Part shown: positions 1 to 64,000 of the stretch, one piece after another
Layout: every line of letters begins with the position of its first letter
Numbering within the stretch: the stretch's first letter is position 1
IMG/VR virus record: IMGVR_UViG_3300024344_003081
DNA from: a virus
Lineage: Duplodnaviria; Caudoviricetes
Direction: 5' to 3' (one strand)
Length of the DNA: 64,000 nucleotides
Notes under the pieces: model-generated
Database searches by the model: none
What the model was told of the DNA's origin: nothing
What the model saw: the letters and a program-made list of their open reading frames with translations, nothing else
Program-made: the position numbers and the translations under genes

Positions 1-2
1 CT

Positions 3-2555
3 CGACCTGTAAATATAGAAGTTGTTGATACTAATTATAATGTTATTGTACCAGAATCCACTCAATATGTTGATTCTAATACTGTAAAAATAATTTTTCC
101 CATTGCTCAAGCAGGATTTGCCGCAATAACTTTTGGTGAAGGATCGTCTGGAACTTCTGGATCTTCAGGAACTTCTGGATCTTCAGGAACTTCTGGATCG
201 TCTGGACAAGATGGAAACTTTGGTGGTGCATCTTTTCAATATGTTTTTGAAGATACTTCATTTACAGGATCAGCAAGTGATCCTGGTTCTGGAAGACTTG
301 AAGTAGGTATTGATACTGGATCTGCACCAACTGATTTCTCTACAGTTAATAGACTTTCTATAAGTGAAACAGATTCAAATGGTGCCGATACTGAAAGTTT
401 TCTAGATCAAGTTGATGCATCATCTTCAGCAATTAAAGGTCATATAAGATTGGCCGCACTATTTGATGCTGGTCAATATGTAATGTTTACAGTTGGTGAT
501 CTTACGAATGCAGGAGATTATCAAGAAATAGAAGTTACAAAGATTGGTGGACAAGACGCATTTTTTGCTGATGATGCTGATATACTTTTTACAGTTGCAA
601 GAACTGGTGATGTTGGTACCTCAGGAACTTCTGGATCGTCTGGTAGTTCTGGATCTGCTGGCTCTGCGGGTTCTGCTGGAAGTGCTGGATCTGCTGGCTC
701 TGCAGGAAGTGCTGGATCCGCTGGCTCTGCAGGAAGTTCTGGAAGTGCTGGCTCATCTGGCTCTGCAGGAAGTGCAGGTTCTGCAGGAAGTGCAGGAAGT
801 GCAGGTACTGCTGGAAGTGCTGGAAGTGCTGGCTCTGCAGGAAGTGCTGGATCATCTGGTCGTGATGGCGGATCTTTTCTTCATACTCAATCTACACCTG
901 CACTTGTTTGGTTAATAAGTCACGCTTTAAATATTAGACCTCTAAATGTAGAAATTACTGATACTAATTTTAATATAATTATTCCAGAATCAATTCAATT
1001 TATTGATTCTAATACTGTAAAAGTTATTTTTCCCACTACTCAAGCAGGATATGCGGCACTTACTTTTGGTGAAGGATCGTCTGGAACTTCTGGTTCATCT
1101 GGATTGACTTATGCTTCATCTGGTTCTTCTGGAACTGCAGGAACTACTGGCTCTGCGGGTTCATCTGGATCGTCTGGTTCTGCTGGAAGTGCTGGTTCTG
1201 CAGGGAGTGCTGGCTCTGCTGGAAGTGCTGGAAGTGCTGGATCGTCTGGTTCTGCAGGAAGTTCTGGTTCTGCTGGCTCTGCAGGATCGTCTGGTTTAAC
1301 TTATGCTTCATCTGGTTCATCGGGTTCTTCTGGAGAAACTGGAACTGCTGGATCGTCTGGTTCTGCAGGAAGTTCTGGTTCTGCTGGCTCTGCAGGAAGT
1401 GCTGGATCATCTGGATCTGCAGGAAGTACAGGAAGTGCTGGCTCTGCAGGAAGTGCTGGATCGTCTGGTTCTGCAGGAAGTTCTGGTTCTGCAGGAAGTG
1501 CAGGGAGTGCTGGAACATCTGGAACAGATGGAACTGATGGAAATGCTGGCGGTGCTTACATTCATACTCAATCTTCAGCCGCACTTGTCTGGTTGATAAC
1601 TCATGGTTTAAATACTAGACCTTTAAATATCGAAGTTGTTGATGGTAATTATAATGTTATTATACCAGAATCTACTCAATATATTGATTCTAATACTGTA
1701 AAAATAATTTTTCCCACTACTCAAGCAGGATATGCTGGTCTCACACACGGAGAAGGATCTTCTGGAACATCTGGTACTTCTGGACTAACTTATGCTTCAT
1801 CTGGATCTGCAGGAAGTGCTGGATCTGCAGGGACTTCTGGTGTTTCTGGAAGTCTTCCAGCAGGAGGTGCTGGTCAAATTCAATATTATGCAACATCATC
1901 TACTCTTGGAGCGTATTCTGGATTTCTTGTAGATGATGTTACAACTCCAACTCAGATAGCCATGAATTTTCCAATTTACTCTTCAAGTGGTGCAACTGGA
2001 TTAGCTAATCTTAAAGTACATGGAACATCTGGACTTGATGGAGCAACTACAGTAGGGGGGACTTTAACTACAGTAGATATTCTTCCTTCTGCAAATAATA
2101 CGAGTGATGTTGGTTCAGCAACAATGGTTTATAATGACATGTATGCAGTTACATTTAACGGAAGAGCAACTTCAGCAAACTGGTCTGACTTGGCCGAGAG
2201 ATATGAATCAGATAAAATATATGAACCAGGAACTGTTTTAGCAGTAGGAGGAACAAAAGAGGTCACATTATATCAAGTTGACATGCCTTATGCTGGTGTT
2301 GTTTCAGATAAACCTGGATTGAGAATGAATGATGGTATGATACAAAGAGAAAATGAATTTATGCTTTTTATTTGTTTGAAAGGAAGAATATTAGTTAAGA
2401 TTGAGGGAGGATGTAATAAAGGAGATTTTATTATAGCTTATAAAGATGGAACTGGAAAAGTTATAACTAAATATGAATATGAACCACACAAACATGATTT
2501 AATTGGAATAGCATTAACTAATAGTAATGGTGATTTTGTAGAAGTAAAAGTATGA
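3..2555 (+). CDS. Tail fibre/adhesin-like protein with Gly-X-X (GSA/GSS/GTS) collagen-like repeats, a repeated ~65-aa spacer domain and a C-terminal intramolecular-chaperone (peptidase G2/S74-like) domain; 5' truncated by the window edge
   Basis: The frame of the 450..2555 ORF is open back to position 3 (RPVNIEVVDTNYNVIVPESTQYVDSNTVKIIFP...), so the TTG at 450 is internal. Three copies of the (HTQ..LVW.I.H.LN.)RP.N.E..D.N.N.I.PES.Q..DSNTVK.IFP domain. C-terminal SDLAERYESD..YEPGTV..VGG..EVT...GVVS..PG...N....LKGR motif typical of phage fibre chaperone domains. Confidence 0.75.
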   Translation, partial: RPVNIEVVDTNYNVIVPESTQYVDSNTVKIIFPIAQAGFAAITFGEGSSGTSGSSGTSGSSGTSGSSGQDGNFGGASFQYVFEDTSFTGSASDPGSGRLEVGIDTGSAPTDFSTVNRLSISETDSNGADTESFLDQVDASSSAIKGHIRLAALFDAGQYVMFTVGDLTNAGDYQEIEVTKIGGQDAFFADDADILFTVARTGDVGTSGTSGSSGSSGSAGSAGSAGSAGSAGSAGSAGSAGSAGSSGSAGSSGSAGSAGSAGSAGSAGTAGSAGSAGSAGSAGSSGRDGGSFLHTQSTPALVWLISHALNIRPLNVEITDTNFNIIIPESIQFIDSNTVKVIFPTTQAGYAALTFGEGSSGTSGSSGLTYASSGSSGTAGTTGSAGSSGSSGSAGSAGSAGSAGSAGSAGSAGSSGSAGSSGSAGSAGSSGLTYASSGSSGSSGETGTAGSSGSAGSSGSAGSAGSAGSSGSAGSTGSAGSAGSAGSSGSAGSSGSAGSAGSAGTSGTDGTDGNAGGAYIHTQSSAALVWLITHGLNTRPLNIEVVDGNYNVIIPESTQYIDSNTVKIIFPTTQAGYAGLTHGEGSSGTSGTSGLTYASSGSAGSAGSAGTSGVSGSLPAGGAGQIQYYATSSTLGAYSGFLVDDVTTPTQIAMNFPIYSSSGATGLANLKVHGTSGLDGATTVGGTLTTVDILPSANNTSDVGSATMVYNDMYAVTFNGRATSANWSDLAERYESDKIYEPGTVLAVGGTKEVTLYQVDMPYAGVVSDKPGLRMNDGMIQRENEFMLFICLKGRILVKIEGGCNKGDFIIAYKDGTGKVITKYEYEPHKHDLIGIALTNSNGDFVEVKV
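615..860 (+). repeat. Coding 9-bp-period tandem repeat (Gly-Ser-Ala/Gly-Ser-Ser triplets), block 1
   Basis: ggaagtgct/ggctctgca/ggatctgct units encoding GSAGSAGSS. Confidence 0.9.
1074..1550 (+). repeat. Coding 9-bp-period tandem repeat (Gly-X-X), block 2, interrupted by GLTYASSG motifs
   Basis: Same units as block 1; GLTYASSG occurs twice here and once near 1780. Confidence 0.9.
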
Positions 2556-2572
2556 TATAGAAAGAAAGCAAT

Positions 2573-3115
2573 ATGTCTAGTGAACAACAGGGTGAACATG
2601 CAAAAAATGTAGATGCTCTTTTTAATGAAGAAAGAGGAGCCTGTTATAGAAAAATTTCAGATTCACCATGGTGGTCTGATTTAGATTTTGAAAGCGAACA
2701 AGATGAAGATTTAATGTTTATTGAACTTTGGTCTTCAGTAGTTACTAATGAACACTATAAAGCATATAGAGTGATAACTTCACAAGGTATAGAAGATGAT
2801 GATCCAGAAAGAGAAAATTTAATAAAAGAATTTAGTGAACCAGGTCCAGATTTTGTTCATCCAAGCGTTTTTGTTAGAGGAAGAATATTAAATGATTTTG
2901 AATCATTATCTGTTAAATATGGAGAAGACACATTCGAAACTTATATAAAAAAATTGTATAATGATTATCCCGTGCCTGAAGATCAAGAAACTTTAAATTG
3001 GGTTACAGAAAATAATAAAAATCCTGATTTTTTACTTAATCATAAATGGAAGATTTTATCTGAATTATTGAGTTCAATTCATAATTATTGTGCGAATAAA
3101 GGAATATCATTATGA
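2573..3115 (+). CDS. Hypothetical acidic protein (180 aa)
   Basis: ORF with purine-rich RBS-like upstream sequence; ATGA overlap with the next gene. Confidence 0.7.
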   Translation: MSSEQQGEHAKNVDALFNEERGACYRKISDSPWWSDLDFESEQDEDLMFIELWSSVVTNEHYKAYRVITSQGIEDDDPERENLIKEFSEPGPDFVHPSVFVRGRILNDFESLSVKYGEDTFETYIKKLYNDYPVPEDQETLNWVTENNKNPDFLLNHKWKILSELLSSIHNYCANKGISL

Positions 3116-3696
3116 CTCAAACTGAAAGAATGCGTGTTTTTAAAAAGGCTTGGGTAAAAACAATTGAAAGAACATTGTATTCTCCGAATATTTCAGCAAA
3201 TGCTATAGGAGCTGGTATGTTTCTAGGTGAAGTTTCTATGCAATTATTTCCAGATAATAATTTAACTGAAAAATTAGACTTTTCTGTTGGGGAAAAATAT
3301 GTTGATATGAGATCATTAAAGCACGATATAATTAATTTGACAGGATCAGAAATAATTCCTTTTACAAGTGCAAATGATTTAACTGAATCTATGCGTGGAT
3401 CTAGTGCATTATATCTTCATGGTGAGAATTCTAGATTACTTAAAAAATTAGGAACTCAAATTAATGCATGTGTTCATTTAGGCAATGGTTATTTTATTGA
3501 TAATATGACAGGTAGTTCATTTACTTGGGATGGATATAAATATGATAATGAATTTGAACCTAGATTATTATGGTGGACAAAGATTCATTATAATCCAACA
3601 ATACATATAAATGGTATGTATTGTAGGCCTAACAATTTAGGAGATAATAATGATGAAATTGTGTGGAGAGATTTTTGGGATGGAATATGCCCTTAG
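3112..3696 (+). CDS. Hypothetical protein (194 aa)
   Basis: ORF coupled to neighbours; no recognised motif. Confidence 0.7.
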   Translation: MTQTERMRVFKKAWVKTIERTLYSPNISANAIGAGMFLGEVSMQLFPDNNLTEKLDFSVGEKYVDMRSLKHDIINLTGSEIIPFTSANDLTESMRGSSALYLHGENSRLLKKLGTQINACVHLGNGYFIDNMTGSSFTWDGYKYDNEFEPRLLWWTKIHYNPTIHINGMYCRPNNLGDNNDEIVWRDFWDGICP

Positions 3697-4067
3697 ATCC
3701 TGAAAATAAACTAGAAATAATAGTAAATTTAAGTGTAGCAAATAATGCGTTTGTTATTACAAGTGATATTGAACCTGTTCCTGATATGACTTTTTTTGAT
3801 CATATTAGAATATTTTCTGATCATTTGACTGGTTGGGTAGAACCCAAATCGGATAATTCACATAAATTAGATTTAACTCTTACGAGTAATAATTATTCGA
3901 TTCCCAAATATGTATCTTGCGGAGGACAATGGGGCGAAGCACATTATTGGCATTTTGAATTTAATAATTCAATATATCATGATGTAATAACTATATTAGA
4001 CAATAATAATATTTCATATACAGAAGTGTCAAATACAACTCCTGTGCATGTACGATTGAAATCTTAG
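3687..4067 (+). CDS. Hypothetical protein (~126 aa)
   Basis: ATG at 3687 overlaps the previous stop; more plausible than the track start at 3663. Confidence 0.65.
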   Translation: MPLDPENKLEIIVNLSVANNAFVITSDIEPVPDMTFFDHIRIFSDHLTGWVEPKSDNSHKLDLTLTSNNYSIPKYVSCGGQWGEAHYWHFEFNNSIYHDVITILDNNNISYTEVSNTTPVHVRLKS

Positions 4068-4074
4068 GAATTAT

Positions 4075-4668
4075 ATGGCTGGACCCTTAGCATGTCCTAC
4101 AAATTTGACTAATCTTGCTTCTCAATTAAATGATTTAGTTGAGCAGTCTGATATTAATACAATGAGAACTTCTATCAATGATGAATTGACTAGAAGATCC
4201 ATAACTAATGAAACTTGGGATCCTTATGCCGATCCAATCGCCGCATCAATATTTGATGAAATACAACTCGCAGTTGAATATAATTTAGGAGGAACTACAC
4301 CAACAACAGGTGTACCAATTCAACCAACTGTTTCTGCAGGTGATCTAATTTTAGCATCTCAAATTGAAACGTTAGAATCTAATCTTGATGAATGGAAAGT
4401 TTTATGCGTATGCAATTGTAATTTCTGTCCATGTAATTGTGACTTTTGTCCTTGTAACTGTGATTTCTGCCCATGTAATTGTGACTTTTGTCCTTGTAAC
4501 TGTAATTTTTGTCCGTGTAATTGTAACTTTTGCCCATGTAATTGCAATTTTTGTCCATGTAACTGTAATTTCTGTCCTTGTAACTGTAATTTCTGTCCTT
4601 GCAACTGTAACTTTTGCCCTTGTAATTGTAACTTCTGTCCGTGTAACTGTAACTTCGGTCCAAAATAG
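4075..4668 (+). CDS. Cys-rich repeat protein, putative radical-SAM substrate (RiPP-like precursor or virion protein): ~110-aa N-domain plus 12 x C-[V/P]-C-N-C-[N/D]-F
   Basis: Translation shows 12 heptads with 36 Cys; lies 10 nt upstream of a radical SAM/SPASM gene; SD-like AGGA upstream. Confidence 0.75.
   Translation: MAGPLACPTNLTNLASQLNDLVEQSDINTMRTSINDELTRRSITNETWDPYADPIAASIFDEIQLAVEYNLGGTTPTTGVPIQPTVSAGDLILASQIETLESNLDEWKVLCVCNCNFCPCNCDFCPCNCDFCPCNCDFCPCNCNFCPCNCNFCPCNCNFCPCNCNFCPCNCNFCPCNCNFCPCNCNFCPCNCNFGPK
4405..4656 (+). repeat. 21-bp coding tandem repeat, 12 copies, synonymously diversified
   Basis: 252 nt = 12 x 21; differences mostly at third codon positions (tgt/tgc, aat/aac, ttt/ttc, cca/cct/ccg). 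Confidence 0.95.
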
Positions 4669-4677
4669 AGAAATAAT

Positions 4678-5964
4678 ATGACTCAATCACACAACTTAGA
4701 AACTGTAGCTCCAAATCAAATGTATACACCACCAAGTACAGGGTGGTCTCCTCCACAACAGCAACAGAAGAATAATGGAGGAATGCCTGGCTTTAATCCA
4801 ATGCAGAGTTTTAATTTCGATGTAAACGTAACAAGTGAATGTAATCTTGCTTGTACTTACTGTTCAGAAGGAGAATCTTGTGGTCTTTCTTCTGCTTTTC
4901 AAGAGCCCACAGAAATGACTCCTGTGCAAGTAGTTGAAGCAGTAAGAACCTTAGATTATAACAAATATAAAGATGTAAATGTTTATTGGTGGGGAGGAGA
5001 ACCTTTTGCCAATTTTCATTTTACAAGTACTTGTATGAAATTATTGAAAGATGATAAAAAAGTTAATTTCATGTATTATACAAATGGTACTTATCTGAAA
5101 AAATATAAAAAACAACTTAAAGGTATTAGAGATATGCTTGGTAAGAGAATTGATTATCCTTGGCAAGATAGATTACATATACAAATTTCTTTTGATGGTG
5201 AGCCTATTAATACAAAAGAAAGAAGAACAAAAAAAGGCGAAAGTAAAAAATTATCGGCATCTGTTCTTAAAATATATGATGAGTTGAAAAAAGATGGATT
5301 TTCTGTAGGAATGAAACCTACTATCTCATCACGAAATTTTAAATATCTTTTTGAAGTTTGGAAGTGGCATCATGATCGAGGAGAACATTATGGACCTACT
5401 CCTGATACCCATAGTGTGGATCCAGATAGACCTGATGGCGCAGTTCCAGAAGAAGAATTTGCACAACACATGAAAGATTTAAGAGTGAATTTAATGAAAA
5501 TTGTCAAATATAGCATGGAGAATAAAATAGAATTAGCACAATCTTTTAGATGGTTTAAGAGAGAAAAACAAAATTGTTCAGCAGGAATAAATTATCTATC
5601 ATTGGATCTTGATGGTAAAACTTACCCATGTCATGGTTGTATGTATCGACAAAGGGAAGATCATCATAGAGGAGATATTAAATCTAATACTTTACAAAAA
5701 CTTGTTGATGAAACAACTGCGACATATCAATCATATTTAAATGATTTTAGAACAGATGGTACCTTAGCATGTAATAGTTGTACTGCAGATTTTTGTTTAA
5801 AATGTCCAGCGGGATCTTTTGATGCATCAGATACAAAATATCCAGAAAAAACAGTAGGTGAAAAATGGCAAGATCATACTGCAAATCATCAATTATGTAC
5901 TGTATGGAAAACCTTAGAACCCGTATCTAAAGCATATAGACAATTAACAGGACATCAATTATGA
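4678..5964 (+). CDS. Radical SAM/SPASM-domain protein #1
   Basis: CNLACTYC (CX3CX2C), WWGGEP, YTNG, QISFDG; C-terminal CSAG...DGKTYPCHGC...CNSC...CLKCPAGS...C auxiliary-cluster cysteines. Confidence 0.92.
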   Translation: MTQSHNLETVAPNQMYTPPSTGWSPPQQQQKNNGGMPGFNPMQSFNFDVNVTSECNLACTYCSEGESCGLSSAFQEPTEMTPVQVVEAVRTLDYNKYKDVNVYWWGGEPFANFHFTSTCMKLLKDDKKVNFMYYTNGTYLKKYKKQLKGIRDMLGKRIDYPWQDRLHIQISFDGEPINTKERRTKKGESKKLSASVLKIYDELKKDGFSVGMKPTISSRNFKYLFEVWKWHHDRGEHYGPTPDTHSVDPDRPDGAVPEEEFAQHMKDLRVNLMKIVKYSMENKIELAQSFRWFKREKQNCSAGINYLSLDLDGKTYPCHGCMYRQREDHHRGDIKSNTLQKLVDETTATYQSYLNDFRTDGTLACNSCTADFCLKCPAGSFDASDTKYPEKTVGEKWQDHTANHQLCTVWKTLEPVSKAYRQLTGHQL

Positions 5965-6176
5965 TAATAGGTGATCCTAAAAAGTGCCCAATAGCACTTT
6001 CTGATGGATGTACAACTTGTAGTAAAATTTATAGTGGGGAAGATAGAGTGGAATTTGGTAATTGTCAAGAAGAACCTATTAAAATTAATTTTCATATGAA
6101 ATTTAAAGATCAATTAACTGAGCAACAAAGAAAACAATCTGGTAGAGATCCTTGGAAGGAATTACAATATGCCTGA
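5961..6176 (+). CDS. Small Cys-containing hypothetical protein (71 aa)
   Basis: Overlaps both neighbours; CPIALSDGCTTC motif. Confidence 0.65.
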   Translation: MIIGDPKKCPIALSDGCTTCSKIYSGEDRVEFGNCQEEPIKINFHMKFKDQLTEQQRKQSGRDPWKELQYA

Positions 6177-7395
6177 ATATCATTTAGAAGTGTCAGTAAC
6201 AGAAAAATGTAATCTTGGTTGTCCATATTGTTATGTTGCAAATCAAGACAAATTTATGACACCTGAAGTGTTTGATAAAGCATGGCCTGAATTTATAAAG
6301 TTAGTAGATAGATCAAAGGCTGATGCTAGAGGAAGATTTCATTTAACATTTTTTGGTGGTGAACCTCTTTTAAATATGCCATTAATTAAACACGCTACAA
6401 AAAAATTAAGAGGAGGCGAACATTCTGATAGACTTCATGCATTATCAATTATTTCAAATATGACATTAATAAATGATGAGATTGCTGATTGGTTAGAAGA
6501 AAATCGAGTAGGAATAAGTTGGAGTTTTGATGGAATATCTTCAAATGAGTCTAGACCTGTAATTAAAAATATGGGAGAAAATAAAGGATATTCAAGTGTG
6601 TTTGAAATGTATAATGAAAAACAGCATTTGATTAGAAGACTGACAAAATATAGTAAGACATGTAAAGTGATGATTTTTCCTGCTAATGTTGATGCAATGA
6701 CAGAAAATTTTGAATTTTTAGTTGATTTTGGAATTCCTTGTCCAGATTTTTCTATTGTAAGAGATGATATTTGGTCTATTGATGATTTACAACATTTTAG
6801 AAGAGAGGTTAGAAGATTAGCAGATAAACAAATAGAATATCTTTCTAAAGGAATTTTAGCAGTTAATGGAATGTTTAATTTACCATTACAAGATATGTTA
6901 TTGGGTATTACTAAAAACAAGAGACCATTTGGATGTTTTGCAGGAGTGAGCGGTTCAGTTATGTCAGTAGAAGGAGAATTTTATCCATGTGCTAGATTTG
7001 GATCTAAAAAAGTTTTACCTATGAAAGGAGATGAATATAATTTTTCATATTTTCAACATATTTTTAATCCTAAAACATATAATAAATGTAAGGGGTGTGA
7101 TCTATATAAAGTATGTAATGCAGGTTGTACATATTCGCAGATAAGAAATGGAAATACACCTGTAGATTCTATTTGTGAATTATTTCATATGTACTATGAT
7201 GAAGCAATAAGAATTGTTGAAGAGTGTAAAGATTTTCCAACATTTCAAGATTATATTGGAAAATTATTTAAGGGTCGAGGAGACTTTTATACTCCTTTTG
7301 AAATAGAGGAAAAGAAAGATTTATTTTCTATGCTAGAAGTTTCACAGATGAAACATAGTGAACATCAATCATTTGTGGAATCATTACCAGCATGA
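6169..7395 (+). CDS. Radical SAM/SPASM-domain protein #2
   Basis: CNLGCPYC, FFGGEP, SFDG; SPASM CFAG...EGEFYPC...CKGC...CNAGC...C. Confidence 0.93.
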   Translation: MPEYHLEVSVTEKCNLGCPYCYVANQDKFMTPEVFDKAWPEFIKLVDRSKADARGRFHLTFFGGEPLLNMPLIKHATKKLRGGEHSDRLHALSIISNMTLINDEIADWLEENRVGISWSFDGISSNESRPVIKNMGENKGYSSVFEMYNEKQHLIRRLTKYSKTCKVMIFPANVDAMTENFEFLVDFGIPCPDFSIVRDDIWSIDDLQHFRREVRRLADKQIEYLSKGILAVNGMFNLPLQDMLLGITKNKRPFGCFAGVSGSVMSVEGEFYPCARFGSKKVLPMKGDEYNFSYFQHIFNPKTYNKCKGCDLYKVCNAGCTYSQIRNGNTPVDSICELFHMYYDEAIRIVEECKDFPTFQDYIGKLFKGRGDFYTPFEIEEKKDLFSMLEVSQMKHSEHQSFVESLPA

Positions 7396-8060
7396 TATTT
7401 GATAAACCTGTAATAGATCCAAGAGTTAACCAAGGAGATGGACCACCAAAATATATTCCTGGTCAATTATTAGATAAAAAAGATTTAACAGTATATCAAC
7501 ATAAAGATACTACAATGGTTGTTTTAGATTATGATCAAAAAATTAATGTTGATGTGATGAATGAAGTTTTATATAGAACTATAGAGGGTGGAGCAATAAG
7601 AAAAAATGAATATGTAATTATAGTATCTAAAAAACAATTAAATAGAAAAATGTTTAGAAATGTAATAGATAAAATTCTATATTCACAAGATTTGAGATAT
7701 GATTATATGTCAAGTCTTCCAAAGAATTTACATAATAATGTAATAGATTTTAAAGATACTAAAGAATTAACGGGGGACTTAAATAAATCTACATACGAAG
7801 AAGAAGGCACTTTAAGTTGGGAATTACTTAGTCCGGTTGAACAAGGTTGTATAATATTTGAACAATTTTATGGTGATGATCCTGAAATTGTCGCAGGTAA
7901 AAATATAAGTGCTGAAGAATGGATATCTGCAAATAGAAATGTTTGGCATCTTGTAGATAGAGCAACAGATGAACAGAGAAAAGAGTGGTTAGAAAAGTTC
8001 TATAGATATAAAAAAGTGTATGATACATTTCCAACCGCACCACTTATTACGGAGCCATAA
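7392..8060 (+). CDS. Hypothetical protein (222 aa)
   Basis: Coupled ORF within the rSAM cluster. Confidence 0.7.
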   Translation: MIFDKPVIDPRVNQGDGPPKYIPGQLLDKKDLTVYQHKDTTMVVLDYDQKINVDVMNEVLYRTIEGGAIRKNEYVIIVSKKQLNRKMFRNVIDKILYSQDLRYDYMSSLPKNLHNNVIDFKDTKELTGDLNKSTYEEEGTLSWELLSPVEQGCIIFEQFYGDDPEIVAGKNISAEEWISANRNVWHLVDRATDEQRKEWLEKFYRYKKVYDTFPTAPLITEP

Positions 8061-8323
8061 TGAATAAAGATGAACGAAAAGAAATTTCAGAAAAGGCGGC
8101 CCGTGAAGGTGATATCAATGCAATAATAAAACAATTGCAAGATGAAGAAACTCCTGATAAAGTTCAAGCTAGAGATAAAAATTTACTCAAGAGAAGTTTC
8201 GAATATGAATCCGGAGAAGAGGGAATAGGTCATGAGCCATTATTTAAATATAATTTAGATTTTGCAGGATTAATGAGAAATATGTCCTACATAATTAAAA
8301 AATATAAGGAAAGAAAAAAATGA
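8060..8323 (+). CDS. Hypothetical protein (87 aa)
   Basis: TAATG coupling upstream, ATGA coupling downstream. Confidence 0.65.
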   Translation: MNKDERKEISEKAAREGDINAIIKQLQDEETPDKVQARDKNLLKRSFEYESGEEGIGHEPLFKYNLDFAGLMRNMSYIIKKYKERKK

Positions 8324-9696
8324 GATCCCGTTCAGATAAAATTTGTCCAGAATTTAGTAAATTGGATGATATTATTGATTATGAAAGAGGATTGAATGAT
8401 GGAGAGAGTATATGCAAACCATATACAACCCATAAGATTCATGAATTGGCAACTATTCAGGAACAGAGTCTTGCAAAAAATCCAGATTCAAAAATTAGAG
8501 AAATTTCGAATAGAAAATTAAATGAAGTAGTAAAAGAAAATTTTGAATCTGTTTCAACAGATAGACATCGACATCGTATTGAAGATTTAAAACAGGGAAA
8601 AATAAAAACTGAAGAAGCAACTGTTAGTGAAATTTATGATAGACATTTTACACATGGAGAAAATGAAAAAACAAGAGTTGCACATGGTGGTGCAATTCAT
8701 TTATTTTATATGACAAGTCAATGTAATTTAGATTGTAATTATTGCTATCAGCATTTAGAAGGAAGACCTAAACATTTACCCGAACCTCCTTTAATAGCCA
8801 ATCTTATCGATAATATTATGGAATCAGATAGACCTGATGAACAAACTCTTTATTGTATTTTTGGTGGTGAACCTTTGATGGAATGGGAGAATTGTAGATT
8901 TTTAATGGATTATGCTTATAAATCAAAACATAATTGTCATTTTAATATAACATCAAATGGTATATTATTAAGTAAGCCTGCTTTTTTTAAAAAAGTGACC
9001 ACATATTTAGAAGAGCATCCTGAAATAAAACAAAGAGTTTCTTTTGATATTAGTTTTGATGGAGTTGGAAGTCAAGATAGAGTTTATTATTCTGGGAAAG
9101 ATTCAACTCTTGATGTATTAAAATGTTTTGGTAATATTATGGAATACAATAAAGACAAATCCCGTGAAGATCAAATACGGTGGAGATGTAGATATACTAT
9201 TCATAGATCAAATGTAATGTGTTTTGCAAAAGATATGTTTCATATAGCAACGACATATGGACCAGATAGAGTTGTAACATCTTTAGATAATAAGTGTGCA
9301 GAAGGCGAAACGCCAGAAGATGAAGCAAAAATTAAATGGTTATTAAAAGAACAAATTGATTGGCTTAGAGAAAAATGGAGAAGAAATTTAATAAATTATC
9401 CTGTGTGTAGTTTATTTTGTGATATGTGTAATTCATGTGGAGAAAAGAAAGATCATAGATTTTATTATAGTCAACAAGGTCTTGCTAGAATTCAAAATGT
9501 GAATGTAAGAGTTGGAGAAGAGTTCTTTGATTTTCCAGATGCAGATCCCGAAATAGAAAGAGAATTACCTAAAGCTGGGTTACCAAAAACAATGTTTGAT
9601 CGTTTAGGTATAGTTGATACCTTTGGTCAAGGATCTGGAACAGAACATTTACAAGAAACAAAATTTGCGGAAGACGGAAAAAGTCTTTCTTGTTAG
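8320..9696 (+). CDS. Radical SAM protein #3 with N-terminal extension and short C-terminal Cys cluster
   Basis: CNLDCNYC, IFGGEP, TSNG, ISFDG; C-terminal CSLFCDMCNSC rather than a full SPASM pattern. Confidence 0.88.
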   Translation: MRSRSDKICPEFSKLDDIIDYERGLNDGESICKPYTTHKIHELATIQEQSLAKNPDSKIREISNRKLNEVVKENFESVSTDRHRHRIEDLKQGKIKTEEATVSEIYDRHFTHGENEKTRVAHGGAIHLFYMTSQCNLDCNYCYQHLEGRPKHLPEPPLIANLIDNIMESDRPDEQTLYCIFGGEPLMEWENCRFLMDYAYKSKHNCHFNITSNGILLSKPAFFKKVTTYLEEHPEIKQRVSFDISFDGVGSQDRVYYSGKDSTLDVLKCFGNIMEYNKDKSREDQIRWRCRYTIHRSNVMCFAKDMFHIATTYGPDRVVTSLDNKCAEGETPEDEAKIKWLLKEQIDWLREKWRRNLINYPVCSLFCDMCNSCGEKKDHRFYYSQQGLARIQNVNVRVGEEFFDFPDADPEIERELPKAGLPKTMFDRLGIVDTFGQGSGTEHLQETKFAEDGKSLSC

Positions 9697-9704
9697 GAGA
9701 TATT

Positions 9705-10436
9705 ATGGCTGAAGAACATGAATTGATTAAAAAACACGCTAATGAAGCAATACAAGCATTAGTTCCATTATTAGATAATGAAAAAACACGCCATATAGGT
9801 CATGTATTATTAAAAGCAATTGACTTGGGTTTAGGTATGTTGTCAGCAGATGCTAAAGGAGAGTCTAGTGGAGCGAACAATCAAATAAGAGTAAGTGGGG
9901 CTTCTCCTCCAGGAACCGTTCCTCAAAATTTTCAGAAAGATATAGAGCAAGAAAATAAGGTACAGGGATTAGTAGATGAAACATTAAAGGAATTAGAAAT
10001 GATGGATAATCATGAATCTAATCCTGTAACTACAGACAAAGATGGTAATGAAATAGAATATGTAAAAGGAATGCTTTGTAATTGTCAATTTGCTTCTGAA
10101 TTTCACAAATACTGTGATAATCAATGTAAAGAGACTTTGATTAAAGCAGAAGGAAATCCAAAAGAATATATTAAATTTATTGATAAAGAAAGAAAAGAAC
10201 AAGATACTAAATCTCTTGATGAGGCAATGGATGAGGTTACAGGCTTTATTGATACAGAATTGGGTATTGGAGTTTCTCCTAGACCAAAACCACAACAATC
10301 ACAGCAACAAGCTCCTCAAAATGATGTACAGCAAGAAACTCCTTTAAATGAAGAAAACAAGCAATTTGCGTTAGATCCTAGTCAACCTGTTATTATGCCT
10401 GGTGAACCAACTGGACTTGAAAATGACAGTAGTTAA
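9705..10436 (+). CDS. Hypothetical acidic protein with CNC...C..QC motif
   Basis: SD AGGAGA precedes ATG 9705 (track start 9690 is TTG). Confidence 0.7.
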   Translation: MAEEHELIKKHANEAIQALVPLLDNEKTRHIGHVLLKAIDLGLGMLSADAKGESSGANNQIRVSGASPPGTVPQNFQKDIEQENKVQGLVDETLKELEMMDNHESNPVTTDKDGNEIEYVKGMLCNCQFASEFHKYCDNQCKETLIKAEGNPKEYIKFIDKERKEQDTKSLDEAMDEVTGFIDTELGIGVSPRPKPQQSQQQAPQNDVQQETPLNEENKQFALDPSQPVIMPGEPTGLENDSS

Positions 10437-10677
10437 TTTATCCTCTATTAATATTATTGCAGTTCTTACTAAGATAAAAAAATTAGAAGAAAGTAATATT
10501 TCAAATAAATATTCTCGTATAGTTGATTTATTAGATTCTACAAAATCAAGATTTGATGTTTCTCTTGATTCATATAAAAATGTGGAATTATTAGCAGATC
10601 ATATAGAATTTTCAACAACGGGCTTAATTCTTTGGCAAAGAATGAGAGATAAATATAACGACTTAGCGGACAAATGA
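10423..10677 (+). CDS. Hypothetical protein (~84 aa)
   Basis: ATG 10423; ATGA overlap with the next gene. Confidence 0.55.
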   Translation: MTVVNLSSINIIAVLTKIKKLEESNISNKYSRIVDLLDSTKSRFDVSLDSYKNVELLADHIEFSTTGLILWQRMRDKYNDLADK

Positions 10678-11657
10678 TGGCATTCAATGATATACCTGGA
10701 AATTCAACATGGAAAACTGTAAAATGTGATAACGAAATTGTTTCACTTGCTAATGGAAGTGAGCCTGATAAATTTGATCAAATTTTAGATTTATTAAAAT
10801 TAAATAAACAATATTATTTAGAAAATGGAACTACAGAAAACGAATGGCTTGATCGAGTTTCGGGCTTTGCTTGTCAGAGACCATATGTATCAACAACGAA
10901 TGAAGAACGATCTAAAGGAGAAGAATTGGGATTTTATGAAGATTTAGGTAGCCCTGATTGGGAGGCTTCTCAGAATGATTCCAAGATTACTGACCTTGCT
11001 AATGGAAGCGAATCCGATAAATATGATCAAATTTTAAATATATTAAAAACAAATAAAGAATATTATTTAAAAACTGCAGTAACCGAAGATCAATGGACTG
11101 ATAGAGTTTTATATTTTGCATATCAAAGAGGATCTGATGTTAGTGGTGATCCATTTATTGTAGATGATGCACCAGTATTACCTCTTGACTATATGGATTC
11201 TAAAGATATATCATGGTTTAATAGTGATATGAGATGGGAAATCGCAATGAAAATTTTAATTAATGCAATTGATGAAAAAGGAAAAACTTGGTATACAACT
11301 GAAACTGCTCAAACTCCTGATGGTAATATAGCTGGACCAAATGATTCTCAAATTTCTAGTTTAAGTTGGTTGCCATCAAATTGTATATCATTACATAATA
11401 AACTTATAAGTTCTACTTATTCTAAGTTCATATATATTATCAAGTTAAGTAATGTTCATTTGAGATATTCTGAACCATCAAAAATATTTGATGAAATTGA
11501 TACCGAAAACACTACTGCCATTTCAAATCTCAATACATCTCAATTGACAGATTTATTAGCATATGTTAGAGAAGCATATGTAAGTCGTCCAGACGATAAA
11601 ACAAATGAAAATTTTGAAGCCGCATGTGAAATGCTAGAGTTTGATATGGCACAATAA
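10674..11657 (+). CDS. Hypothetical protein with internal tandem duplication of a ~50-aa domain
   Basis: LANGSEPDKFDQILDLLKLNKQYYLE...EWLDRV and LANGSESDKYDQILNILKTNKEYYLK...QWTDRV. Confidence 0.72.
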   Translation: MMAFNDIPGNSTWKTVKCDNEIVSLANGSEPDKFDQILDLLKLNKQYYLENGTTENEWLDRVSGFACQRPYVSTTNEERSKGEELGFYEDLGSPDWEASQNDSKITDLANGSESDKYDQILNILKTNKEYYLKTAVTEDQWTDRVLYFAYQRGSDVSGDPFIVDDAPVLPLDYMDSKDISWFNSDMRWEIAMKILINAIDEKGKTWYTTETAQTPDGNIAGPNDSQISSLSWLPSNCISLHNKLISSTYSKFIYIIKLSNVHLRYSEPSKIFDEIDTENTTAISNLNTSQLTDLLAYVREAYVSRPDDKTNENFEAACEMLEFDMAQ

Positions 11658-11673
11658 TATATTGAGGAATATA

Positions 11674-12057
11674 ATGGTTACTAGAGAAGAAATTGAACAA
11701 AAGTGTAAAGACGCTTTTGATGAAGCAGGCATGGGCCTTTCCTTCCCAGAAATTACACCAGAAAAAAATATAGCACAGGATCTTGATATTGATTCAATTC
11801 ATATTTTAGAGACTATGATTCTTATTGAAGATGAATTTGATATTATGTTAGATGCTGAAGAATTTCAAAAAGCAACTACTGTAAGGGATCTTTATGATTT
11901 AGTTGAAGTAAAAATAAAACAAGGAGCTAAAATTAAAGAACTTGAAAAAGAAGCAGGCGATGATGAAAAAGCTAGAAACAGATTATTAGAACAACTAAAG
12001 AAAGATAAAGAAGCAGGTACAGGGGTTTATGAAATGAGCCAATATGAGAAAAAGTAA
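11674..12057 (+). CDS. acpP: Acyl carrier protein with charged C-terminal extension
   Basis: DLDIDSIHILETMILIEDEFDI matches the ACP helix II motif with the phosphopantetheine Ser in DS; SD GAGGA before ATG 11674. Confidence 0.88.
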   Translation: MVTREEIEQKCKDAFDEAGMGLSFPEITPEKNIAQDLDIDSIHILETMILIEDEFDIMLDAEEFQKATTVRDLYDLVEVKIKQGAKIKELEKEAGDDEKARNRLLEQLKKDKEAGTGVYEMSQYEKK

Positions 12058-13168
12058 AATATCAGGACTTGGTGACTATGGTGTATTTATAGATGATGTA
12101 TCATTAGCAGAAATGTCTGATAATGATTGGATGCAATTAGGAAAAGAACATCTTACAGATTTAGTTACAATTATTAGAAATGTAGATATTCAACCATCTG
12201 AATTTGAACGTAAGATGTATTTATGGGGCGCCCCATATGTTATAGATGGATATCGTATTAAGAAAAAATATGAAAAAAAATTAGGAATATCTAATTTATA
12301 TACATTATTCAAACGTGATCTTTTAGAAGAAGAAGATCGCCGACATGCAGAAAATTTAACGTGGTATATTGCGGCAGGGGATAATTTTACAGAAGAAGAG
12401 GTTCCTGCTGATTCTCATTTAATTCGTATAACTGGTATGAAAGAGAATGGGAGAAGTATGGGAATGTTTGCTGAAGGAGAATTGGGCTGGCATTCTAATG
12501 AAGCGGGTTCGCTTTGCTTTACTCCTGGTGTTGCACTCATGGGCATAAAAGGAATGGTGGGGTCTTCAACAGGATTTGTTTGTTCTGCAACTTGGTACGA
12601 AAAGCAAAGAGATTCTTTTAAAAGAGAATTAGATGATATGACTGTTATTTTTAAATATCAAAATTATGAAACTGCTCCTGAATTAAATAAAGATCAAGAT
12701 GATTCATTTCGTTGGAATCAAACGTTTGAACCGATTGAACTTCCACTGGTTATTACAACCCCTGGAGGAATAAAAGGTCTGCATTATTCTCCTGGTACAG
12801 TAGAGAGAACTAAATTTTTAGATGATTTAGACAAAGAATTATTTGTAGATGAATATACTTATCATCACAAGTATGAAAGAAATAATGATATATTACTTTT
12901 TGATAATTGTATTACTTTGCATAATAGACAAGGATCCCCCATTGAACGAGTGGCTTATCGAGAACCATGTGATTATGCTCAGTTAATTCCTGATGGATAT
13001 AATTATTATTCCCAAGAGCCTTATAAAACACAATTTGAAGAAATGAGAAAAGACATACAGGAAACTCTTGGTGTTAAATCTATAGCTGAACAGAATATGG
13101 TTTTTAAAAAATATATTCAACCAAAATTCCCCAAAAGAGAATGGAAAAACAATGATCTAGTGAGGTAA
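12044..13168 (+). CDS. TauD/TfdA-family Fe(II)/2-oxoglutarate dioxygenase-like protein
   Basis: GELGWHSNE (WHxD-like) and ILLFDNCITLHNR (W/FDNxxxxHxR) motifs. Confidence 0.78.
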   Translation: MRKSKISGLGDYGVFIDDVSLAEMSDNDWMQLGKEHLTDLVTIIRNVDIQPSEFERKMYLWGAPYVIDGYRIKKKYEKKLGISNLYTLFKRDLLEEEDRRHAENLTWYIAAGDNFTEEEVPADSHLIRITGMKENGRSMGMFAEGELGWHSNEAGSLCFTPGVALMGIKGMVGSSTGFVCSATWYEKQRDSFKRELDDMTVIFKYQNYETAPELNKDQDDSFRWNQTFEPIELPLVITTPGGIKGLHYSPGTVERTKFLDDLDKELFVDEYTYHHKYERNNDILLFDNCITLHNRQGSPIERVAYREPCDYAQLIPDGYNYYSQEPYKTQFEEMRKDIQETLGVKSIAEQNMVFKKYIQPKFPKREWKNNDLVR

Positions 13169-13169
13169 A

Positions 13170-13787
13170 ATGAAAAAAATGATGATAACAGGTGTGAGTT
13201 CTGGTTTAGGAAAAGCACTTTTTGAATATTATGATGGAAAATATATTCAAAAATATAAAGATGTAATAGAAGTTGAAGGTCACAGTAGAAGATATAATCA
13301 ACATGATATTCAAGACATTAAAGATTGGTTTGATCCTGAAGCAGATATTTTTATCAATAATGCATATAGTGATCTGAGATGGTGGACTCAAACGAATGCA
13401 TTATTATATTCTTTTTCAGTTTGGGCAGATAAACCCGATAAACATATTGTGTCTATAAGTTCAATTGCACAGGAAAAAGATACTGATGGATGGCCTATTG
13501 GTCATAGTAGATATTCAGTAGGAAAAATTTCTCTTGATAAAATGAATTTAGACTGTCATGAAAAAGTAGCAAAAAAACATGGATGTAAAGTTTCTAATTT
13601 AAGACTTGGTTGGGTAGAAACACCTAGAACAACAAGAATAAGTACTGTAGTAAGTCGTTTATATGATGTTGATCCTGTTAAGCAAACAACTGGAACAATG
13701 TTGAGTACAGATGAATGTATAGATGCTATAGACTTTATGTTAAATCATAGTGGAAGAGTAAGAGAAATGACATTGGAGGCAAAATGA
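13170..13787 (+). CDS. Short-chain dehydrogenase/reductase (SDR)
   Basis: ITGVSSGLG Rossmann motif, INNA, YSVGK (YxxxK). Confidence 0.88.
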   Translation: MKKMMITGVSSGLGKALFEYYDGKYIQKYKDVIEVEGHSRRYNQHDIQDIKDWFDPEADIFINNAYSDLRWWTQTNALLYSFSVWADKPDKHIVSISSIAQEKDTDGWPIGHSRYSVGKISLDKMNLDCHEKVAKKHGCKVSNLRLGWVETPRTTRISTVVSRLYDVDPVKQTTGTMLSTDECIDAIDFMLNHSGRVREMTLEAK

Positions 13788-14812
13788 GCAAGGTGTTACA
13801 AATAGCAACTAGACATCCTGAAAATGAACATCATAATAAAGATTTTGCCGCAGAATTAAAATTATGGTGGGAAGAAAAAGGATATTCGGGTAGAGTTTTT
13901 GATAGATATCTTCCATTAACGGGTGTTGAAACTCGATATGCTTGTTATAATCGAGAGGAGATGAGAGAAAAATCTCAAACGTTTACTCAAAAAAATAAAA
14001 CATTTAATGAAGTTGCTATAAAATTATCATTAGAATGTGTAAAGGAATTGGAATTTAATCCACAAGATGTTTGTATGTTAACATCAACTACTATGACAGG
14101 TGTTGGTATTCCTACGATTCCCCATACAATATTAAAAGAATTTAATTTTCCAGAATCAATGATTAAAATACCCATGTTTGGTCTAGCATGTAATGGAGGC
14201 ACTCATATTTTAGGAATAGCAAATGAATATTTAAAAGGTAATCCAGACAAGTTAGTTATAGCAATGACTAACGATTTATGTTCAATGAATTTGTGTCCTG
14301 AACATGCTACATTAACAACTGTTTTTGGATCTGTAATATTTGGTGATGGAATTAGTGCTATTTTAATTGCAGGAGATAATTATAATGATGCACCAGGATG
14401 GAAATTACATAAACATGTGTCATATGTTTTACCAGATACAGAAGATTATATTACTCTTCAAGGATTAAGTGAAGGATTATTATATCATGTAGAATCAACT
14501 AAATTGCAAGAAATACCAAAAGCATCTGCGGCATTTAATGATAAAATTAAAGAATTTATTGAAGGTCATACTATTAATAATTGGATATGTCATCCAGGAG
14601 GAAAAATTGTTTTAGAAAATACTGTAAAGGGGCTTAATTTACCTGAAGGTGCTTTGGATTCATCTTTTGAATTATTTCGAAATTTTGGAAATATGTCTGC
14701 AACTTCAGTAATAAAAACTTTACAGCATGATTTTGATAAAGATGGCAAAACAGTTATGATTTCTTATGGGCCAGGTTTTCAGGTTGATGTTATATTATTA
14801 GAAAAAATATGA
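13784..14812 (+). CDS. Type III polyketide synthase (chalcone/alkylresorcinol synthase family)
   Basis: Cys-His-Asn triad contexts GLACNGG, WICHPGGK.VL, FGNMSATSV; also FGDG and SYGPGF. Confidence 0.92.
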   Translation: MSKVLQIATRHPENEHHNKDFAAELKLWWEEKGYSGRVFDRYLPLTGVETRYACYNREEMREKSQTFTQKNKTFNEVAIKLSLECVKELEFNPQDVCMLTSTTMTGVGIPTIPHTILKEFNFPESMIKIPMFGLACNGGTHILGIANEYLKGNPDKLVIAMTNDLCSMNLCPEHATLTTVFGSVIFGDGISAILIAGDNYNDAPGWKLHKHVSYVLPDTEDYITLQGLSEGLLYHVESTKLQEIPKASAAFNDKIKEFIEGHTINNWICHPGGKIVLENTVKGLNLPEGALDSSFELFRNFGNMSATSVIKTLQHDFDKDGKTVMISYGPGFQVDVILLEKI

Positions 14813-15237
14813 TTTGGGGAAAAGATAAACACGATATTCGTAATAGAATTTTGTCGATGACAATAGAAAATGGCTTGGGTATAGATTTACAAACAATAGA
14901 ACCCATTCAAAAAATATATGATAAATGGGGTGATAAATTTGTTAATAAAATATTAACAGATATAGAAAAGAAAAATGCACCAAATCCCATAACTGCAAAA
15001 TATTTAACAAAATGTTGGTGTGTTAAAGAAGCATTTTCAAAAGCAATTGCATCTCCATATTTGAGACTCGATGTTAGTTATACACATTTAAAAGCTAGAG
15101 GAGCAAGATTTCCTGTTGTTCATTGTGTTATGGAACCCAAAGATTGGAATTTGAAACGACAAGATATTAGACTTTCTTTATCTGATACAAAAGATTATGT
15201 GGTCGCAATAGTTATTACAGGAGTTAATCCTTTGTGA
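14809..15237 (+). CDS. acpS: Holo-ACP synthase (AcpS-type 4'-phosphopantetheinyl transferase)
   Basis: GLGIDL, W.VKEAFSKA, LSLSDTKDYVVAIV motifs; ~140 aa. Confidence 0.85.
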   Translation: MIWGKDKHDIRNRILSMTIENGLGIDLQTIEPIQKIYDKWGDKFVNKILTDIEKKNAPNPITAKYLTKCWCVKEAFSKAIASPYLRLDVSYTHLKARGARFPVVHCVMEPKDWNLKRQDIRLSLSDTKDYVVAIVITGVNPL

Positions 15238-15959
15238 TAAAAACCTTAGACTATACAATCCCTTCTGAATGGAATAATAAAAATATTATTTCTAGTTTTA
15301 TTGATTCGGGATTTTTAGTAATTAATCATCCCTTCATAGATATGAAAGAAGGTTTACTTTCTTTTAAAGAAAAACTTAAAATACAATTAAACGAATTAGA
15401 AGAAACTGAAGAGGGGTATAGAAAAATTATATTAAAAAATTGTGATAATATTAAACAAAGATTTTTAAAAGTGGGATGTGAAATTTTATATGTTATTGAA
15501 GAATTTTTAAATGTTCCTCCAAATTCTATTGCAATGAAACATGCTGATTCTGATAATGCTTTGAGATTGGTTAAATATTATAAAGATCAGAAAGGATCAA
15601 TAAGAGTAGGAGAACATTGTGATTTTGGTACTTTAACACTTGTTCATGTTTGTGATCCTGTAGAAGAATATGAAATATTTTATGATGATAAATGGAGAAC
15701 AATAAATCATCCTAGTGATGATTTTTTGATTGTGAATATAGGTGATTTTATGCAGATTTGGTCAGATAATAAATTAAAATCTACTCCGCATAGAATAACG
15801 AATAAAACAAAAAAAGAAAGACACAGTATGATTATGTTTATGGATGCTGGTAATCATACTATTAAAGGAATTGATCATGCTACTTGGAATAAAAAAAGAA
15901 TACAAATGGCTCATACAGGAGTAACATATTATCATGACAAAGGTATCGTACAAATATAA
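15234..15959 (+). CDS. Fe(II)/2OG dioxygenase, isopenicillin-N-synthase-like
   Basis: LRLVKY, GEHCDFGTLTL (HxD), VNIGDFMQIWS...STPHR, RHS (RxS). Confidence 0.9.
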   Translation: MIKTLDYTIPSEWNNKNIISSFIDSGFLVINHPFIDMKEGLLSFKEKLKIQLNELEETEEGYRKIILKNCDNIKQRFLKVGCEILYVIEEFLNVPPNSIAMKHADSDNALRLVKYYKDQKGSIRVGEHCDFGTLTLVHVCDPVEEYEIFYDDKWRTINHPSDDFLIVNIGDFMQIWSDNKLKSTPHRITNKTKKERHSMIMFMDAGNHTIKGIDHATWNKKRIQMAHTGVTYYHDKGIVQI

Positions 15960-16692
15960 AGTATGGTTTTTAATATTAATGAATCATGTTCTAATGATAA
16001 TAGGAATTTATTATGCTATAACAGAATCATCATATTATTTGTTTATTGTACTGTTTATTGGACTTTTATTGAGTAAGTTGGGTGGAGAAATAGGAACTCA
16101 TAGATATCTTTCTCACCGATCTTTTAAAACTGGACCCATAAGAAATTTTATATTGCAAATTATGGGATTAATAAATTGTAATGGTTCACCTATGACTTGG
16201 GCTATATTGCATAGATATCATCATATGAATGCAGATAAGCCAGAAGAACCCCATTCTCCAAATATAATACCATGGTGGAAGTGCTGGTTGACTTTGTGGA
16301 ATCCTATATCTCCTAATCCAAAAGAGTATATGGATTTATTGAAAGATCCATTAGTTAAAAACATACACAAATATTATTTTTATATGATAATATTGATGTT
16401 TGGAATATTATATTTGTTAGACTGGAGATTACTTGTATTTTTAGTTTGTATTCCTTCTGTAATAACCTTTCATGGATCAACTTTATTAATAAATACTATT
16501 TCTCATAAATGGGGATATCGTAATTTTGATACTGATGATAATAGTAGAAATAATACGTGGATTAATTTTTTAATATGGGGAGGGGGCTTACATAATAATC
16601 ATCACGCTTATCCTGAAAGATATAATGAAAAAGTAACAGATAACGAAAGGGATCCTTGTGGCTGGATTATTGAAAAATTTTTTAAAATATAG
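15934..16692 (+). CDS. Membrane fatty-acid desaturase (Delta9-like) paralogue 1
   Basis: His boxes HRYLSH, HRYHH, HNNHH; hydrophobic segments. Confidence 0.92.
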   Translation: MTKVSYKYKVWFLILMNHVLMIIGIYYAITESSYYLFIVLFIGLLLSKLGGEIGTHRYLSHRSFKTGPIRNFILQIMGLINCNGSPMTWAILHRYHHMNADKPEEPHSPNIIPWWKCWLTLWNPISPNPKEYMDLLKDPLVKNIHKYYFYMIILMFGILYLLDWRLLVFLVCIPSVITFHGSTLLINTISHKWGYRNFDTDDNSRNNTWINFLIWGGGLHNNHHAYPERYNEKVTDNERDPCGWIIEKFFKI

Positions 16693-17452
16693 TAGTACTT
16701 GGCATACTCATTTAGGATTTCAAATATTATTTCATATTGTAGCGGCATTAGGAATTGTCTATAGTTCTTGGCATTGGTTATGGTTAAGTCTTATTGGAGT
16801 AATATTATTTCGACATATAGGGGGTGAAATAGGCGCCCATAGATATTATGCTCATAGAAGTTTTGAAGCAAAACCTTGGGCTCAAAAATTAATGATTATA
16901 TGTGGACTTTTTTTATATCAAGGATCGCCATATTCTTTTATTCCAATTCATAGATTACATCATCAAAAATCAGATACAATTGATGATCCTCATTCTCCCC
17001 ATTTTTTAAATTTTGTAAATGTGTATTTTCCTAGTGCGAACCAGTATTATCGTGAACCCGTGGATAAATCATATTTTGCAGATTTAATTAAAGATCCCGT
17101 TTTACAATTTTTACATAGAAATTATTTAATTATAGTAACTATACCATTGATTATAACAGCATTAATAGATTGGAGAATACCTGTTTTTCTATTTGCTATT
17201 CCAGTTGTAATTACATTTCATTCTGCGGGATTGGGAAATACTATAGGTCATTTATATGGATATAGAAATTTTGAAACAACTGATAAAAGTCAAAATTCTA
17301 CATGGGTGAACATATTAACTTTAGGATCAGGATTACATAATAATCATCATGCATATCCTGAAAGATATAATTATAAAATGACAAATAAATGGTATGAAAG
17401 AGATGATTTAAATGTTTTTTTAATCGAAAAATTATTAATGGAGAAAAAATGA
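16658..17452 (+). CDS. Membrane fatty-acid desaturase paralogue 2
   Basis: HRYYAH, HRLHH, HNNHH; exact start uncertain (GTG 16658 or TTG 16670). Confidence 0.92.
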   Translation: MAGLLKNFLKYSSTWHTHLGFQILFHIVAALGIVYSSWHWLWLSLIGVILFRHIGGEIGAHRYYAHRSFEAKPWAQKLMIICGLFLYQGSPYSFIPIHRLHHQKSDTIDDPHSPHFLNFVNVYFPSANQYYREPVDKSYFADLIKDPVLQFLHRNYLIIVTIPLIITALIDWRIPVFLFAIPVVITFHSAGLGNTIGHLYGYRNFETTDKSQNSTWVNILTLGSGLHNNHHAYPERYNYKMTNKWYERDDLNVFLIEKLLMEKK

Positions 17453-18219
17453 AAATCATTTCAAAATATAATAATACCTGGATGGCATATTTTGGATTTC
17501 AAATTTTATTTCATATATTAACTGTTGTTGGATTGTTATATTCATCATGGCATTGGCTGTGGTTGTCTTTAGTGGGCATTATTTTTTTCAGACATATTGG
17601 TGTAGAAATTGGCGCCCATCGATATTTTGCACATAAAAGTTTTAAAGCAAAACCTTGGGCTAAAAAATTAATGGCCATTTGTGGACTTTTTGCATATGGA
17701 GGAACACACTATGCTTGGATTCCTTTTCATAGACTACATCATCAAAAATCAGACACTAAATTGGATCCCCATTCACCACATCACATGAGTTTCATAGATG
17801 TTTATTTTACTAACTGGCGAGTTGAAGTGTTAGATGTTAAATTGTATCAAGATTTAATAGAAGATAAATTTTTACAATTTTTACATAGAAATTATTTAAT
17901 TATAGTAACTACACCATTAATTTTATTTGCATTGATAGATTGGAGAATATCTGTTTTTCTATTTGCTATTCCAAGTGCATTTGCACTTCATTCTGGGGGG
18001 CTGGTAAATTCTATAGGGCATTTATATGGATATAGAAATTTTGATGATACAAACGATAAAAGTCGAAATTCTACATGGGTGAATATACTAACTTTAGGAG
18101 AAGGTCTGCAGAATAATCATCATGCACATCCTGAAAGATATAATTTTAAAATGTCTAATAGATGGTATGAGACAGATTTTTTGAACGTTTTTCTAATAGA
18201 AAAGTTTTTAAAGGCGTGA
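17449..18219 (+). CDS. Membrane fatty-acid desaturase paralogue 3
   Basis: HRYFAH, HRLHH, QNNHH. Confidence 0.9.
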   Translation: MKIISKYNNTWMAYFGFQILFHILTVVGLLYSSWHWLWLSLVGIIFFRHIGVEIGAHRYFAHKSFKAKPWAKKLMAICGLFAYGGTHYAWIPFHRLHHQKSDTKLDPHSPHHMSFIDVYFTNWRVEVLDVKLYQDLIEDKFLQFLHRNYLIIVTTPLILFALIDWRISVFLFAIPSAFALHSGGLVNSIGHLYGYRNFDDTNDKSRNSTWVNILTLGEGLQNNHHAHPERYNFKMSNRWYETDFLNVFLIEKFLKA

Positions 18220-19082
18220 TAATGTTTAAATATGAGATGACACGAAATGCAATTATTATTGGGATGATGATTCATTTATCTTTTCATGTTTTATTAGTAT
18301 ATGGAATAATAACTTTTTCTTTACATTGGTTGTGGTTAACATTAATAGGAACCATTTTAATTCGACATATAGGAACTGAAATAGGCGCTCACAGGTATTA
18401 TACTCATCAAAGTTTTAAAGCAAATCCGTGGGCACAGTGGCTTATGTCTATTTTATTTGTATGGAATTATGGAGGTAGTATGTTAGCATGGTGTCCTGGA
18501 CACAGTTATCATCATAGATTTTCTGATAGTAAACATGATATACAATCTCCACATTATATAAAAAAATTTAAAGATTTTGTTAGAGTTGTTTTTCCTGCAG
18601 TATTCGCATATGAAAAATTATATAACGATGAAATTGATAAAATGAGAATGAAAAGATACATGGAATGGTTTCATGAAAAGAGGGGTTTTATGGAATTAAT
18701 GAAGAATAAACCAGCGAGATTTACTCATAATTATTATTGGTTGATTGTATCTCTTCCAATTATAATTTTACCAATAATTGATATTCGTTTATTAATCTTT
18801 CTTATAGCAATACCATGTGTAATTAATTTTTGGTCTTTGGCTCTACTAAATTTTTTTGGACATATTTCTACTATTGGAAGTTATAAAAATTTCGAAACTG
18901 ATGAGTGGGGTAACAAGGAACGTTCAGTTAATACTCTATGGTTAAATATATTTACTGGGGGAATGGGACTACAAAATAATCACCATCATAATTCAAGAGC
19001 CTATAATTTTAAAATGAATGATAAATGGCATGAAACAGATTTTTTGAATGTATTTTTAATAGAAAAATTTTTAAAGGTTTAA
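18216..19082 (+). CDS. Membrane fatty-acid desaturase paralogue 4
   Basis: HRYYTH, HSYHH, QNNHH. Confidence 0.9.
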   Translation: MIMFKYEMTRNAIIIGMMIHLSFHVLLVYGIITFSLHWLWLTLIGTILIRHIGTEIGAHRYYTHQSFKANPWAQWLMSILFVWNYGGSMLAWCPGHSYHHRFSDSKHDIQSPHYIKKFKDFVRVVFPAVFAYEKLYNDEIDKMRMKRYMEWFHEKRGFMELMKNKPARFTHNYYWLIVSLPIIILPIIDIRLLIFLIAIPCVINFWSLALLNFFGHISTIGSYKNFETDEWGNKERSVNTLWLNIFTGGMGLQNNHHHNSRAYNFKMNDKWHETDFLNVFLIEKFLKV

Positions 19083-19083
19083 C

Positions 19084-19923
19084 ATGTTCAAATTTACAGC
19101 AAATAGGTTTGCAGTTATTATGATTTCTATTATTCATACGTTATTTCATATATTAACTGTATATGGATTAATAACTTTTTCTTTACATTGGTTATGGTTA
19201 TCTTTTATTGGTGTTATATTATTACGACATATCGGTACAGAAATAGGAAATCATCGATATTTTTGTCATAGGAGTTTTGAAGCAAAACCTTGGGCAGAAT
19301 GGCTTATGATGATTGGATATGCATTTTCGTATGGAGGAAGTAATATAGCATATGCTATAGGTCATAGATGGCATCATGCTACATCTGATACTGAAAAAGA
19401 TCCAATTTCTCCTCATAACATTAAGAATGTTAAAGATGTTTTTAGAATTATAACTCAAACTTTAGGAGAACTTCAACAGGAAGAACGTAAAGATTGGAAT
19501 ATTTTTAGAAAAAGTGAAAATAAATTTTGTAAAAAATTATTTAAAAATAAAGTAGCAAGATTCAATCATGAATATTATTGGTTAATAGCACTTTCTCCCA
19601 TTGTAATTTTATCAATAATCGATATTCGTTTGTTAATATTTTTTATAGCATTACCTTGTGTTATAACTTTTTGGTCTGGAATGTTAGCACATTTTTTAGG
19701 ACATGTAATGTTATTTGGTTGTTATAGAAATTATGAAACTACAGTTGATGATCTATCGGTAAATAATCCATGGTTAAATATAATAACAGGAGGATTAGGA
19801 ACATTACATAATAATCATCATGCACATCCTGAAAGATATAATTATAAAATGTCTAATAGATGGTATGAGACAGATTTTCCCAATGTGTTTTTAATAGAAA
19901 AGTTTTTAAAACATGATAGATAA
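19084..19923 (+). CDS. Membrane fatty-acid desaturase paralogue 5
   Basis: HRYFCH, HRWHH, HNNHH. Confidence 0.92.
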   Translation: MFKFTANRFAVIMISIIHTLFHILTVYGLITFSLHWLWLSFIGVILLRHIGTEIGNHRYFCHRSFEAKPWAEWLMMIGYAFSYGGSNIAYAIGHRWHHATSDTEKDPISPHNIKNVKDVFRIITQTLGELQQEERKDWNIFRKSENKFCKKLFKNKVARFNHEYYWLIALSPIVILSIIDIRLLIFFIALPCVITFWSGMLAHFLGHVMLFGCYRNYETTVDDLSVNNPWLNIITGGLGTLHNNHHAHPERYNYKMSNRWYETDFPNVFLIEKFLKHDR

Positions 19924-20707
19924 CCTTAATAAATTATTTGTTAAAGATTTTCAAATTAGTATATTACAATATGTGTGGATTTATACCTTTCCTATCATAT
20001 CTGTATTGGGAATAATATATTCGTCATGGCATTGGTTGTTTTTAACATTAGTGGGTATAATTTTGTTTAAAGATATTGGAGGCGAAATAGGAGTCCATAG
20101 ATACTGGACACATAATTCATTTAAAGCGAAACCTTGGGTACCAAAATTATTTTCAATTTGTACAATTTTATGCTATGCTGGTAGTCCTCTTACTTGGTCA
20201 TATGTTCATAGACATCATCATGAGCATTCTGATACTGAAAAGGATGTACACTCTCCCCACCACAGCAAATGGTATCATATCTGGAGAGGATATTGGGATT
20301 TTTCAAAAATAGAAAAGTTTGATCCTAGATTCGTAGCAGATTTGTTGAAAGATGAATCAATAAAATTTGCACATCGATATCATTTATTAATTCAAATATG
20401 CGTAATCATAATAACTGTGTCTATAGATTGGAGAATATTTGTATTTTTATTTGCTCTTCCTAGTGCAATAACATTTTGGTTTGGATCTATAGCTGTTAAT
20501 ATGATGAGTCATTTGTGGGGATATCGTAATTTTGAAACACCTGATAATTCAAAAAATAATATACTTGCTTGTATTCTTGTTTCTTCTGGAGGATTACAAA
20601 ACAATCATCATTATAATCCTTCTTCATATAATTTTAAAATGTCAGATAGATGGTATGAACAAGATATGAAAAATGTGTTTCTTATTGAAAGATTTTTTAA
20701 AGCATGA
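19913..20707 (+). CDS. Membrane fatty-acid desaturase paralogue 6
   Basis: HRYWTH, HRHHH, QNNHH. Confidence 0.9.
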   Translation: MIDNLNKLFVKDFQISILQYVWIYTFPIISVLGIIYSSWHWLFLTLVGIILFKDIGGEIGVHRYWTHNSFKAKPWVPKLFSICTILCYAGSPLTWSYVHRHHHEHSDTEKDVHSPHHSKWYHIWRGYWDFSKIEKFDPRFVADLLKDESIKFAHRYHLLIQICVIIITVSIDWRIFVFLFALPSAITFWFGSIAVNMMSHLWGYRNFETPDNSKNNILACILVSSGGLQNNHHYNPSSYNFKMSDRWYEQDMKNVFLIERFFKA

Positions 20708-21468
20708 TTAATTATTATATTAAATCTAAGCGAACTCCCTATTTTTTCTTAATTAATTTAATTGCTCATTTAGCAATTATACCCGCAATTCTTTATGGCG
20801 AATGGTGGATGTGGATATTAAGTTTGATATGGTGGCAGTGGATAGGATGTACAGCATATACTACTGGGTATCATAGGTATTATACTCATAAAAGTTTTAA
20901 AGCACCGCTTTGGTATGATTATTATTTTAATTTTTTTTCTTTATTTGGTAATCCAGGACCAGTTCTTATATGGAGCGGAACACATAAATTACACCACAAA
21001 TATAGTGATACGGAATTAGATCCACATAGTCCTAAACATAAAGGATTTTGGAATGTGTGGACAAGTTTTTGGGGAATGGGAGTGTTTACAATAGATCCTC
21101 CTACAAGAGAAGATTTAAAAGATTGGTTAGAAGAAACAAAAGATCCTATTGCTAAATGGTTTTATGATAATTATCTTTCTTTAACAGTTATTATTATGAT
21201 TGTATTGTTATTCATGGGTCCTTGGTTTTTTATATTTGGTTTTTGTATTCCTACATGTTTAATACTTCATGGTTCGGGTATTATTAATGCATTTACTCAT
21301 AAGAATGGAAAACCAGAGAATAAAAATTTAGTGGCATTGATAACCGCTGGAGAAGGATGGCATTTGAATCATCATGAAGATCCATCTAATTATACGACAA
21401 GAAAAGAGTCGTATAAATGGTGGCAAGTTGACTTAAATGGTATATGGATCAATTTAATTAAAATATAG
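20704..21468 (+). CDS. Membrane fatty-acid desaturase paralogue 7 (closest to canonical Delta9)
   Basis: GYHRYYTH, HKLHH, GEGWHLNHH. Confidence 0.93.
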   Translation: MINYYIKSKRTPYFFLINLIAHLAIIPAILYGEWWMWILSLIWWQWIGCTAYTTGYHRYYTHKSFKAPLWYDYYFNFFSLFGNPGPVLIWSGTHKLHHKYSDTELDPHSPKHKGFWNVWTSFWGMGVFTIDPPTREDLKDWLEETKDPIAKWFYDNYLSLTVIIMIVLLFMGPWFFIFGFCIPTCLILHGSGIINAFTHKNGKPENKNLVALITAGEGWHLNHHEDPSNYTTRKESYKWWQVDLNGIWINLIKI

Positions 21469-21486
21469 GCTCGATATATATTAACA

Positions 21487-21517
21487 CCAGAGAATGGAAA
21501 CGAAAGTTCCGCTTTGG
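21487..21517 (+). other. Stem-loop with GAAA tetraloop upstream of the tRNA-like element
   Basis: CCAGAG/CTTTGG outer helix enclosing GGAAAC-GAAA-GTTCC. Confidence 0.5.
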
Positions 21518-21519
21518 AC

Positions 21520-21592
21520 AGGGGTGTAGTTTAATTAAAACGGCCAACAGGGTGTTGGGAAGTTGTGAGTGTAAATCTCGCCACCCCGACCA
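21520..21592 (+). tRNA. Non-canonical tRNA-Pro(GGG)-like RNA with encoded CCA
   Basis: Cloverleaf: acceptor AGGGGTG/CACCCCG plus A-CCA, D stem GTTT/AAAC, anticodon arm CCAA-CAGGGTG-TTGG, T stem GTGAG/CTCGC; lacks D-loop GG, U33 and TTC. Confidence 0.6.
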
Positions 21593-21612
21593 AAATTAAA
21601 AAAAAGTATGTT

Positions 21613-22419
21613 ATGATTACAATTAATACATGGAAAAATAATTATATTATTGCACATGATCCTCATTCAAAAATTGAAATAGATTCTTTGAATAAATTAT
21701 TTGTTTCATTAGTAGATAAAATTGGGGGTAGTGATCAAGATTCTATTGAACGAGCAAAGAGAAAAGGTGAATATTTATTAATTGCTGGACATGCAAATAT
21801 AAAATATGAATTGTTAGCAAGAACTTTTCAAGATTTTCTTAAACAATTTGAAATTGGTTATGATTGGAGAGGTGAAAGTTCTGCTGATAATATATCATTA
21901 TTTAATGAATTAAATATTTTACCAACAGAAGATCCTTCTACAGGTGCTATAGGTGGAGGAGTGCCTGATGATAATCAGAATGAAATAGAATTAGGTATTC
22001 TTCCATTGGTTACTATTCTCAATACATTTGATGGAATTAGAACTTTTGGTTCATGTGAAGGACACTATGTTAAGTCTGATTTTCTCAATGCGTATATATC
22101 ATGGACTGCTTGCAATATAAATGGACTAAATTATTCTACATTTCTTTTAAAAAATGCAATTAATGGTGTTTGGGAAAAAAGAAAATTAAATGATGATGAG
22201 AATTTTAATATAAATCAAATAATTAATAGAATTACATTAAGTTTTAATACAGGATATTGGAAGCCTGCACGTTTAAGGACTGCTCCATTACCAGGTGAAA
22301 ATTTTTATCATTTTCGTTTTGATTATGAATTTAAATTTCGATCACTTGTTTTTAATATAATAAATGATATTGCTGAACATATTATAAATGAAAAATATGA
22401 ATTGTCAAAGGAGATATAA
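21613..22419 (+). CDS. Hypothetical protein with LV..LN...GIRTFGSCEGH motif (weakly TYW3-like)
   Basis: Track start (21565 GTG) lies inside the tRNA-like element, so ATG 21613 is preferred; family guess from a short motif only. Confidence 0.6.
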   Translation: MITINTWKNNYIIAHDPHSKIEIDSLNKLFVSLVDKIGGSDQDSIERAKRKGEYLLIAGHANIKYELLARTFQDFLKQFEIGYDWRGESSADNISLFNELNILPTEDPSTGAIGGGVPDDNQNEIELGILPLVTILNTFDGIRTFGSCEGHYVKSDFLNAYISWTACNINGLNYSTFLLKNAINGVWEKRKLNDDENFNINQIINRITLSFNTGYWKPARLRTAPLPGENFYHFRFDYEFKFRSLVFNIINDIAEHIINEKYELSKEI

Positions 22420-22682
22420 TGGCTAAAATTAGTGAAATATCTAATGAGTTGAAGAAAAAACTTGAAGACACAATGCAGGGTGGATATACAGGAGGCTGTC
22501 AAGAGTGGATTAATTTAATTGCAACTGCTGAACCGTCAGAAAATGAAAAAGAAGCAAATATGTTAAAAGCGTTAAATGATTTAACAACACAATTTACAGC
22601 AACGATGTCTGGAAATGCACCAGGTGATCTGACAATTTGGTATCAAGAATTAAACTTTGCTATGAATGAATATTTGACTTAA
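22419..22682 (+). CDS. Hypothetical protein (87 aa)
   Basis: SD GGAG; TAATG coupling. Confidence 0.7.
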   Translation: MAKISEISNELKKKLEDTMQGGYTGGCQEWINLIATAEPSENEKEANMLKALNDLTTQFTATMSGNAPGDLTIWYQELNFAMNEYLT

Positions 22683-22689
22683 TAATCTT

Positions 22690-23373
22690 ATGAAAATAGA
22701 ATTTTATGGTTCTAGTATAATAGGATCAAATACTTTTCAAATAGAAAAGCCTAAAGCATTCTATGATTTGATTCTTGATCATTTCAATGCTTCTTCATTA
22801 AATTATATGATAGCACAATGTTCAGAAGAAAGGATTCTTTACAATTTAAAAAAGACCAGTGAAATTGATATAGCAATAATCTTTCATTCAACTCCTCAAT
22901 TTATATATTTTCCAAATTTTACTAGAGATTTTATTTATATGAATGATGATAGAGTTGATGATTGGGATAATCGGCAACATTTTTTAGATTATGTTGATGC
23001 TTTTAAACAAAACAGAAAAGACATAGTTACAAATTTTAGTGTACCTACAGAACCTATTGATGCATCAATTATAAAAGATTTCATGAAATTACATTTTAAT
23101 AGAGATGTAAATAGAAATAGATTTCATGGAGCATTATCTTTAATTGATGAATATGTTTATTCAAAAAAAATACCAACAATACACGTTATAAATGATCATA
23201 TTCCTGGTTGGTTTACTTTTAAATCGGGCATTATAGATGAAGATATTTGTGAAATCGAAAAAGAATATAGTGTATCATTCAATAAATCTGTAAATGGAAT
23301 AAGTGAAGAGGGAAATAATCTTATTTTTAATAAATTAATTGGTTTGATCCAAAGTACAATACAAAGGACATAA
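22690..23373 (+). CDS. Hypothetical protein (227 aa)
   Basis: ORF; no confident motif. Confidence 0.65.
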   Translation: MKIEFYGSSIIGSNTFQIEKPKAFYDLILDHFNASSLNYMIAQCSEERILYNLKKTSEIDIAIIFHSTPQFIYFPNFTRDFIYMNDDRVDDWDNRQHFLDYVDAFKQNRKDIVTNFSVPTEPIDASIIKDFMKLHFNRDVNRNRFHGALSLIDEYVYSKKIPTIHVINDHIPGWFTFKSGIIDEDICEIEKEYSVSFNKSVNGISEEGNNLIFNKLIGLIQSTIQRT

Positions 23374-23377
23374 ACCA

Positions 23378-23385
23378 TATAAATA
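23378..23385 (+). promoter_or_regulatory. T4-type late promoter
   Basis: Exact TATAAATA in the intergenic region ahead of the head genes; gp55 is encoded in the window. Confidence 0.75.
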
Positions 23386-23417
23386 TAAATTAGATAACGA
23401 AATTTATTTAGAGGGTT

Positions 23418-23996
23418 ATGAAAAAATTTAAAGATTTATCAGCAACGGCTAAAAAAGAAGTAAAAGAGCATTTTAGTGGTGTTCCACATCAACATCCTCA
23501 TGGAAAAATGAATTATGATGATGTTGAGGGGAGAATGGCTAAACAAAGTTTATACAAACTACACAAATATAGTAGAGAACTTTTTGAAATGCTCGATGAT
23601 CATACAGAATTAGAAGCATGGGTTCAAGATAAAATTTCAAGAGCATGTTCTTATATAAGTTCTGTAAAGCATTTTCTTGAATATGAAATGGATCATGGTT
23701 CAGAAGATAATCCTTATGAGGAATTCGAATATGATGATGATCTGGATATGATTGAAGATGTTCATCATATTGATGATTTAATTCCATTACTCAAGCAAAT
23801 TTATAAAGTTCAAGAATCACATAAAATAAATTTGAAAGATGTTCAAGTAATTGTTGAACCTGATGATGCAGAGGTTTTATACGAAACTTATAAAAAATTA
23901 AATGACGAAAATAAGAAAGAATTTTCTAAAAAAATATTTGAAAGTAAAGAAGATTTTTGGAATATGGTTTCTTTTTCTAGAAGCAGAGGAGAATAA
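23418..23996 (+). CDS. Hypothetical head-module protein (192 aa)
   Basis: First ORF after the late promoter; EGRMAKQ...LEAWVQDKIS segment. Confidence 0.65.
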   Translation: MKKFKDLSATAKKEVKEHFSGVPHQHPHGKMNYDDVEGRMAKQSLYKLHKYSRELFEMLDDHTELEAWVQDKISRACSYISSVKHFLEYEMDHGSEDNPYEEFEYDDDLDMIEDVHHIDDLIPLLKQIYKVQESHKINLKDVQVIVEPDDAEVLYETYKKLNDENKKEFSKKIFESKEDFWNMVSFSRSRGE

Positions 23997-23999
23997 TTA

Positions 24000-24248
24000 A
24001 TGGCTTATAAACTACTTGGTGCCTTAGTAACCGATCCAGCAAATAATACTATTGGTTCAGCAACTACAGTTGCATGTAACATAGAAACTGCGGGAACCGT
24101 AGAAGTACAGGGACCTGCAATAAATGGTGGATCTTGGGAATCTAAAGGAACGATTAAACTTCCTGTAGGAATACATAAAATTCTTAAAAATTCTGATTGG
24201 AGTGTAACTTTTACGGGTCAGGCAACTTCAGTAGCACATTCGGACTAA
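24000..24248 (+). CDS. Hypothetical head-module protein (82 aa)
   Basis: SD GAGGAG; beta-rich small protein. Confidence 0.65.
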   Translation: MAYKLLGALVTDPANNTIGSATTVACNIETAGTVEVQGPAINGGSWESKGTIKLPVGIHKILKNSDWSVTFTGQATSVAHSD

Positions 24249-24256
24249 GGTCATGA

Positions 24257-24565
24257 ATGAAGAGAATACATAAAATAAGTCGTGTTCGAACTATTGGTGG
24301 TAGACGAAAAGCATTTAGAAATATTTTTAGAAAAAATAGAGGACTGATTGGTAAGGGATATAGAAAGGTTGCAGGTAAGAAAATTCTTAAAAAAATGACT
24401 GCAAAAGAAAGAAAGAAATTTAATCCTAAAACTAATCTGAAAATAAGACAGTCTTTAAGAAAAAGAAAAATAAAACAGAGATTAATAAACATAAAAAGAA
24501 AAAAAACATTAAGGTCTGGATTATTTAGAGGAATTTCAAAGCTAAATAAAAATATAAAAAGATGA
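24257..24565 (+). CDS. Highly basic protein (Lys/Arg-rich), possible prohead core or DNA-binding protein
   Basis: Composition; position upstream of gp21. Confidence 0.6.
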   Translation: MKRIHKISRVRTIGGRRKAFRNIFRKNRGLIGKGYRKVAGKKILKKMTAKERKKFNPKTNLKIRQSLRKRKIKQRLINIKRKKTLRSGLFRGISKLNKNIKR

Positions 24566-24963
24566 AAATATTCAGAGAATTTAAAGACGAAGCAGAATAT
24601 CAGCATGTTCCTCTAGAGGAAAGAAAGTTTACTCTTCAACAAAGATTGAAAGCGGGACAACGGGCTAGGAGAAGGTCTAAGTTGTTGAAGAGAGCAAAAC
24701 AAAGAGCATTGAGAAGAATTGCGAGTCCAGAAGTATTACAAAAGCGGGCTAGAAGAACGGCTAGAAATATAATGAAAAGCAGAATTGCTAGAGGACAAAG
24801 CCTTTCACAAATGTCTCCTGCTCAAAAAATAATGCTTGCGACAAGATTAGAGAAATTTTTACCAAGAATTAAAAAAATGGCTAAAAGATTAGTAAAAGTT
24901 AAAAGAAAAGAAGAATTAGCACGTAAAAGAAACAGAACAAAAACACCAGGTCAAAAAGGTTAA
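24562..24963 (+). CDS. Prohead core protein, gp68-like
   Basis: Arg/Lys-rich (QQRLKAGQRARRRSK...KRARRTARN); immediately upstream of gp21. Confidence 0.6.
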   Translation: MKIFREFKDEAEYQHVPLEERKFTLQQRLKAGQRARRRSKLLKRAKQRALRRIASPEVLQKRARRTARNIMKSRIARGQSLSQMSPAQKIMLATRLEKFLPRIKKMAKRLVKVKRKEELARKRNRTKTPGQKG

Positions 24964-24966
24964 GTT

Positions 24967-25614
24967 ATGCATTTAATTACAGAACTAAACGAAAATATAG
25001 AGTACGTTACAGAAGAAGGAAAAGACGGGAAAAAATCTCTATATATCCAAGGACCCTTTATGATGGCAGAAGTGAAAAATAAGAATGGAAGAATTTATCC
25101 TAAAGAAGTTCTTATGAAAGAAATAAAAAGATATAACGAAAGTTATGTCGGAAAAAATAGAGCATTCGGGGAACTGGGTCATCCAGACGGTCCTGGTATA
25201 AATTTAGAACGGGTATCACACATGATTACTGAATTAAAAGAAGATGGTAATAATGTTGTCGGTAAAGCGAAGATTATTGATACCCCATATGGCAAAATTG
25301 TGCAAAATCTTATCGAGAATGGCGCACAATTAGGCGTATCTTCTAGAGGAATGGGTTCTTTAGAAGAAAAAGGCGGAGTAAAATACGTAAAAGATGATTT
25401 TTATTTAGCAACTGCCGCAGACATAGTTGCTGATCCTTCTGCTCCTGAAGCCTTTGTTCAAGGTATCATGGAAGGAAAGGAATGGGTTTGGGAATCAGGT
25501 GTTCTTAGAGAAAAGGTGATTTCAGCTATTCACAAAGAAGTTACCAAAGCGCCGTCTAAAAAACTAGAAAATGTTAAGTTAAAAGCATTTAATAGCTTTC
25601 TTTCAAACCTATAA
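24967..25614 (+). CDS. gp21: Prohead core scaffold protease
   Basis: NKNGRIYP, GELGHPD, GVSSRGMGSL, DIVADPSAP motifs. Confidence 0.95.
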   Translation: MHLITELNENIEYVTEEGKDGKKSLYIQGPFMMAEVKNKNGRIYPKEVLMKEIKRYNESYVGKNRAFGELGHPDGPGINLERVSHMITELKEDGNNVVGKAKIIDTPYGKIVQNLIENGAQLGVSSRGMGSLEEKGGVKYVKDDFYLATAADIVADPSAPEAFVQGIMEGKEWVWESGVLREKVISAIHKEVTKAPSKKLENVKLKAFNSFLSNL

Positions 25615-25617
25615 TTG

Positions 25618-25625
25618 TATAAATA
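25618..25625 (+). promoter_or_regulatory. T4-type late promoter
   Basis: Exact TATAAATA between gp21 and gp22. Confidence 0.8.
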
Positions 25626-25673
25626 TAAACATGAGACAGAGACAATATTCTCACAAAATTAAGGAGTTATCAC

Positions 25674-26906
25674 ATGTCAGAAGAAAAAAATGAAGCTCTG
25701 GAGCAAGAAGCAACAAGTGAAGAAGTGACTGAGGAAACTCAAGAAGAGTCCACTCAAGAAGACGATGTTCAAGTCGATGAGGCTTCCCTTCCAGGTGCTG
25801 GAAAAAATAAAGAACCTATGCACCCCGCTCCTGAAAAAGCGGCCGATACGGGTGTGAATAATGAGGTTCCAGATGGACCCAAACCTGATTTCACAAAAGG
25901 GGTCCCATCTGCTAAGAAACGTCCTGCTGATAAAGGAAAAGTTTCTGAAAGTGCATCAAAGATGTCACTTATTAAATCGATTTACGATAAGTTGGACGAG
26001 ATGAGCAAAGACGAAGTTGCTGAAATTCTCGGCGCACTTAACGAAGTTGAAGATACCGAATTCGATGAAGAAGGTAACGAAATTGTTTCTGAAAATAAAA
26101 AAGAAACAAAAGAAGTAGTTGCTAAAGAAGAATTTGATTTGGAAAGTGATGTTCAAGCACTTATCGAAGGCGAAGAGCTTTCAGACGAATTCAAAGAGAA
26201 AGCGGCCACTATATTTGAAGCCGCAGTTTTTGCCAGAGTAAATGATGAAATTTCGACAAGAATAGACAAACTTGATGAACAATACAAAACAGAACTTCAA
26301 GAAGCCATTGAAAACAATCGTACTGTTATGATTGAAAAAGTAGATGATTTCATGAATTATGTTGTTAAAGAATGGATGCAAGAAAATGAACTTGCAGTTG
26401 ATAAAGGTATTCGTTCAGAAATTGTTGAAGATTTCATGGTCGGTCTTAAAAATCTATTTGTTGAACACTATGTCGATATTCCAGACGAAAAAGTTGATCT
26501 TGTAGATGACTTATTCGCCAAAGTTGAAGACTTAGAGGGTTCATTAAATTCTGAGATACAGAAAAACATTGATTCATCTAAAGAACTCCAAGAGTACAAA
26601 AAGATGGATGCTCTGTATACAGTTTCAGAGGGAATGACTGAAGTTGATCAAGAAAAAATGGTCAAATTGGCAGAAGGTATTGAGTATGAAGACGAAGAAT
26701 CCTATACTGAAAAACTTCAGATCATTAAAGACAAGTATTTTCGTACAGAAAACGCTGAAGACAAACAGGTTTTAACTGAAGGATCTACAGACACACAAGA
26801 TGATATGGAACCAAATGACGAAAATTCTTCAGATGATGCAATGGCACAAGCACCTGAACATATACAACATTATGCTAAAGCCATTTCTAGAACTATTACT
26901 AAATAA
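25674..26906 (+). CDS. gp22: Prohead core scaffold protein
   Basis: Acidic coiled coil; LSDEFKEKAATIFEAAV, YVVKEWMQENELAV motifs; lies between gp21 and gp23. Confidence 0.92.
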   Translation: MSEEKNEALEQEATSEEVTEETQEESTQEDDVQVDEASLPGAGKNKEPMHPAPEKAADTGVNNEVPDGPKPDFTKGVPSAKKRPADKGKVSESASKMSLIKSIYDKLDEMSKDEVAEILGALNEVEDTEFDEEGNEIVSENKKETKEVVAKEEFDLESDVQALIEGEELSDEFKEKAATIFEAAVFARVNDEISTRIDKLDEQYKTELQEAIENNRTVMIEKVDDFMNYVVKEWMQENELAVDKGIRSEIVEDFMVGLKNLFVEHYVDIPDEKVDLVDDLFAKVEDLEGSLNSEIQKNIDSSKELQEYKKMDALYTVSEGMTEVDQEKMVKLAEGIEYEDEESYTEKLQIIKDKYFRTENAEDKQVLTEGSTDTQDDMEPNDENSSDDAMAQAPEHIQHYAKAISRTITK

Positions 26907-26925
26907 CAATTAAGGAGATTTACAC

Positions 26926-28266
26926 ATGTATCTTTCAGAAAATTTACAAAAAAAGTGGGCTCCTATTCTTGACCATCCAGAATTGGGTAAAATAGACGAC
27001 CCATATCGTAAAGCAGTAACAACTGTTTTGTTGGAGAACCAAGAAAAGTCCATGCAGGAAGACAATCAAGTTCTTTCCTCACAGAATTTCTTGACAGAGG
27101 GACAGGCTTCAGGTGCATTTCCAGACACAGGTGGAGTTGCAAAATATGATCCTATTATGATTTCTCTGGTCAGGCGTGCAATGCCTAATTTGATTGCATA
27201 CGATGTTTGTGGTGTGCAACCAATGACTGGTCCAACTGGACTTATCTTTGCTATGAGAGCAAGATATGTCACAATGAATCAGTCCCCAGAGGCCCTTTAC
27301 AACGAAGCAGATACAAGTTTTGCTTCTAATACCTCTGCTGTAACACAAGCTGATAACACACCAGGCCTTCATATCCATACAGATGGAACAGCTAACGCTT
27401 CTCATACTTTAGTAGCGGGTGGATTATCAACTGCCGTAGGCGAAGGCGTAACACCTAATAACATGGCTTTCTCAATCGAGAAGGTTACTGTTACTGCGAA
27501 GACAAGAGCTTTAAGAGCAGATTACACAATGGAAGTTGCTCAGGATCTTAAAGCAGTTCATGGTCTCGATGCAGAAACAGAACTCAGCAATATTCTTTCC
27601 GCTGAGATTCTTGCAGAAATTAACCGTGAGGTTGTTCGTAAGATTTACAGGGAAGCCAAAGTTGGTGCCCAAAATAACACTACACAATCAGGTATCTTTG
27701 ATCTTGACACAGATTCAAATGGTCGCTGGTCCGTTGAGAAGTTTAAAGGTCTCATGTTCCAGATCGAGAGAGAAGCAAACGAGATTGCGAAGAAGACACG
27801 TAGAGGAAAAGGTAATATGATTATCACTTCTTCAGATGTTGCTTCTGCACTTCAAATGGCTGGAGTCCTTGATTACGCTCCTGCTCTTGATAGCAATAAT
27901 CTCAATCCTGATGATGCAGGAAACACTTTTGTTGGCGTACTTAACGGTCGCTATCGTGTTTATGTTGATCCATATGCAGTAACAAATGATGTCAACTACT
28001 TTGTAGTTGGATACAAAGGATCCTCATCTTATGATGCAGGTATGTTCTACTGCCCATACGTTCCGTTACAAATGGTACGTGCGGTTGACACAAACACCTT
28101 CCAGCCAAAAATTGGATTCAAGACTCGTTACGGTCTCGTAAGGAATCCTTTTGCAACTGGAGCCGCAGATATCACAAGTACTGGATCCTCGGATATCAGT
28201 GGTGATAATGCTGGTGCATCAAGCAATGAGTACTACAGGCTTGTAAGAGTAGCTAACTTAATGTAA
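26926..28266 (+). CDS. gp23: Major capsid protein
   Basis: LVRRAMPNLIAYDVCGVQPMTGPTGLIFAMR, TAKTRALRADYTME, FYCPYVPL, FQPKIGFKTRYG. Confidence 0.98.
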   Translation: MYLSENLQKKWAPILDHPELGKIDDPYRKAVTTVLLENQEKSMQEDNQVLSSQNFLTEGQASGAFPDTGGVAKYDPIMISLVRRAMPNLIAYDVCGVQPMTGPTGLIFAMRARYVTMNQSPEALYNEADTSFASNTSAVTQADNTPGLHIHTDGTANASHTLVAGGLSTAVGEGVTPNNMAFSIEKVTVTAKTRALRADYTMEVAQDLKAVHGLDAETELSNILSAEILAEINREVVRKIYREAKVGAQNNTTQSGIFDLDTDSNGRWSVEKFKGLMFQIEREANEIAKKTRRGKGNMIITSSDVASALQMAGVLDYAPALDSNNLNPDDAGNTFVGVLNGRYRVYVDPYAVTNDVNYFVVGYKGSSSYDAGMFYCPYVPLQMVRAVDTNTFQPKIGFKTRYGLVRNPFATGAADITSTGSSDISGDNAGASSNEYYRLVRVANLM

Positions 28267-28292
28267 GTTTCTCTAAAAAACTTAGTATACAT

Positions 28293-28325
28293 AAAAGGAG
28301 TAGGGTAAAACCTACTCCTTTTTTT
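28293..28325 (+). terminator. Rho-independent terminator after gp23
   Basis: AAAAGGAGTAGG-gtaaaa-CCTACTCCTTTT followed by a T run. Confidence 0.9.
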
Positions 28326-28340
28326 GTTTTTGGAGATATT

Positions 28341-28871
28341 ATGCATGAAAAAATTGATTTATATAAACAACTTCCCCCCTATCCTGGTATTTCTCTTACC
28401 CCCCATTTAGACAATATTAAAAAATTAATAAAAACTACAAAATCAAAAACCGCATTAGATTATGGATGTGGAGATGCATTTCACTATATCCAGGGTATTC
28501 ATTTATCATGGGGACTTGATAAGATGGGGCTTTATGATCCTGCAATATTAAAATGGAATAGTTTACCAGGAGATAATTTTGATTGTGTTATTTGTACAGA
28601 TGTTTTAGAACATGTTCCAGAAGGAGAAATAAACGATACTTTAAAAGAAATTTTTACATTATCAAATAAATGTGTTTTTTTAAATATAGCAATGTATCTT
28701 GCACGCCAGATTTTACCAAATGGTGAAAATGCTCATTGTACATTGAAACCGATACAGTGGTGGAGACATAAAATAGCTGAAACAATAAAAGAAAATATTA
28801 TAACTCATGTTGTATATTCGTATACACATGATAATAGAAACAAAGAATATGAAATTTATACAAAAAAATGA
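28341..28871 (+). CDS. Class I SAM-dependent methyltransferase
   Basis: LDYGCG; FDCVICTDVLEHV. Confidence 0.85.
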   Translation: MHEKIDLYKQLPPYPGISLTPHLDNIKKLIKTTKSKTALDYGCGDAFHYIQGIHLSWGLDKMGLYDPAILKWNSLPGDNFDCVICTDVLEHVPEGEINDTLKEIFTLSNKCVFLNIAMYLARQILPNGENAHCTLKPIQWWRHKIAETIKENIITHVVYSYTHDNRNKEYEIYTKK

Positions 28872-29536
28872 TTTTTTGCATAGGTAATGGTAAATCAAGA
28901 GAAGCAATAGACTTGCATTTTTTGAAGAAAAGGGGTATAATATATGGAAGTAATGCTTTATATCGGGATTTTACGCCTGATATACTCGTTACATGTGATC
29001 CACTAATGCTTGAAGAAATAATTGAGTCTGAATATTCTAAAGAAAATAAAGTTTATACAACTGAATATGGATATGGTAATGTATTAGAAAAAGTACCTAA
29101 AGGACATAAAGTTTCTTTAGTACCTTTTAAAAAAATATATCCAGTAAATTCTGGATGGACGAGTATTAGATTAGCTTATCATTTTTATCCAGAAGAGCAG
29201 ATATATATGATAGGTTTTGATATGTTTGGTGATAGAAAAAACATTTATGATCGTACTCGTAATTATCCAAGAGGTGCTGGTTTGTGGACGAAAGGAAGAT
29301 ATAAAGAAAAATATGATAATAATGCATATAAAGATGATCCTAAAGTTGATATGCATCTACAAGCAGAAAAAGAATTTCGTTGTGGTGAAGATGAAAGAGT
29401 TGGATTGTTTTATTTGTTAAAAGAAGAATTTTGTCCTGGAATAAGATTGACAAGAGTTATTGATGATAATACAAAAATTGAAAATATTGATAATATAACA
29501 ACAGAACAGTTTCTTGAAGAATTAAAATGGCAGTAG
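28868..29536 (+). CDS. GT42/Maf(DUF115)-like Rossmann protein, paralogue A
   Basis: CIGNGKSR, GSNALYRDFTPD, SGWTSIRLA...IYMIGFD. Confidence 0.55.
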   Translation: MIFCIGNGKSREAIDLHFLKKRGIIYGSNALYRDFTPDILVTCDPLMLEEIIESEYSKENKVYTTEYGYGNVLEKVPKGHKVSLVPFKKIYPVNSGWTSIRLAYHFYPEEQIYMIGFDMFGDRKNIYDRTRNYPRGAGLWTKGRYKEKYDNNAYKDDPKVDMHLQAEKEFRCGEDERVGLFYLLKEEFCPGIRLTRVIDDNTKIENIDNITTEQFLEELKWQ

Positions 29537-30210
29537 TTATAATAGGAAATGGGAAATCCAGACAGCATATGGATTTAAATAAAATTAAAGAAAAAGCATG
29601 GACATTTGGTTGCAATGCTTTGTATCGTGATTTTGCACCAGATTATCTTTTAACCATTGATCCTCATGTTACTCATGAAGTAATAGATTCTGATTATTCT
29701 TTAAATAATAAAGTTCTTATTAGTAATATGAATCCTCTTCCAGGAGAAGTTAGAGACTCTATGGAAATTCCTAATGATGCTATATTATATGAGAATGATC
29801 CAACTGGTTATGAATTCATTTTTAATGGATTTAGACGACATCATTATGTAACTTGGATAAAAGAAAAAAGTCAAATATCACATGTTCCCAGTCCGATATA
29901 TGGAGGAAGTGCTGGTATACAAACTATAAGAGTAGCACATACTTATTATCCCAAAGACATAAAATATTTAATAGGTTTTGATGTATTTGGTGAAAGAGAT
30001 AATATGTATGATGGTACTAATGGATATCCTTCAGAAGGAACGGCTAATAATATGACAGATGAATTCATAGAAGGATTCAAAGACTTACTAAATATATATG
30101 ATGATCTTATAATGAAAAGAGTTATTGATCAAGATCAAGAATTAGAAAATATACCTAACGTATCGGAAGATGAATTATGGCAGAATCTAGCAGACAACCA
30201 AAAAATTTAA
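29527..30210 (+). CDS. GT42/Maf(DUF115)-like Rossmann protein, paralogue B
   Basis: IIGNGKSR, GCNALYRDFAPD, SAGIQTIRVA...KYLIGFD. Confidence 0.55.
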   Translation: MAVVIIGNGKSRQHMDLNKIKEKAWTFGCNALYRDFAPDYLLTIDPHVTHEVIDSDYSLNNKVLISNMNPLPGEVRDSMEIPNDAILYENDPTGYEFIFNGFRRHHYVTWIKEKSQISHVPSPIYGGSAGIQTIRVAHTYYPKDIKYLIGFDVFGERDNMYDGTNGYPSEGTANNMTDEFIEGFKDLLNIYDDLIMKRVIDQDQELENIPNVSEDELWQNLADNQKI

Positions 30211-30683
30211 ATTATTTTATACCTACGGGTTTTAAATTTAATATTGACAAAATTCCGCATGTAAACTTTTTTTGTCAATCTACGAATTTACCTGGACTGT
30301 CAGCGGGTCAGTGGTTATTGACAACTCCCCTTAGAGATATTCCTGTTGCTGGCGATAAAGTTCAAATGAATGAATTACGTGTTAGATTTATAATAGATGA
30401 AGAATTACAAAATTGGCTAGAAATTTATGAGTGGATAAAAACACTTACTTTTCCTGAAACCCAAGAACAATACATACCAGAGCAAGTATATTCTGATGGA
30501 CTATTAACAATCCTTACAAGCAACAAAAATGTTCAATATGCGGCTAAATTTACAAATTTATTTCCCGTAGATTTAACTGATATAGAGATGTCTTCGGATG
30601 TTGCTGATGCAGAAGTTGTTGCCGCGGATGCTACATTCGCATATACTACATATAAAGTTGAGAGAATTATAGGAGAACGTTAA
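30177..30683 (+). CDS. gp3: Tail completion/tube terminator protein
   Basis: NYFIPTGFKF.I..P.V.FFCQ..NLPG...GDK...L.V.FIIDE.L.NW.EIY.W; precedes uvsY as in marine T4-likes. Confidence 0.8.
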   Translation: MAESSRQPKNLNYFIPTGFKFNIDKIPHVNFFCQSTNLPGLSAGQWLLTTPLRDIPVAGDKVQMNELRVRFIIDEELQNWLEIYEWIKTLTFPETQEQYIPEQVYSDGLLTILTSNKNVQYAAKFTNLFPVDLTDIEMSSDVADAEVVAADATFAYTTYKVERIIGER

Positions 30684-30695
30684 TTATGAGGTATA

Positions 30696-31139
30696 ATGAA
30701 ATTAGAAGATATACAAGAATTATGGACCAGTGATTGTGTTCTAGATGATTTACAATTAGATGTAGAATCAACAAGAATACCAGAACTTCACAACAAATAT
30801 TTTAAAATTTTTTCAGATGAAAAATTAAGACTTGTAAAATATGAGTCAAAAATGAAAGAATTGTCTAAATTAAAATGGCTTTATTATACAGGCAAACTCG
30901 ATAAAGATAGTTTAGATAAATTAGGATGGGAACCATTTGAATTAGATATTAAATCTAGAAACAAATTAGATATAGATAGATTTTTAAATTCAGATAAAGA
31001 TATAATTGAAATGCAAGAAAAAATTGAATATCAAAAAGAAAAAATAAATTATTTAGAATCAATTATAAAAACGATTATCAATAGAAATTTTTTGATTAAG
31101 AGTATAATTGATTGGAGAAAATTTACTTCAGGAGCATAA
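30696..31139 (+). CDS. uvsY: Recombination mediator UvsY
   Basis: ES.RIP.LH.KY, WLYYTGK, WEPF motifs. Confidence 0.9.
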   Translation: MKLEDIQELWTSDCVLDDLQLDVESTRIPELHNKYFKIFSDEKLRLVKYESKMKELSKLKWLYYTGKLDKDSLDKLGWEPFELDIKSRNKLDIDRFLNSDKDIIEMQEKIEYQKEKINYLESIIKTIINRNFLIKSIIDWRKFTSGA

Positions 31140-32152
31140 TGTATGATTATTTAATCTTTGCGCCTCAATTATTTGAAAAAGATGGTGGTGCAATGGGTGG
31201 AACTGAAAGACAGATTGTAACTGTTGCAGAAAAACTTGCTAGTGAAAATTTTAATGTTGGATTAGTACATTCTCAAACAGATGGAACTGATCGTATAATA
31301 AATGATGTGAAACATTTAAATATGTTTAGACATCATTATGCTGAATCAAGAGTGAGAATACATTGTAATCAAATTGCATATAATGGAAATAGTTGGAAAA
31401 ATTATTATATGTATAATCCCCATATTCCAGTATTATCACCTTTAGAGATTAATAGTGGAAACAATACTTATATTTGGTTGCATAATTGGACAACTTGTCA
31501 TGAAGAAGTGCCTAGATTGTTTTTATCTAATGCACTTAAAAACTATGTTCAAGGTAAAGGAAAAAAAGTTGCGGGAGATCAAACTATTCATTATATGGTT
31601 CCAAAAGATATGGATAAACAAAAGCCAAAAGAAAAGAGATCAAATTATCTTTTCTGGATGAGTGCTTTTGGAAAAGGATTTAGAGAAGCATTAACAATTT
31701 ATGTTGCTCTTTATGATAAAGGAATGAAAAGACCTTTTTATGTTTGTTGTCCTCCTCAAAGACAAAAGAAAGATGTTAAAATATTTACAGATTTTATAGC
31801 AGACCTCAATAAAAACGGATATCCTATTCATTTTTTAGGAGAATTAAATTATGAAAGAGTTTTAAAAAGTTTATCAAATGCCGCTTGTCTTTTTAGAACA
31901 GGAAGGCCCCAAGAAACTTTTGGTCTTGTTTATCTTGAAGCAAATAAACTGGGAGTACCTGTAATAACGTATGAGTCAGATGCGGCGGAAGAAATATTAA
32001 CAGACGAAAATAATATGTTTATAAGAAAAGATACAACTATAGATGATGTTTATAATTGGACTATTGATATTGAAAAAAAGAAAACATCAGTTGATATGAA
32101 AAAATTCGATCCTGATAAAATCATTAAAAAATGGACTAAACTATTAAAATGA
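31139..32152 (+). CDS. Glycosyltransferase, GT4/GT-B fold
   Basis: ETFGLVYLEANKLGVPVI (ExFGxxxxEA) motif; ATG 31139. Confidence 0.85.
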   Translation: MYDYLIFAPQLFEKDGGAMGGTERQIVTVAEKLASENFNVGLVHSQTDGTDRIINDVKHLNMFRHHYAESRVRIHCNQIAYNGNSWKNYYMYNPHIPVLSPLEINSGNNTYIWLHNWTTCHEEVPRLFLSNALKNYVQGKGKKVAGDQTIHYMVPKDMDKQKPKEKRSNYLFWMSAFGKGFREALTIYVALYDKGMKRPFYVCCPPQRQKKDVKIFTDFIADLNKNGYPIHFLGELNYERVLKSLSNAACLFRTGRPQETFGLVYLEANKLGVPVITYESDAAEEILTDENNMFIRKDTTIDDVYNWTIDIEKKKTSVDMKKFDPDKIIKKWTKLLK

Positions 32153-32781
32153 ATTCGCCAAATCCAAAAGATTTAATAAAAGCAGGTGCCCAGTTTGCTT
32201 ATCCTGTTCAGTGGAGAAGATGGGAAGTAATTAATGTTTTTGTCACACAATTTAATTGGAAAATAGGTGTTGAAATTGGTGTTAATGAGGGTTTAAATAT
32301 TTTTGAAGTAGCAAAAAATAATGAAAAATTAAAAATTTATGGTGTTGATCCATACAAAGTGCAAGAAGAAAATACTTTATATGAAAAAAAGATAGGTGAA
32401 GTACAAAAATTTAATAGAAAAAGATATGATAATGATTCTTTAAATATGATTAGAAGAAGAATGTTAAAAGAGTCTCTTAAATATTCAAATCTTAAAATAA
32501 TTATAGATACTTCTGTTAATGCTTCAAAACAATTTGATAAAGAATCAATTGATTTTGTTTTTATAGATGGAGATCATAGTTATGAAAGTGTTAAAAGTGA
32601 TATAAAATATTGGGAGCCAATAGTAAAAGAAAATGGTTTAATTATGGGTCATGATTATAATTGGGGCGATGTTGCCAGAGCAGTTGGAGAAAATTTTAAT
32701 GAAGTTTGGATATTACCTGATAATGTTTGGGTAGCTTCAAAAGTCTGGTTAAGAAATGTTAGAAAAAATTTCAATAGATAA
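32149..32781 (+). CDS. Class I SAM methyltransferase (Methyltransf_24-like)
   Basis: VEIGVNEG; DFVFIDGDHSYE; GHDY. Confidence 0.87.
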   Translation: MNSPNPKDLIKAGAQFAYPVQWRRWEVINVFVTQFNWKIGVEIGVNEGLNIFEVAKNNEKLKIYGVDPYKVQEENTLYEKKIGEVQKFNRKRYDNDSLNMIRRRMLKESLKYSNLKIIIDTSVNASKQFDKESIDFVFIDGDHSYESVKSDIKYWEPIVKENGLIMGHDYNWGDVARAVGENFNEVWILPDNVWVASKVWLRNVRKNFNR

Positions 32782-34252
32782 GAAAAATGAAGTCTACATG
32801 TTGGTTCAAGCAGAACCAGGTATTGAACAGGAAATAAGTGAATATTTTACTTTTTTTATTCCTGGTTATAGATTTATGCCGTCTTACAGAAATAAAATGT
32901 GGGATGGTAAAATTAGACTTTTTAATTTAAGATCAAAAGAATTATATATTGGATTATTAGATCATTTACTTAAATTTTCAAAAGAAAGACAATATGAAAT
33001 AGAGTATAAAAGTTTTCCTAAAAGTTTAAATAAATATGATAAAGAGGACTATGAAAGATTTGCCAAAAGTCTTGCATTAACAATTAATGCTAGAGATTAT
33101 CAGATTGATACGTTTTTATACGCTATAAATCATGAAAGGTGCTTACTTCTCTCTCCCACAGCATCTGGCAAATCTTTCATAATTTATCTTCTTTTAAGAT
33201 ATTATCAACAAAAACTTCCAACCTTTAAAGCATTAATAGTAGTTCCCACAACATCTTTAGTCGCACAAATGAAAAGTGATTTTGCTGATTATTCTAAAAC
33301 AGATAATTGGGATGCTTCGGAAAATATTCATCAAATTTATGCAGGTAAAGATCGAGTATCACCTAAACCCATTTATATTTCTACTTGGCAATCTTTATAT
33401 AAAATGACTATTAATTATTATGCTGAATTTGATTTTATTTTAGGTGATGAGGCCCATCTTTTTAAAGCAAAATCACTTACATCAATAATGGAAAAGACAA
33501 CCAAAACGAAATATAAATTTGGAACAACTGGAACTTTAGATGGTACGTTAACACATAAATTGGTATTAGAAGGATTATTTGGAAAGACTTATACAGTAAC
33601 AACTACAAAAGATTTAATAGATAAAAAAACATTATCTCCATTTCAGATTAAGTGTTTAGTTTTACAATATCCTGAAAAATTATGTGAATTAGTTAAATCA
33701 TATAATTATAAAGAAGAACTTAATTGTATTGTTTCAAATGAAGCAAGAAATAGATTCATTAGAAATCTTGCAATAAGTTTAAGCAATAATACTTTAGTAT
33801 TATTTCAAATGGTAGAAAAACATGGAAGAATAATTTATGACCTCATCAAAGAAAAGACAAAAAAAGAAAGAAAAATCTTTTTCGTATACGGGGGGACGGA
33901 AACCTCCGATAGAGAAGATATTCGAAAAATCGTTGAATCTGAATCAGATGCCATCATTGTTGCGAGTTACGGTACCTTTTCTACTGGTATCAATATTACT
34001 AATTTACATAATGTTATTTTTGCTTCTCCTTCTAAGTCAAGGGTAAGAAATTTACAGAGTATAGGAAGAGGTCTTAGAAAAAATGCATCAAAAGAAATAG
34101 CTACATTATATGATATATCTGATGATTTTACCTATAAAAGCTATAAGAACTATACTTTAAAACATTTTGTTGAAAGAATAAAGATTTATAATGAAGAGCA
34201 GTTTGAATATAAAATAATAATTGTACCAATTGGCGCTCCGCAGAAATTTTAG
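32756..34252 (+). CDS. uvsW: SF2 DNA helicase UvsW
   Basis: WDGKIRL, SPTASGKS, GDEAH, GTTGT, QSIGRGLR. Confidence 0.95.
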   Translation: MLEKISIDKKNEVYMLVQAEPGIEQEISEYFTFFIPGYRFMPSYRNKMWDGKIRLFNLRSKELYIGLLDHLLKFSKERQYEIEYKSFPKSLNKYDKEDYERFAKSLALTINARDYQIDTFLYAINHERCLLLSPTASGKSFIIYLLLRYYQQKLPTFKALIVVPTTSLVAQMKSDFADYSKTDNWDASENIHQIYAGKDRVSPKPIYISTWQSLYKMTINYYAEFDFILGDEAHLFKAKSLTSIMEKTTKTKYKFGTTGTLDGTLTHKLVLEGLFGKTYTVTTTKDLIDKKTLSPFQIKCLVLQYPEKLCELVKSYNYKEELNCIVSNEARNRFIRNLAISLSNNTLVLFQMVEKHGRIIYDLIKEKTKKERKIFFVYGGTETSDREDIRKIVESESDAIIVASYGTFSTGINITNLHNVIFASPSKSRVRNLQSIGRGLRKNASKEIATLYDISDDFTYKSYKNYTLKHFVERIKIYNEEQFEYKIIIVPIGAPQKF

Positions 34253-34294
34253 CATTTTTACCGTACGATTAAATATATATAAAATCAATTATAC

Positions 34295-34324
34295 TTGACA
34301 AATAGTAAATGTTTATGTTATCAT
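34295..34324 (+). promoter_or_regulatory. Sigma70-type promoter upstream of gp55
   Basis: TTGACA-18nt-TATCAT with extended -10 TG. Confidence 0.7.
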
Positions 34325-34358
34325 AGTAGTTCAATTAATAACTTAATGGAGAGCCATT

Positions 34359-34907
34359 ATGGCCAATTATATAAACAATGAAGATTTTCTTAATGCAATG
34401 ATTGTGTATAAAGAAGATATCAAAAAAGCAGAGGAAAAAAATATAGAAATTCCACCTGTTCCAGATTATATAGGAGAATGTTTTTTACTTATAGCGGAAA
34501 GACTTTCTTTTAGACCTAATTTTATAAATTATGCATTTAAAGATGATATGATTTCTGATGGTATAGAAAATTGTCTTCAATATGTTAATAATTTTAATCC
34601 AGAAAAATCAAAAAATCCCTTTGCATATTTTACTCAAATAATTTATTGGGCATTTGTTAGAAGAATACAAAAAGAAAAGAAGAATTTATATATCAAATAT
34701 AAAGAAATGGAAAGAATGTCCTATCTTGAAGATCATATAGAAACGAGTTCGGATGATAATAAGGAATATTTGAGTTTAATAGGATCTGCTGATTCTAGAA
34801 ATATGATATCTCAATTTATAGAAGATTTTGAAGAAAAAAGATTTAAGAAAAGAAAGAAAAAAGAAGACGATACCGTTGTTTCTAATATTGGATCAGTTAG
34901 TATATGA
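34359..34907 (+). CDS. gp55: Late-transcription sigma factor
   Basis: YIGECFLLIAERLS.RPNFINY, DGIENC, NPFAYFTQI. Confidence 0.95.
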   Translation: MANYINNEDFLNAMIVYKEDIKKAEEKNIEIPPVPDYIGECFLLIAERLSFRPNFINYAFKDDMISDGIENCLQYVNNFNPEKSKNPFAYFTQIIYWAFVRRIQKEKKNLYIKYKEMERMSYLEDHIETSSDDNKEYLSLIGSADSRNMISQFIEDFEEKRFKKRKKKEDDTVVSNIGSVSI

Positions 34908-35980
34908 AAATAGCATTAATCACAGATACGCATTGGGGAGCAAGAAATGATAATATTGCATTCTCCGATTATTTTAGTAAATTTTACAATAATATCTTTT
35001 TTCCCTATCTAGAAAAGCATGATATTAAGACATGTATTCATTTAGGAGATGTTGTTGATAGAAGAAAATATATTAATTTTAAAACTGCTAATGATTTAAG
35101 AGAAAATTTTGTAGAACGATTATGGAAAATGGGTGTTGATACTCATGTTATAATCGGAAATCATGATATTTTTTATAAAAACACCAATGATATAAATTCT
35201 ATGGAAGAATTGTTTTCTTCATCAGATGGTAAATATGAACCTTGGATTTATGCGAGTCCAAGAGAAGTTGAATTTGATGGTACTAAAATAATGATGATGC
35301 CTTGGATTACTTCTGATAATTATTCAGACTGTGTAAGTGCTATTAAAAAAACTAAAGCACAAATTATGATGGGACATCTTGAAATTAGTGGATTTGAAAT
35401 GCATCGTGGACAAATATGTGATACAGGCTTTACTGCAGAAATGTTTTCTAAATTTGATCTAGTTTATAGTGGACATTTTCATCATAAGTCTACACAAGGA
35501 AGTATTACATATCTTGGTAATCCTTATGAAATAACTTGGTCTGATTATCAAGATGCAAGAGGTTTTCATATATTTGATACTAAAACAAGAGAATTACAGT
35601 TTATTCAAAATCCGTATAATATGTTTCATAAAATTTATTATGATGATACCAAAGAAACATTCGAAACAATTAAAGAAAAAGATTATGAACAATATGCAGG
35701 ATCTATTGTTAAAATTATAGTTGTACAAAAACAAAATCCATATTGGTTTGACACAATGTTGGATGAATTATATAAAGTTGATATAGTGGATATATCAGTT
35801 ATAGAAAATATTGATCTTGAATTTGAAGATGATGATACAGTTGTGGATGAAGCTGAAGACACCCTTACAATTTTGAGTAATTATATAGATACATTAAATA
35901 TACAAAAAGATAAAAAAGAACTTGACACTTTAATAAGGACATTATACAATGAAGCAATCGACTATCAAATCTCAGCTTAG
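34904..35980 (+). CDS. gp47: Recombination endonuclease subunit (Mre11/SbcD-like)
   Basis: ITDTHWG, HLGDVVD, GNHD, GHL, SGHFH. Confidence 0.95.
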   Translation: MKIALITDTHWGARNDNIAFSDYFSKFYNNIFFPYLEKHDIKTCIHLGDVVDRRKYINFKTANDLRENFVERLWKMGVDTHVIIGNHDIFYKNTNDINSMEELFSSSDGKYEPWIYASPREVEFDGTKIMMMPWITSDNYSDCVSAIKKTKAQIMMGHLEISGFEMHRGQICDTGFTAEMFSKFDLVYSGHFHHKSTQGSITYLGNPYEITWSDYQDARGFHIFDTKTRELQFIQNPYNMFHKIYYDDTKETFETIKEKDYEQYAGSIVKIIVVQKQNPYWFDTMLDELYKVDIVDISVIENIDLEFEDDDTVVDEAEDTLTILSNYIDTLNIQKDKKELDTLIRTLYNEAIDYQISA

Positions 35981-36140
35981 AGAACTTGAATTAAATTTAC
36001 CAGATGAAATAATAGTAAAATTAGCATTAGATGCACATAAAAGAGATGTATCTTTAAATTCTCACATTATTGATATTTTGAAAAAAGAAACAAAAAATAA
36101 CGCATTTGATGGATCACCTCAATTACTTACTGAAAATTAA
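35949..36140 (+). CDS. Small ribbon-helix-helix/HicB-like DNA-binding protein
   Basis: LNLPDEII.KL...A.K.DVSLNS.I pattern. Confidence 0.5.
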   Translation: MKQSTIKSQLRELELNLPDEIIVKLALDAHKRDVSLNSHIIDILKKETKNNAFDGSPQLLTEN

Positions 36141-36291
36141 ACTTGATGAATTGTCTGTCTTAGAAGAAGAATATATTAAAACATATAGACACAAATATCA
36201 AAACAACAGAGACATAGCATACGCTAGGATTCTGGCTTGCCAAAAAGAAATAATAGAAATATTGAAATCAAATTATGATAAATTTTCATAA
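36109..36291 (+). CDS. Hypothetical protein (60 aa)
   Basis: Fills the gap before gp46. Confidence 0.5.
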   Translation: MDHLNYLLKIKLDELSVLEEEYIKTYRHKYQNNRDIAYARILACQKEIIEILKSNYDKFS

Positions 36292-37987
36292 GATCAGATG
36301 GAAAAACGTTCTTTCCACTGGTCAAAATTTTATTGAAATTGATTTAGACAAAAATCCAACAACTTTGATTGTTGGAGAAAATGGGTCTGGTAAATCTACA
36401 ATATTAGATGCTCTTACCTTTAGTCTATTCGGAAAAGCATTTCGTAATATTAATAAATCTCAAATTATCAATTCAATTAATGATAGAAATTGTCTTATTG
36501 AAACAGAATTTTCAATTGGTAATAGACACTATCTTGTACGTAGAGGAATAAAACCAAATCTATTTGAAATTGAAGTTGATGGAGCATTAATAAATCAAGA
36601 TGCAAAAGTAAGAGATTATCAAGAACATCTTGAAAAAAATATTCTTAAATTAAATTATAAATCTTTTACTCAAATTGTTGTTCTTGGTAGTTCGTCTTTT
36701 GTTCCTTTTATGCAACTCAAATCAAATGATCGTAGAATTATTATTGAAGATTTGCTCGATATTCAAATATTTTCTACAATGAATTTTATATTGAAAAGCA
36801 AAGTTTCTAATTTAAAAGAAGAACAATATCAAAATGAATTAAATTTATCAAAAGCTGAAACTGCTTTAGAATTACAAGAAGATTTTATTTCGAAAATGAA
36901 AAAAAGCAATAAACAATTAATTGCTAGTAATCAAAAAAAAATTAAAGATTCTCATAAACAAATAGAAAAATATAATTCTCTTGTTGCAACTTGTGATAAA
37001 GAAATAGCAACTCTTCAGAAACTTGTTAATGATTTTGATAAAGAACAAAAGAAACATCAAAAATTAGAACTATATCAGAATGAAATTGAAAAAAATGTAA
37101 AGAAACTTGAAAAAGAAATTGAATTTTACAATGAAAATACAGATTGTCCAACATGTAAACAAACAATTGATGATGAACATAGAAATTGCGAAATTCATTC
37201 AAAAGAAGAGAAAAAAGTAGAATTAAGTGAAGCAATTAGTAAAATAGGGAGTGATATTAAAGAATCACTTTTCGTTATTTCTGAAATGCAAACAACCCAA
37301 GAAAATATTACTGAAATTCAAAGTACTGTAACAAAACATAATGTTTCGATATCTGCAATTAATCAATATATTGAAAAAATAAATGAGGAAGTAAATCAAT
37401 TAAATGAAAATGATGTAGATGTTTCAGATGCTTCTGCAAAATTAAAAAAAATAAAATCAGAACAAAAAGATTTTTTAACATTAAAAGAACAGCATAGTAA
37501 TACACAATCTATATATGATACTGCAAGTGTTTTATTGAAAGATGGGGGCATTAAAACTTTGATTGTCAAAAAATATCTTCCAATTATGAATAAATTGATT
37601 AATAAGTATTTGGCAAATATGGACTTTTATGTTTCATTTAATCTTGATGAAAATTTTAATGAGACAATTAAATCTAGATTTCGTGATGAATTTACTTATG
37701 CTTCTTTTAGTGAAGGAGAAAAGATGCGTATTGATTTAGCTTTGCTTTTTACGTGGAGAGCAATTGCTAAGTTGAAAAATAGTATGAGTACTAATTTACT
37801 TATACTAGACGAAGTATTTGACAGTTCGCTTGATGAAGATGGAACAAGTGATTTTCTTAAAATAATACATTCTCTTGGTAGTGCATCAAATGTGTTTGTG
37901 ATAAGTCATAAGGGAGAAATACTTTATGATAAATTCAAACACATGATTAAATTTGAGAAAATTAAAAATTTTAGTAGGATAGTGTAA
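36275..37987 (+). CDS. gp46: Recombination ATPase subunit (Rad50/SbcC-like)
   Basis: GENGSGKS, CPTC zinc hook, FSEGEKMR, LILDE, VISH. Confidence 0.96.
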   Translation: MINFHKIRWKNVLSTGQNFIEIDLDKNPTTLIVGENGSGKSTILDALTFSLFGKAFRNINKSQIINSINDRNCLIETEFSIGNRHYLVRRGIKPNLFEIEVDGALINQDAKVRDYQEHLEKNILKLNYKSFTQIVVLGSSSFVPFMQLKSNDRRIIIEDLLDIQIFSTMNFILKSKVSNLKEEQYQNELNLSKAETALELQEDFISKMKKSNKQLIASNQKKIKDSHKQIEKYNSLVATCDKEIATLQKLVNDFDKEQKKHQKLELYQNEIEKNVKKLEKEIEFYNENTDCPTCKQTIDDEHRNCEIHSKEEKKVELSEAISKIGSDIKESLFVISEMQTTQENITEIQSTVTKHNVSISAINQYIEKINEEVNQLNENDVDVSDASAKLKKIKSEQKDFLTLKEQHSNTQSIYDTASVLLKDGGIKTLIVKKYLPIMNKLINKYLANMDFYVSFNLDENFNETIKSRFRDEFTYASFSEGEKMRIDLALLFTWRAIAKLKNSMSTNLLILDEVFDSSLDEDGTSDFLKIIHSLGSASNVFVISHKGEILYDKFKHMIKFEKIKNFSRIV

Positions 37988-38535
37988 TGATTTTAGACCT
38001 CGTAGATGGAGTACATCCTTTAATAGAAACTAAATTAGACGAATTTGATTTCGATTCTAATAAAACAACATATTTTGATGATGAAAAAGTATTACATACA
38101 TTGAATGCTCACGAATTAGAACAAATACTTCTAGAAAACATGGTTCATCATGAAGGATTGGGTATTTCTTCTAATCAAATAGGGATTAATTGCAGAGCAT
38201 TTGCAATGTTACATGAAGGCGAGCCTTTGATTATGATTAATCCTAAAGTTATACAAGCAACAGAAGAAGAAGTTTTGATGAAAGAAGGATGTCTTACATG
38301 GTTTGGTTTATTTCCTAATGTAAAAAGACCTAGTGGTGTTTCTATTAATTGGAAAGATAGAGATGGTGAAGATTATAATGGAAATTTTATCGGCCTTTCT
38401 GCAAGAATTATTTTGCATGAATATGATCATTTGAATGGCTATACTTTTTTTGATAGAACAAGTACATATCATATGCAACAAGCAAGAAAGAAAAGAAAAC
38501 TATTTTTAAGGAAGGTGAAAAATGGCAAAATATAA
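37987..38535 (+). CDS. def: Peptide deformylase
   Basis: GLGISSNQIG, EGCL, HEYDHLNG. Confidence 0.92.
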   Translation: MILDLVDGVHPLIETKLDEFDFDSNKTTYFDDEKVLHTLNAHELEQILLENMVHHEGLGISSNQIGINCRAFAMLHEGEPLIMINPKVIQATEEEVLMKEGCLTWFGLFPNVKRPSGVSINWKDRDGEDYNGNFIGLSARIILHEYDHLNGYTFFDRTSTYHMQQARKKRKLFLRKVKNGKI

Positions 38536-38650
38536 ATTATTAGTTGAAGATGTTGGAGATTATTCTGAAGATAATTTGTTAAAATTATTCTATCTTGTTA
38601 TTAAGCACAGATTTGGACATTTTTTAAAGGGCGAAGGTTTTCGTGATTGA
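38522..38650 (+). CDS. Small hypothetical protein (42 aa, MAKYKLL...HRFGHFLKGEGFRD), not in the ORF track
   Basis: SD-like GGAAGGT upstream; exactly fills the gap between def and the next gene. Confidence 0.55.
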   Translation: MAKYKLLVEDVGDYSEDNLLKLFYLVIKHRFGHFLKGEGFRD

Positions 38651-39485
38651 TAAAATTATCACGAATATTATTGATCAAGAAGCACCTGATCAAACAGTTG
38701 CAGTATTGATGTCTGGAGGAACAGATAGTCTAACAGTTGCCGCGGCCGCTCATAGATTGAATAAAAAATTAAATTGCTATACATTTAGAGTTGATGGAAA
38801 AGATTCTGATGATAGCATATATGCAGAAAAAGCATGTAAGCATTTTGGTTGGAATTTTAAACTTATAGATGTTCCAGTTGACAATATTGAAAATGATTTT
38901 TTTACTTTGATTAAAACATATGAATGTAAAAAGAAAACTCATGTAGAATGTACATTTCCTTTTTTATATGTTTATCCTCATATAAAAGAGAAATATATCT
39001 TAACTGGTTGGGCCGCTGATGGTTATTATGGGGTGAGCAAAAAAGCAAATATACATTTCAAACACACCAAAGAATTGATGGATGAATTCAGACGGGATTA
39101 CTTTGGTAAATTAGATGAGACTACACAAAAATTTATTCCAGGAAATCCTGTAGGAGTGAAACAACAAATGTTGTTGGCAGAATCAATAGATTCTATTTTA
39201 GTTGCTCCATACATTGATAAGACGGTCTGGGACTGGATGATACAGTATGATTGGGATTTTTTCAATAAACCATATCAGAAAGCTCCGCTATTTGATGCAT
39301 TTCCCGAATTGCTTGAAATAAAGAGAAGAAATCATCTGAATTTACAGTTAGCCGCAGGAATACCAAATTATTTTGAGAAATTGCTTGACAATAAGGAAAT
39401 TAATATCTATAATAGAAGCAGAATAATGGATTTAGTCAGAGATTGGAAAACTACAACTACAAATATAGAGGAATTTTTTGTATGA
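38643..39485 (+). CDS. Asparagine-synthase C-terminal-like N-type ATP pyrophosphatase
   Basis: VLMSGGTDS PP-loop; LTGWAADGYYG; no Ntn glutaminase domain. Confidence 0.75.
   Translation: MIDKIITNIIDQEAPDQTVAVLMSGGTDSLTVAAAAHRLNKKLNCYTFRVDGKDSDDSIYAEKACKHFGWNFKLIDVPVDNIENDFFTLIKTYECKKKTHVECTFPFLYVYPHIKEKYILTGWAADGYYGVSKKANIHFKHTKELMDEFRRDYFGKLDETTQKFIPGNPVGVKQQMLLAESIDSILVAPYIDKTVWDWMIQYDWDFFNKPYQKAPLFDAFPELLEIKRRNHLNLQLAAGIPNYFEKLLDNKEINIYNRSRIMDLVRDWKTTTTNIEEFFV
39385..39413 (+). promoter_or_regulatory. Sigma70 consensus promoter for the DNA methylase, embedded in the upstream CDS
   Basis: TTGACA-17nt-TATAAT. Confidence 0.65.
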
Positions 39486-40705
39486 GTTATCAAAAATATT
39501 ATGTAAAAGATGTTAAAGAAAAATCATCTGAAAAACTATTTAATGTTATTAGTTGTTTTGCTGGTGGTGGAGGAAGTTCTACTGGATATAGACTCGCTGG
39601 AGCAAATATTCTTTTAATTAATGAATTTGTTGAAGAAGCAATTTCAACATATCAAGCAAATTTTCCAGATACAAACGTTTTAGTTGATGATATTAAAAAA
39701 TATACATCAGATGATTTTTTAGAAATGGCAGGAATTAAAGTTGGAGAATTAGATTTACTTGATGGTTCTCCTCCATGTTCTGCATTTTCACTTGCAGGTA
39801 AGAGAAATAAAGGATGGGAAGGTTATGTAGAAGATACAAGAGAATCTTCTATTGATCTTGAAACTGGTGAAGTTGTGCAGACAGGAGAATTAAAGAAAAA
39901 AGATGGAATAAAGAAATATTCTGAAGATAAAATTCAAGAAAGTATTGAAGATTTGTTTTTAGAATATATAAGAATTGCTAAGGGAATTCAACCAAAAGTT
40001 ATCGTAGCAGAAAATGTTAAAGGAATAACTTTTGGAGAATCTAAGAAAAAACTTTTAGAATTTATTAATGATTTTGAACGAATAGGTTATGAAGTTTCGT
40101 ATCAAGTTATGAATGCGGCTGATTTTGGAACACCTCAAGGAAGAGAAAGAACTATTTTTATTTGTGTTCGAAAAGATGTTGCAGAAACGATAGGTCTTAA
40201 TTTTATGAATATAAGTGGTATTTTTCCTACTAAAACTGTAACTAAACACGTTACAATGAGAGAGGCTTTTGAAGATATTGAAAATGATCCCGAAGAAATT
40301 AAAATGCTGACAGAGTTTGTCGAAGGTTCTTTTCAAAAAAAATTTTTAAGTTTTCTTCCATTTAATCCAGAAAAACCGATTAAACCCTCAGATAAACAAT
40401 TTCGTGAATTTAATCCTAAAGGATCATGTTTTAATATGATTCGACCAGCACCCGATCTTCCTTCTCCTACTTTGACTCAACAAGGTCAGAAGAAAGGATT
40501 GTCTGGTGTTTTTCATTATGCTGAAAATCGCAAACCGACCATTGTTGAATTTAAAAGACTTATGGGTATGCCAGAAGATTTTATTTTGACAGGTGATTTT
40601 GATCAACAAGCAGAAAGATTAGGAAGAATGGTCGCTCCAAAAATGATGAAAGAAATCGCAAATAGTATATACAAAAATGTACTAGAACCCTTTAATAAAA
40701 AATAA
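39482..40705 (+). CDS. DNA cytosine-5 methyltransferase
   Basis: FAGGGG (I), GSPPCSAFS (IV), ENV (VI), Q.RER (VIII), GRMVAP (X). Confidence 0.93.
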   Translation: MSYQKYYVKDVKEKSSEKLFNVISCFAGGGGSSTGYRLAGANILLINEFVEEAISTYQANFPDTNVLVDDIKKYTSDDFLEMAGIKVGELDLLDGSPPCSAFSLAGKRNKGWEGYVEDTRESSIDLETGEVVQTGELKKKDGIKKYSEDKIQESIEDLFLEYIRIAKGIQPKVIVAENVKGITFGESKKKLLEFINDFERIGYEVSYQVMNAADFGTPQGRERTIFICVRKDVAETIGLNFMNISGIFPTKTVTKHVTMREAFEDIENDPEEIKMLTEFVEGSFQKKFLSFLPFNPEKPIKPSDKQFREFNPKGSCFNMIRPAPDLPSPTLTQQGQKKGLSGVFHYAENRKPTIVEFKRLMGMPEDFILTGDFDQQAERLGRMVAPKMMKEIANSIYKNVLEPFNKK

Positions 40706-40707
40706 TT

Positions 40708-40920
40708 ATGAAAGCTGATATCAAAAAACAAGTAAAAGAAAAACTTGCAAAATATAATATGAAATATGCCGCTATGGACTGGGACTATAAGTGGTTTTGC
40801 TTTGAAAAGAAGCCGAAATGTGTCGATGATACATGGGATGTCAAAGATGGACATTATATGAGAATTCATACTCTTCCTACTGAAGGTTTTGACTGGAGAG
40901 ATTCATTAGTCCAAAAATAA
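40708..40920 (+). CDS. Hypothetical protein (70 aa)
   Basis: Coupled ORF. Confidence 0.6.
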   Translation: MKADIKKQVKEKLAKYNMKYAAMDWDYKWFCFEKKPKCVDDTWDVKDGHYMRIHTLPTEGFDWRDSLVQK

Positions 40921-40932
40921 CCAAGAATTGTC

Positions 40933-40961
40933 TTGACAGTATTTCCAGATATTGATACCAT
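40933..40961 (+). promoter_or_regulatory. Sigma70-type promoter
   Basis: TTGACA-17nt-TACCAT, extended -10 TG. Confidence 0.7.
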
Positions 40962-40999
40962 ATAAGTGAAGGTTAAAAACTAATCAAAAAGGATATCTT

Positions 41000-43333
41000 A
41001 TGAATGAAATACAGTCTACAAAATCTCTTTTAGCAAAACTTCTTGCTTCTGAGAACATTACAGTAGAGCATGGTAATTATCAAACAGCATCATTTGATGT
41101 TAAAAATCGGGTCATTCGTCTACCAATTTTCAAGTATATGAGTGGTTCGATTTATGATTTGATGGTTCTCCATGAAGTTGGACATGCACTTTGGACTCCT
41201 TTAAAAGGATTGCATTCTGAGAAGAATGAGAAGGGTCCTGGATTTAAGTCTTATCTTAATGTTGTTGAAGATGCTAGAATTGAGAAAAAGATAAAAAGAA
41301 AATATCCAGGTGGTTCAAAGCCGATGATTGAAGGCTATCGCCAACTTGTATCAGAGAACTTTTTTGCAACAAAAGATCGTGATCTGAATGCATTAAATTT
41401 GATTGATAGAATTAATTTACATTATAAAATCGGTGCATCTGCGGGTATTGAATTTGATGAAATAGAAAGTCCTTTTCTTACTGAAATTGATAAAGCAGAG
41501 ACTTTTGAAGAAATTTATGATATAACTGTAAGACTTTATGATTATTCAAAAGAAAATGAAAGTCAAACAGATTTTCAAGATTTTACTGATTTTGATTCTT
41601 CAATGTGTGAAGGTTTTGAAAGTTTTGAAGAAGAGCCTGAAGTAATGGGTGATTCTCCGCTTGAGTGGATGGAAGAAGAGGAAGAACGTGAAGATGCCAA
41701 GTCGGGTATGAGAGGTGATAGTTTAGAATCTGAAGAGGAAGAAGGATCTTCTGAAGAAGATTCTGCTGGAACATCTGAAGAAGATTCTGCTTCTGCTGGA
41801 AATAAAGGAGAAAATGAAGATGAAAATGGAGATAAAGGTAAAGAAGCGAGTGGAATAACTTCTGGTCTTGAGGGTGGAGTATCGAATGATGAAAGATATG
41901 AACCTAAATCTATAACTGATGAAGCATGGCAAGAATCAGCAAAAGATTTAAATCAAGAAACTGACCGAATTAGGGAATATGTAACAATTCCAAAAGCAAA
42001 TTTGGAAGAAATAATTGTTCCTCACAAAGAATTATATAAGATGACTCGGGACTTTTTTAAAGATTCTAAGTATGAAGACGGTCGTTATGATGAATTCTTT
42101 GCCGCCGCACAAAGTATGGTGAAAGATTTCAAAAGAAAAAATTCAAAAACAGTAGATTATCTTGTTAAAGAATTTGAAATGAAAAAGAGGGCTGATGAGT
42201 ATAAAAGAACCAGCATTTCAAAAACTGGTTTACTTGATATGTCTTCAATTCATTCTTACAAATATAATGATAATCTTTTCAAAAAAGTTGCAACTATTGC
42301 TTCTGGAAAAAATCACGGTCTTGTTTTATTCATAGACTGGTCTGGTTCTATGCATTCCAATTTACCTGGTACTATTGATCAACTTTTGAATCTGGTTTTA
42401 TTTTGCAGAAAAGTAAATATTCCTTTTGAAGTATATGCTTTTACTGATCGTAATATTAAACAACCACTGGTTGATGGACAGCCAGTAGATTCTTCAATTC
42501 AAGAAGATATTAAACAGAAGGACAGGGTTTTCTTTCAAAAAGAAGGTCATATTGCTTCTAATTCTACTTTGTTTTTGATGAATCTTTTTAGTAGTTCAAT
42601 GTTAACTTCAGAGTTGAATTATGCTATGCAAATTATGATGCAAATGAAGATGAGATATGATACTGAAAATTGGTACGGTTTTAGATACAGTATTCCATAT
42701 CATTTTGAATTGGGCGGAACTCCTCTTGATGCAACAATTATTACAGCATTGGAATTGATTCCTGAATTTCAAAAGAAAAATCGTGTACAAATTGTAAATA
42801 CAGTTTTTCTTACTGATGGTGAATCTCACACTAATACTCAAGTTTGGAGACCTAATAAAGAAGGTGTTCTTGATAAAGAATATTTTGATAGTAGAGGAAG
42901 AGACACTTATTATACTGATCCTGTCAGTAAAAAAACTTATACATCTACAGGTCGCCGATCTGGAATGTCTACTCATACTTTTTATAATATTTTGAAAGAT
43001 CGATGTAAAGTCAATATTCTGGGATTTTTCTTAATAGGAAAAAGATTTAAATGGGTAAGTTCTGATATTTCCTGGGGTACAAAGAATGCTCCAAATCCTG
43101 CTGAAATTTTAAAATTATTCAAAAAAGAAAAATCATATGTTGCTTCAAATTGGATCGGATATGATAAATTATATTACATTAAAGATGGTAGTGATTTGAA
43201 TGTTGAAGATGAAGGTTTTGCTGTTACTGAAGATGCTTCAAAAAGTCAATTGACTAAAGCATTTAAAAAATTCACTGGCAAAAAACTTACTAACAGAATT
43301 GTTCTGAAAAGTTTTGCAGAAATGGTCGCATGA
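41000..43333 (+). CDS. CobT-like protein: N-terminal HExxH domain, acidic linker, C-terminal vWA domain
   Basis: HEVGH; DWSGS MIDAS, GGTPL, LTDGE; partner AAA+ gene nearby. Confidence 0.82.
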   Translation: MNEIQSTKSLLAKLLASENITVEHGNYQTASFDVKNRVIRLPIFKYMSGSIYDLMVLHEVGHALWTPLKGLHSEKNEKGPGFKSYLNVVEDARIEKKIKRKYPGGSKPMIEGYRQLVSENFFATKDRDLNALNLIDRINLHYKIGASAGIEFDEIESPFLTEIDKAETFEEIYDITVRLYDYSKENESQTDFQDFTDFDSSMCEGFESFEEEPEVMGDSPLEWMEEEEEREDAKSGMRGDSLESEEEEGSSEEDSAGTSEEDSASAGNKGENEDENGDKGKEASGITSGLEGGVSNDERYEPKSITDEAWQESAKDLNQETDRIREYVTIPKANLEEIIVPHKELYKMTRDFFKDSKYEDGRYDEFFAAAQSMVKDFKRKNSKTVDYLVKEFEMKKRADEYKRTSISKTGLLDMSSIHSYKYNDNLFKKVATIASGKNHGLVLFIDWSGSMHSNLPGTIDQLLNLVLFCRKVNIPFEVYAFTDRNIKQPLVDGQPVDSSIQEDIKQKDRVFFQKEGHIASNSTLFLMNLFSSSMLTSELNYAMQIMMQMKMRYDTENWYGFRYSIPYHFELGGTPLDATIITALELIPEFQKKNRVQIVNTVFLTDGESHTNTQVWRPNKEGVLDKEYFDSRGRDTYYTDPVSKKTYTSTGRRSGMSTHTFYNILKDRCKVNILGFFLIGKRFKWVSSDISWGTKNAPNPAEILKLFKKEKSYVASNWIGYDKLYYIKDGSDLNVEDEGFAVTEDASKSQLTKAFKKFTGKKLTNRIVLKSFAEMVA

Positions 43334-43336
43334 ATT

Positions 43337-43729
43337 ATGGCAATCGATAATCCTGTATGGGACAATAAAAATAAAGAAATACAAAAAATCTTAACAGAAA
43401 AGATTCTGACAGATTCCCAATTGCTTAAAGCAATGGAAACTTCAGCCCATAAGGAAATAAATAGACTGCAAGAACATGCAAATCTTTTAGTAAAACAAGC
43501 ACACGAAATTATGGAAAGAGTACAATTAACAAAAAGAATACATGAAAGAGTTGATATTCAATTTCGTATTGTAAAAGAAAAACATTATTTTTTATATGAA
43601 GATGATACATTATCTTTAATTTCTCCAGAAGAATGGGATAAGAAAGAATCATCTATTACAGTAAAACAATTAGGAGATGGAACGTGGGAAGAAGTAATTA
43701 ATTTGGATGAAAACCAAGAAATGTCTTGA
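43337..43729 (+). CDS. Hypothetical protein, DUF2452-like
   Basis: Coiled coil plus YFLYE...LSLISPEEW; family from recall only. Confidence 0.55.
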   Translation: MAIDNPVWDNKNKEIQKILTEKILTDSQLLKAMETSAHKEINRLQEHANLLVKQAHEIMERVQLTKRIHERVDIQFRIVKEKHYFLYEDDTLSLISPEEWDKKESSITVKQLGDGTWEEVINLDENQEMS

Positions 43730-43754
43730 CACTATTGTTGAAATTTGAGATAAT
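43726..43754 (+). promoter_or_regulatory. Sigma70-type promoter
   Basis: TTGACA-17nt-GATAAT, extended -10 TG. Confidence 0.7.
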
Positions 43755-43758
43755 AGTA

Positions 43759-43877
43759 GTGAAGAGTGAGGGAAGAATGAGGTGAATACCGCCCGGCTCA
43801 TGGAAATGTTTGCCCTGTGAATAGAAAAACAGGTAAGAAAAAAGGAGCGCCCCGCCGCCATGACATTCACTCTTTAT
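43759..43877 (+). ncRNA. Candidate structured RNA/leader upstream of cobS
   Basis: GC-rich island starting at the predicted TSS; ends pair (GTGAAGAGTGA/TCACTCTTTAT); internal CCTGT/ACAGG hairpin. Confidence 0.4.
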
Positions 43878-43910
43878 TTTTTATAACTTATATATTATGG
43901 AGATTGTGAA

Positions 43911-45101
43911 ATGAATGCTAATCAAAAATCGCTTATTGAAGCCGTTATTGAAGCAGGTTATGAAGATGAAATTACACGTCCAGAATTGAAAGCAATTGGA
44001 AGAAAACTTGGTGTAAGTACTGCATGGGTGCAAAAAAATACTGCATACAAGGTTGCTAGAGGTGTATATCGTATCCCCCAAATTGATGGTTCTGTAAAAA
44101 GTGCATTAGCACAAACTGTTGCTAGTGAAAACATCGAAGAAAAAGAAAATAAAGTGATTCCATTTCCAACACAAACTGAATCTTTTATTCCAGATAAAGA
44201 TTCTCATTTTGTTAGATTTGGACATTGTAAAGATGTAGAGTCAATTGTTAAATCAAGAATTTTTTATCCAACATTTGTTACTGGTCTTTCTGGTAATGGT
44301 AAAACTTTCATGATTGAACAGGTTTGTGCAAGACTTAATCGTGAAATGTTTCGTGTTAACGTTACTATTGAAACTGATGAAGACGATTTGCTTGGTCACT
44401 ATCTTTTAAAAGATGGTGAAACTGTTTGGCAAGATGGTCCAGTTATTCAAGCAATGAAACGTGGTGCAATTTTGCTTCTTGATGAAGTTGACCTTGCATC
44501 AAATAAAATTATGTGTTTGCAACCTGTTCTTGAAGGTAAAGGAATTTTTATTAAAAAGATAAACCAATGGGTTCGTCCTATTCGTGGTTTTAATATTTTT
44601 GCTACTGCAAATACTAAAGGAAAAGGTTCTGATGATGGTCGATTTATTGGAACAAATATTCTTAATGAAGCATTTCTTGAAAGATTTGCAATTACTATGG
44701 AACAAGAATATCCTAGTATAGGAGTTGAGAAAAAAATTCTCAATTCAGTTCTTGCTTCTCTTGATTGTGTAAATACAGAATTCGTTGAGAAACTTACAAA
44801 TTGGGCGGATATTATTCGCAAAACATTTTATGATGGTGGTGTTGATGAAATTATTGCTACTCGCCGATTGGTTCATATTTGTAATGCTTATGCTATCTTT
44901 AAAGATAAAATGAAATCAATTCAAATGTGTGTTAATCGTTTTGATGAAGAAACAAAATCAGCTTTCCTTGATTTGTATAGTAAGGTTGATGCTGAAGTTG
45001 TTAATCCTAACGATGATCCTGCGGCTGAAGGAGAAGCGGCACTTGATGCTGAAATTACTGAATCTACTGAATCCGAAGAAGATCCAGAAACTCCTTTTTA
45101 A
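43911..45101 (+). CDS. cobS: CobS/MoxR-like AAA+ ATPase
   Basis: GLSGNGKT, LLLDEVD, FATANTKGKG, LNEAFLERF. Confidence 0.9.
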   Translation: MNANQKSLIEAVIEAGYEDEITRPELKAIGRKLGVSTAWVQKNTAYKVARGVYRIPQIDGSVKSALAQTVASENIEEKENKVIPFPTQTESFIPDKDSHFVRFGHCKDVESIVKSRIFYPTFVTGLSGNGKTFMIEQVCARLNREMFRVNVTIETDEDDLLGHYLLKDGETVWQDGPVIQAMKRGAILLLDEVDLASNKIMCLQPVLEGKGIFIKKINQWVRPIRGFNIFATANTKGKGSDDGRFIGTNILNEAFLERFAITMEQEYPSIGVEKKILNSVLASLDCVNTEFVEKLTNWADIIRKTFYDGGVDEIIATRRLVHICNAYAIFKDKMKSIQMCVNRFDEETKSAFLDLYSKVDAEVVNPNDDPAAEGEAALDAEITESTESEEDPETPF

Positions 45102-45117
45102 TCGTTTTATCTGACAG

Positions 45118-45125
45118 TATAAATA
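45118..45125 (+). promoter_or_regulatory. T4-type late promoter
   Basis: Exact TATAAATA, intergenic. Confidence 0.65.
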
Positions 45126-45163
45126 ATAGAGGATATAGAGTAAAATCTTATCCTCTATTTTTT
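45125..45163 (+). terminator. Rho-independent terminator after cobS
   Basis: AATAGAGGATA...TATCCTCTATT plus T run. Confidence 0.75.
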
Positions 45164-45186
45164 TATCATTTTCACGTGGAGAAATA

Positions 45187-46194
45187 ATGCAGATTGAGAT
45201 TAAAGTTGAAGAATTAAGAAAGAAAAAAATATTTGTAGCAACACCAATGTATGGTGGTCAATGTCATGGAATGTATGCAAAATCCGCCATTGATCTTGCA
45301 ACATTGTGTGCAAATTATGGAGTAGAATGTAGGTTTTTTTACATATTTAATGAATCTCTTATTACCAGAGCAAGAAATTATTTAGTCGATGAATTTTTAA
45401 GAGCGGAAGAATTTACACACTTGATGTTTATTGATAGTGATATTCATTTTGATCCAAGGGATGTTTTGTCTCTTGCGGCTTTATGTGATGATGATAAACC
45501 TATTATTGGTGGACCCTACGGTAAAAAATGTATTGCTTGGGAAAAAATTGTGCAAGCAGTAGATTCAGGAATTGCGGATAAAGATCCAGAAGAACTATCA
45601 AAATTTGTAGGTGATTTTGTGTTTAATCCAGTTGCAGGAACGCAAGAACTTGCAATTAATGAACCCGTAAATGTTTTAGAAATTGGAACTGGTTTTATGA
45701 TGGTTCAGAGACAAGTTTTTGATAAATGGAGAGAAGCATATCCTCAGTTTCATTATAAACCAGATCATAATCGTTCAGAGCAATTTAAAGGTGATCGATA
45801 TATTCATGCATATTTTGATACAGTCATTGATAATGAACAATATATGCCTATGGGTTCATCGAATAAATCTGATCGATATTTATCGGAAGATTATGCATTT
45901 TGTCAATTATCAAGACATATAGACATTCCTATCTATTTGTGTCCTTGGATGAAATTAGGACATATAGGCACTTATGTTTTTGATGGTTCAATGGCTGATC
46001 TTGGAAGAATAGATACTTCAAATCCACTTGCAAAAAGTCATCAAGAACAATCTCAAAAATTAAGGGCGGCTAGAATAAAAGTTACTGAAGAAGCACAAGC
46101 AGTAAAGAAAATTGAAGACATTGAAAAGGTAAAAGGAAACAGGCAAGAAAGACGAAAAGCATTAAGAGATAAGAAGAAAAAGAAGAAACGTTGA
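45187..46194 (+). CDS. GT-A fold glycosyltransferase-like protein
   Basis: ATPMYGG, ESLITRARN, FIDSD (DxD), IGTGFM, YLSEDYAFC. Confidence 0.75.
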   Translation: MQIEIKVEELRKKKIFVATPMYGGQCHGMYAKSAIDLATLCANYGVECRFFYIFNESLITRARNYLVDEFLRAEEFTHLMFIDSDIHFDPRDVLSLAALCDDDKPIIGGPYGKKCIAWEKIVQAVDSGIADKDPEELSKFVGDFVFNPVAGTQELAINEPVNVLEIGTGFMMVQRQVFDKWREAYPQFHYKPDHNRSEQFKGDRYIHAYFDTVIDNEQYMPMGSSNKSDRYLSEDYAFCQLSRHIDIPIYLCPWMKLGHIGTYVFDGSMADLGRIDTSNPLAKSHQEQSQKLRAARIKVTEEAQAVKKIEDIEKVKGNRQERRKALRDKKKKKKR

Positions 46195-46219
46195 CATATG
46201 TTACTGTGTATGGTATAAT
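46191..46219 (+). promoter_or_regulatory. Sigma70 consensus promoter upstream of gp45
   Basis: TTGACA-17nt-TATAAT with TG extension. Confidence 0.85.
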
Positions 46220-46251
46220 GATGATAATTAAACAATTAATAGAGAAAAATT

Positions 46252-46929
46252 ATGAAATTAAGTGATCAAACGGTTTCTGTTTTGAAAAATTTTGCTAATA
46301 TTAATAGTGGAATTTTCTTTGAACAAGGAAAAGTAATCAGAACAGTTGCTCCTACTAAAGCAATTTTAGCGAAAGCTAATATTGTAGAAGAAATACCAAG
46401 AAATTTCGGTATATATGATATAACAAAAATGCTCGGTTCGTATTCTTTATTTGAATATCCTGAAGTCGAATTTGAAGATAAGTATATTGTTATTGAAGAC
46501 AAGAAGAATAAAAGAAATGTAAAATATTGGGTTTGTGATCCCGAACTTATTGTAAGACCACCAGAAGGAAAAGAAATTGCACTTCCTTCTGAAGATGTAA
46601 ATTTTGTTCTTGATTCTGATGCATTAGATTTTACAATTAAACAAGCTAGTGTTTTATCGCTTCCTGAAATAGGTATTATAGGTAATGGTACTGATATAAC
46701 TATTTCAGCATTGGATTCACAAACTAATGAAACTTCTTCCGAACAAGTAGTCGGTGAAACCGATAAAAATTTCAAATTTGTTTTTAAGTTTGAAAATATT
46801 ACAAAATTGATGGCCAAAAATTATAATGTGTCTTTGTCTAGTAAAGGATTGTCGAAATTTAACAGTTCTGATAATGTTATAGAATATTTTGTTGCTATCG
46901 AATTAGCAAATTCTATATATGAAGATTAA
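46252..46929 (+). CDS. gp45: DNA polymerase sliding clamp
   Basis: MKLSDQTVSVLKNFANINSGI N-terminus; FGIYD; precedes gp44. Confidence 0.95.
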   Translation: MKLSDQTVSVLKNFANINSGIFFEQGKVIRTVAPTKAILAKANIVEEIPRNFGIYDITKMLGSYSLFEYPEVEFEDKYIVIEDKKNKRNVKYWVCDPELIVRPPEGKEIALPSEDVNFVLDSDALDFTIKQASVLSLPEIGIIGNGTDITISALDSQTNETSSEQVVGETDKNFKFVFKFENITKLMAKNYNVSLSSKGLSKFNSSDNVIEYFVAIELANSIYED

Positions 46930-46950
46930 TATGTATATTATGGATAATAA

Positions 46951-47892
46951 ATGTTTGGAGAATCTTTTTTATGGGTCGAAAAATATAGACCTAAAACAAT
47001 CGATGAGTGTATACTTCCTGATAGAATAAAAACACTTTTTCAACAGATATCATCGGAAAGTCGTATTCCTAATATGATTCTTTCTGGCGGTCCTGGTATG
47101 GGTAAAACGACCGTTGCGAAAGCACTTTGTAATGAAGTGGGATGTGATTTTCTTATGATAAATGGTTCTGAAGAATCTGGTATTGATGTTCTACGTACTA
47201 AGATTAGAGGATATGCATCAACTGTTAGTTTTGATGGTAAAAGAAAAGTTGTTATACTCGATGAAGCAGATTATTTAAATCCCCAATCTACCCAGCCCGC
47301 CTTAAGGTCTTTTATTGAAGAATTCGAAAAACATTGTTCATTTATAATGACATGTAATTATATTAATCGAATTATTGAACCTCTTCATTCTAGATGTCAA
47401 ACAATTGATTTTCGTATAAATAAAGAAGAGAAGTTAAATGTTGGATCGAATTTCGGAAAAAGACTTTATACAATCCTAGATCAAGAAAAAGTAAATTATG
47501 ATAAGAAAGTGGTCGCCGAAGTGTTGATGAAACACTTTCCCGATTATCGCCGAGTATTAAACGAACTCCAAAAATATTCTAAATATGGTAACATAGATTC
47601 GGGCATTCTGTCCCAAGTCTCCGATATAGATTTGTCTGAACTTATGAATCATATGAAAGATAAAAAATTTAATGAGGTACGAAAATGGGTTGTTAATAAT
47701 TTAGATAATGATCCACAAAAAATATATAGAAAAATATATGATGTTGCAGAAAAATATGTACAAACAACATCGATACCTCAATTAGTATTAATTTTGGCAG
47801 ACTCCCAGTATAAATCTGCATTTGCCGCAGATCATGAATTAAATTTAGTTGCATGTCTTGTAGAGATAATGGTAGAATGTCAATTTAATTAA
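46951..47892 (+). CDS. gp44: Clamp loader large subunit
   Basis: LWVEKYRP, GGPGMGKT, ILDEADY, PLHSRC. Confidence 0.96.
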   Translation: MFGESFLWVEKYRPKTIDECILPDRIKTLFQQISSESRIPNMILSGGPGMGKTTVAKALCNEVGCDFLMINGSEESGIDVLRTKIRGYASTVSFDGKRKVVILDEADYLNPQSTQPALRSFIEEFEKHCSFIMTCNYINRIIEPLHSRCQTIDFRINKEEKLNVGSNFGKRLYTILDQEKVNYDKKVVAEVLMKHFPDYRRVLNELQKYSKYGNIDSGILSQVSDIDLSELMNHMKDKKFNEVRKWVVNNLDNDPQKIYRKIYDVAEKYVQTTSIPQLVLILADSQYKSAFAADHELNLVACLVEIMVECQFN

Positions 47893-47901
47893 AGAGATAA
47901 T

Positions 47902-48468
47902 ATGATAAAAAATGCACTTATACAAGTTCTTTTGTGTTGGTTAGTTGTTGCTTTTACAATAATGGGTATAGGTAAAGTAATAAAAGGAGAAGAAATTAGA
48001 GATCCTAATCCAAATATAAAATTATATAATTGGACAACACAATTATTGTATGATACTACAAATGCTTGTTATCAAGGAACATTACGATGGATAGTTATGT
48101 CTAAACCTGATCTTGCTGGTATTCCTCCTGGATTTGAATCTCAAAGACAAATGTTAGTGCATTGTTTTTGTGTCATGGATAGAATTAGATCGAAATATAA
48201 AATAGAAGAATATCGTAAAAAAGTTTTTGACAGCAAATTCATTGGAAGTCTTTTTATGGATAATGCATTTGAATGTGTAAAAAATGAAAAAACATTACAT
48301 TCTTTTTTTGTTGTGGAAGACAACGAATCACTTAAAACACGAAATATACCACAATTTAACGAACCAACAAAAATACCAAGAGAGAAACCTGAGGATTCAA
48401 AAGAAGAGTCACCAGACCAACAACAGGAAGAATCGGAAGGATCTCCTCAAACAATTTTTCAAGGATAA
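47902..48468 (+). CDS. Hypothetical exported or membrane-anchored Cys-containing protein
   Basis: Hydrophobic N-terminus; NAC, HCFC, FEC cysteines. Confidence 0.65.
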   Translation: MIKNALIQVLLCWLVVAFTIMGIGKVIKGEEIRDPNPNIKLYNWTTQLLYDTTNACYQGTLRWIVMSKPDLAGIPPGFESQRQMLVHCFCVMDRIRSKYKIEEYRKKVFDSKFIGSLFMDNAFECVKNEKTLHSFFVVEDNESLKTRNIPQFNEPTKIPREKPEDSKEESPDQQQEESEGSPQTIFQG

Positions 48469-48470
48469 AA

Positions 48471-49559
48471 ATGAAAAACATCAAGTATTATGGCTTGATA
48501 TGTTTTTTTATTATTATTTCACTTGTACCGATAAACATATCAGCTACAGAAAACAATTTTGGAGAAGTCGTTGAAAGGGCGAAAAAGTCAGTAGTATTAC
48601 TGTCTATGAACCCTAGTGATAATCCAGAAACAAATCCAAATTCATCAGGACTATGTTCTGGTGTAGTTATAGATGATATTGGTCATGTTCTTACAAATTT
48701 TCATTGTGTTTATAATCAAAATTTTATAAAATTATATTATTATGATGAAAATGATTGGGCTGATTATGATGTAAATGTAATAGGTTTAGATCCGCTTGCA
48801 GATTTAGCAGTACTTCAAGTCTTAGGAAAAGAAGAACCGATTCCATATCTTAAATTTGCAGAAAATTCAGATAATATAACATTAGGAACTGATGTTTTTG
48901 CATTAGGGCATCCTATGGGAATGGCATGGAGTTTAACTAAGGGAATTGTTTCTAGTAATGAAAGATATGCTAGACATCCCTTTATTAAAGCAATTCAAAC
49001 TGATTCTGCAATTAATAAAGGAAATTCGGGCGGTCCTCTTATGAACATGAAAGGAGAAATCGTAGGGATTAATGCATTAATTGTTTCTAGAATTTCTGAA
49101 AGTGCAGGAATAGGTTTAGCGATTAGAGGTGATATTGCAAAAAAATCTGTTTTATCTATGTTATCTATTGGAAGAGTTGATAGACCAGCAATTGGTATTA
49201 TGATTATGGAATTGGTCAATGAGAACTCAAGAAAAAAAATAATGAAAGAATTTCCTAAACTTAAAGAAAATCATATTCCAAATACTTATGGAATATTTGT
49301 GAGGTCTGATAAAAACCCCAAAGGAATAAAGAAATTTGATACTATTGTTGCAATTAATGATATCATGACTAATGGTCAAGTACAATTTTCTGATGAAATA
49401 AGTAAATATAATGTAGGAGATATTATTACTTTGACAGTTATACGAAAACGAAGATATTTAAAAGTTGATATTCCGTTAAAGGTTTTTCCCGTTGATGCTG
49501 ATGCATTGTATTCAGTAATACGTAGACCAACATTACCAATAGTACCAGAAAATAAATGA
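48471..49559 (+). CDS. HtrA/DegP-family serine protease with PDZ-like C-terminus
   Basis: Signal-like N-terminus; TNFHCV (His), DLAVL (Asp), GNSGGPL (Ser). Confidence 0.92.
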   Translation: MKNIKYYGLICFFIIISLVPINISATENNFGEVVERAKKSVVLLSMNPSDNPETNPNSSGLCSGVVIDDIGHVLTNFHCVYNQNFIKLYYYDENDWADYDVNVIGLDPLADLAVLQVLGKEEPIPYLKFAENSDNITLGTDVFALGHPMGMAWSLTKGIVSSNERYARHPFIKAIQTDSAINKGNSGGPLMNMKGEIVGINALIVSRISESAGIGLAIRGDIAKKSVLSMLSIGRVDRPAIGIMIMELVNENSRKKIMKEFPKLKENHIPNTYGIFVRSDKNPKGIKKFDTIVAINDIMTNGQVQFSDEISKYNVGDIITLTVIRKRRYLKVDIPLKVFPVDADALYSVIRRPTLPIVPENK

Positions 49560-49954
49560 CTCCTTTCGATTTTTTAAATGATATAAATTATGGTAAAAAA
49601 AATCTGATGGTTGATGATATCGACCATCAGGTTGAAAAACAATATACGCCCTTTATTGTTAATAAAGGACTGTCTTATACAATGGATACAGCCATTTATG
49701 CGAATGAAATGAATATTCGCCCTAATACTGATAAGAAACTACAATTTGACTATTTAATAAATACAATCAGACGTAATAAACGTTTTCCAAAGTGGATAAA
49801 ACATGAGGAAGACGAAAACATCAGAGTGATCATGGATTATTATGGATATAATGTACACAGAGCAAAGGAAGTTTTATCTTTGCACTCCATGGAAGAAATT
49901 AGTCAATTAAAAGAAAAATTAGATACGGGCGGTGAAAGGAACACAAATGTATGA
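49556..49954 (+). CDS. gp62: Clamp loader small subunit
   Basis: PFDFLNDIN, YTPFIVNKGLS, YYGYN. Confidence 0.92.
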   Translation: MTPFDFLNDINYGKKNLMVDDIDHQVEKQYTPFIVNKGLSYTMDTAIYANEMNIRPNTDKKLQFDYLINTIRRNKRFPKWIKHEEDENIRVIMDYYGYNVHRAKEVLSLHSMEEISQLKEKLDTGGERNTNV

Positions 49955-50342
49955 CATTAGTGAAATGGTAGAAATTATTTTAAAAGAGAGTGATGATTTT
50001 CTAAAAGTAAAAGAAACATTAACTCGGATTGGTGTAGCTAGTAGAAAAGAAAAAACGCTTTATCAGTCTTGTCACATTTTACACAAACAAAGTAAATATT
50101 ATATAGTGCATTTTAAAGAGTTATTTGCTCTTGATGGTAAGCCTTATAATTTTTCAGATACAGATATTGCTAGAAGAAACACAATAGCAAATCTATTAGA
50201 AGAATGGAATCTTGTTAAATTAGTAGATGTAGAAAAAACAAAAGATCCTTCTTTACCTTTAAATCAATTAAAAATACTTTCTTTTTCTGAAAAAGAAGAA
50301 TGGACATTAACACCGAAATATAATATCGGCAAAAAATCATAA
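49947..50342 (+). CDS. regA: Translational repressor RegA
   Basis: DDFLKVKETLTRIGVAS, LYQSCHILHKQ..YYIVHFKELFALDG. Confidence 0.96.
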   Translation: MYDISEMVEIILKESDDFLKVKETLTRIGVASRKEKTLYQSCHILHKQSKYYIVHFKELFALDGKPYNFSDTDIARRNTIANLLEEWNLVKLVDVEKTKDPSLPLNQLKILSFSEKEEWTLTPKYNIGKKS

Positions 50343-50866
50343 TGAATGGAACATTTGAATTACAAGAAAATTTAGGAATTTTTTGTTTGTATGATGATGT
50401 TGAAGTACCATCATTAGCAACTGAAAAGTCGGCATGTTTTGACTTGAAAGCATATCTTAAATCGCATACAAAAGTACTTGCATATAATCATTATAATCAT
50501 AAAAAAGAAATTCTCATAACAAATAACTCTTTATCAATGTTACCACATTGGAGATATCTAATACCCACAGGAATAATTTTTGATATTCCTAGAGGATATT
50601 ATGTTAAAGTTCATCCTCGTTCTGGTAATGCATTGAAAAAAGGTTTAATTACTGCAAATAATGTGGGGATTGTTGATGAAGATTATGTAGAAGAATGTAA
50701 TTGTATTATGAGAAATGTATCACATACTCCTATTCAAATTAATCATGGTGATAGAATTGCACAAGCAGAATTGCGTAAAGTAGAAAATTTCAACATCAAA
50801 CTTGTACGTAAACGACCAAAACAAAAAACAGATAGAGATGGTGGATTTGGCTCTACTGGACAATGA
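50342..50866 (+). CDS. dut: Trimeric dUTPase
   Basis: SACFDL, PRSG, GIVDEDY, GDRIAQ, RDGGFGSTG. Confidence 0.93.
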   Translation: MNGTFELQENLGIFCLYDDVEVPSLATEKSACFDLKAYLKSHTKVLAYNHYNHKKEILITNNSLSMLPHWRYLIPTGIIFDIPRGYYVKVHPRSGNALKKGLITANNVGIVDEDYVEECNCIMRNVSHTPIQINHGDRIAQAELRKVENFNIKLVRKRPKQKTDRDGGFGSTGQ

Positions 50867-51417
50867 TTATTGATTTAAAAGAATTAATAGATGATGATTT
50901 AATTTTTAATTATTTTTCTCATAAAGTTGAAAATGCCCAAAGTCTTACATCATCTTTAAAAACTATTCCAATTAAAAAAGACGGCTATAGAGGATATGAT
51001 TTTTATTGTGATTATCTATCAATGATTTTTCATTTAAAAATTACACCTTTTGTTTCAAAAATTCTAAATAAAGAATTAATACCAACTTTTTGTTTTACAA
51101 GAATGTATTTTGGGGGAAGTAAATTAGATTTTCATACAGATAGGGAAGCATGTGAAATTACTGTATCTCATTGTCATTATGGTAGTCCATGGAAAATATA
51201 TGTTTTAGAAGATGAATTTGTAACAGAAAAAGGAGTAAGTCTTTGTTATGAGGGAGCAAAAAAATCTCATGGTAGAGTTGCTCCAACATTAAATAAAGCA
51301 TTATATTCTTTTTATCATTGGGTTGAAAAAGGTGGAAAATATGATGAATTGAAGTATGATGAATCAGAAAAAATAGAAAAAATTTATAGTCAAACCCTTG
51401 ACAAATTATATATATAA
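50863..51417 (+). CDS. Fe(II)/2OG oxygenase, phage type
   Basis: RMY...L.FHTDR.ACEITVS (HxD), HGR. Confidence 0.8.
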   Translation: MIIDLKELIDDDLIFNYFSHKVENAQSLTSSLKTIPIKKDGYRGYDFYCDYLSMIFHLKITPFVSKILNKELIPTFCFTRMYFGGSKLDFHTDREACEITVSHCHYGSPWKIYVLEDEFVTEKGVSLCYEGAKKSHGRVAPTLNKALYSFYHWVEKGGKYDELKYDESEKIEKIYSQTLDKLYI

Positions 51418-51426
51418 GAGTATAAT
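51398..51426 (+). promoter_or_regulatory. Sigma70 consensus promoter upstream of hsp20
   Basis: TTGACA-17nt-TATAAT. Confidence 0.8.
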
Positions 51427-51532
51427 TGATCTTATGAGAATTAAAATGAAATTCTCATTGTTGCAATCAGCAACATCCCTCTGGCTTTATTGCAGAGGAT
51501 TAATTAGTTAATCTGCCTATAAAGGAGATAAT

Positions 51533-52000
51533 ATGTATTTAGTACCGAAATCTATCGAAGAACTCAATCGCCAACTATCAATGTCCGTAGGGTTTGATTC
51601 TTTTTTTAATCGTCTATTTGATGATGCTTTTTTAGCGAATAGTTCACAGGGGTATCCTCCTTATAATATTCGCAAAGTGACCGATACAGAGTATGCTATC
51701 GAAATTGCCTTAGCAGGATTTACAAAAGACGACCTAGATATAGAACTTGCAGATGGAACACTTACAATAAAAACAGTTCCAAACGAAAAACAAAATGATG
51801 AAAGTTATTTACATCATGGAATCGCCAAGCGAGTCTTTACCCGAAGATTTAACCTTGCTGATGATGTCATTGTGAAGGGTGCAGATTTGTTCAATGGCTT
51901 GCTTAAAGTTGAGCTGGAGCGAGTTATTCCTGAGGAAAAAAGACCTCGCAAAATTGATATAGATGATGGCGTGAAAGTGGTTGATCACAAAGTTGTGTAA
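51533..52000 (+). CDS. Small heat-shock protein (Hsp20/IbpA-like)
   Basis: YPPYNI, IEIALAGF, YLHHGIAKRVFTR.F.L, NGLL. Confidence 0.95.
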   Translation: MYLVPKSIEELNRQLSMSVGFDSFFNRLFDDAFLANSSQGYPPYNIRKVTDTEYAIEIALAGFTKDDLDIELADGTLTIKTVPNEKQNDESYLHHGIAKRVFTRRFNLADDVIVKGADLFNGLLKVELERVIPEEKRPRKIDIDDGVKVVDHKVV

Positions 52001-52022
52001 AAAAATAACAACTTAAACAAAT

Positions 52023-52056
52023 AAAGGGGGGTCATGATTATGACCTCCTTTTTTTT
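52023..52056 (+). terminator. Rho-independent terminator after hsp20
   Basis: AAAGGGGGGTCAT-gatt-ATGACCTCCTTT plus T run. Confidence 0.8.
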
Positions 52057-52069
52057 AGGATTAAATACA

Positions 52070-52534
52070 ATGAAACTCACCAAAAATTTTTCATTCAAAG
52101 AAATGACTTTTTCTGATACTGCTATTAGAAAAAATATAGACAATACTCCAGGTTTAAAAGAAGCAATAAATTTGACAAATGTTTGTAATAATATTTTGCA
52201 ACCTGTAAGAGATCATTTTGGAAAAGTAGTAAGAATTAATTCTGGATATAGATCAGTTAAATTGTGTTTAGCAGTAGGAAGTTCCGCAAAATCTCAACAT
52301 GCAAAAGGAGAGGCCGCGGATTTTGAAATTAATGGTATATCGAATCATGATTTAGCAAAATGGGTTTATAATAATTTAAATTATGATCAAATTATTTTAG
52401 AATACTACGATCCAAAAGGTGATCCCAATAGTGGTTGGGTTCATTGTTCTTATAAAGCTGATGGAACAGGTCGTAAGCAAGCTCTAATTATTAATAAAAA
52501 CACAAAGGGCAAATATCTCCCATGGAAGCCATAG
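52070..52534 (+). CDS. Peptidase M15A (D-Ala-D-Ala/L-Ala-D-Glu zinc peptidase, possible endolysin)
   Basis: INSGYRS, SQH..GEAADF, WVHCSY; ATG 52070. Confidence 0.88.
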   Translation: MKLTKNFSFKEMTFSDTAIRKNIDNTPGLKEAINLTNVCNNILQPVRDHFGKVVRINSGYRSVKLCLAVGSSAKSQHAKGEAADFEINGISNHDLAKWVYNNLNYDQIILEYYDPKGDPNSGWVHCSYKADGTGRKQALIINKNTKGKYLPWKP

Positions 52535-52695
52535 AAGCATTTTTTTGGAAATGTTATCTGCAATTATTATTCGGACTTCATTTATTAATTCATAAAAAAA
52601 CGTGGATTGACAATCATATTTTATTATGCTATACTAATTTAGATAAATTAGGTAGCAATTACGATAAATCCTGGTACTACAAATTCACTAAATGA
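52522..52695 (+). CDS. Small hypothetical protein (57 aa, MEAIEAFFWK...WYYKFTK), not in the ORF track
   Basis: Open frame ending in an ATGA overlap with the polymerase start. Confidence 0.5.
   Translation: MEAIEAFFWKCYLQLLFGLHLLIHKKTWIDNHILLCYTNLDKLGSNYDKSWYYKFTK
52607..52635 (+). promoter_or_regulatory. Sigma70-type promoter upstream of gp43
   Basis: TTGACA-17nt-TATACT with TG extension. Confidence 0.75.
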
Positions 52696-55205
52696 CCTTT
52701 TATACAAATGTTCAAAATTGGGGCGGTAAAATCTATTACAGAGGAATAGATTCTAACGGCATTCACTTCAAAAAAAAGTTGGATTATAATCCAACTCTAT
52801 TCATTAACTCACCAGAACCCACCGAATATAAAACTCTTGAAGGAACATGTCTTGCTCCTGTTGAATGTGGTAATATTAGACAAACAAGAGATTTTATAAA
52901 AAAGTATGAAGGAGTAGAGAATTTTAAAATCTACGGAAATACAAATTATCATTATACTTTTATTACAGATAATTTTCCTGATCAAATAAACTACGATTTA
53001 AGCAAAATAACAGTTGCGAATATTGATATAGAAACTGGTTCGGAAAATGGGTTTCCTAATCCTGAAACTGCTCCTGAACCTGTTACTGCAATAACTATTT
53101 CTTTAAATGGAAAATATTATGTTTTTGGATGTGGTGAATATAAAGTTCATAGGAATGATGTTGAATATTTTGAATGTGAAAATGAATTACATTTACTTCA
53201 AGAATTTATATCATTGTGGTCCAAGCAAGATATAGACATTGTTACTGGTTGGAATATTAAGTTTTTTGATATACCATATCTTGTAAATAGAATGAATTTG
53301 TTATTTGACGAATCATTTTATTATGATTTATCGCCTTGGCAGTTTGTAAGTGAGAGAACGGTGATGGGTTTCGGGGGAGCAAAACAGCAACAAGCATATG
53401 AGCTTATGGGTGTTGCGACTCTTGATTATTTAGATTTATTTCGAAAATTTACTTATACTAATCAAGAATCTTATGCGTTAAATCATATTGCTCATGTTGA
53501 ATTGGGCGAAAGAAAATTAGATTATTCTGAATATGGTTCATTACATACTCTTTGGAAAGAAGATTATCAGAAATTTATAGAGTATAATGTAAAAGATGTT
53601 GAGCTTGTTAATAAATTAGATGATAAAATGAAATTAATTGAAATGGCTATTGTATTAGCATATGATGCCAAAGTAAATTATACAGATGTTTATACACAAG
53701 TTAGAATGTGGGATACTTTAATTTATAATGAATTAAGAAATAAAGGTATACAACTTCCTCCTAAAAAAGATTCAATAAAAGATCGGCCCTATATTGGTGC
53801 TTATGTTAAAGAACCTATTCCTGGAATGTATGAGTGGGTTGCTAGTTTTGATTTGGATAGTTTATATCCACATTTAATCATGCAATATAATATTTCTCCA
53901 GAAACATTACTTACAAAATTTCCTCAAAAATCATTATCTGTTGATAAACTTTTAAATAAAGAAATTAGTACTGATTATGCTAAAACTGAAGATATATGCA
54001 TAGGAGCTAATGGGTTTCATTTTTCAAATGAGCATCAAGGATTTCTTCCAGAAATGATGGAAAGAATGTATGCAGAACGAAAAAAGTTTAAAAAAGATAT
54101 GCTCAAGGCACAACAAGAATTAGAAACAGAAACCGATGGATTGGATAGATTACGACTTATTAAAGAGGTTTCAAGATTAAATAATATGCAGATGGCAAGA
54201 AAGATTCAACTTAATTCTGCTTATGGTGCTTTAGGTAATCAATATTTTAGATTTTATGATGAAAGACAAGCAACGGCTATCACGACTGGTGGACAGCTTT
54301 CAATTAGATGGGTTGAGAATGATGTTAATCGATATTTGAATAAAATTCTCAAAACAGAAAATAAAGATTATATTATAGCCGCTGATACTGATTCGATTTA
54401 TCTAGGTTTAGATGATTTAGTTAAATCTGTTTTTACTGATACAAGCGATAAAGAAAAAATTATTAAATTTTTAGATAAGGTATGTGAAACAAAAATACAA
54501 GATTGTATAAATGATTCATTCAATCGATTGCATGTATATATGAATGCATTTGAACAAAAAATGAATATGTCTAGAGAAGTTCTAGCAGATAAAGCGGTTT
54601 GGACTGGTAAGAAACATTATATTATGAATGTTCATAATTCTGAGGGAGTACAGTATACTAAACCTAAATTAAAAGTAATGGGTATAGAGTCAGTAAAATC
54701 TTCAACTCCAGCAGTTTGTAGAGAAAAATTAAAACAGTCTTTTGATATTCTTATGAATGGGACTGAAGACCAAATGCAGAAATTTATTGAAGAATTTAAG
54801 GAATCATTCCAAACACTTCCTCCAGAAGATATTGCATTTCCAAGATCAGTTAAGGGAATTGACAAATATAGTGATAGTGTGTTATTATATAAGAAAGGCA
54901 CGCCTATACATGTAAAGGGAACAATCATACATAATAAATTACTGAAAGAACATAAACTTATAAAGAAATATCAAATTATTCAAGAGGGAGAAAAGATTAA
55001 ATTTTCTTATCTTAAAGAACCGAATCCTGTAGGAGATACTGTAATTAGTATGGGAACAGTATTGCCTTCAGAGTTTGGTTTACATGAATATATAAATTAT
55101 AATATGCAATTTGAAAAGTCTTTTTTAGAGCCGTTAAAAAATATATTAAAATGTGTTGGATGGGAACATGAAAAAAGAAGTACACTTGAAGATTTTTTTA
55201 TTTAA
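52692..55205 (+). CDS. gp43: Family B DNA polymerase
   Basis: DIET exonuclease, SFDLDSLYP, KIQLNSAYG, ADTDS; no intein evident. Confidence 0.98.
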   Translation: MTFYTNVQNWGGKIYYRGIDSNGIHFKKKLDYNPTLFINSPEPTEYKTLEGTCLAPVECGNIRQTRDFIKKYEGVENFKIYGNTNYHYTFITDNFPDQINYDLSKITVANIDIETGSENGFPNPETAPEPVTAITISLNGKYYVFGCGEYKVHRNDVEYFECENELHLLQEFISLWSKQDIDIVTGWNIKFFDIPYLVNRMNLLFDESFYYDLSPWQFVSERTVMGFGGAKQQQAYELMGVATLDYLDLFRKFTYTNQESYALNHIAHVELGERKLDYSEYGSLHTLWKEDYQKFIEYNVKDVELVNKLDDKMKLIEMAIVLAYDAKVNYTDVYTQVRMWDTLIYNELRNKGIQLPPKKDSIKDRPYIGAYVKEPIPGMYEWVASFDLDSLYPHLIMQYNISPETLLTKFPQKSLSVDKLLNKEISTDYAKTEDICIGANGFHFSNEHQGFLPEMMERMYAERKKFKKDMLKAQQELETETDGLDRLRLIKEVSRLNNMQMARKIQLNSAYGALGNQYFRFYDERQATAITTGGQLSIRWVENDVNRYLNKILKTENKDYIIAADTDSIYLGLDDLVKSVFTDTSDKEKIIKFLDKVCETKIQDCINDSFNRLHVYMNAFEQKMNMSREVLADKAVWTGKKHYIMNVHNSEGVQYTKPKLKVMGIESVKSSTPAVCREKLKQSFDILMNGTEDQMQKFIEEFKESFQTLPPEDIAFPRSVKGIDKYSDSVLLYKKGTPIHVKGTIIHNKLLKEHKLIKKYQIIQEGEKIKFSYLKEPNPVGDTVISMGTVLPSEFGLHEYINYNMQFEKSFLEPLKNILKCVGWEHEKRSTLEDFFI

Positions 55206-55214
55206 GGAGATATA

Positions 55215-56270
55215 ATGAGTTTTTTAAAAGAATATATTAAGGAGGTGGGGAATGAATATGCTGGATTGGTTTCAGATGGTATTGAAGCAGGCGATGTTGA
55301 ATCTTTCATTGATACTGGCAGTTATGCTTTTAATGCTTTACTTAGTGGCTCAATATATGGAGGTTTGGCCTCAAACAAAATTACAGCATTCGCTGGAGAA
55401 AGTGCAACTGGGAAAACATTCTTTGTACTCGGTATTGTCAAACAATTTTTGGAAGACAATCCTACTGGTGGCGTTCTTTATTTTGAGTCTGAATCTGCTA
55501 TAACAAGACAAATGATTGAGCAACGAGAAATAGATACTACTCGTATGGTTATGTTACCTGTTGCTACAATTCAAGAGTTTGCATATCAAGTTACAAAGGT
55601 TCTTGATAAACATCTTGCTAGTGAAGATAGAAAGCCTTTGATGATATGTCTTGATAGTCTTGGTATGTTATCTACTTCAAAAGAGGTGGGAGATGTTGCA
55701 GAAGGTAAAGAGACAAAAGATATGACAAGAGCCGCACTTGTAAAAGGAACATTTAGAGTATTAACACTTAAAGCAAGTAAAGCAAAAGTTCCTGTATTAA
55801 TTACAAATCATACTTATAGTCAAATTGGTGTGATGTTTCCACAGCAAATTATGGGTGGTGGTACTGGTCTTTATTATGCTTCAAGTAATATTGTATTTCT
55901 TTCAAAAAGAAAAGAAAAAGAAGGTACAGAAGTAATAGGTAATATTATTCATTGCAAAAATCATAAGTCTAGATTGACAGTAGAAAATAAAATGGTTGAT
56001 GCATTAGTGACTTATAATAAAGGATTAGATCGTTGGCATGGTATGTTAGAACTTGCTGAAGAAGCTGGTATTTTTACTAAAGTGTCAACAAGATTTGAGC
56101 TTCCAGATGGTACAAAATTATTTGGAAAACAAATTATGCAAGATCCTGAAAAACATTTTACTGAAGAAGTAATGTTAAAAATCGACAAATATTGTCAGGA
56201 GAAATTTCTATATGGAACAACAAAAGACAATGAAGAAGTGGTACACGATGGTGAAGAATCCTCAGAATGA
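55215..56270 (+). CDS. uvsX: RecA-like recombinase UvsX
   Basis: [28 protein letters not shown]. Confidence 0.95.
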
Positions 56271-56577
56271 AGAGGATGACCAATTCGCTTTTGCTATCAC
56301 TAAAGGTAAATTTAAAGATGTAGTTTATAAGTATAATCGATTTGGATTAATAGAACCAGATGCAGAACAAGAAGAGTTGAAATATCGGTTCGAATATGAT
56401 ATACTTGAAATACCTGGAGAAATCAGAGATAAGAAATATTCTGATACTGAGGGTGTAGAATTTGAAAAATTAATAGGCGACATTTTAATAGAAGTAATTC
56501 AAGAAAACATAGATTTAAATACAAACGAAGATGACGAGGATAGAGGACACGATACTGAAGAATCTGATATTCAATGA
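56248..56577 (+). CDS. Hypothetical protein at the gp40 syntenic position
   Basis: Between uvsX and gp41; start uncertain (56212/56230/56248). Confidence 0.6.
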
Positions 56578-57970
56578 TGAATATACCAGAAAATCTCTTC
56601 CATATTTAAAAAAAGAATATTTTACAGATCATAATGATAAATTTCTTTTTGAAGAAATAGAAAATTATGTGAATAGTTTTAATGTTCTTCCTACCAAAGA
56701 AGCCCTAATTATAGAAGTTGGAAATAATTCGAAACTTACTGAAGATCAATTTACTGATGTTTCTAAAAAAGTTACAGAATATTTCGATAATAAAGAAGAT
56801 ACAGAAACAGATTGGTTACTTGAAACTACTGAAAGATTTTGTCAAGATAAAGCAATTTATAATGCAGTACTTGAATCGATAGGTATTATTGATGATCAAA
56901 AAGAAACACAAAAAGATAAAGGAGCTATACCAGAAATTTTATCTGATGCTCTTTCTGTTTCTTTTGATCCTAACATAGGTCACGATTACATTGAAGATTC
57001 GAATGAACGGTTCGAATTTTATCACAAAGTTGAAGAAAAGATACCTTTTGATTTAGATTATTTTAATAAAATAACTAAGGGCGGTTTATCCAAAAAAACT
57101 TTGAATGTCACTCTTGCTGGTGTAGGTGTTGGAAAGTCATTATTCATGTGTCATCATGCGGCTTCTGCAATTGCTCAAGGATTAAATGTTTTATATATTA
57201 CTCTTGAAATGGCTGAAGAAAAGATTGCAGAAAGAATTGATGCAAATTTAATGAATATTACGATAGATGATTTACATGATATACCTAAAGATATGTTTGA
57301 TAAAAAAATAAAAAAAGTTAAAAAATCAACATCAGGTAGATTGATTGTTAAAGAATATCCCCCCGCTTCTGCGAATGTAAATCATTTTAGAAATTTATTG
57401 AATGAATTAAAATTAAAAAGAAAATTTGTACCTGAAATTATATTCATAGATTACTTAAATATTATGGCTTCATCCAGATTGAAGTATGGTAATACTGTAA
57501 ATTCTTATAATTATATTAAATCTATTGCGGAAGAAGTACGTGGTCTTGCAGTTGAAAACAATCTTCCTATTTGTTCTGCTACACAAACAACTAGATCAGG
57601 ATTTACAGATACAGATTTTGGACTTGAAGATACTTCTGAATCATTTGGATTGCCAGCAACTGCAGATTTTATGTTTGCTTTAATTAGTACAGAAGAATTA
57701 GAAGAACTTGATCAAATTTTAATTAAACAATTGAAAAATCGTTATAGTGATCCTGGTAAAAATAAAAGATTTGTAATTGGAATTGATAGAGCAAAAATGA
57801 AATTATATGATCTTGAAGAAACTGCACAAGATGATTTAGTTACGAGGTCTACACAAAAGAAAAAGCCAAGATTCAGCAAAAAAGATAAAGATGATGATCC
57901 AGTATTTGATGTTGGAACAAATAATAGAATGAAAAGAAAGAAAGATTTCTCGGAATTTTCCTTTAATTAG
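56531..57970 (+). CDS. gp41: Replicative DnaB-like helicase
   Basis: AGVGVGKS, ITLEMAE, IDYLNI, SATQTTR, SESFGLP, KQLKNRY. Confidence 0.97.
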   Translation: MTRIEDTILKNLIFNDEYTRKSLPYLKKEYFTDHNDKFLFEEIENYVNSFNVLPTKEALIIEVGNNSKLTEDQFTDVSKKVTEYFDNKEDTETDWLLETTERFCQDKAIYNAVLESIGIIDDQKETQKDKGAIPEILSDALSVSFDPNIGHDYIEDSNERFEFYHKVEEKIPFDLDYFNKITKGGLSKKTLNVTLAGVGVGKSLFMCHHAASAIAQGLNVLYITLEMAEEKIAERIDANLMNITIDDLHDIPKDMFDKKIKKVKKSTSGRLIVKEYPPASANVNHFRNLLNELKLKRKFVPEIIFIDYLNIMASSRLKYGNTVNSYNYIKSIAEEVRGLAVENNLPICSATQTTRSGFTDTDFGLEDTSESFGLPATADFMFALISTEELEELDQILIKQLKNRYSDPGKNKRFVIGIDRAKMKLYDLEETAQDDLVTRSTQKKKPRFSKKDKDDDPVFDVGTNNRMKRKKDFSEFSFN

Positions 57971-57971
57971 C

Positions 57972-57999
57972 TTGACATAATTTCTCATTTTGATATAAT
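57972..57999 (+). promoter_or_regulatory. Sigma70-type promoter
   Basis: TTGACA-16nt-TATAAT with TG extension. Confidence 0.75.
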
Positions 58000-58057
58000 A
58001 ATAGTGTATTGGTTGAGTTAGAAGCTCTTTTTGTTAATCTCAAATAAATGAGGTGAT

Positions 58058-58777
58058 ATGTATAAGTATATTATGATAATTACAGTTGCATTAACAATAT
58101 TTTCGGGCTGTGCCCCAAAAAATTATGCTGTAGCTGGTAGTAATAAAATAGGATTACCATTTGGTACTGTTCTTACAGTTGGTGGTAAAAAAATGATTGT
58201 AGTCAGTCAAGAAACTCAAGAAGTAAGATTAAAACCTTATATAGTAGAAAAAACATCTGTATCTATGACAGGTGTTAAAGCAGAAGAACCCAAAGGCAAT
58301 ATAGTAAAACCAGAGTGGGACAGTAAAAAAGTTGTTACAGAAGGAGTAAAAACTGTTCAAGAATGTCAAGATCCACGAGGATGTCCTCAGGATGTTGCAA
58401 CTGGTGAATGTCTTGAAGGGTGTTCTGAACAAAAAGTAAAAGTTGAAATGACAGAAACAATTGTTACTCCAGCAATGCAAGTAGAAGTGACTAAACCAGT
58501 TTCAGATACACTTGATCCTGAGTTAGTTCTTGAAGTATTCTTTAAATTCGAACCAACCATAGGTACCCCTAAATCTCTAAAAGGAATGTGGGCGAATTAC
58601 TATGGTAAACCCGAATGGTTATGTGTAATGATAAATTTTTCAGGAACTACACGAACTAAAGTATTATTAACAAAACTTCTCCATTCCAACCCCAAATTTC
58701 TCAAAATGTGCAATACGGCATTTCCCCGCAATGACAATTTCTGGAATCACCTTCCAAAGTCAAAATTCTACAATTAA
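58058..58777 (+). CDS. Putative lipoprotein
   Basis: Signal peptide ending in a lipobox-like FSG-C; internal C..PRGCP...CLEGC motif. Confidence 0.65.
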   Translation: MYKYIMIITVALTIFSGCAPKNYAVAGSNKIGLPFGTVLTVGGKKMIVVSQETQEVRLKPYIVEKTSVSMTGVKAEEPKGNIVKPEWDSKKVVTEGVKTVQECQDPRGCPQDVATGECLEGCSEQKVKVEMTETIVTPAMQVEVTKPVSDTLDPELVLEVFFKFEPTIGTPKSLKGMWANYYGKPEWLCVMINFSGTTRTKVLLTKLLHSNPKFLKMCNTAFPRNDNFWNHLPKSKFYN

Positions 58778-58800
58778 ACAATCCTCAATTAGATAATATA

Positions 58801-58807
58801 ATAAATA
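58801..58807 (+). promoter_or_regulatory. Possible late promoter (ATAAATA variant)
   Basis: TAATAAATA upstream of the 58850 gene. Confidence 0.45.
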
Positions 58808-58849
58808 GTTAGTGACTATTTATGTTTATATTACAGTACTTAGAGGAAA

Positions 58850-60085
58850 ATGATCGATTTTAAAGATTTTTTGCTAGAATCTCAGGGTGCTAACAAGCAC
58901 CTTGAGCATATAGAAGATGAAGTTTTAAATGGTGGTTTCGATGGTGTGAAAAAGGCAATCACCTATTTAAGTTCATTAGGATCAACTTTAAAGGGTTCTT
59001 CTTCTAAAAAAATTACAATAACGACCAAATGGGATGGAGCGCCAGCAATTGTAGCTGGAATAGATCCTGAGACTAAAAAGTTTTTTGTAGCAACTAAACA
59101 TGGAGCATTTGCTAAAGAACCTAAATTAAATTTTTCAGATGAAGATATTGAAAATAATCATGAAGCAACAGGATTGCAAGATGTATTAAAAGATTCATTA
59201 AAATATCTTAAAGATATTGGAATGGATGGTGTTTATCAAGGAGATTTATTATATAGTCCACAGAAATCTAAAACACTACAGAATATAGATGGTGAATCGC
59301 ATGTTGTTTTTACTCCAAATACTATAACATATGCGATTAAATTAAGAAGTGACTTGGGTAGAAAAATAACTGCTTCAAAATTGGGCATTGTTTGGCATAC
59401 AAAATATGTCGGTGAAAAAGTAAATCAGATGGATGCTACATTTGATGTAAATGTTGATAATTTTAAACAAACATCAGATGTATGGTTTAAAGATGCTGAA
59501 TATGAAAAAATGGATGGAATAGCATCTTTTACTAAAGAGGAAACTGAAAAATATTTTAATGTACTTTCGATGGCAGGTAGAGTATTTAGAACTCTTAATA
59601 AAAAACTGTTAGACGGTATTAAAGATGATAAATACTTAAATACACAGATTAAAGCATTTGCTAATTTTAAAATAAGACAAGGTATGCCCATTGGAAATGT
59701 TAATAGTCATGTTATTGGTTTGATTAGATATTTACAAAATAAGTTAGATAAAGAGGTTGATAAATTAAAATCAGTAAGAGGTAAAGAAAATAGGCGTAAA
59801 AAAAATGAAGATATTTTAAAATTTTTTACTGGGAATAAGACTGCTTTGAAAAATATGTTTCAAATGCAAAATATTCTTATAGCCGCTAAAATGATAGTAA
59901 TTAAGAAATTACAAGATATTCAGCCTTTGACAAAAACGTTTATACAAACCGATAAAGGTTTTGAAATTACAAATCCAGAAGGATTTGTTGCAGTTACATT
60001 AGATGATGGAGCGGTAAAATTAGTAGATAGACTAGAGTTTTCTAGACAAAATTTTTTAGCACCAAAAACATTTGGGAGTCGTTAA
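58850..60085 (+). CDS. DUF6267-like protein with ligase-type nucleotidyltransferase motifs
   Basis: NKHLEHIED; TKWDG (KxDG), YQGD, PEGFV, VKLVDR. Confidence 0.65.
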   Translation: MIDFKDFLLESQGANKHLEHIEDEVLNGGFDGVKKAITYLSSLGSTLKGSSSKKITITTKWDGAPAIVAGIDPETKKFFVATKHGAFAKEPKLNFSDEDIENNHEATGLQDVLKDSLKYLKDIGMDGVYQGDLLYSPQKSKTLQNIDGESHVVFTPNTITYAIKLRSDLGRKITASKLGIVWHTKYVGEKVNQMDATFDVNVDNFKQTSDVWFKDAEYEKMDGIASFTKEETEKYFNVLSMAGRVFRTLNKKLLDGIKDDKYLNTQIKAFANFKIRQGMPIGNVNSHVIGLIRYLQNKLDKEVDKLKSVRGKENRRKKNEDILKFFTGNKTALKNMFQMQNILIAAKMIVIKKLQDIQPLTKTFIQTDKGFEITNPEGFVAVTLDDGAVKLVDRLEFSRQNFLAPKTFGSR

Positions 60086-60498
60086 TGCAAGTAGCAGAAC
60101 AGGGTCTTTTAGACAGATTAGGCGAATCTTATATGAATATAGCATTGTCAGAAGATGTCGATGCACGATTAAAAAGATTAGCAAGAGAAGGATTAATCGG
60201 TAAACAAGAATATGCATTGTTTCTTAAAACAATGAAAGATTTGGAAGATGATAAAAAACCAAATCCAAAACAAAGAATGCTGATTATAAGAATTTTTGAT
60301 AAAATGCTTGCTCTCATTATGGGCGATAAAGTTGTATATCAAAAAATATTACAAACTGTTAAAAAAGGCAAAAAAGATAAAGCAAAAGTAGCAGAAGAAG
60401 CCTTTAGAGATACACACACCACAGTTGTTCATGGTGGAACAGAATTTTATGTTAATGCTGAGAACAAATTAGTGGAAATGCCATCTTCATTTGAATAA
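60085..60498 (+). CDS. Hypothetical protein (137 aa)
   Basis: TAATG coupling. Confidence 0.65.
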   Translation: MQVAEQGLLDRLGESYMNIALSEDVDARLKRLAREGLIGKQEYALFLKTMKDLEDDKKPNPKQRMLIIRIFDKMLALIMGDKVVYQKILQTVKKGKKDKAKVAEEAFRDTHTTVVHGGTEFYVNAENKLVEMPSSFE

Positions 60499-60506
60499 AT
60501 AATTCT

Positions 60507-62654
60507 ATGAAGATTTATAAACATTTTTTAACAGAAACAAAGCAAGAAAAAACAGCAGTTGTGACTTTTGGGAGAATGAATCCTCCTTCAATAGGTCATG
60601 TTAAACTTGCAAAAAAGATTGGAGCAGAGGCTAGAAAACATAAAGCAGAGCCTTTTATTTTTCTGTCCCCTACTCAGAATGCTAAAAAGGATCCTTTAGG
60701 TCCAGATAGAAAAGTTGTTTATGTTGAAAAAACAATAGGTCAAAATATCAATATAGATATTAAACCTACAGTTTTTGAAGCACTATCTGATTTATATTCT
60801 AATGGATTTAAAAAACTTGTATTTGTAGTTGGTAGTGATAGATTAGCTAAATTTTCAAAATGGATATCAGAATATAATGGAAAAGAGAAAAGACATGGAT
60901 TTTATGATTTTATAGATATCGATTTTGTAAGTTCAGGAGATCGTGATCCTGATGCTGAAGGTGTTGCTGGAATGTCTGCATCGAAATTAAGAGAATTTGC
61001 AGTTTCTGGAGATTTTGACAGTTTTAAAAAGGGAACGAAATTATCTGTTAAAGATACAAAGTCTATGTATAACGAAATTAGGAAGGCAATGAAAATTGAC
61101 ACTATAAAAGAAGCGGCTCTTAGACCTGGAACTAAAGTAAAAGTTGCTCATCCAGCAAAAGGTAAGGGAATGGTTACAGGAAAAGTAGTTCGCTATGATG
61201 ATCAAGGGCCTCATTCTCCTTTTTACGTTGTTGCTATTCCAGGATTAGCAAGATCAGAAAAAGTGCCCGCACATAAAATTAAAGAAGGAGCAGAATATCC
61301 CAAAACTCCTGAGGCAAAGAAAGCACATTTAGCTAAAATAATGAAAAAAGTGAAAGATACCGAAGCAAAAAGAGCAAAAGCGGGTTATAAAATAATAGAT
61401 AGAACTCCTGATTGGATGTTTTCTAAAGAAGAAGTTGAAGTAGATGAAATGAGTGCAGTACAAAAAACTGCTCTTAATATTCATAATCAAAGAGTTAAGT
61501 TGGGTATTGTTAAACCTGGTACTAAAAAGATCAAGAAGAAAGAAAGTGGAGTACAGAAAGCGGCTAGGGCTTCAGGAATGTCTAATAGAGAAAGATCCTT
61601 TTTGTACAATGATAATCATTTGGAAGATATTGAAATAGATGAAATGTCTAAAAAATTACTTTATAGAGCCGCATCAAAAGCAGAAGTACAAGGAAGAGAA
61701 CCTGAAAGTCCAGGTTCAGACACAGGTTTTGGTAAGAGAGATCCCGCAATAAGATTGAAACGAAGAAAACAAGCTGTTAAATTTGTTAAAGGAATATCTA
61801 AAGCATCAGAAGAAGTTGTAGTAGACGAAGCAAAAATAGAAAAACAACCTGATGATCATCTTAAAGCAAAGATGAAGCAATTGCGTACTAGCGGAAAAAC
61901 TGATATGCCTTCTTTTCAATTTATGATTAAACGTATTGGTAAAGAGATGAAGAAAAGGGGATTAGAAGAAAAAGCGCCTCCAGGAAGAGAAAAGCAAGTA
62001 AAAGCATTAAAGAAAAAAGTAGGTACAGAAAAAGCATATGCATTTGCTTGGGCGCAACATAATAAACATGGATTGCCCGAAGAAGCAGATCGAAAAAGAC
62101 TCCCGACAAGGAAACAAATTAAGAAACATTGGGCTGATACTCAAATAAAAAGAAAAAAAGAAATGATAAAAACCAGTCATCCTGGATATGATGAATCTGT
62201 TATAATAGACAATTTAAAATTAAAAGCTGAACAGTCTGGTATTCCATTTAAAATTTTACAAAAAGTATATACTCGTGGAATTAGTGCATGGAATACAGGA
62301 CATAGACCAGGAACTACTCCCCAACAATGGGCAGAGTCAAGAGTTAATTCATTTTTGACTGGTGGTAAAACTAGATTAATCGCAGATCAAGATTTATGGA
62401 TTCAAGTTAACTCTGTGCATAGAACAAAGGAAGAAATGGATACAAATCATGCATTCAAAAAATGGTTAGCCTTTAGTGAAGCAGATGTAGTTGTAGACAC
62501 TCCTCAAGGCAGATATGTAAAAAAAGGATCTGTTGCTTCAGAAAAAATGAGAGCAAAAAGGGCTTTCCGAGACCAGAAAGATAAAAAACAAGTAAGTACT
62601 AGGGTAGCTAACCCTATAGAAAGAAAATATCTTCAACGTAAAGATGAGGGATAA
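60507..62654 (+). CDS. HIGH-family cytidylyltransferase-like N-domain fused to basic modules and a DUF5824-like C-terminal domain
   Basis: TFGRMNPPSIGH, VVGSDR, GMSASKLR; KAEQSGIP...VY.RG..AW..GHRPG.TPQQWA..RVNSF. Confidence 0.72.
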   Translation: MKIYKHFLTETKQEKTAVVTFGRMNPPSIGHVKLAKKIGAEARKHKAEPFIFLSPTQNAKKDPLGPDRKVVYVEKTIGQNINIDIKPTVFEALSDLYSNGFKKLVFVVGSDRLAKFSKWISEYNGKEKRHGFYDFIDIDFVSSGDRDPDAEGVAGMSASKLREFAVSGDFDSFKKGTKLSVKDTKSMYNEIRKAMKIDTIKEAALRPGTKVKVAHPAKGKGMVTGKVVRYDDQGPHSPFYVVAIPGLARSEKVPAHKIKEGAEYPKTPEAKKAHLAKIMKKVKDTEAKRAKAGYKIIDRTPDWMFSKEEVEVDEMSAVQKTALNIHNQRVKLGIVKPGTKKIKKKESGVQKAARASGMSNRERSFLYNDNHLEDIEIDEMSKKLLYRAASKAEVQGREPESPGSDTGFGKRDPAIRLKRRKQAVKFVKGISKASEEVVVDEAKIEKQPDDHLKAKMKQLRTSGKTDMPSFQFMIKRIGKEMKKRGLEEKAPPGREKQVKALKKKVGTEKAYAFAWAQHNKHGLPEEADRKRLPTRKQIKKHWADTQIKRKKEMIKTSHPGYDESVIIDNLKLKAEQSGIPFKILQKVYTRGISAWNTGHRPGTTPQQWAESRVNSFLTGGKTRLIADQDLWIQVNSVHRTKEEMDTNHAFKKWLAFSEADVVVDTPQGRYVKKGSVASEKMRAKRAFRDQKDKKQVSTRVANPIERKYLQRKDEG

Positions 62655-62656
62655 AC

Positions 62657-64000
62657 ATGGATTTTAAAACGCTTCACGAAGATTGGAAAACTTTATCACC
62701 AGGTCCTTTTACAGAACCTGAAGATGAAGCAATATATCAAGAATTTTTAAAAATAAAAGAGCAAGGTGATGTACATCATCATCATTATGCTAAAGGTGAT
62801 AATCCTGATGATAAAAAGAAACGAGAGAAAGATGCTAAAGCTAAAGCAAAAGAAGGCGAAGCAAAAGCAGATAAACCAGACAGTAATGGTGAAGCAAAAC
62901 CAAAAGAAGGTGAAGCGAAAGCAAATGATAACGGTGAAGAAAAACCAAAATTAGATCCTGTTGGAAAAGAAGATGGGGATATTGATAATGATGGAGATAA
63001 AGATAAATCTGATAAGTATCTAGCGAAAAAAAGAAAAGCAATTGGTAAATCTATTAAAGCACAGAAAAAAACGAAAAACGAAAAACCTATAAAATTATCA
63101 GGCGAAAAAGAAAAAGTTAAACTTCATAAGGGAGTTGAAGAAGCAAGTACATATAGAGATAGTAAAAAAGCAGAGGATAATAAAAAGGTCAAGAAATTTG
63201 CTTTTGGAAAGAAAAAAGAAAGAAGAATTGCTGGTCAATATCATTCAGGATATAGTAAAGAAGAAACAGAACTTGGAGAGGGTCACGAAAAAGAAATTGC
63301 TAATTTTATGGACAAAGCATTTCAAGGAGTAGACTATCATTTTAAACAAGGCGCACTTCATGTAGCAAAAGGATTTAGAGGAAAAGTTGCACGAAGAATG
63401 GCGGGGGAAGGAATTAAACCTCCTATAAAAGGTATAAAAGAAGAAGCCGAACTTAAAGAAGCAGAATATGTAAAACCAGTTTTCTCGGGTAAAGAAAAAG
63501 CAAATATAAAGAGAACACTCGGATTTTCATTTGCAGACAAGGTTAAAAAATATAATAAAAAATTACAAAAAACAAAAGATTCTATTAACAAATATAAAAC
63601 AGAAGATACTGAAATTGAAGAAAGAGCATTGTCTGGTAAAGAAGTTGCTCAAAGAATGCTAAATTATAAAGGTAGAGGTGGTCATAATTATTTAAAAGGA
63701 TTTGCAAAAGATGTTGCAAAAATGAGAACAGTTACTAGAAATGATTTAGAAAAATTATTTCCCGATTATGTTGATGGAAGTGATATTACAAAATTATTAG
63801 AGGGATGGAAAAAAGGAAAATATAAAATTACTGATGATAAAGGAAAAATACATGGTGTATTTAATTCTGGTCGTCAAGCTGAAAAAGCACAACAAGATAT
63901 GATGCAAAAAGGAGATCATAAGAGACTTGAAGTATCAGCGGTGAACGAAGGAGAATTAGATGAAGCTCCATCAAACTACGAAGATGAAATTAAAAAATTT
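62657..64000 (+). CDS. Large Lys/Glu-rich modular protein (probable internal head protein), 3' truncated; not in the ORF track
   Basis: ATG 62657 and 448 open codons to the window end; LDPVGKEDGDIDNDGDKDKSD EF-hand-like motif; EETELGE/EEAELKE/EDTEIEE spacers. Confidence 0.75.
   Translation, partial: MDFKTLHEDWKTLSPGPFTEPEDEAIYQEFLKIKEQGDVHHHHYAKGDNPDDKKKREKDAKAKAKEGEAKADKPDSNGEAKPKEGEAKANDNGEEKPKLDPVGKEDGDIDNDGDKDKSDKYLAKKRKAIGKSIKAQKKTKNEKPIKLSGEKEKVKLHKGVEEASTYRDSKKAEDNKKVKKFAFGKKKERRIAGQYHSGYSKEETELGEGHEKEIANFMDKAFQGVDYHFKQGALHVAKGFRGKVARRMAGEGIKPPIKGIKEEAELKEAEYVKPVFSGKEKANIKRTLGFSFADKVKKYNKKLQKTKDSINKYKTEDTEIEERALSGKEVAQRMLNYKGRGGHNYLKGFAKDVAKMRTVTRNDLEKLFPDYVDGSDITKLLEGWKKGKYKITDDKGKIHGVFNSGRQAEKAQQDMMQKGDHKRLEVSAVNEGELDEAPSNYEDEIKKF

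Follow-up and report, generated by a model that had tools for sequence, protein, structure and literature searches.

A candidate virus-encoded pathway for an unusual oxidized, unsaturated lipid or polyketide in a T4-like phage

A 64-kb stretch of Caudoviricetes DNA (the whole 64,000 nucleotides analyzed, hereafter the window) carries what looks, judging by its gene content, like a virus-encoded pathway for an unusual oxidized, unsaturated lipid or polyketide. Under the reading that we favor, with a probability of about 0.55, the cassette is a self-contained carrier-based pathway that would produce an oxidized, multiply unsaturated long-chain polyketide lipid during infection, for which an alkenyl-pyrone or alkenyl-resorcinol type is proposed. 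The first-pass annotation could not place a complete pathway of this kind in a lytic-type phage, and we, too, found no description of a comparable phage pathway or any counterpart in the literature or among GenBank phages.

The 13 genes that the annotation had listed at 11674-21468, namely those for an acyl carrier protein (ACP), AcpS, type III polyketide synthase (PKS), short-chain dehydrogenase/reductase (SDR), 2 oxygenases and 7 desaturases, are all present (Table 1). They are all encoded on the plus strand and are almost gapless, with most overlapping start to stop by at least 4 bp. Domain search yielded Pfam matches above the gathering score for PP-binding, TauD, Chal_sti_synt_N and Chal_sti_synt_C, ACPS, 2OG-FeII_Oxy and, in five ORFs, FA_desaturase. 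The genes thus lie where the annotation put them, but the cassette itself begins about 1 kb earlier, spanning approximately 10.85-21.47 kb (10.6 kb).

Table 1. Features of the cassette and its surroundings in the window
Feature	Coordinates	Strand	Basis or remark
Cys-rich repeat protein and three radical SAM/SPASM-type enzymes	4075..9696	+	context, separate module
327-aa protein of unknown function, internal repeat; first gene in variable cassette	10674..11657	+	co-diverges with cassette
Acyl carrier protein, 127 aa, Lys/Glu-rich C-terminal tail	11674..12057 (Pfam ORF 11641/11674-12057)	+	Pfam PP-binding
TauD/TfdA-family Fe(II)/2-oxoglutarate oxygenase-like protein, 374 aa	12044..13168	+	Pfam TauD
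Short SDR-like putative ketoreductase, 205 aa	13170..13787	+	SDR motifs; always directly 5' of PKS
Type III polyketide synthase, 342 aa	13784..14812	+	Chal_sti_synt_N and Chal_sti_synt_C
AcpS-type 4'-phosphopantetheinyl transferase, 142 aa	14809..15237	+	Pfam ACPS
2OG-Fe(II) oxygenase, IPNS/ACC-oxidase type, 241 aa	15234..15959	+	Pfam 2OG-FeII_Oxy
Desaturase, orthogroup A, 252 aa	15934..16692	+	Pfam FA_desaturase 58 bits; His boxes intact
Desaturase, orthogroup C copy 1, 264 aa	16658..17452	+	Pfam FA_desaturase 60.7 bits; His boxes intact; tree
Desaturase, orthogroup C copy 2, 256 aa	17449..18219	+	Pfam FA_desaturase 56.8 bits; Q first in His box 3
Desaturase, orthogroup C copy 3, 288 aa, insertion	18216..19082	+	Pfam FA_desaturase 56.1 bits; Q in box 3
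Desaturase, orthogroup C copy 4, 279 aa	19084..19923	+	NCBIfam DesA_fam_desat E 1.2e-15; phrog_35201; His boxes intact
Desaturase, orthogroup C copy 5, 264 aa	19913..20707	+	Pfam FA_desaturase 57.8 bits; His boxes kept; Q in box 3
Desaturase, divergent orthogroup G, 254 aa	20704..21468	+	NCBIfam DesA_fam_desat E 1e-14; His boxes intact
Largest intergenic gap around cassette, with hairpin 21544-21558; right-hand boundary	21469..21564	+	sequence
T4 late-promoter motifs (23378, 25618), prohead protease gp21, scaffold gp22, major head protein gp23	23378..28266	+	context

Six variants of the cassette occupy the same genomic site (those of the window, L016/17/19, L018, L023, L024 and L025), and all six keep the ACP-SDR-PKS-AcpS set together with a 2OG oxygenase and 2-7 desaturases. 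In addition, the cassettes of L023 and L025 include a Ring_hydroxyl_A domain protein, and that of L024 a FabA/ApeP-like dehydratase adjoining the PKS. In the close relative G001:C1, the PKS is absent, no ORF of its island looks like a desaturase, an ACP or an AcpS, and the cargo at this site is quite different. The retention of the core in all six variants, and the joint lack of PKS and desaturases in this close relative, support the view that these genes are inherited jointly and are not neighbors by chance.

Comparison with a related phage gives DNA identity of 66-85% inside the cassette versus 91-98% in the flanks, and dS of 0.4-0.94 versus 0.006-0.03, respectively. Phages that hardly differ in the flanks thus swap the cassette whole; this unit exchange and the hypervariability of the cassette had been missed previously. 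All cassette genes compared show dN/dS of 0.09-0.45 and are under purifying selection. At the left-hand end, the 327-aa protein is 62% identical to its L024 counterpart, compared to 93-99% for the flanking proteins; in all variants whose sequence includes the upstream region, a homolog precedes the ACP. Its AF2 model is all-helical (pLDDT 75) without a significant fold match, and searches of Pfam, PHROG and PDB returned no match. On the right, DNA identity to L024 climbs to 98% from 21464 on; a terminator-like scan places the hairpin in the adjacent gap on the minus strand.

The ACP matches PP-binding with 31.5 bits (cut-off 20.8) and NCBIfam AcpP-type models with E 4e-12, under their cut-offs; the serine of the DSI motif and helix II are invariant in six homologs. 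AcpS similarly scores 43.3 bits against ACPS (cut-off 25) and reaches E 1e-13 with holo-ACP synthase models of NCBIfam, again under their cut-offs. The SDR assignment is weak: the adh_short score (18.2 bits) is below the cut-off of 26.6, and the best PDB matches of the profile, FabG 2p68 (E 9e-4) and 2ph3 (2.7e-3), are weak as well. Nevertheless, the TGxxxGxG, NNAY, Ser and YxxxK motifs are invariant in six homologs of this putative ketoreductase, and its ORF overlaps the PKS start by 4 bp.

The PKS scores above the cut-offs of both Chal_sti_synt models, and its nearest solved structure is the alkylpyrone synthase Pks11 of Mycobacterium tuberculosis (E 2.4e-29, approximately 30% identity), an enzyme that uses long-chain acyl starters. 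Its Cys (GLACNGG), His (CHPGG) and Asn (GNMSAT) align with the Pks11 triad, which is kept in 10 of 11 homologs, and it contains the GPG loop and the FGDG phenylalanine of type III PKSs, whereas the FabH pattern is not present; FAE1_CUT1_RppA and ACP_syn_III_C give weak matches. The family is a tight clade (68-100% identity, with the next matches at 22-25%), and homologs are named 'alkylresorcinol/alkylpyrone synthase' in a JGI source.

The seven tandem SCD1-type membrane desaturases (252-288 aa) belong to three old orthogroups, one of which expanded from one to five copies in the window. The paralogs are old (20-69% identity) and the orthogroups are conserved between phages, which fits distinct roles rather than gene dosage. 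In the tree, the orthogroup A protein falls in a clade with orthologs from L016, L018, L023 and L025, and copy 3 of orthogroup C shares a subclade with L024; orthogroup G has orthologs in L016, L018, L023 and L024. Copy 2 of orthogroup C aligns with SCD1 (4ymk, E 2.5e-20) through the His boxes and the N...H motif, and has 6106 homologs in a representative library, mostly of about 250 aa among the 150 listed. The two desaturases at 19084-19923 and 20704-21468 have no Pfam match, and their DesA_fam_desat scores lie below the cut-off of that model; both retain all His boxes and share 20-54% identity with the other copies.

Among the soluble oxygenases, the 2OG-Fe(II) enzyme (62 bits with 2OG-FeII_Oxy; HCD...H...RxS motif; PDB matches to TraH, SpoC and plant 2OG dioxygenases) is encoded in all six variants. 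The TauD-like gene, by contrast, is a variable accessory found in the window, L016 and L018, but not in L023-L025, and belongs to a large family (377 homologs) that occurs also away from any PKS. The TauD-like protein scores 42.7 bits with Pfam TauD (cut-off 27), and Foldseek with its AF2 model (pLDDT 85) ranks TauD 1os7/1gy9 on top with probability 1.0, the list also including SfaA, ScoE, MmaE and Rv0097. Where HxD is expected, however, it has a family-invariant WHSNE, so that its motif reads WHSNE...H...R. The earlier statement that motifs are intact in every component holds, including the PKS triad and the metal-binding histidines, kept in all desaturases; it is qualified by this motif of the TauD-like protein and by His box 3 of three of the seven desaturases, which opens with Q.

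The description of the genome as T4-like is borne out by its flanking genes, a tail fiber gene upstream of the cassette and gp21/gp22/gp23 with a replication module downstream. The radical SAM/SPASM module is present in relatives both with and without the PKS cassette. As part of the explanation that we consider best, the carrier is a lytic, T4-like marine myophage of the pelagimyophage/Melnitz type, with the cassette located within a hypervariable island; in pelagimyophages, the hypervariable 'host recognition cluster' is an island that receives varied cargo (PMC7029224).

The sequence data also dispose of the concern, raised in the first-pass annotation, that the contig is a chimera, either of assembly or of phage and host chromosomal DNA, to which we assign a negligible probability. 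At least 22-24 marine contigs that were assembled independently, up to 172 kb long and from several projects including Tara Oceans, show the same arrangement (at least 24 encode the exact desaturase protein of 19084-19923), phage genes flank the cassette on both sides and on the same strand, and its GC content of 0.30 is close to the 0.33 and 0.31 of the flanks. No close relative of the PKS was found in 185,579 species genomes. All that speaks for a chimera is the unusual content and the binning of a related phage contig into a Chloroflexota MAG, which is doubtful because the other contigs of this MAG have approximately 40% GC versus about 30% for the phage contig.

In the proposed pathway, AcpS, by virtue of its family membership, would convert the phage ACP to the holo form, and an acyl chain would be loaded on it. 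The latter is the weakest step, probably performed by the host type II fatty acid synthase, which is proposed because the cassette encodes no loading enzyme. Each of the seven SCD1-type membrane di-iron enzymes may then perform a distinct desaturation or related oxidation of the chain; the PKS would take this chain as the starter and add malonyl units, with cyclization releasing the product, and the SDR-like protein might reduce a keto group. Release by cyclization without a thioesterase is a trait of type III PKSs and would explain the absence of that enzyme. Finally, soluble Fe(II) oxygenases would hydroxylate the product, the 2OG-type in all variants and the TauD-type in the window; in relatives, a Rieske-type catalytic domain or an Asp/Asn-hydroxylase-type cupin would take the place of the latter. 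Because phages that otherwise hardly differ exchange the cassette whole, its product most likely acts in an interaction that is under pressure to diversify (for example, exclusion of superinfecting phages, a change of the host envelope or chemical antagonism) and not in housekeeping metabolism. The first-pass annotation had proposed a phenolic lipid, highly unsaturated or acetylenic, that could act as a toxin, remodel the host membrane or coat the virion.

Several observations count against this pathway. Domain search of the window turned up neither an enzyme for acyl-ACP loading nor a thioesterase or an electron donor such as rubredoxin or ferredoxin, the family of the TauD-like protein also occurs apart from PKS and this protein lacks the canonical HxD, and the SDR assignment is weak. 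Furthermore, on other phage contigs a FabF-like ketosynthase accompanies five or six desaturases of this kind, with no ACP of their own, so the desaturases may not need the phage ACP. The substrates of most type III PKSs are CoA thioesters, not ACP, and the normal substrates of SCD/DesC-type enzymes are acyl-CoA or membrane lipids. Cyanophage desaturases act on lipids (PMC5776448). In favor of the pathway, some type III PKSs (ArsB/C, Gcs, CylI) accept carrier-bound starters. The desaturases of bacterial polyyne pathways, a multi-desaturase set acting on ACP-bound chains (PMC9828172), also speak for it, as does the sorgoleone pathway described below.

The FabF-like-paired arrays fit an alternative that we consider possible but rather unlikely, namely, remodeling of membrane lipids, with the PKS acting as a KAS III/KCS-type condensing enzyme and the SDR as a beta-ketoacyl reductase in elongation on the phage ACP, and with the desaturases supplying unusual mono- or polyunsaturated fatty acids to host phospholipids; such an auxiliary function would affect membrane fluidity or lysis timing and yield no aromatic product. 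The dehydratase adjoining the PKS in L024, the FabG match of the SDR profile, the weak condensing-enzyme matches of the PKS, the similarity of the ACP to AcpP-type carriers and the documented single phage desaturases that alter lipid unsaturation (PMC5776448) all point in this direction. Yet the PKS exceeds the cut-offs of both chalcone/stilbene synthase models and shows type III features instead of the FabH pattern; enoyl reductase is absent, as is dehydratase from the window; plain fatty acid synthesis has no use for two or three soluble oxygenases, which in relatives include a ring-hydroxylase-type domain; and functions of a housekeeping type do not usually vary so strongly at the level of a whole cassette.

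We regard as improbable a polyyne or acetylenic product of the caryoynencin/protegencin/jamaicamide type, with some of the seven desaturases acting as acetylenases on an ACP-bound chain. The analogy, drawn already in the first-pass annotation, holds for the dedicated ACP and at least three co-inherited membrane desaturases, part of the bacterial polyyne core in which a desaturase triad acts on the ACP-bound chain (PMC9828172, PMC8406139). It is a weak one, however: of the seven features of this core, the cassette lacks the fatty acyl-AMP ligase, the thioesterase and the rubredoxin, the phage desaturases are unusually short, and NCBIfam gave no polyyne-specific match. Still less credible is a gathering of unrelated auxiliary genes, each acting alone on host metabolites. 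In its favor, the pelagimyophage island is a known collector of varied cargo (PMC7029224), the content of G001:C1 is different, and TauD-like genes occur elsewhere on their own. However, six diverged variants have one core set in one and the same order, its genes come and go jointly, and a private ACP with a private PPTase would be purposeless without partner enzymes.

Among known systems, the bacterial type III PKS systems for long-chain alkylpyrones and alkylresorcinols (M. tuberculosis Pks11/Pks18, Azotobacter ArsABCD and Streptomyces SrsABC) resemble the proposed polyketide lipid pathway in the Cys-His-Asn triad of the PKS (Pks11 being the best solved match), the expected lipid-type acyl starter and the nearby tailoring oxygenases. 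The phage PKS, however, is about 30% identical at best and forms its own tight clade; Ars/Srs-type systems include a methyltransferase and a type I FAS, both lacking in the phage cassette, are without its private ACP and AcpS, invariant SDR partner and 2-7 membrane desaturases, and are not borne by a lytic phage. The only other type III PKS found among 50,697 GenBank phage records, that of the Streptomyces phage ZL12, is 22% identical over 71% of the query and comes from an actinophage with a Streptomyces host.

[quoted passage not shown] The cyanophage vFAD (PMC5776448) and the desaturase of Pelagibacter phage Mosig (31% identical) are likewise Delta-9/DesC/SCD-type genes of marine T4-like phages, but they are single genes acting on membrane lipids, as opposed to seven tandem paralogs inside an ACP/PKS cassette; tblastn retrieved no cyanophage record at E 1e-3. 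The 'host recognition cluster' (PMC7029224) is similarly a large non-syntenic island beside tail-fiber genes; it occurs in marine T4-like phages whose hosts are low in GC, and contains radical SAM cassettes along with further cargo. However, the cargo reported there consists of glycosyltransferases and radical SAM cassettes; terms for polyketide, chalcone or acyl carrier protein are absent from the searched text of that paper, and stearoyl-CoA desaturase is mentioned once, for freshwater genomes.

An analogy in logic, at the superfamily level, is offered by the Sorghum sorgoleone pathway, in which the desaturases DES2/DES3 work together with the alkylresorcinol synthases ARS1/2 and a ring-hydroxylation step (PMC5887931, PMC8048663): the acyl chain is desaturated, then extended and cyclized by a type III PKS, and the ring is oxidized. 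The sorgoleone genes belong to a plant, are unclustered and act on acyl-CoA rather than ACP substrates, with a P450 and an O-methyltransferase where the phage cassette has 2OG oxygenases.

The region 11674-21468 consists of 13 back-to-back genes on the + strand, most of them with start/stop overlaps of at least 4 bp (see the table). The first-pass annotation described this block as a polyketide/lipid biosynthetic cluster with intact catalytic motifs throughout, located in a T4-like genome. Its gene content and coordinates are borne out by Pfam searches, which place the acyl carrier protein (ACP), TauD, polyketide synthase (PKS), AcpS and 2OG oxygenase genes and five of the desaturases. The claim of intact motifs holds for the PKS triad, the desaturase His boxes and the HxD of the 2OG oxygenase; it is uncertain for the TauD-like protein, which has WHSNE at the place of HxD.

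Features of the window and regions compared with the related locus L024 (positions in the window)
Feature	Position	Strand	Evidence or remark
Tail fibre	3-2555		Upstream of cassette, with radical SAM genes
CPCNC(N/D)F repeat ORF	4075-4668		Ends in ~14 tandem heptads
Three radical SAM enzymes	4678-5964, 6169-7395, 8320-9696		SPASM seen in G001 homologue
Acyl carrier protein	11674-12057	+	Pfam PP-binding above gathering score
TauD-family oxygenase	12044-13168	+	Pfam TauD above gathering score
SDR-like protein	13170-13787	+	Motifs; Pfam below cut-off
Type III PKS	13784-14812	+	Both chalcone/stilbene synthase domains above gathering score
AcpS-type phosphopantetheinyl transferase	14809-15237	+	Pfam ACPS above gathering score
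2OG-Fe(II) oxygenase	15234-15959	+	Pfam above gathering score
Five FA_desaturase proteins		+	Pfam above gathering score
Two Pfam-negative desaturases	19084-19923, 20704-21468	+	NCBIfam DesA_fam_desat E 1e-15, 1e-14
Prohead protease, scaffold, major head protein	24967-28266		Downstream of cassette
Methyltransferase-like protein	28341-28871
GT1 glycosyltransferase	31112-32152
Asn-synthase/QueC-like protein	38643-39485
C5 cytosine DNA methylase	39443-40705
777-aa peptidase	41000-43333
AAA_5 ATPase	43911-45101
Trypsin-like protease with PDZ domain	48471-49559
Left flank	2598-10847		91% DNA identity to L024; dS 0.006-0.03 (both flanks)
Cassette	10995-21468		66-85% DNA identity to L024; dS 0.4-0.94
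Right flank	21464-26386		93-98% DNA identity to L024; dS 0.006-0.03 (both flanks)

The two PKS domains score 33.0 (Chal_sti_synt_N) and 41.9 bits (Chal_sti_synt_C) against a cut-off of 27, and alignment with M. tuberculosis Pks11 (E 2.4e-29) puts C136, H270 and N303 at the positions of the Pks11 triad. The Cys-His-Asn triad is kept in 10 of the 11 PKS homologues, with Gln for His in the other. In P0003, a cluster of PKS homologues with 17 member sequences, the catalytic His is replaced by Gln (CQPGG). The DSI serine of the ACP is invariant; both the ACP and AcpS miss the NCBIfam equivalog cut-offs, so that neither is an orthologue of the housekeeping AcpP or AcpS. The 2OG oxygenase has the motif HxD...H...RxS. 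The least secure assignment in the gene set is the putative SDR, a protein of 205 aa that scores 18.2 bits with Pfam adh_short (cut-off, 26.6) and the profile of which matches FabG weakly (E 9e-4); TGxxxGxG, NNAY, Ser and YxxxK are invariant in six SDR-like homologues. A phmmer search of the TauD-like and SDR-like proteins against the PDB sequences yielded no match.

The TauD-like protein (Pfam, 42.7 bits) has, according to its AF2 model (pLDDT 85), the TauD fold: Foldseek matches the model to TauD (1os7/1gy9) with probability 1.0 and TM-scores of 0.53-0.55 by query and 0.69-0.72 by target, and the lipid-modifying relatives ScoE, SfaA, MmaE and Rv0097 are also among the matches. Where HxD is expected, W-H-S-N-E is invariant in the family, with Asn at +2 and Glu at +3; the distal His293 and Arg residues are conserved. 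This WHSNE family of TauD-fold proteins of ~350 aa includes 377 homologues at E <=1e-5, many from marine metagenomes. A single mini-desaturase gene lies near a TauD gene in two further contigs, a cellular one with flagellar genes, B12-radical SAM and FGE-sulfatase (L026, 8001-9661) and a T4-like phage contig with gp32 and gp59 (L027, 8001-10343); the pairing may be functional.

All seven desaturases carry the HxxxxH, HxxHH and (H/Q)xxHH boxes and the TM4 Asn...His motif, have hydrophobic segments at about residues 10-55 and 150-195, and align to mouse SCD1 (4ymk; E 2.5e-20) with the motifs HRYxxH, HxxHH, TM4 Asn...His and (H/Q)NNHH; on these features they are membrane desaturases of the SCD1/DesC type, with predicted activity. 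The two Pfam-negative copies, 20-54% identical to the others and with every His box intact, are by sequence clear paralogues of the other five. Gln occupies the first position of box 3 in three of the seven; because front-end desaturases carry Gln at the same position, copies with this substitution may still be functional. In the DNA, the array repeats seven times in tandem, with a period of 745-865 nt. A maximum-likelihood tree resolves three orthogroups that are common to the phages, A (15934), G (20704) and C. The window has five copies of group C, L024 has two and most variants have a single one. Copies within this group are 42-69% identical to each other and all keep the metal ligands; such old copies with intact ligands point to functional divergence rather than recent amplification. 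Relatives of these ~250-aa mini-desaturases account for 6106 matches in metagenomes. On one independent contig (L044, 3139-3999), the counterpart of the fourth desaturase (18216-19082) is split into pieces of 103 and 146 aa, which may reflect a broken copy in a variant of the population or a fault of the assembly. A complex prediction for the ACP and the desaturase at 17449-18219 scored 0.23 (mark, 0.32) and was counted neither way.

The presence of gp23, gp22, gp21, gp43, gp44, gp45, gp41, gp46, gp47 and UvsX homologues in one co-directional genome identifies the window, by gene content, as a T4-like (Straboviridae-type) marine myophage. The first-pass placement of the cassette in such a genome thus stands, with the tail fibre upstream and head and replication genes downstream on the same strand: beyond the head genes lie the gp46/gp47-like nuclease subunits, clamp, clamp loader, DNA polymerase, UvsX and gp41 helicase, and all genes of the window share a single coding strand. 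The GC content is 0.30 in the cassette and 0.31-0.33 in the flanks. An assembly chimera, the possibility that the first-pass annotation had proposed to check, is refuted, as far as sequence data go, by the recurrence of the same arrangement: the TauD-like protein and the fifth desaturase each recur, in identical sequence, on at least 22-24 independently assembled marine contigs of up to 172 kb (ENA, JGI and Tara Oceans assemblies), which keep the gene order of the window, including all seven desaturases. Among cultured phages, those closest in DNA sequence are Methylophilales phage Melnitz and Pelagibacter phages Mosig and HTVC008M (~73% nucleotide identity in the head genes). Pelagimyophages possess a hypervariable region with radical SAM cassettes beside the tail-fibre genes (PMC7029224), which the island in the window resembles; the terms polyketide, chalcone and ACP are absent from the text of that article. 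A Chloroflexota host, suggested by the MAG 'Chloroflexota bacterium isolate NAT137', was rejected. This MAG includes PAAV01000055.1, a 161-kb T4-like phage contig (loci L015, G001:C1:98000-115000, and L029) with a GC content of 0.29-0.33, compared to ~0.40 in the three other contigs sampled from the bin, so that the phage contig is probably mis-binned.

Motifs of T4 late promoters on the + strand are found at 3535, 23378 and 25618, none of them inside the cassette, and the counts in the promoter and terminator scans equal those of shuffled controls in this AT-rich DNA. The 97-nt gap that ends the cassette contains a perfect 6-bp stem with a 3-nt loop (21544-21558; CCAACAGGGTGTTGG), coinciding with the jump of L024 identity to 98%. 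There are no tRNA genes in the window. The 4075-9696 segment, in which small ORFs accompany the radical SAM enzymes, has the appearance of a RiPP-type precursor and its maturases encoded by the phage, and this module is kept in relatives with and without the PKS cassette. The genes at 21565-22419 and 7392-8060 are paralogous and recur beside radical SAM, 2OG and PKS genes in all related islands; Atlas leads for their products are sub-threshold only (SAM-binding TYW3/MTHFR_C/DUF6919-type). The protein at 10674-11657 matched nothing but generic helical repeats in Atlas, in Foldseek against the PDB (AF2 model, pLDDT 75) and in VIA-align (wide). Further cargo, from the methyltransferase to the trypsin-like protease (28341-49559), sits between the head and replication modules.

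In related phages, this site is occupied by five other variants of the cassette. Besides ACP-SDR-PKS-AcpS, L016/17/19 and L018 encode TauD, one or two 2OG oxygenases, three desaturases and a further protein of 297-303 aa; L023 and L025 have three and two desaturases, respectively, and a Ring_hydroxyl_A domain protein; L024 has a FabA/ApeP-like dehydratase, an Asp/Asn-hydroxylase-type cupin and three desaturases. Every variant has the ACP, SDR, PKS and AcpS, a 2OG oxygenase and two or more desaturases, which together form the constant core; what varies is the dehydratase, any additional oxygenases and how many desaturases there are. The close relative G001:C1, 94-96% identical to the window from 23.4 kb onward, has the radical SAM genes and lacks the core and the desaturases; its cargo at this site includes an AMP-binding enzyme, an SBF-family transporter, an Asp/Asn hydroxylase-like protein and a 2OG oxygenase. 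The left edge of the cassette lies near 10.85 kb and takes in the 327-aa protein at 10674-11657. The sharp contrast in identity and dS between the cassette and its flanks in the comparison with L024, together with dN/dS ratios of 0.09-0.45 for each cassette gene compared, indicates that the cassette recombines as a module and is under functional constraint.

The family of the PKS is made up of 20 clusters with 68-100% identity, the next matches in the profile search being 22-25% identical; a scan of IMG/VR for the PKS found four contigs only. A pattern scan of 185,579 species genomes, which distant relatives could escape, detected no close relatives. Among 50,697 GenBank phage records, a type III PKS is present only in Streptomyces phage ZL12 (22% identity), and a related single desaturase only in Pelagibacter phage Mosig and one Acinetobacter phage. 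Full-text literature searches brought up no account of a type III PKS that a phage encodes together with an ACP and an array of desaturases.

From the parts list and its co-inheritance, which are the observations at hand, we infer the following mechanism. A phage ACP with its own phosphopantetheinyl transferase implies a carrier-bound intermediate, and the invariant overlapping SDR-PKS gene pair suggests a polyketide intermediate that is reduced. The type III PKS would release its product by cyclisation, which fits the missing thioesterase. Two to seven membrane di-iron enzymes and one to three soluble iron oxygenases imply that a lipid-like chain would be extensively tailored by oxidation; an aromatic ring would at least be consistent with the Rieske-type catalytic domain of some variants. 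To a pathway of this general kind, producing an oxidised, unsaturated carrier-based polyketide lipid, we assign a probability of about 0.55; within it, an unsaturated product of the alkyl-pyrone or alkyl-resorcinol type is favoured, with lower confidence than the general model. Neither an acyl loading enzyme nor an electron donor was found in the 64-kb window, and a motif scan of all + strand window ORFs of at least 40 aa detected no rubredoxin- or ferredoxin-like Cys pattern.

The main rival, fatty acid elongation and desaturation for membrane remodelling, appears rather unlikely to us; it draws on cyanophage desaturases as a precedent (PMC5776448), on the FabA-like dehydratase that L024 encodes and on arrays of a ketosynthase plus desaturases in other contigs. 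In these unrelated phage-like contigs (L020, 3714-8813; L022, 5272-10869; also L021), a FabF-like ketosynthase precedes a tandem array of five or six mini-desaturases, with tail-fibre (Peptidase_S74) genes alongside and a contig GC of 0.41-0.49; four desaturase orthogroups are common to both ketosynthase-linked arrays, and no ACP with a Pfam match lies within 8 kb of them. Still less probable is a polyyne product, to which the first-pass annotation had pointed. [quoted passage not shown] The logic of an ACP with a desaturase triad is shared (PMC9828172), the cassette encoding one dedicated ACP and seven desaturases in three orthogroups, but the analogy breaks down for the remainder of the core: Pfam finds no AMP-binding domain in any cassette ORF and no thioesterase or rubredoxin match in the cassette. 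An AMP-binding enzyme does occur in the alternative cargo of G001:C1, where the PKS and desaturases are absent.

The auxiliary genes of phages usually encode single enzymes that enhance a pathway of the host, and to our knowledge, multi-step pathways for specialised metabolites, RiPPs apart, are hardly known in strictly lytic phages. All the enzyme families and the logic of biosynthetic gene clusters are known already; what is new is that they are combined, that the desaturases form a sevenfold array, that the PKS clade is very divergent, that a lytic T4-like phage is the carrier and that the cassette is exchanged as a unit. A carrier protein, its activator, an enzyme that builds the chain and as many as ten enzymes for oxidative tailoring are united in one viral module that recurs on many ocean metagenome contigs and is swapped among near-identical phages. 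If a distinct compound is made, viruses would join the producers of marine lipid natural products, and chemistry-based phage-phage or phage-host conflict would be indicated in abundant low-GC marine bacteria. Tentatively, an oxidised, multiply unsaturated, possibly acetylenic alkyl-polyketide made by the phage could serve as a diversifying agent against competing phages, the host envelope or grazers. In that case, the cassette would act as a chemical locus open to swapping, much as tail-fibre or defence cassettes are, and, along with the ketosynthase-desaturase arrays, would bring to light a class of lipid natural products of viruses that has been hidden in the ocean. For enzymology, the cassette would offer seven diverged ~250-aa mini-desaturases and a very divergent type III PKS. 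Lipids of the Pks11/Ars/Srs type are among the closest analogies to the proposed product, and the sorgoleone pathway provides another, with its logic of a desaturase, an alkylresorcinol synthase and ring hydroxylation (PMC5887931, PMC8048663).

Follow-up and report, generated by a model that had tools for sequence, protein, structure and literature searches.

A phage array of seven old, divergent SCD1-type desaturases with two probable gene conversions, set in a proposed lipid-biosynthesis cassette

A tandem array of seven desaturase genes occupies positions 15934–21468 of the window, the 64,000-nucleotide stretch of Caudoviricetes DNA (IMG/VR record IMGVR_UViG_3300024344_003081) analysed here. 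The array had been noticed in an earlier note made from the sequence alone, and ORF calling confirmed it: the genes, D1 to D7, all lie on the + strand and overlap. The overall explanation that we favour on balance is that these genes are old, divergent copies of the SCD1 type, that two conversions have occurred among them, that they form part of a mobile lipid cassette and that they act on one lipid, which the seven enzymes, judging from sequence, most likely polyunsaturate. Phage desaturases have so far been treated as single helper genes for membrane fluidity; here, seven are found in a carrier-protein and polyketide cassette. The genes of the array are as follows.

15934..16692, + strand: D1, SCD-type desaturase, orthologous group A; PF00487, 1.6e-15
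16658..17452, + strand: D2, desaturase, group B; PF00487, 2.4e-16; GTG start
17449..18219, + strand: D3, desaturase, group B; PF00487 match; closest paralogue D2, 69% amino-acid identity
18216..19082, + strand: D4, desaturase, group C; PF00487 match; orthologues L014_c288 and L017_c288
19084..19923, + strand: D5, desaturase, group D; 3' end converted; orthologue L014_d272
19913..20707, + strand: D6, desaturase; PF00487, 1.8e-15
20704..21468, + strand: D7, most divergent desaturase, group E

By their sequences, all seven are SCD1-type (acyl-CoA delta-9 type) membrane di-iron enzymes. The SCD1 profile match reaches an E-value of 9e-28, and D1, D2, D3, D4 and D6 score 56–61 bits against PF00487 (gathering cut-off 29.7). 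D5 and D7 have no Pfam match and are recognised by a DesA-family model (1.2e-15 and 1e-14) and by the array profile (355 and 293 bits). The NCBIfam DesA equivalog (NF049918) was rejected as an assignment: the proteins match about 200 of the 385 positions of the profile with 25–104 bits, against a cut-off of 400 bits, and are thus relatives rather than equivalogs. H56, R57, H61, H93, H96, H97, H191, H223 and H224 (D1 numbering) are invariant across the seven. The three His boxes (HxxxxH, HxxHH and HxxHH) and the NxxxH di-iron ligand motif are kept, apart from a change of the first His of box 3 to Gln in D3, D4 and D6 and of the NxxxH Asn to His in D5. These substitutions set the array apart from the stearoyl-CoA desaturase family (SCD1 and the bacterial DesA/DesC-type delta-9 enzymes), with which it shares the HRxxxH, HRxHH, NxxxH and HNxHH metal-ligand motifs and, in the model of D4, the four-helix membrane fold. 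D4, the only copy folded, gave an AF2 model with a pLDDT of 92.5 and a pTM of 0.90; its top Foldseek matches are all SCD1 structures (4ZYO, 4YMK and 6WF2; probability 1.00, TM 0.55–0.65), with TM 0.64–0.65 to 4ZYO and 4YMK. The phage proteins also differ from that family in being short (252–288 residues), at most about 33% identical to cellular homologues, and present as seven divergent copies within a single phage operon. SCD-type enzymes classically take acyl-CoA or lipids, not acyl-ACP. The central region had been described as diverging in length, and it does: in the stretch from His box 2 to the third membrane helix, D4 has an insert of about 25 residues and D5 one of about 17.

We read the array as the 3' half of a mobile cassette for lipid biosynthesis. 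The phage is marine and T4-like, and the cassette occupies a variable island upstream of the genes for its head. The 5' half contains the following genes.

11641..12057, + strand: acyl carrier protein (ACP); PP-binding, 2.2e-7; NCBIfam ACP models
12044..13168, + strand: TauD-type 2OG dioxygenase; PF02668, 8.4e-11
13170..13787, + strand: SDR-like protein, weak match; SDR matches below threshold; kept in all related cassettes
13784..14812, + strand: type III polyketide synthase (PKS); Chal_sti_synt N and C domains
14809..15237, + strand: 4'-phosphopantetheinyl transferase (PPTase); PF01648, 4.2e-11
15234..15959, + strand: 2OG-Fe(II) oxygenase; PF03171, 6.1e-17; directly upstream of D1, which it overlaps

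The genes for the ACP, the PPTase and the seven desaturases are all on the + strand and mostly overlap. All related cassettes share the same neighbour genes, and the 2OG-Fe(II) oxygenase has the same place before the desaturases in the related loci L006, L010, L014 and L017. The best solved relative of the PKS is the alkylpyrone synthase Pks11 of M. tuberculosis (2.4e-29), followed by pks18 (6.7e-19), and its stretches GLACNGG, HPGG and GNMSA align with the catalytic Cys, His and Asn positions of Pks11. A domain scan of the ORFs in 6169–23373 recognised no acyl-activating enzyme (fatty acyl-AMP ligases included), thioesterase or redox partner in the cluster, and the domain searches gave no family assignment for the ORFs at 9690–10436 and 10674–11657.

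How would seven desaturases work beside an ACP and a PKS? We tentatively suggest that they are non-redundant, each adding a different unsaturation or a related oxidation to one long acyl chain that would be attached to the phage ACP or come from it. The type III PKS may then use or produce this chain as a lipid of the alkyl-pyrone or alkyl-resorcinol type. The earlier note had proposed one enzyme per unsaturation step, which is plausible. It is indirectly favoured by the retention of the ligand positions (the substitutions above aside), by the persistence of orthologues, and by the population variants within the array, five of five of which are synonymous.

The best functional precedent for many desaturases leading to one product is offered by the bacterial polyyne pathways, in which a desaturase triad works on an ACP-bound fatty acid (PMC9828172). 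As in the thiotemplated cay and pgn pathways (PMC9828172), a dedicated ACP and several membrane desaturases are encoded in one operon, and a QxxHH box has also been reported for polyyne desaturases (PMC9828172). The cay and pgn clusters consist of an acyl-AMP ligase, an ACP, the desaturase triad, a thioesterase and a redox partner, whereas the phage-borne cluster has seven desaturases instead of three, no recognised acyl-AMP ligase or thioesterase, and a type III PKS in their place. The PKS itself, with its Cys-His-Asn positions intact, recalls the alkylpyrone and alkylresorcinol pathways (Pks11 and Pks18 of M. tuberculosis, ArsB/C of Azotobacter, and DES2/DES3 with ARS in sorghum), and it is closest to Pks11, which is primed by long-chain acyl groups. 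In sorgoleone synthesis, the desaturases DES2 and DES3 introduce several double bonds into the acyl starter before an alkylresorcinol synthase takes it up, and tailoring oxidations follow. Unlike these pathways, the phage cassette includes an ACP and a PPTase, and its desaturase set is of unprecedented scale. A parallel for the desaturases themselves is found in insects, where SCD-type enzymes have acquired many regio- and chemo-specificities through old duplications retained as orthologous groups; the delta-5/6/9/10/11/14 acyl-CoA desaturases of moth pheromone synthesis evolve by birth and death. The phage genes are likewise old SCD-type duplicates kept as orthologous groups. They lie in one operon with ACP and PKS genes, in contrast to the insect genes, which are dispersed, eukaryotic and without that context.

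Alternatively, the desaturases might act directly on host acyl-lipids or acyl-CoA during infection and remodel the host membrane, the ACP and PKS being a separate module. Single phage acyl-CoA desaturases have been read in this way (PMC7678222; PMC7029224), and the fold and motifs described above are those of acyl-CoA and lipid desaturases. The single-copy auxiliary metabolic genes of, for example, Pelagibacter phage Mosig and Nitrospirota phages from Lake Baikal belong to the same family and also come from aquatic phages, but they are about 31% identical to D3, are read as fluidity modulators and do not form arrays inside a biosynthetic cassette. Fluidity alone hardly justifies 7–11 divergent copies. 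Moreover, ACP, PPTase and ketosynthase genes accompany arrays and not single copies, and the cassette, whose genes overlap tightly, moves as a whole. We consider membrane remodelling unlikely, and return to the reading in which non-redundant desaturases supply one PKS-derived lipid.

The distribution of these genes bears on this question. Sets of several desaturases turn up in many of the phage contigs sampled but in hardly any bacterial locus of the sample, which is new here: 39 of 62 IMG/VR phage types carry 2–11 divergent desaturases, often with ACP, PPTase and ketosynthase genes, while 79 of 80 bacterial loci have a single desaturase, in samples that were drawn differently for the two sources and are not phylogenetically independent. 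Among IMG/VR loci, a ketosynthase of either type is present in 19 of 41 with at least three copies and in 0 of 29 with one; the corresponding counts for an ACP are 17 of 41 and 2 of 29. The locus L036 has 11 desaturases, with a PPTase, a FabF-like ketosynthase and an ACP inside the array. The contrast between multi-copy sets of 2–11 in dozens of uncultured phage types and the near-always-single sampled bacterial homologues suggests that a specific lipid with many unsaturations is made by phages. It is possible, though more speculative than the one-lipid reading of this array, that cassettes of 2–11 old, divergent SCD-type copies, often with an ACP, PPTase and ketosynthase of their own, constitute a widespread and largely phage-specific biosynthetic system making polyunsaturated, conjugated or acetylenic lipids during infection. 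Such lipids would then form a class of natural products made by phages that the literature searched does not describe.

The copies are old. Their amino-acid identity ranges from 22 to 69%. Most pairs have reached the codon-bias floor at synonymous sites, which are saturated: where residues are identical, codon identity stays near 0.6 even in the most distant pairs. Groups A, B, C, C+D and E are starred as orthologous groups in the tree. Group A unites D1 with L014_a248, L006_a260 and L010_a245 (support 100/98), group B contains D2 and D3 (95/96), and group E unites D7 with L006_c257 and L017_b261 (97/99); for D6, the tree gave no orthologue among the related cassettes sampled. Five orthologous groups are common to other phage lineages, among them related phages with 2, 3 or 5 copies, with gene order partly conserved: L014 has the order A-B-C-D, matching the present array, and the 35-nt overlap of D2 with D1 is found again in L010. 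We conclude that the duplications very probably took place before several phage cassette lineages diverged, that the copies persist as orthologous groups, and that copy number changes mainly through cassette exchange and differential retention, in addition to the two exchanges within the array.

The earlier note had instead proposed a recent, accordion-like expansion, that is, local duplication for dosage or rapid diversification with homogenisation still under way. The genes are tandem, co-oriented and similar in size, two tracts are of high identity, and D2 and D3 are mutual nearest relatives. Copy number in related phages, proposed as a check, does differ among relatives (0, 2, 3, 5 and 7). 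Against this idea stand the divergence of the copies, the saturation of synonymous sites in most pairs, and the orthologous groups, which span lineages. In their 5' part, D2, D3 and the L010 orthologue L010_b265 are equidistant at about 70% (69.7% between D2 and D3, 70.7% to the orthologue). Across the 62 phage types, same-genome pairs are all at most 68% identical, and the nearest relative lies in the same genome for just 6 of 135 copies. Phages with near-identical capsid genes (98–99%) carry 0, 3 or 7 copies in differing cassettes. In G001:C1, gp23 is 99.3% identical and the ACP, PKS, PPTase and desaturases are absent; in L025, gp23 is 97.9% identical, there are 3 desaturases and the PKS is just 72% identical. 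Such differences under near-identical capsid genes indicate cassette exchange and differential retention of old paralogues. Recent accordion amplification is thus largely refuted, and we regard it as highly improbable.

Mosaic gene conversion, claimed at the same time, is borne out, in two places.

17100..17452, + strand: 3' part of D2, homogenised with D3; starts with a 42-nt identical run
17870..18219, + strand: 3' part of D3, homogenised with D2; MaxChi, synonymous codon identity
18112..18180, + strand: matching tract in D3, probable donor; motifs AHPERYN and MSNRW
19810..19878, + strand: conversion tract in D5, recipient; His box 3 and start of the C-terminal helix; 68/69 to 18112–18180

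Two non-reciprocal exchanges very probably took place. The older made D2 and D3 more alike over their 3' 340 nt, and the younger overwrote about 70–100 nt of the D5 3' end with D3/D2 sequence. For the older, MaxChi places the break at 17105/17875 (p<=0.0005). In the 3' 340 nt, D2 and D3 are 85.5% identical, compared with about 70% to L010_b265, and their synonymous codon identity is 0.82, compared with 0.64 in the 5' part (p=0.013). Triplet tests can mistake a local shift in rate for recombination; the controls with synonymous sites and orthologues speak against such a shift here.

For the younger exchange, sequence comparison supports replacement of the native D5 3' end by a D3-like tract at 19810–19878. 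At 20 consecutive informative sites (19822–19872), D5 has the states of D3 and not those of its orthologue (P<=5e-6), a polarity that rests on one D5 orthologue together with D6, group C and P0012. Only D3 and D5 have the motifs AHPERYN and MSNRW, and motifs of the A[YH]PERYN type are usual in groups A and B but not in the C/D/D6 clade. Segment-wise phylogenies, another of the checks proposed, conflict. The 5' 864 columns place D5 in the C+D clade (100/100), and the AU test, with groups chosen after inspection of the data, rejects a grouping of D5 with group B (7e-9); for the 3' 144 columns, a place for D5 in C+D is rejected (0.003), as is its pairing with its orthologue (0.007). Both tracts span the C-terminal part, which is conserved and catalytic, and the N-terminal helices and variable central region remain paralogue-specific. 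This confinement suggests that the N-terminal and central regions are the likely seat of specificity, and makes the array a clean natural experiment on old paralogues.

Both tracts exceed what protein conservation and codon bias produce. The identity reported between 17101–17141 and 17871–17911 is real and extends to 42 of 42 nt (17100–17141 and 17870–17911), and the 68/69 match of D3 and D5 was reproduced. When codons are resampled for unchanged proteins, with the strong A/T bias of the array itself, the global P of the 42-nt run is 0.005, the 68/69 match is reached in 0 of 1000 simulations, and most other paralogue pairs are consistent with the null. If the 85.5% identity of D2 and D3 in their 3' part is taken as the baseline, a 42-nt run by itself has a calculated P of about 0.06. 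The blocks shared by D4 and D5 at the N-terminus are similar as described (up to 85% in 60-nt windows), with no excess over the D4 orthologue (MaxChi p=0.53), so the similarity reflects common ancestry.

Could constraint at the nucleotide level explain the tracts, whether through an element in the RNA or DNA or through very strong codon bias where residues are conserved? The bias is extreme (85–97% A/T-ending codons at two-fold residues), the tract codes for the conserved His box 3, and synonymous-run tests by themselves are modest (P=0.006 per pair). Yet the match surpasses the codon-resampling null, its amino-acid states are unique to D3 and D5 and unlike the D5 orthologue, and the segment trees conflict at the AU values given above; no Rfam match was found in 21300–21800, the sole stretch scanned, which is downstream of the array and excludes the tracts. 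We therefore regard nucleotide constraint as very unlikely and retain gene conversion.

An assembly artefact, with strain variants collapsed or concatenated, had been named in the earlier note as a refutation and has a negligible chance: the source is metagenomic, short-read contigs stop at the repeats and the independent scaffold L020 has an N gap at 18096–18126, but the copies are far too divergent for strain variants, a single repeat-graph path using each piece once gives the observed order, and gene order is the same in related cassettes. L020 reproduces the array at 99.4–99.8% identity over 15406–21451. Contigs from four further runs in three studies tile it at 99% or more with even depth, bridging every gene junction and breaking only at the two repeats.

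The window belongs to a T4-like marine myophage, whose major head protein shares 64% identity with the counterpart in Pelagibacter phage HTVC008M; the gp43-type polymerase, gp41-type helicase and gp46-type nuclease each match the corresponding phage family. At 15934-21468 we observe seven ORFs in the same direction, of 252-288 codons each, with overlaps of 4-35 nt between most neighbours. Five of the seven pass the Pfam model PF00487; D5 and D7 match a DesA-family model and the array's own profile. The seven-paralogue profile matches human and mouse stearoyl-CoA desaturase (9e-28), and the only significant structural matches of the AlphaFold model of D4 (pLDDT 92.5) are SCD1 structures (TM 0.64-0.65). 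The ligand motifs HRxxxH, H(R/S/K)xHH, NxxxH and (H/Q)xNHH are kept in all seven, apart from replacement of the first histidine of box 3 by glutamine in D3 (18097-18111), D4 (18960-18974) and D6 (20585-20599), and of the asparagine of NxxxH by histidine in D5 alone, near 19690. The first position of box 3 also toggles between histidine and glutamine inside orthologous groups.

Desaturase genes of the array, with their placement and support in the maximum-likelihood tree
D1, 15934-16692, + strand: group A, with three orthologues; 100/98
D2, 16658-17452, and D3, 17449-18219, + strand: group B, with four orthologues; 95/96
D4, 18216-19082, + strand: group C, with two orthologues; 99/98
D5, 19084-19923, + strand: group C+D, formed by group C plus D5 and its orthologue L014_d272; 100/99
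D6, 19913-20707, + strand: alone, in no group
D7, 20704-21468, + strand: group E, with two orthologues; 97/99

No T4 late-promoter motif lies immediately upstream of the array, promoter-like and terminator-like sites are no more frequent than chance, and no small cysteine protein of ferredoxin- or rubredoxin-like kind is encoded nearby. An atlas search with ORF 10674-11657 yielded no informative match. The 140-nt gap between D7 and the next gene (21469-21607) is comparatively G+C-rich, has no tRNA or Rfam match, and contains a single weak terminator-like hairpin (21544-21558, minus strand).

The possibility, raised in the earlier note, that the array is a mis-assembly is contradicted by independent data. 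A scaffold from a different sample, L020, is 99.4-99.8% identical across 15406-21451, with one N gap, which borders the D3/D5 repeat. Four runs, drawn from three studies, give contigs at ≥99% identity that together cover the array at even depth and bridge all gene junctions; they break at the two repeats only, as is unavoidable for a k=31 assembly. Most array 31-mers are present in at least 20 public runs from at least six named studies; no RNA data set is listed as holding the array. Population variation inside the array amounts to five variants, every one synonymous, and near-identical variants of the cassette differ too little for dN/dS. At L020:1-1300 (window 15406-16700) a number of G>T/A>T differences separate this scaffold from the window, among them two nonsense changes that hit the 2OG oxygenase and D1. 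All four other runs agree with the window here, so the differences look like errors from low coverage.

Contrary to the earlier proposal, the duplications do not appear recent. Amino-acid identity among the seven paralogues is 22-69%, highest for D2/D3 (69%); D4 and D5 share 55%. The same cassette of ACP, SDR-like protein, type III PKS, PPTase, 2OG oxygenase and desaturases occurs in related phage contigs from Tara, JGI and ENA, with two desaturases in L010, three each in L006 and L017, and five in L014; its position in L006 and L010 is a short distance upstream of the gp21, gp22 and gp23 head genes. The orthologous groups, together with the gene order A-B-C-D common to L014 and the window, indicate duplication before these cassettes diverged. 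D2/D3 is the sole candidate for a lineage-specific pair, and even these two are, over their 5′ 426 nt, as far from each other as each is from the L010 orthologue (67-71% identity). The N-terminal blocks noted as shared by D4 and D5 are indeed similar, and the similarity does not exceed that seen with the D4 orthologue (p=0.53); it therefore reflects ancestry.

An accordion-like expansion had also been suggested. Desaturase numbers do differ among related phages, and the comparison indicates that whole cassettes are replaced, rather than locally amplified. The phage of G001:C1, a contig of the nearest genome, shares 99.3% identity with the window in gp23 and 94% in the flanks, and is without the ACP, TauD, SDR, PKS, PPTase and all desaturases; genome G001 has no PF00487 match. 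In the parts of G001:C1:102600-119995 (L180/L181) on either side of 108945-114100 (about 5 kb), all that remains is a 2OG oxygenase at 43% identity and a homologue of ORF 21565-22419 at 49%. In L025, gp23 is 97.9% identical, and the cassette has three desaturases and a PKS just 72% identical. With gp23 near-identical and the cassette absent in one phage and different in the other, the cassette is best read as an exchangeable island. At the window start, a highly repetitive collagen-like tail-fibre ORF (3-2555) is 66-88% identical to many places in G001:C1:90000-98900.

Mosaic gene conversion, the other part of the earlier proposal, is supported by two tracts, at the 3′ end of D5 and in the 3′ part of D2/D3. 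At 19822-19872, 20 consecutive informative sites in D5 agree with D3 and differ from the orthologue L014_d272, flanked by orthologue-like sites at 19809 and 19879 (permutation P≤5e-6). The segment-wise phylogenies called for in the note conflict. In the 5′ 864 alignment columns D5 falls within the C+D clade (100/100) and its union with group B is rejected (AU 7e-9), while in the 3′ 144 columns placement in the C+D clade (AU 0.003) or with its orthologue (AU 0.007) is rejected, for test groups chosen post hoc, after the data had been inspected. Within the tract, AHPERYN and MSNRW are found in D3 and D5 only; elsewhere in the C/D/D6 clade the motif reads Y(N/D)PS(S/A)YN or xxxRAYN. This distribution points to D3 (or D2/D3) as the donor and D5 as the recipient. 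A first triplet test, on window paralogues only, gave an uncorrected p of ~0.002-0.003 for D5, which fails correction for 104 triplets; open also to a D4-specific rate shift, it was replaced by the orthologue-controlled tests.

For D2/D3, a MaxChi break falls at 17105/17875, at the start of an exact 42-nt run (17100-17141 and 17870-17911) that had been reported as 17101-17141 and 17871-17911. On its 3′ side, D2-D3 identity is 85.5%, versus ~70% to the orthologue (p≤0.0005). Synonymous codon identity between the two genes is 0.64 in the 5′ part and 0.82 in the 3′ part (p=0.013). We interpret this tract as an older homogenisation.

Are such identities expected from codon usage alone? Two-fold residues are 85-97% A/T-ending, and because of this extreme usage even the most distant paralogues have the same codon at ~60% of identical residues. 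A null was therefore built by resampling codons on fixed proteins (1000 simulations). It accounts for most remaining paralogue pairs. The 42-nt D2/D3 run has a global P of 0.005, and the 68/69 match between D3 (18112-18180) and D5 (19810-19878), seen as first described, was reached in 0/1000 simulations. Runs of identical codons at identical residues give a modest signal for D3/D5 (P=0.006) and none of significance for D2/D3; taken alone inside the homogenised D2/D3 part, the 42-nt run is unremarkable (P ~0.06). Both tracts lie within the catalytic C-terminal part. The central region, singled out earlier as divergent, is length-variable and paralogue-specific, and so are the N-terminal helices. 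Confinement of conversion to the C-terminal part would fit a seat of specificity in these two regions.

Megablast of 13000-22500 against INPHARED phages gave no match, and tblastn found one copy each in Pelagibacter phage Mosig and an Acinetobacter phage, and nothing else. An IMG/VR search with D3 alone returned nothing; with the group B alignment it returned 366 relatives, and we examined 77 of these loci. Together with related contigs, collapsed at 95% identity, they represent 62 phage types. At least two desaturases, counted within the available flanks, occur in 39 of the 62, the highest counts being 11 in L036, nine in L038 (collapsed with L036 at 95%) and eight in L029. Other uncultured phage contigs with 7-11 divergent desaturase genes include L036, L038, L029, L034 and L054. 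The nearest relative lies in the same genome for only six of 135 copies; the closest same-genome paralogue has a median identity of 34% and a maximum of 68%, the D2/D3 pair of the window. Of the 80 best-matching bacterial loci, at 28-34% identity, 79 have one desaturase, the phage and bacterial sets being non-independent samples picked by different routes.

In this non-independent phage sample, a ketosynthase of either type is present in 19/41 loci with at least three copies versus 0/29 single-copy loci, and an ACP in 17/41 versus 2/29. L036 (IMGVR_UViG_3300013006_001903; L036:204-15546) encodes a PPTase (4719-5051), a FabF-type ketosynthase (7172-8332), an ATP-grasp enzyme, an ACP inside the array (12944-13186) and a rubrerythrin (15604-16065).

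What might seven desaturases do? Our literature search turned up nothing on arrays of phage desaturases or on a phage type III PKS cassette. Single phage desaturases have been described as auxiliary genes (PMC7678222, PMC7029224), and the main rival reading is that the array directly remodels host lipids. The type III PKS of the cassette has the catalytic triad and is nearest to Pks11 of M. tuberculosis, a synthase of long-chain alkylpyrones. Bacterial polyyne synthesis, in which a triad of desaturases depends on an ACP (PMC9828172), offers the best precedent for many desaturases serving one product. On the strength of this PKS and this precedent, we favour polyunsaturation: the seven enzymes would act, in sequence or cooperatively, on a single long acyl chain belonging to the phage ACP/PKS pathway.

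Related cassettes vary in their tailoring genes, some added and some substituted. L006 and L017 have a FabA/ApeP-like dehydratase in the cassette, and L014 has a very divergent fifth desaturase immediately 3′ of the ACP (L014:5281-6000). L021:1185-4317 encodes a TauD, a Rieske protein and an ORF product with a PTS-HPr domain, and in L010 a Rieske ring-hydroxylase alpha subunit (L010:7292-8200) occupies the place where D3-D7 would stand.
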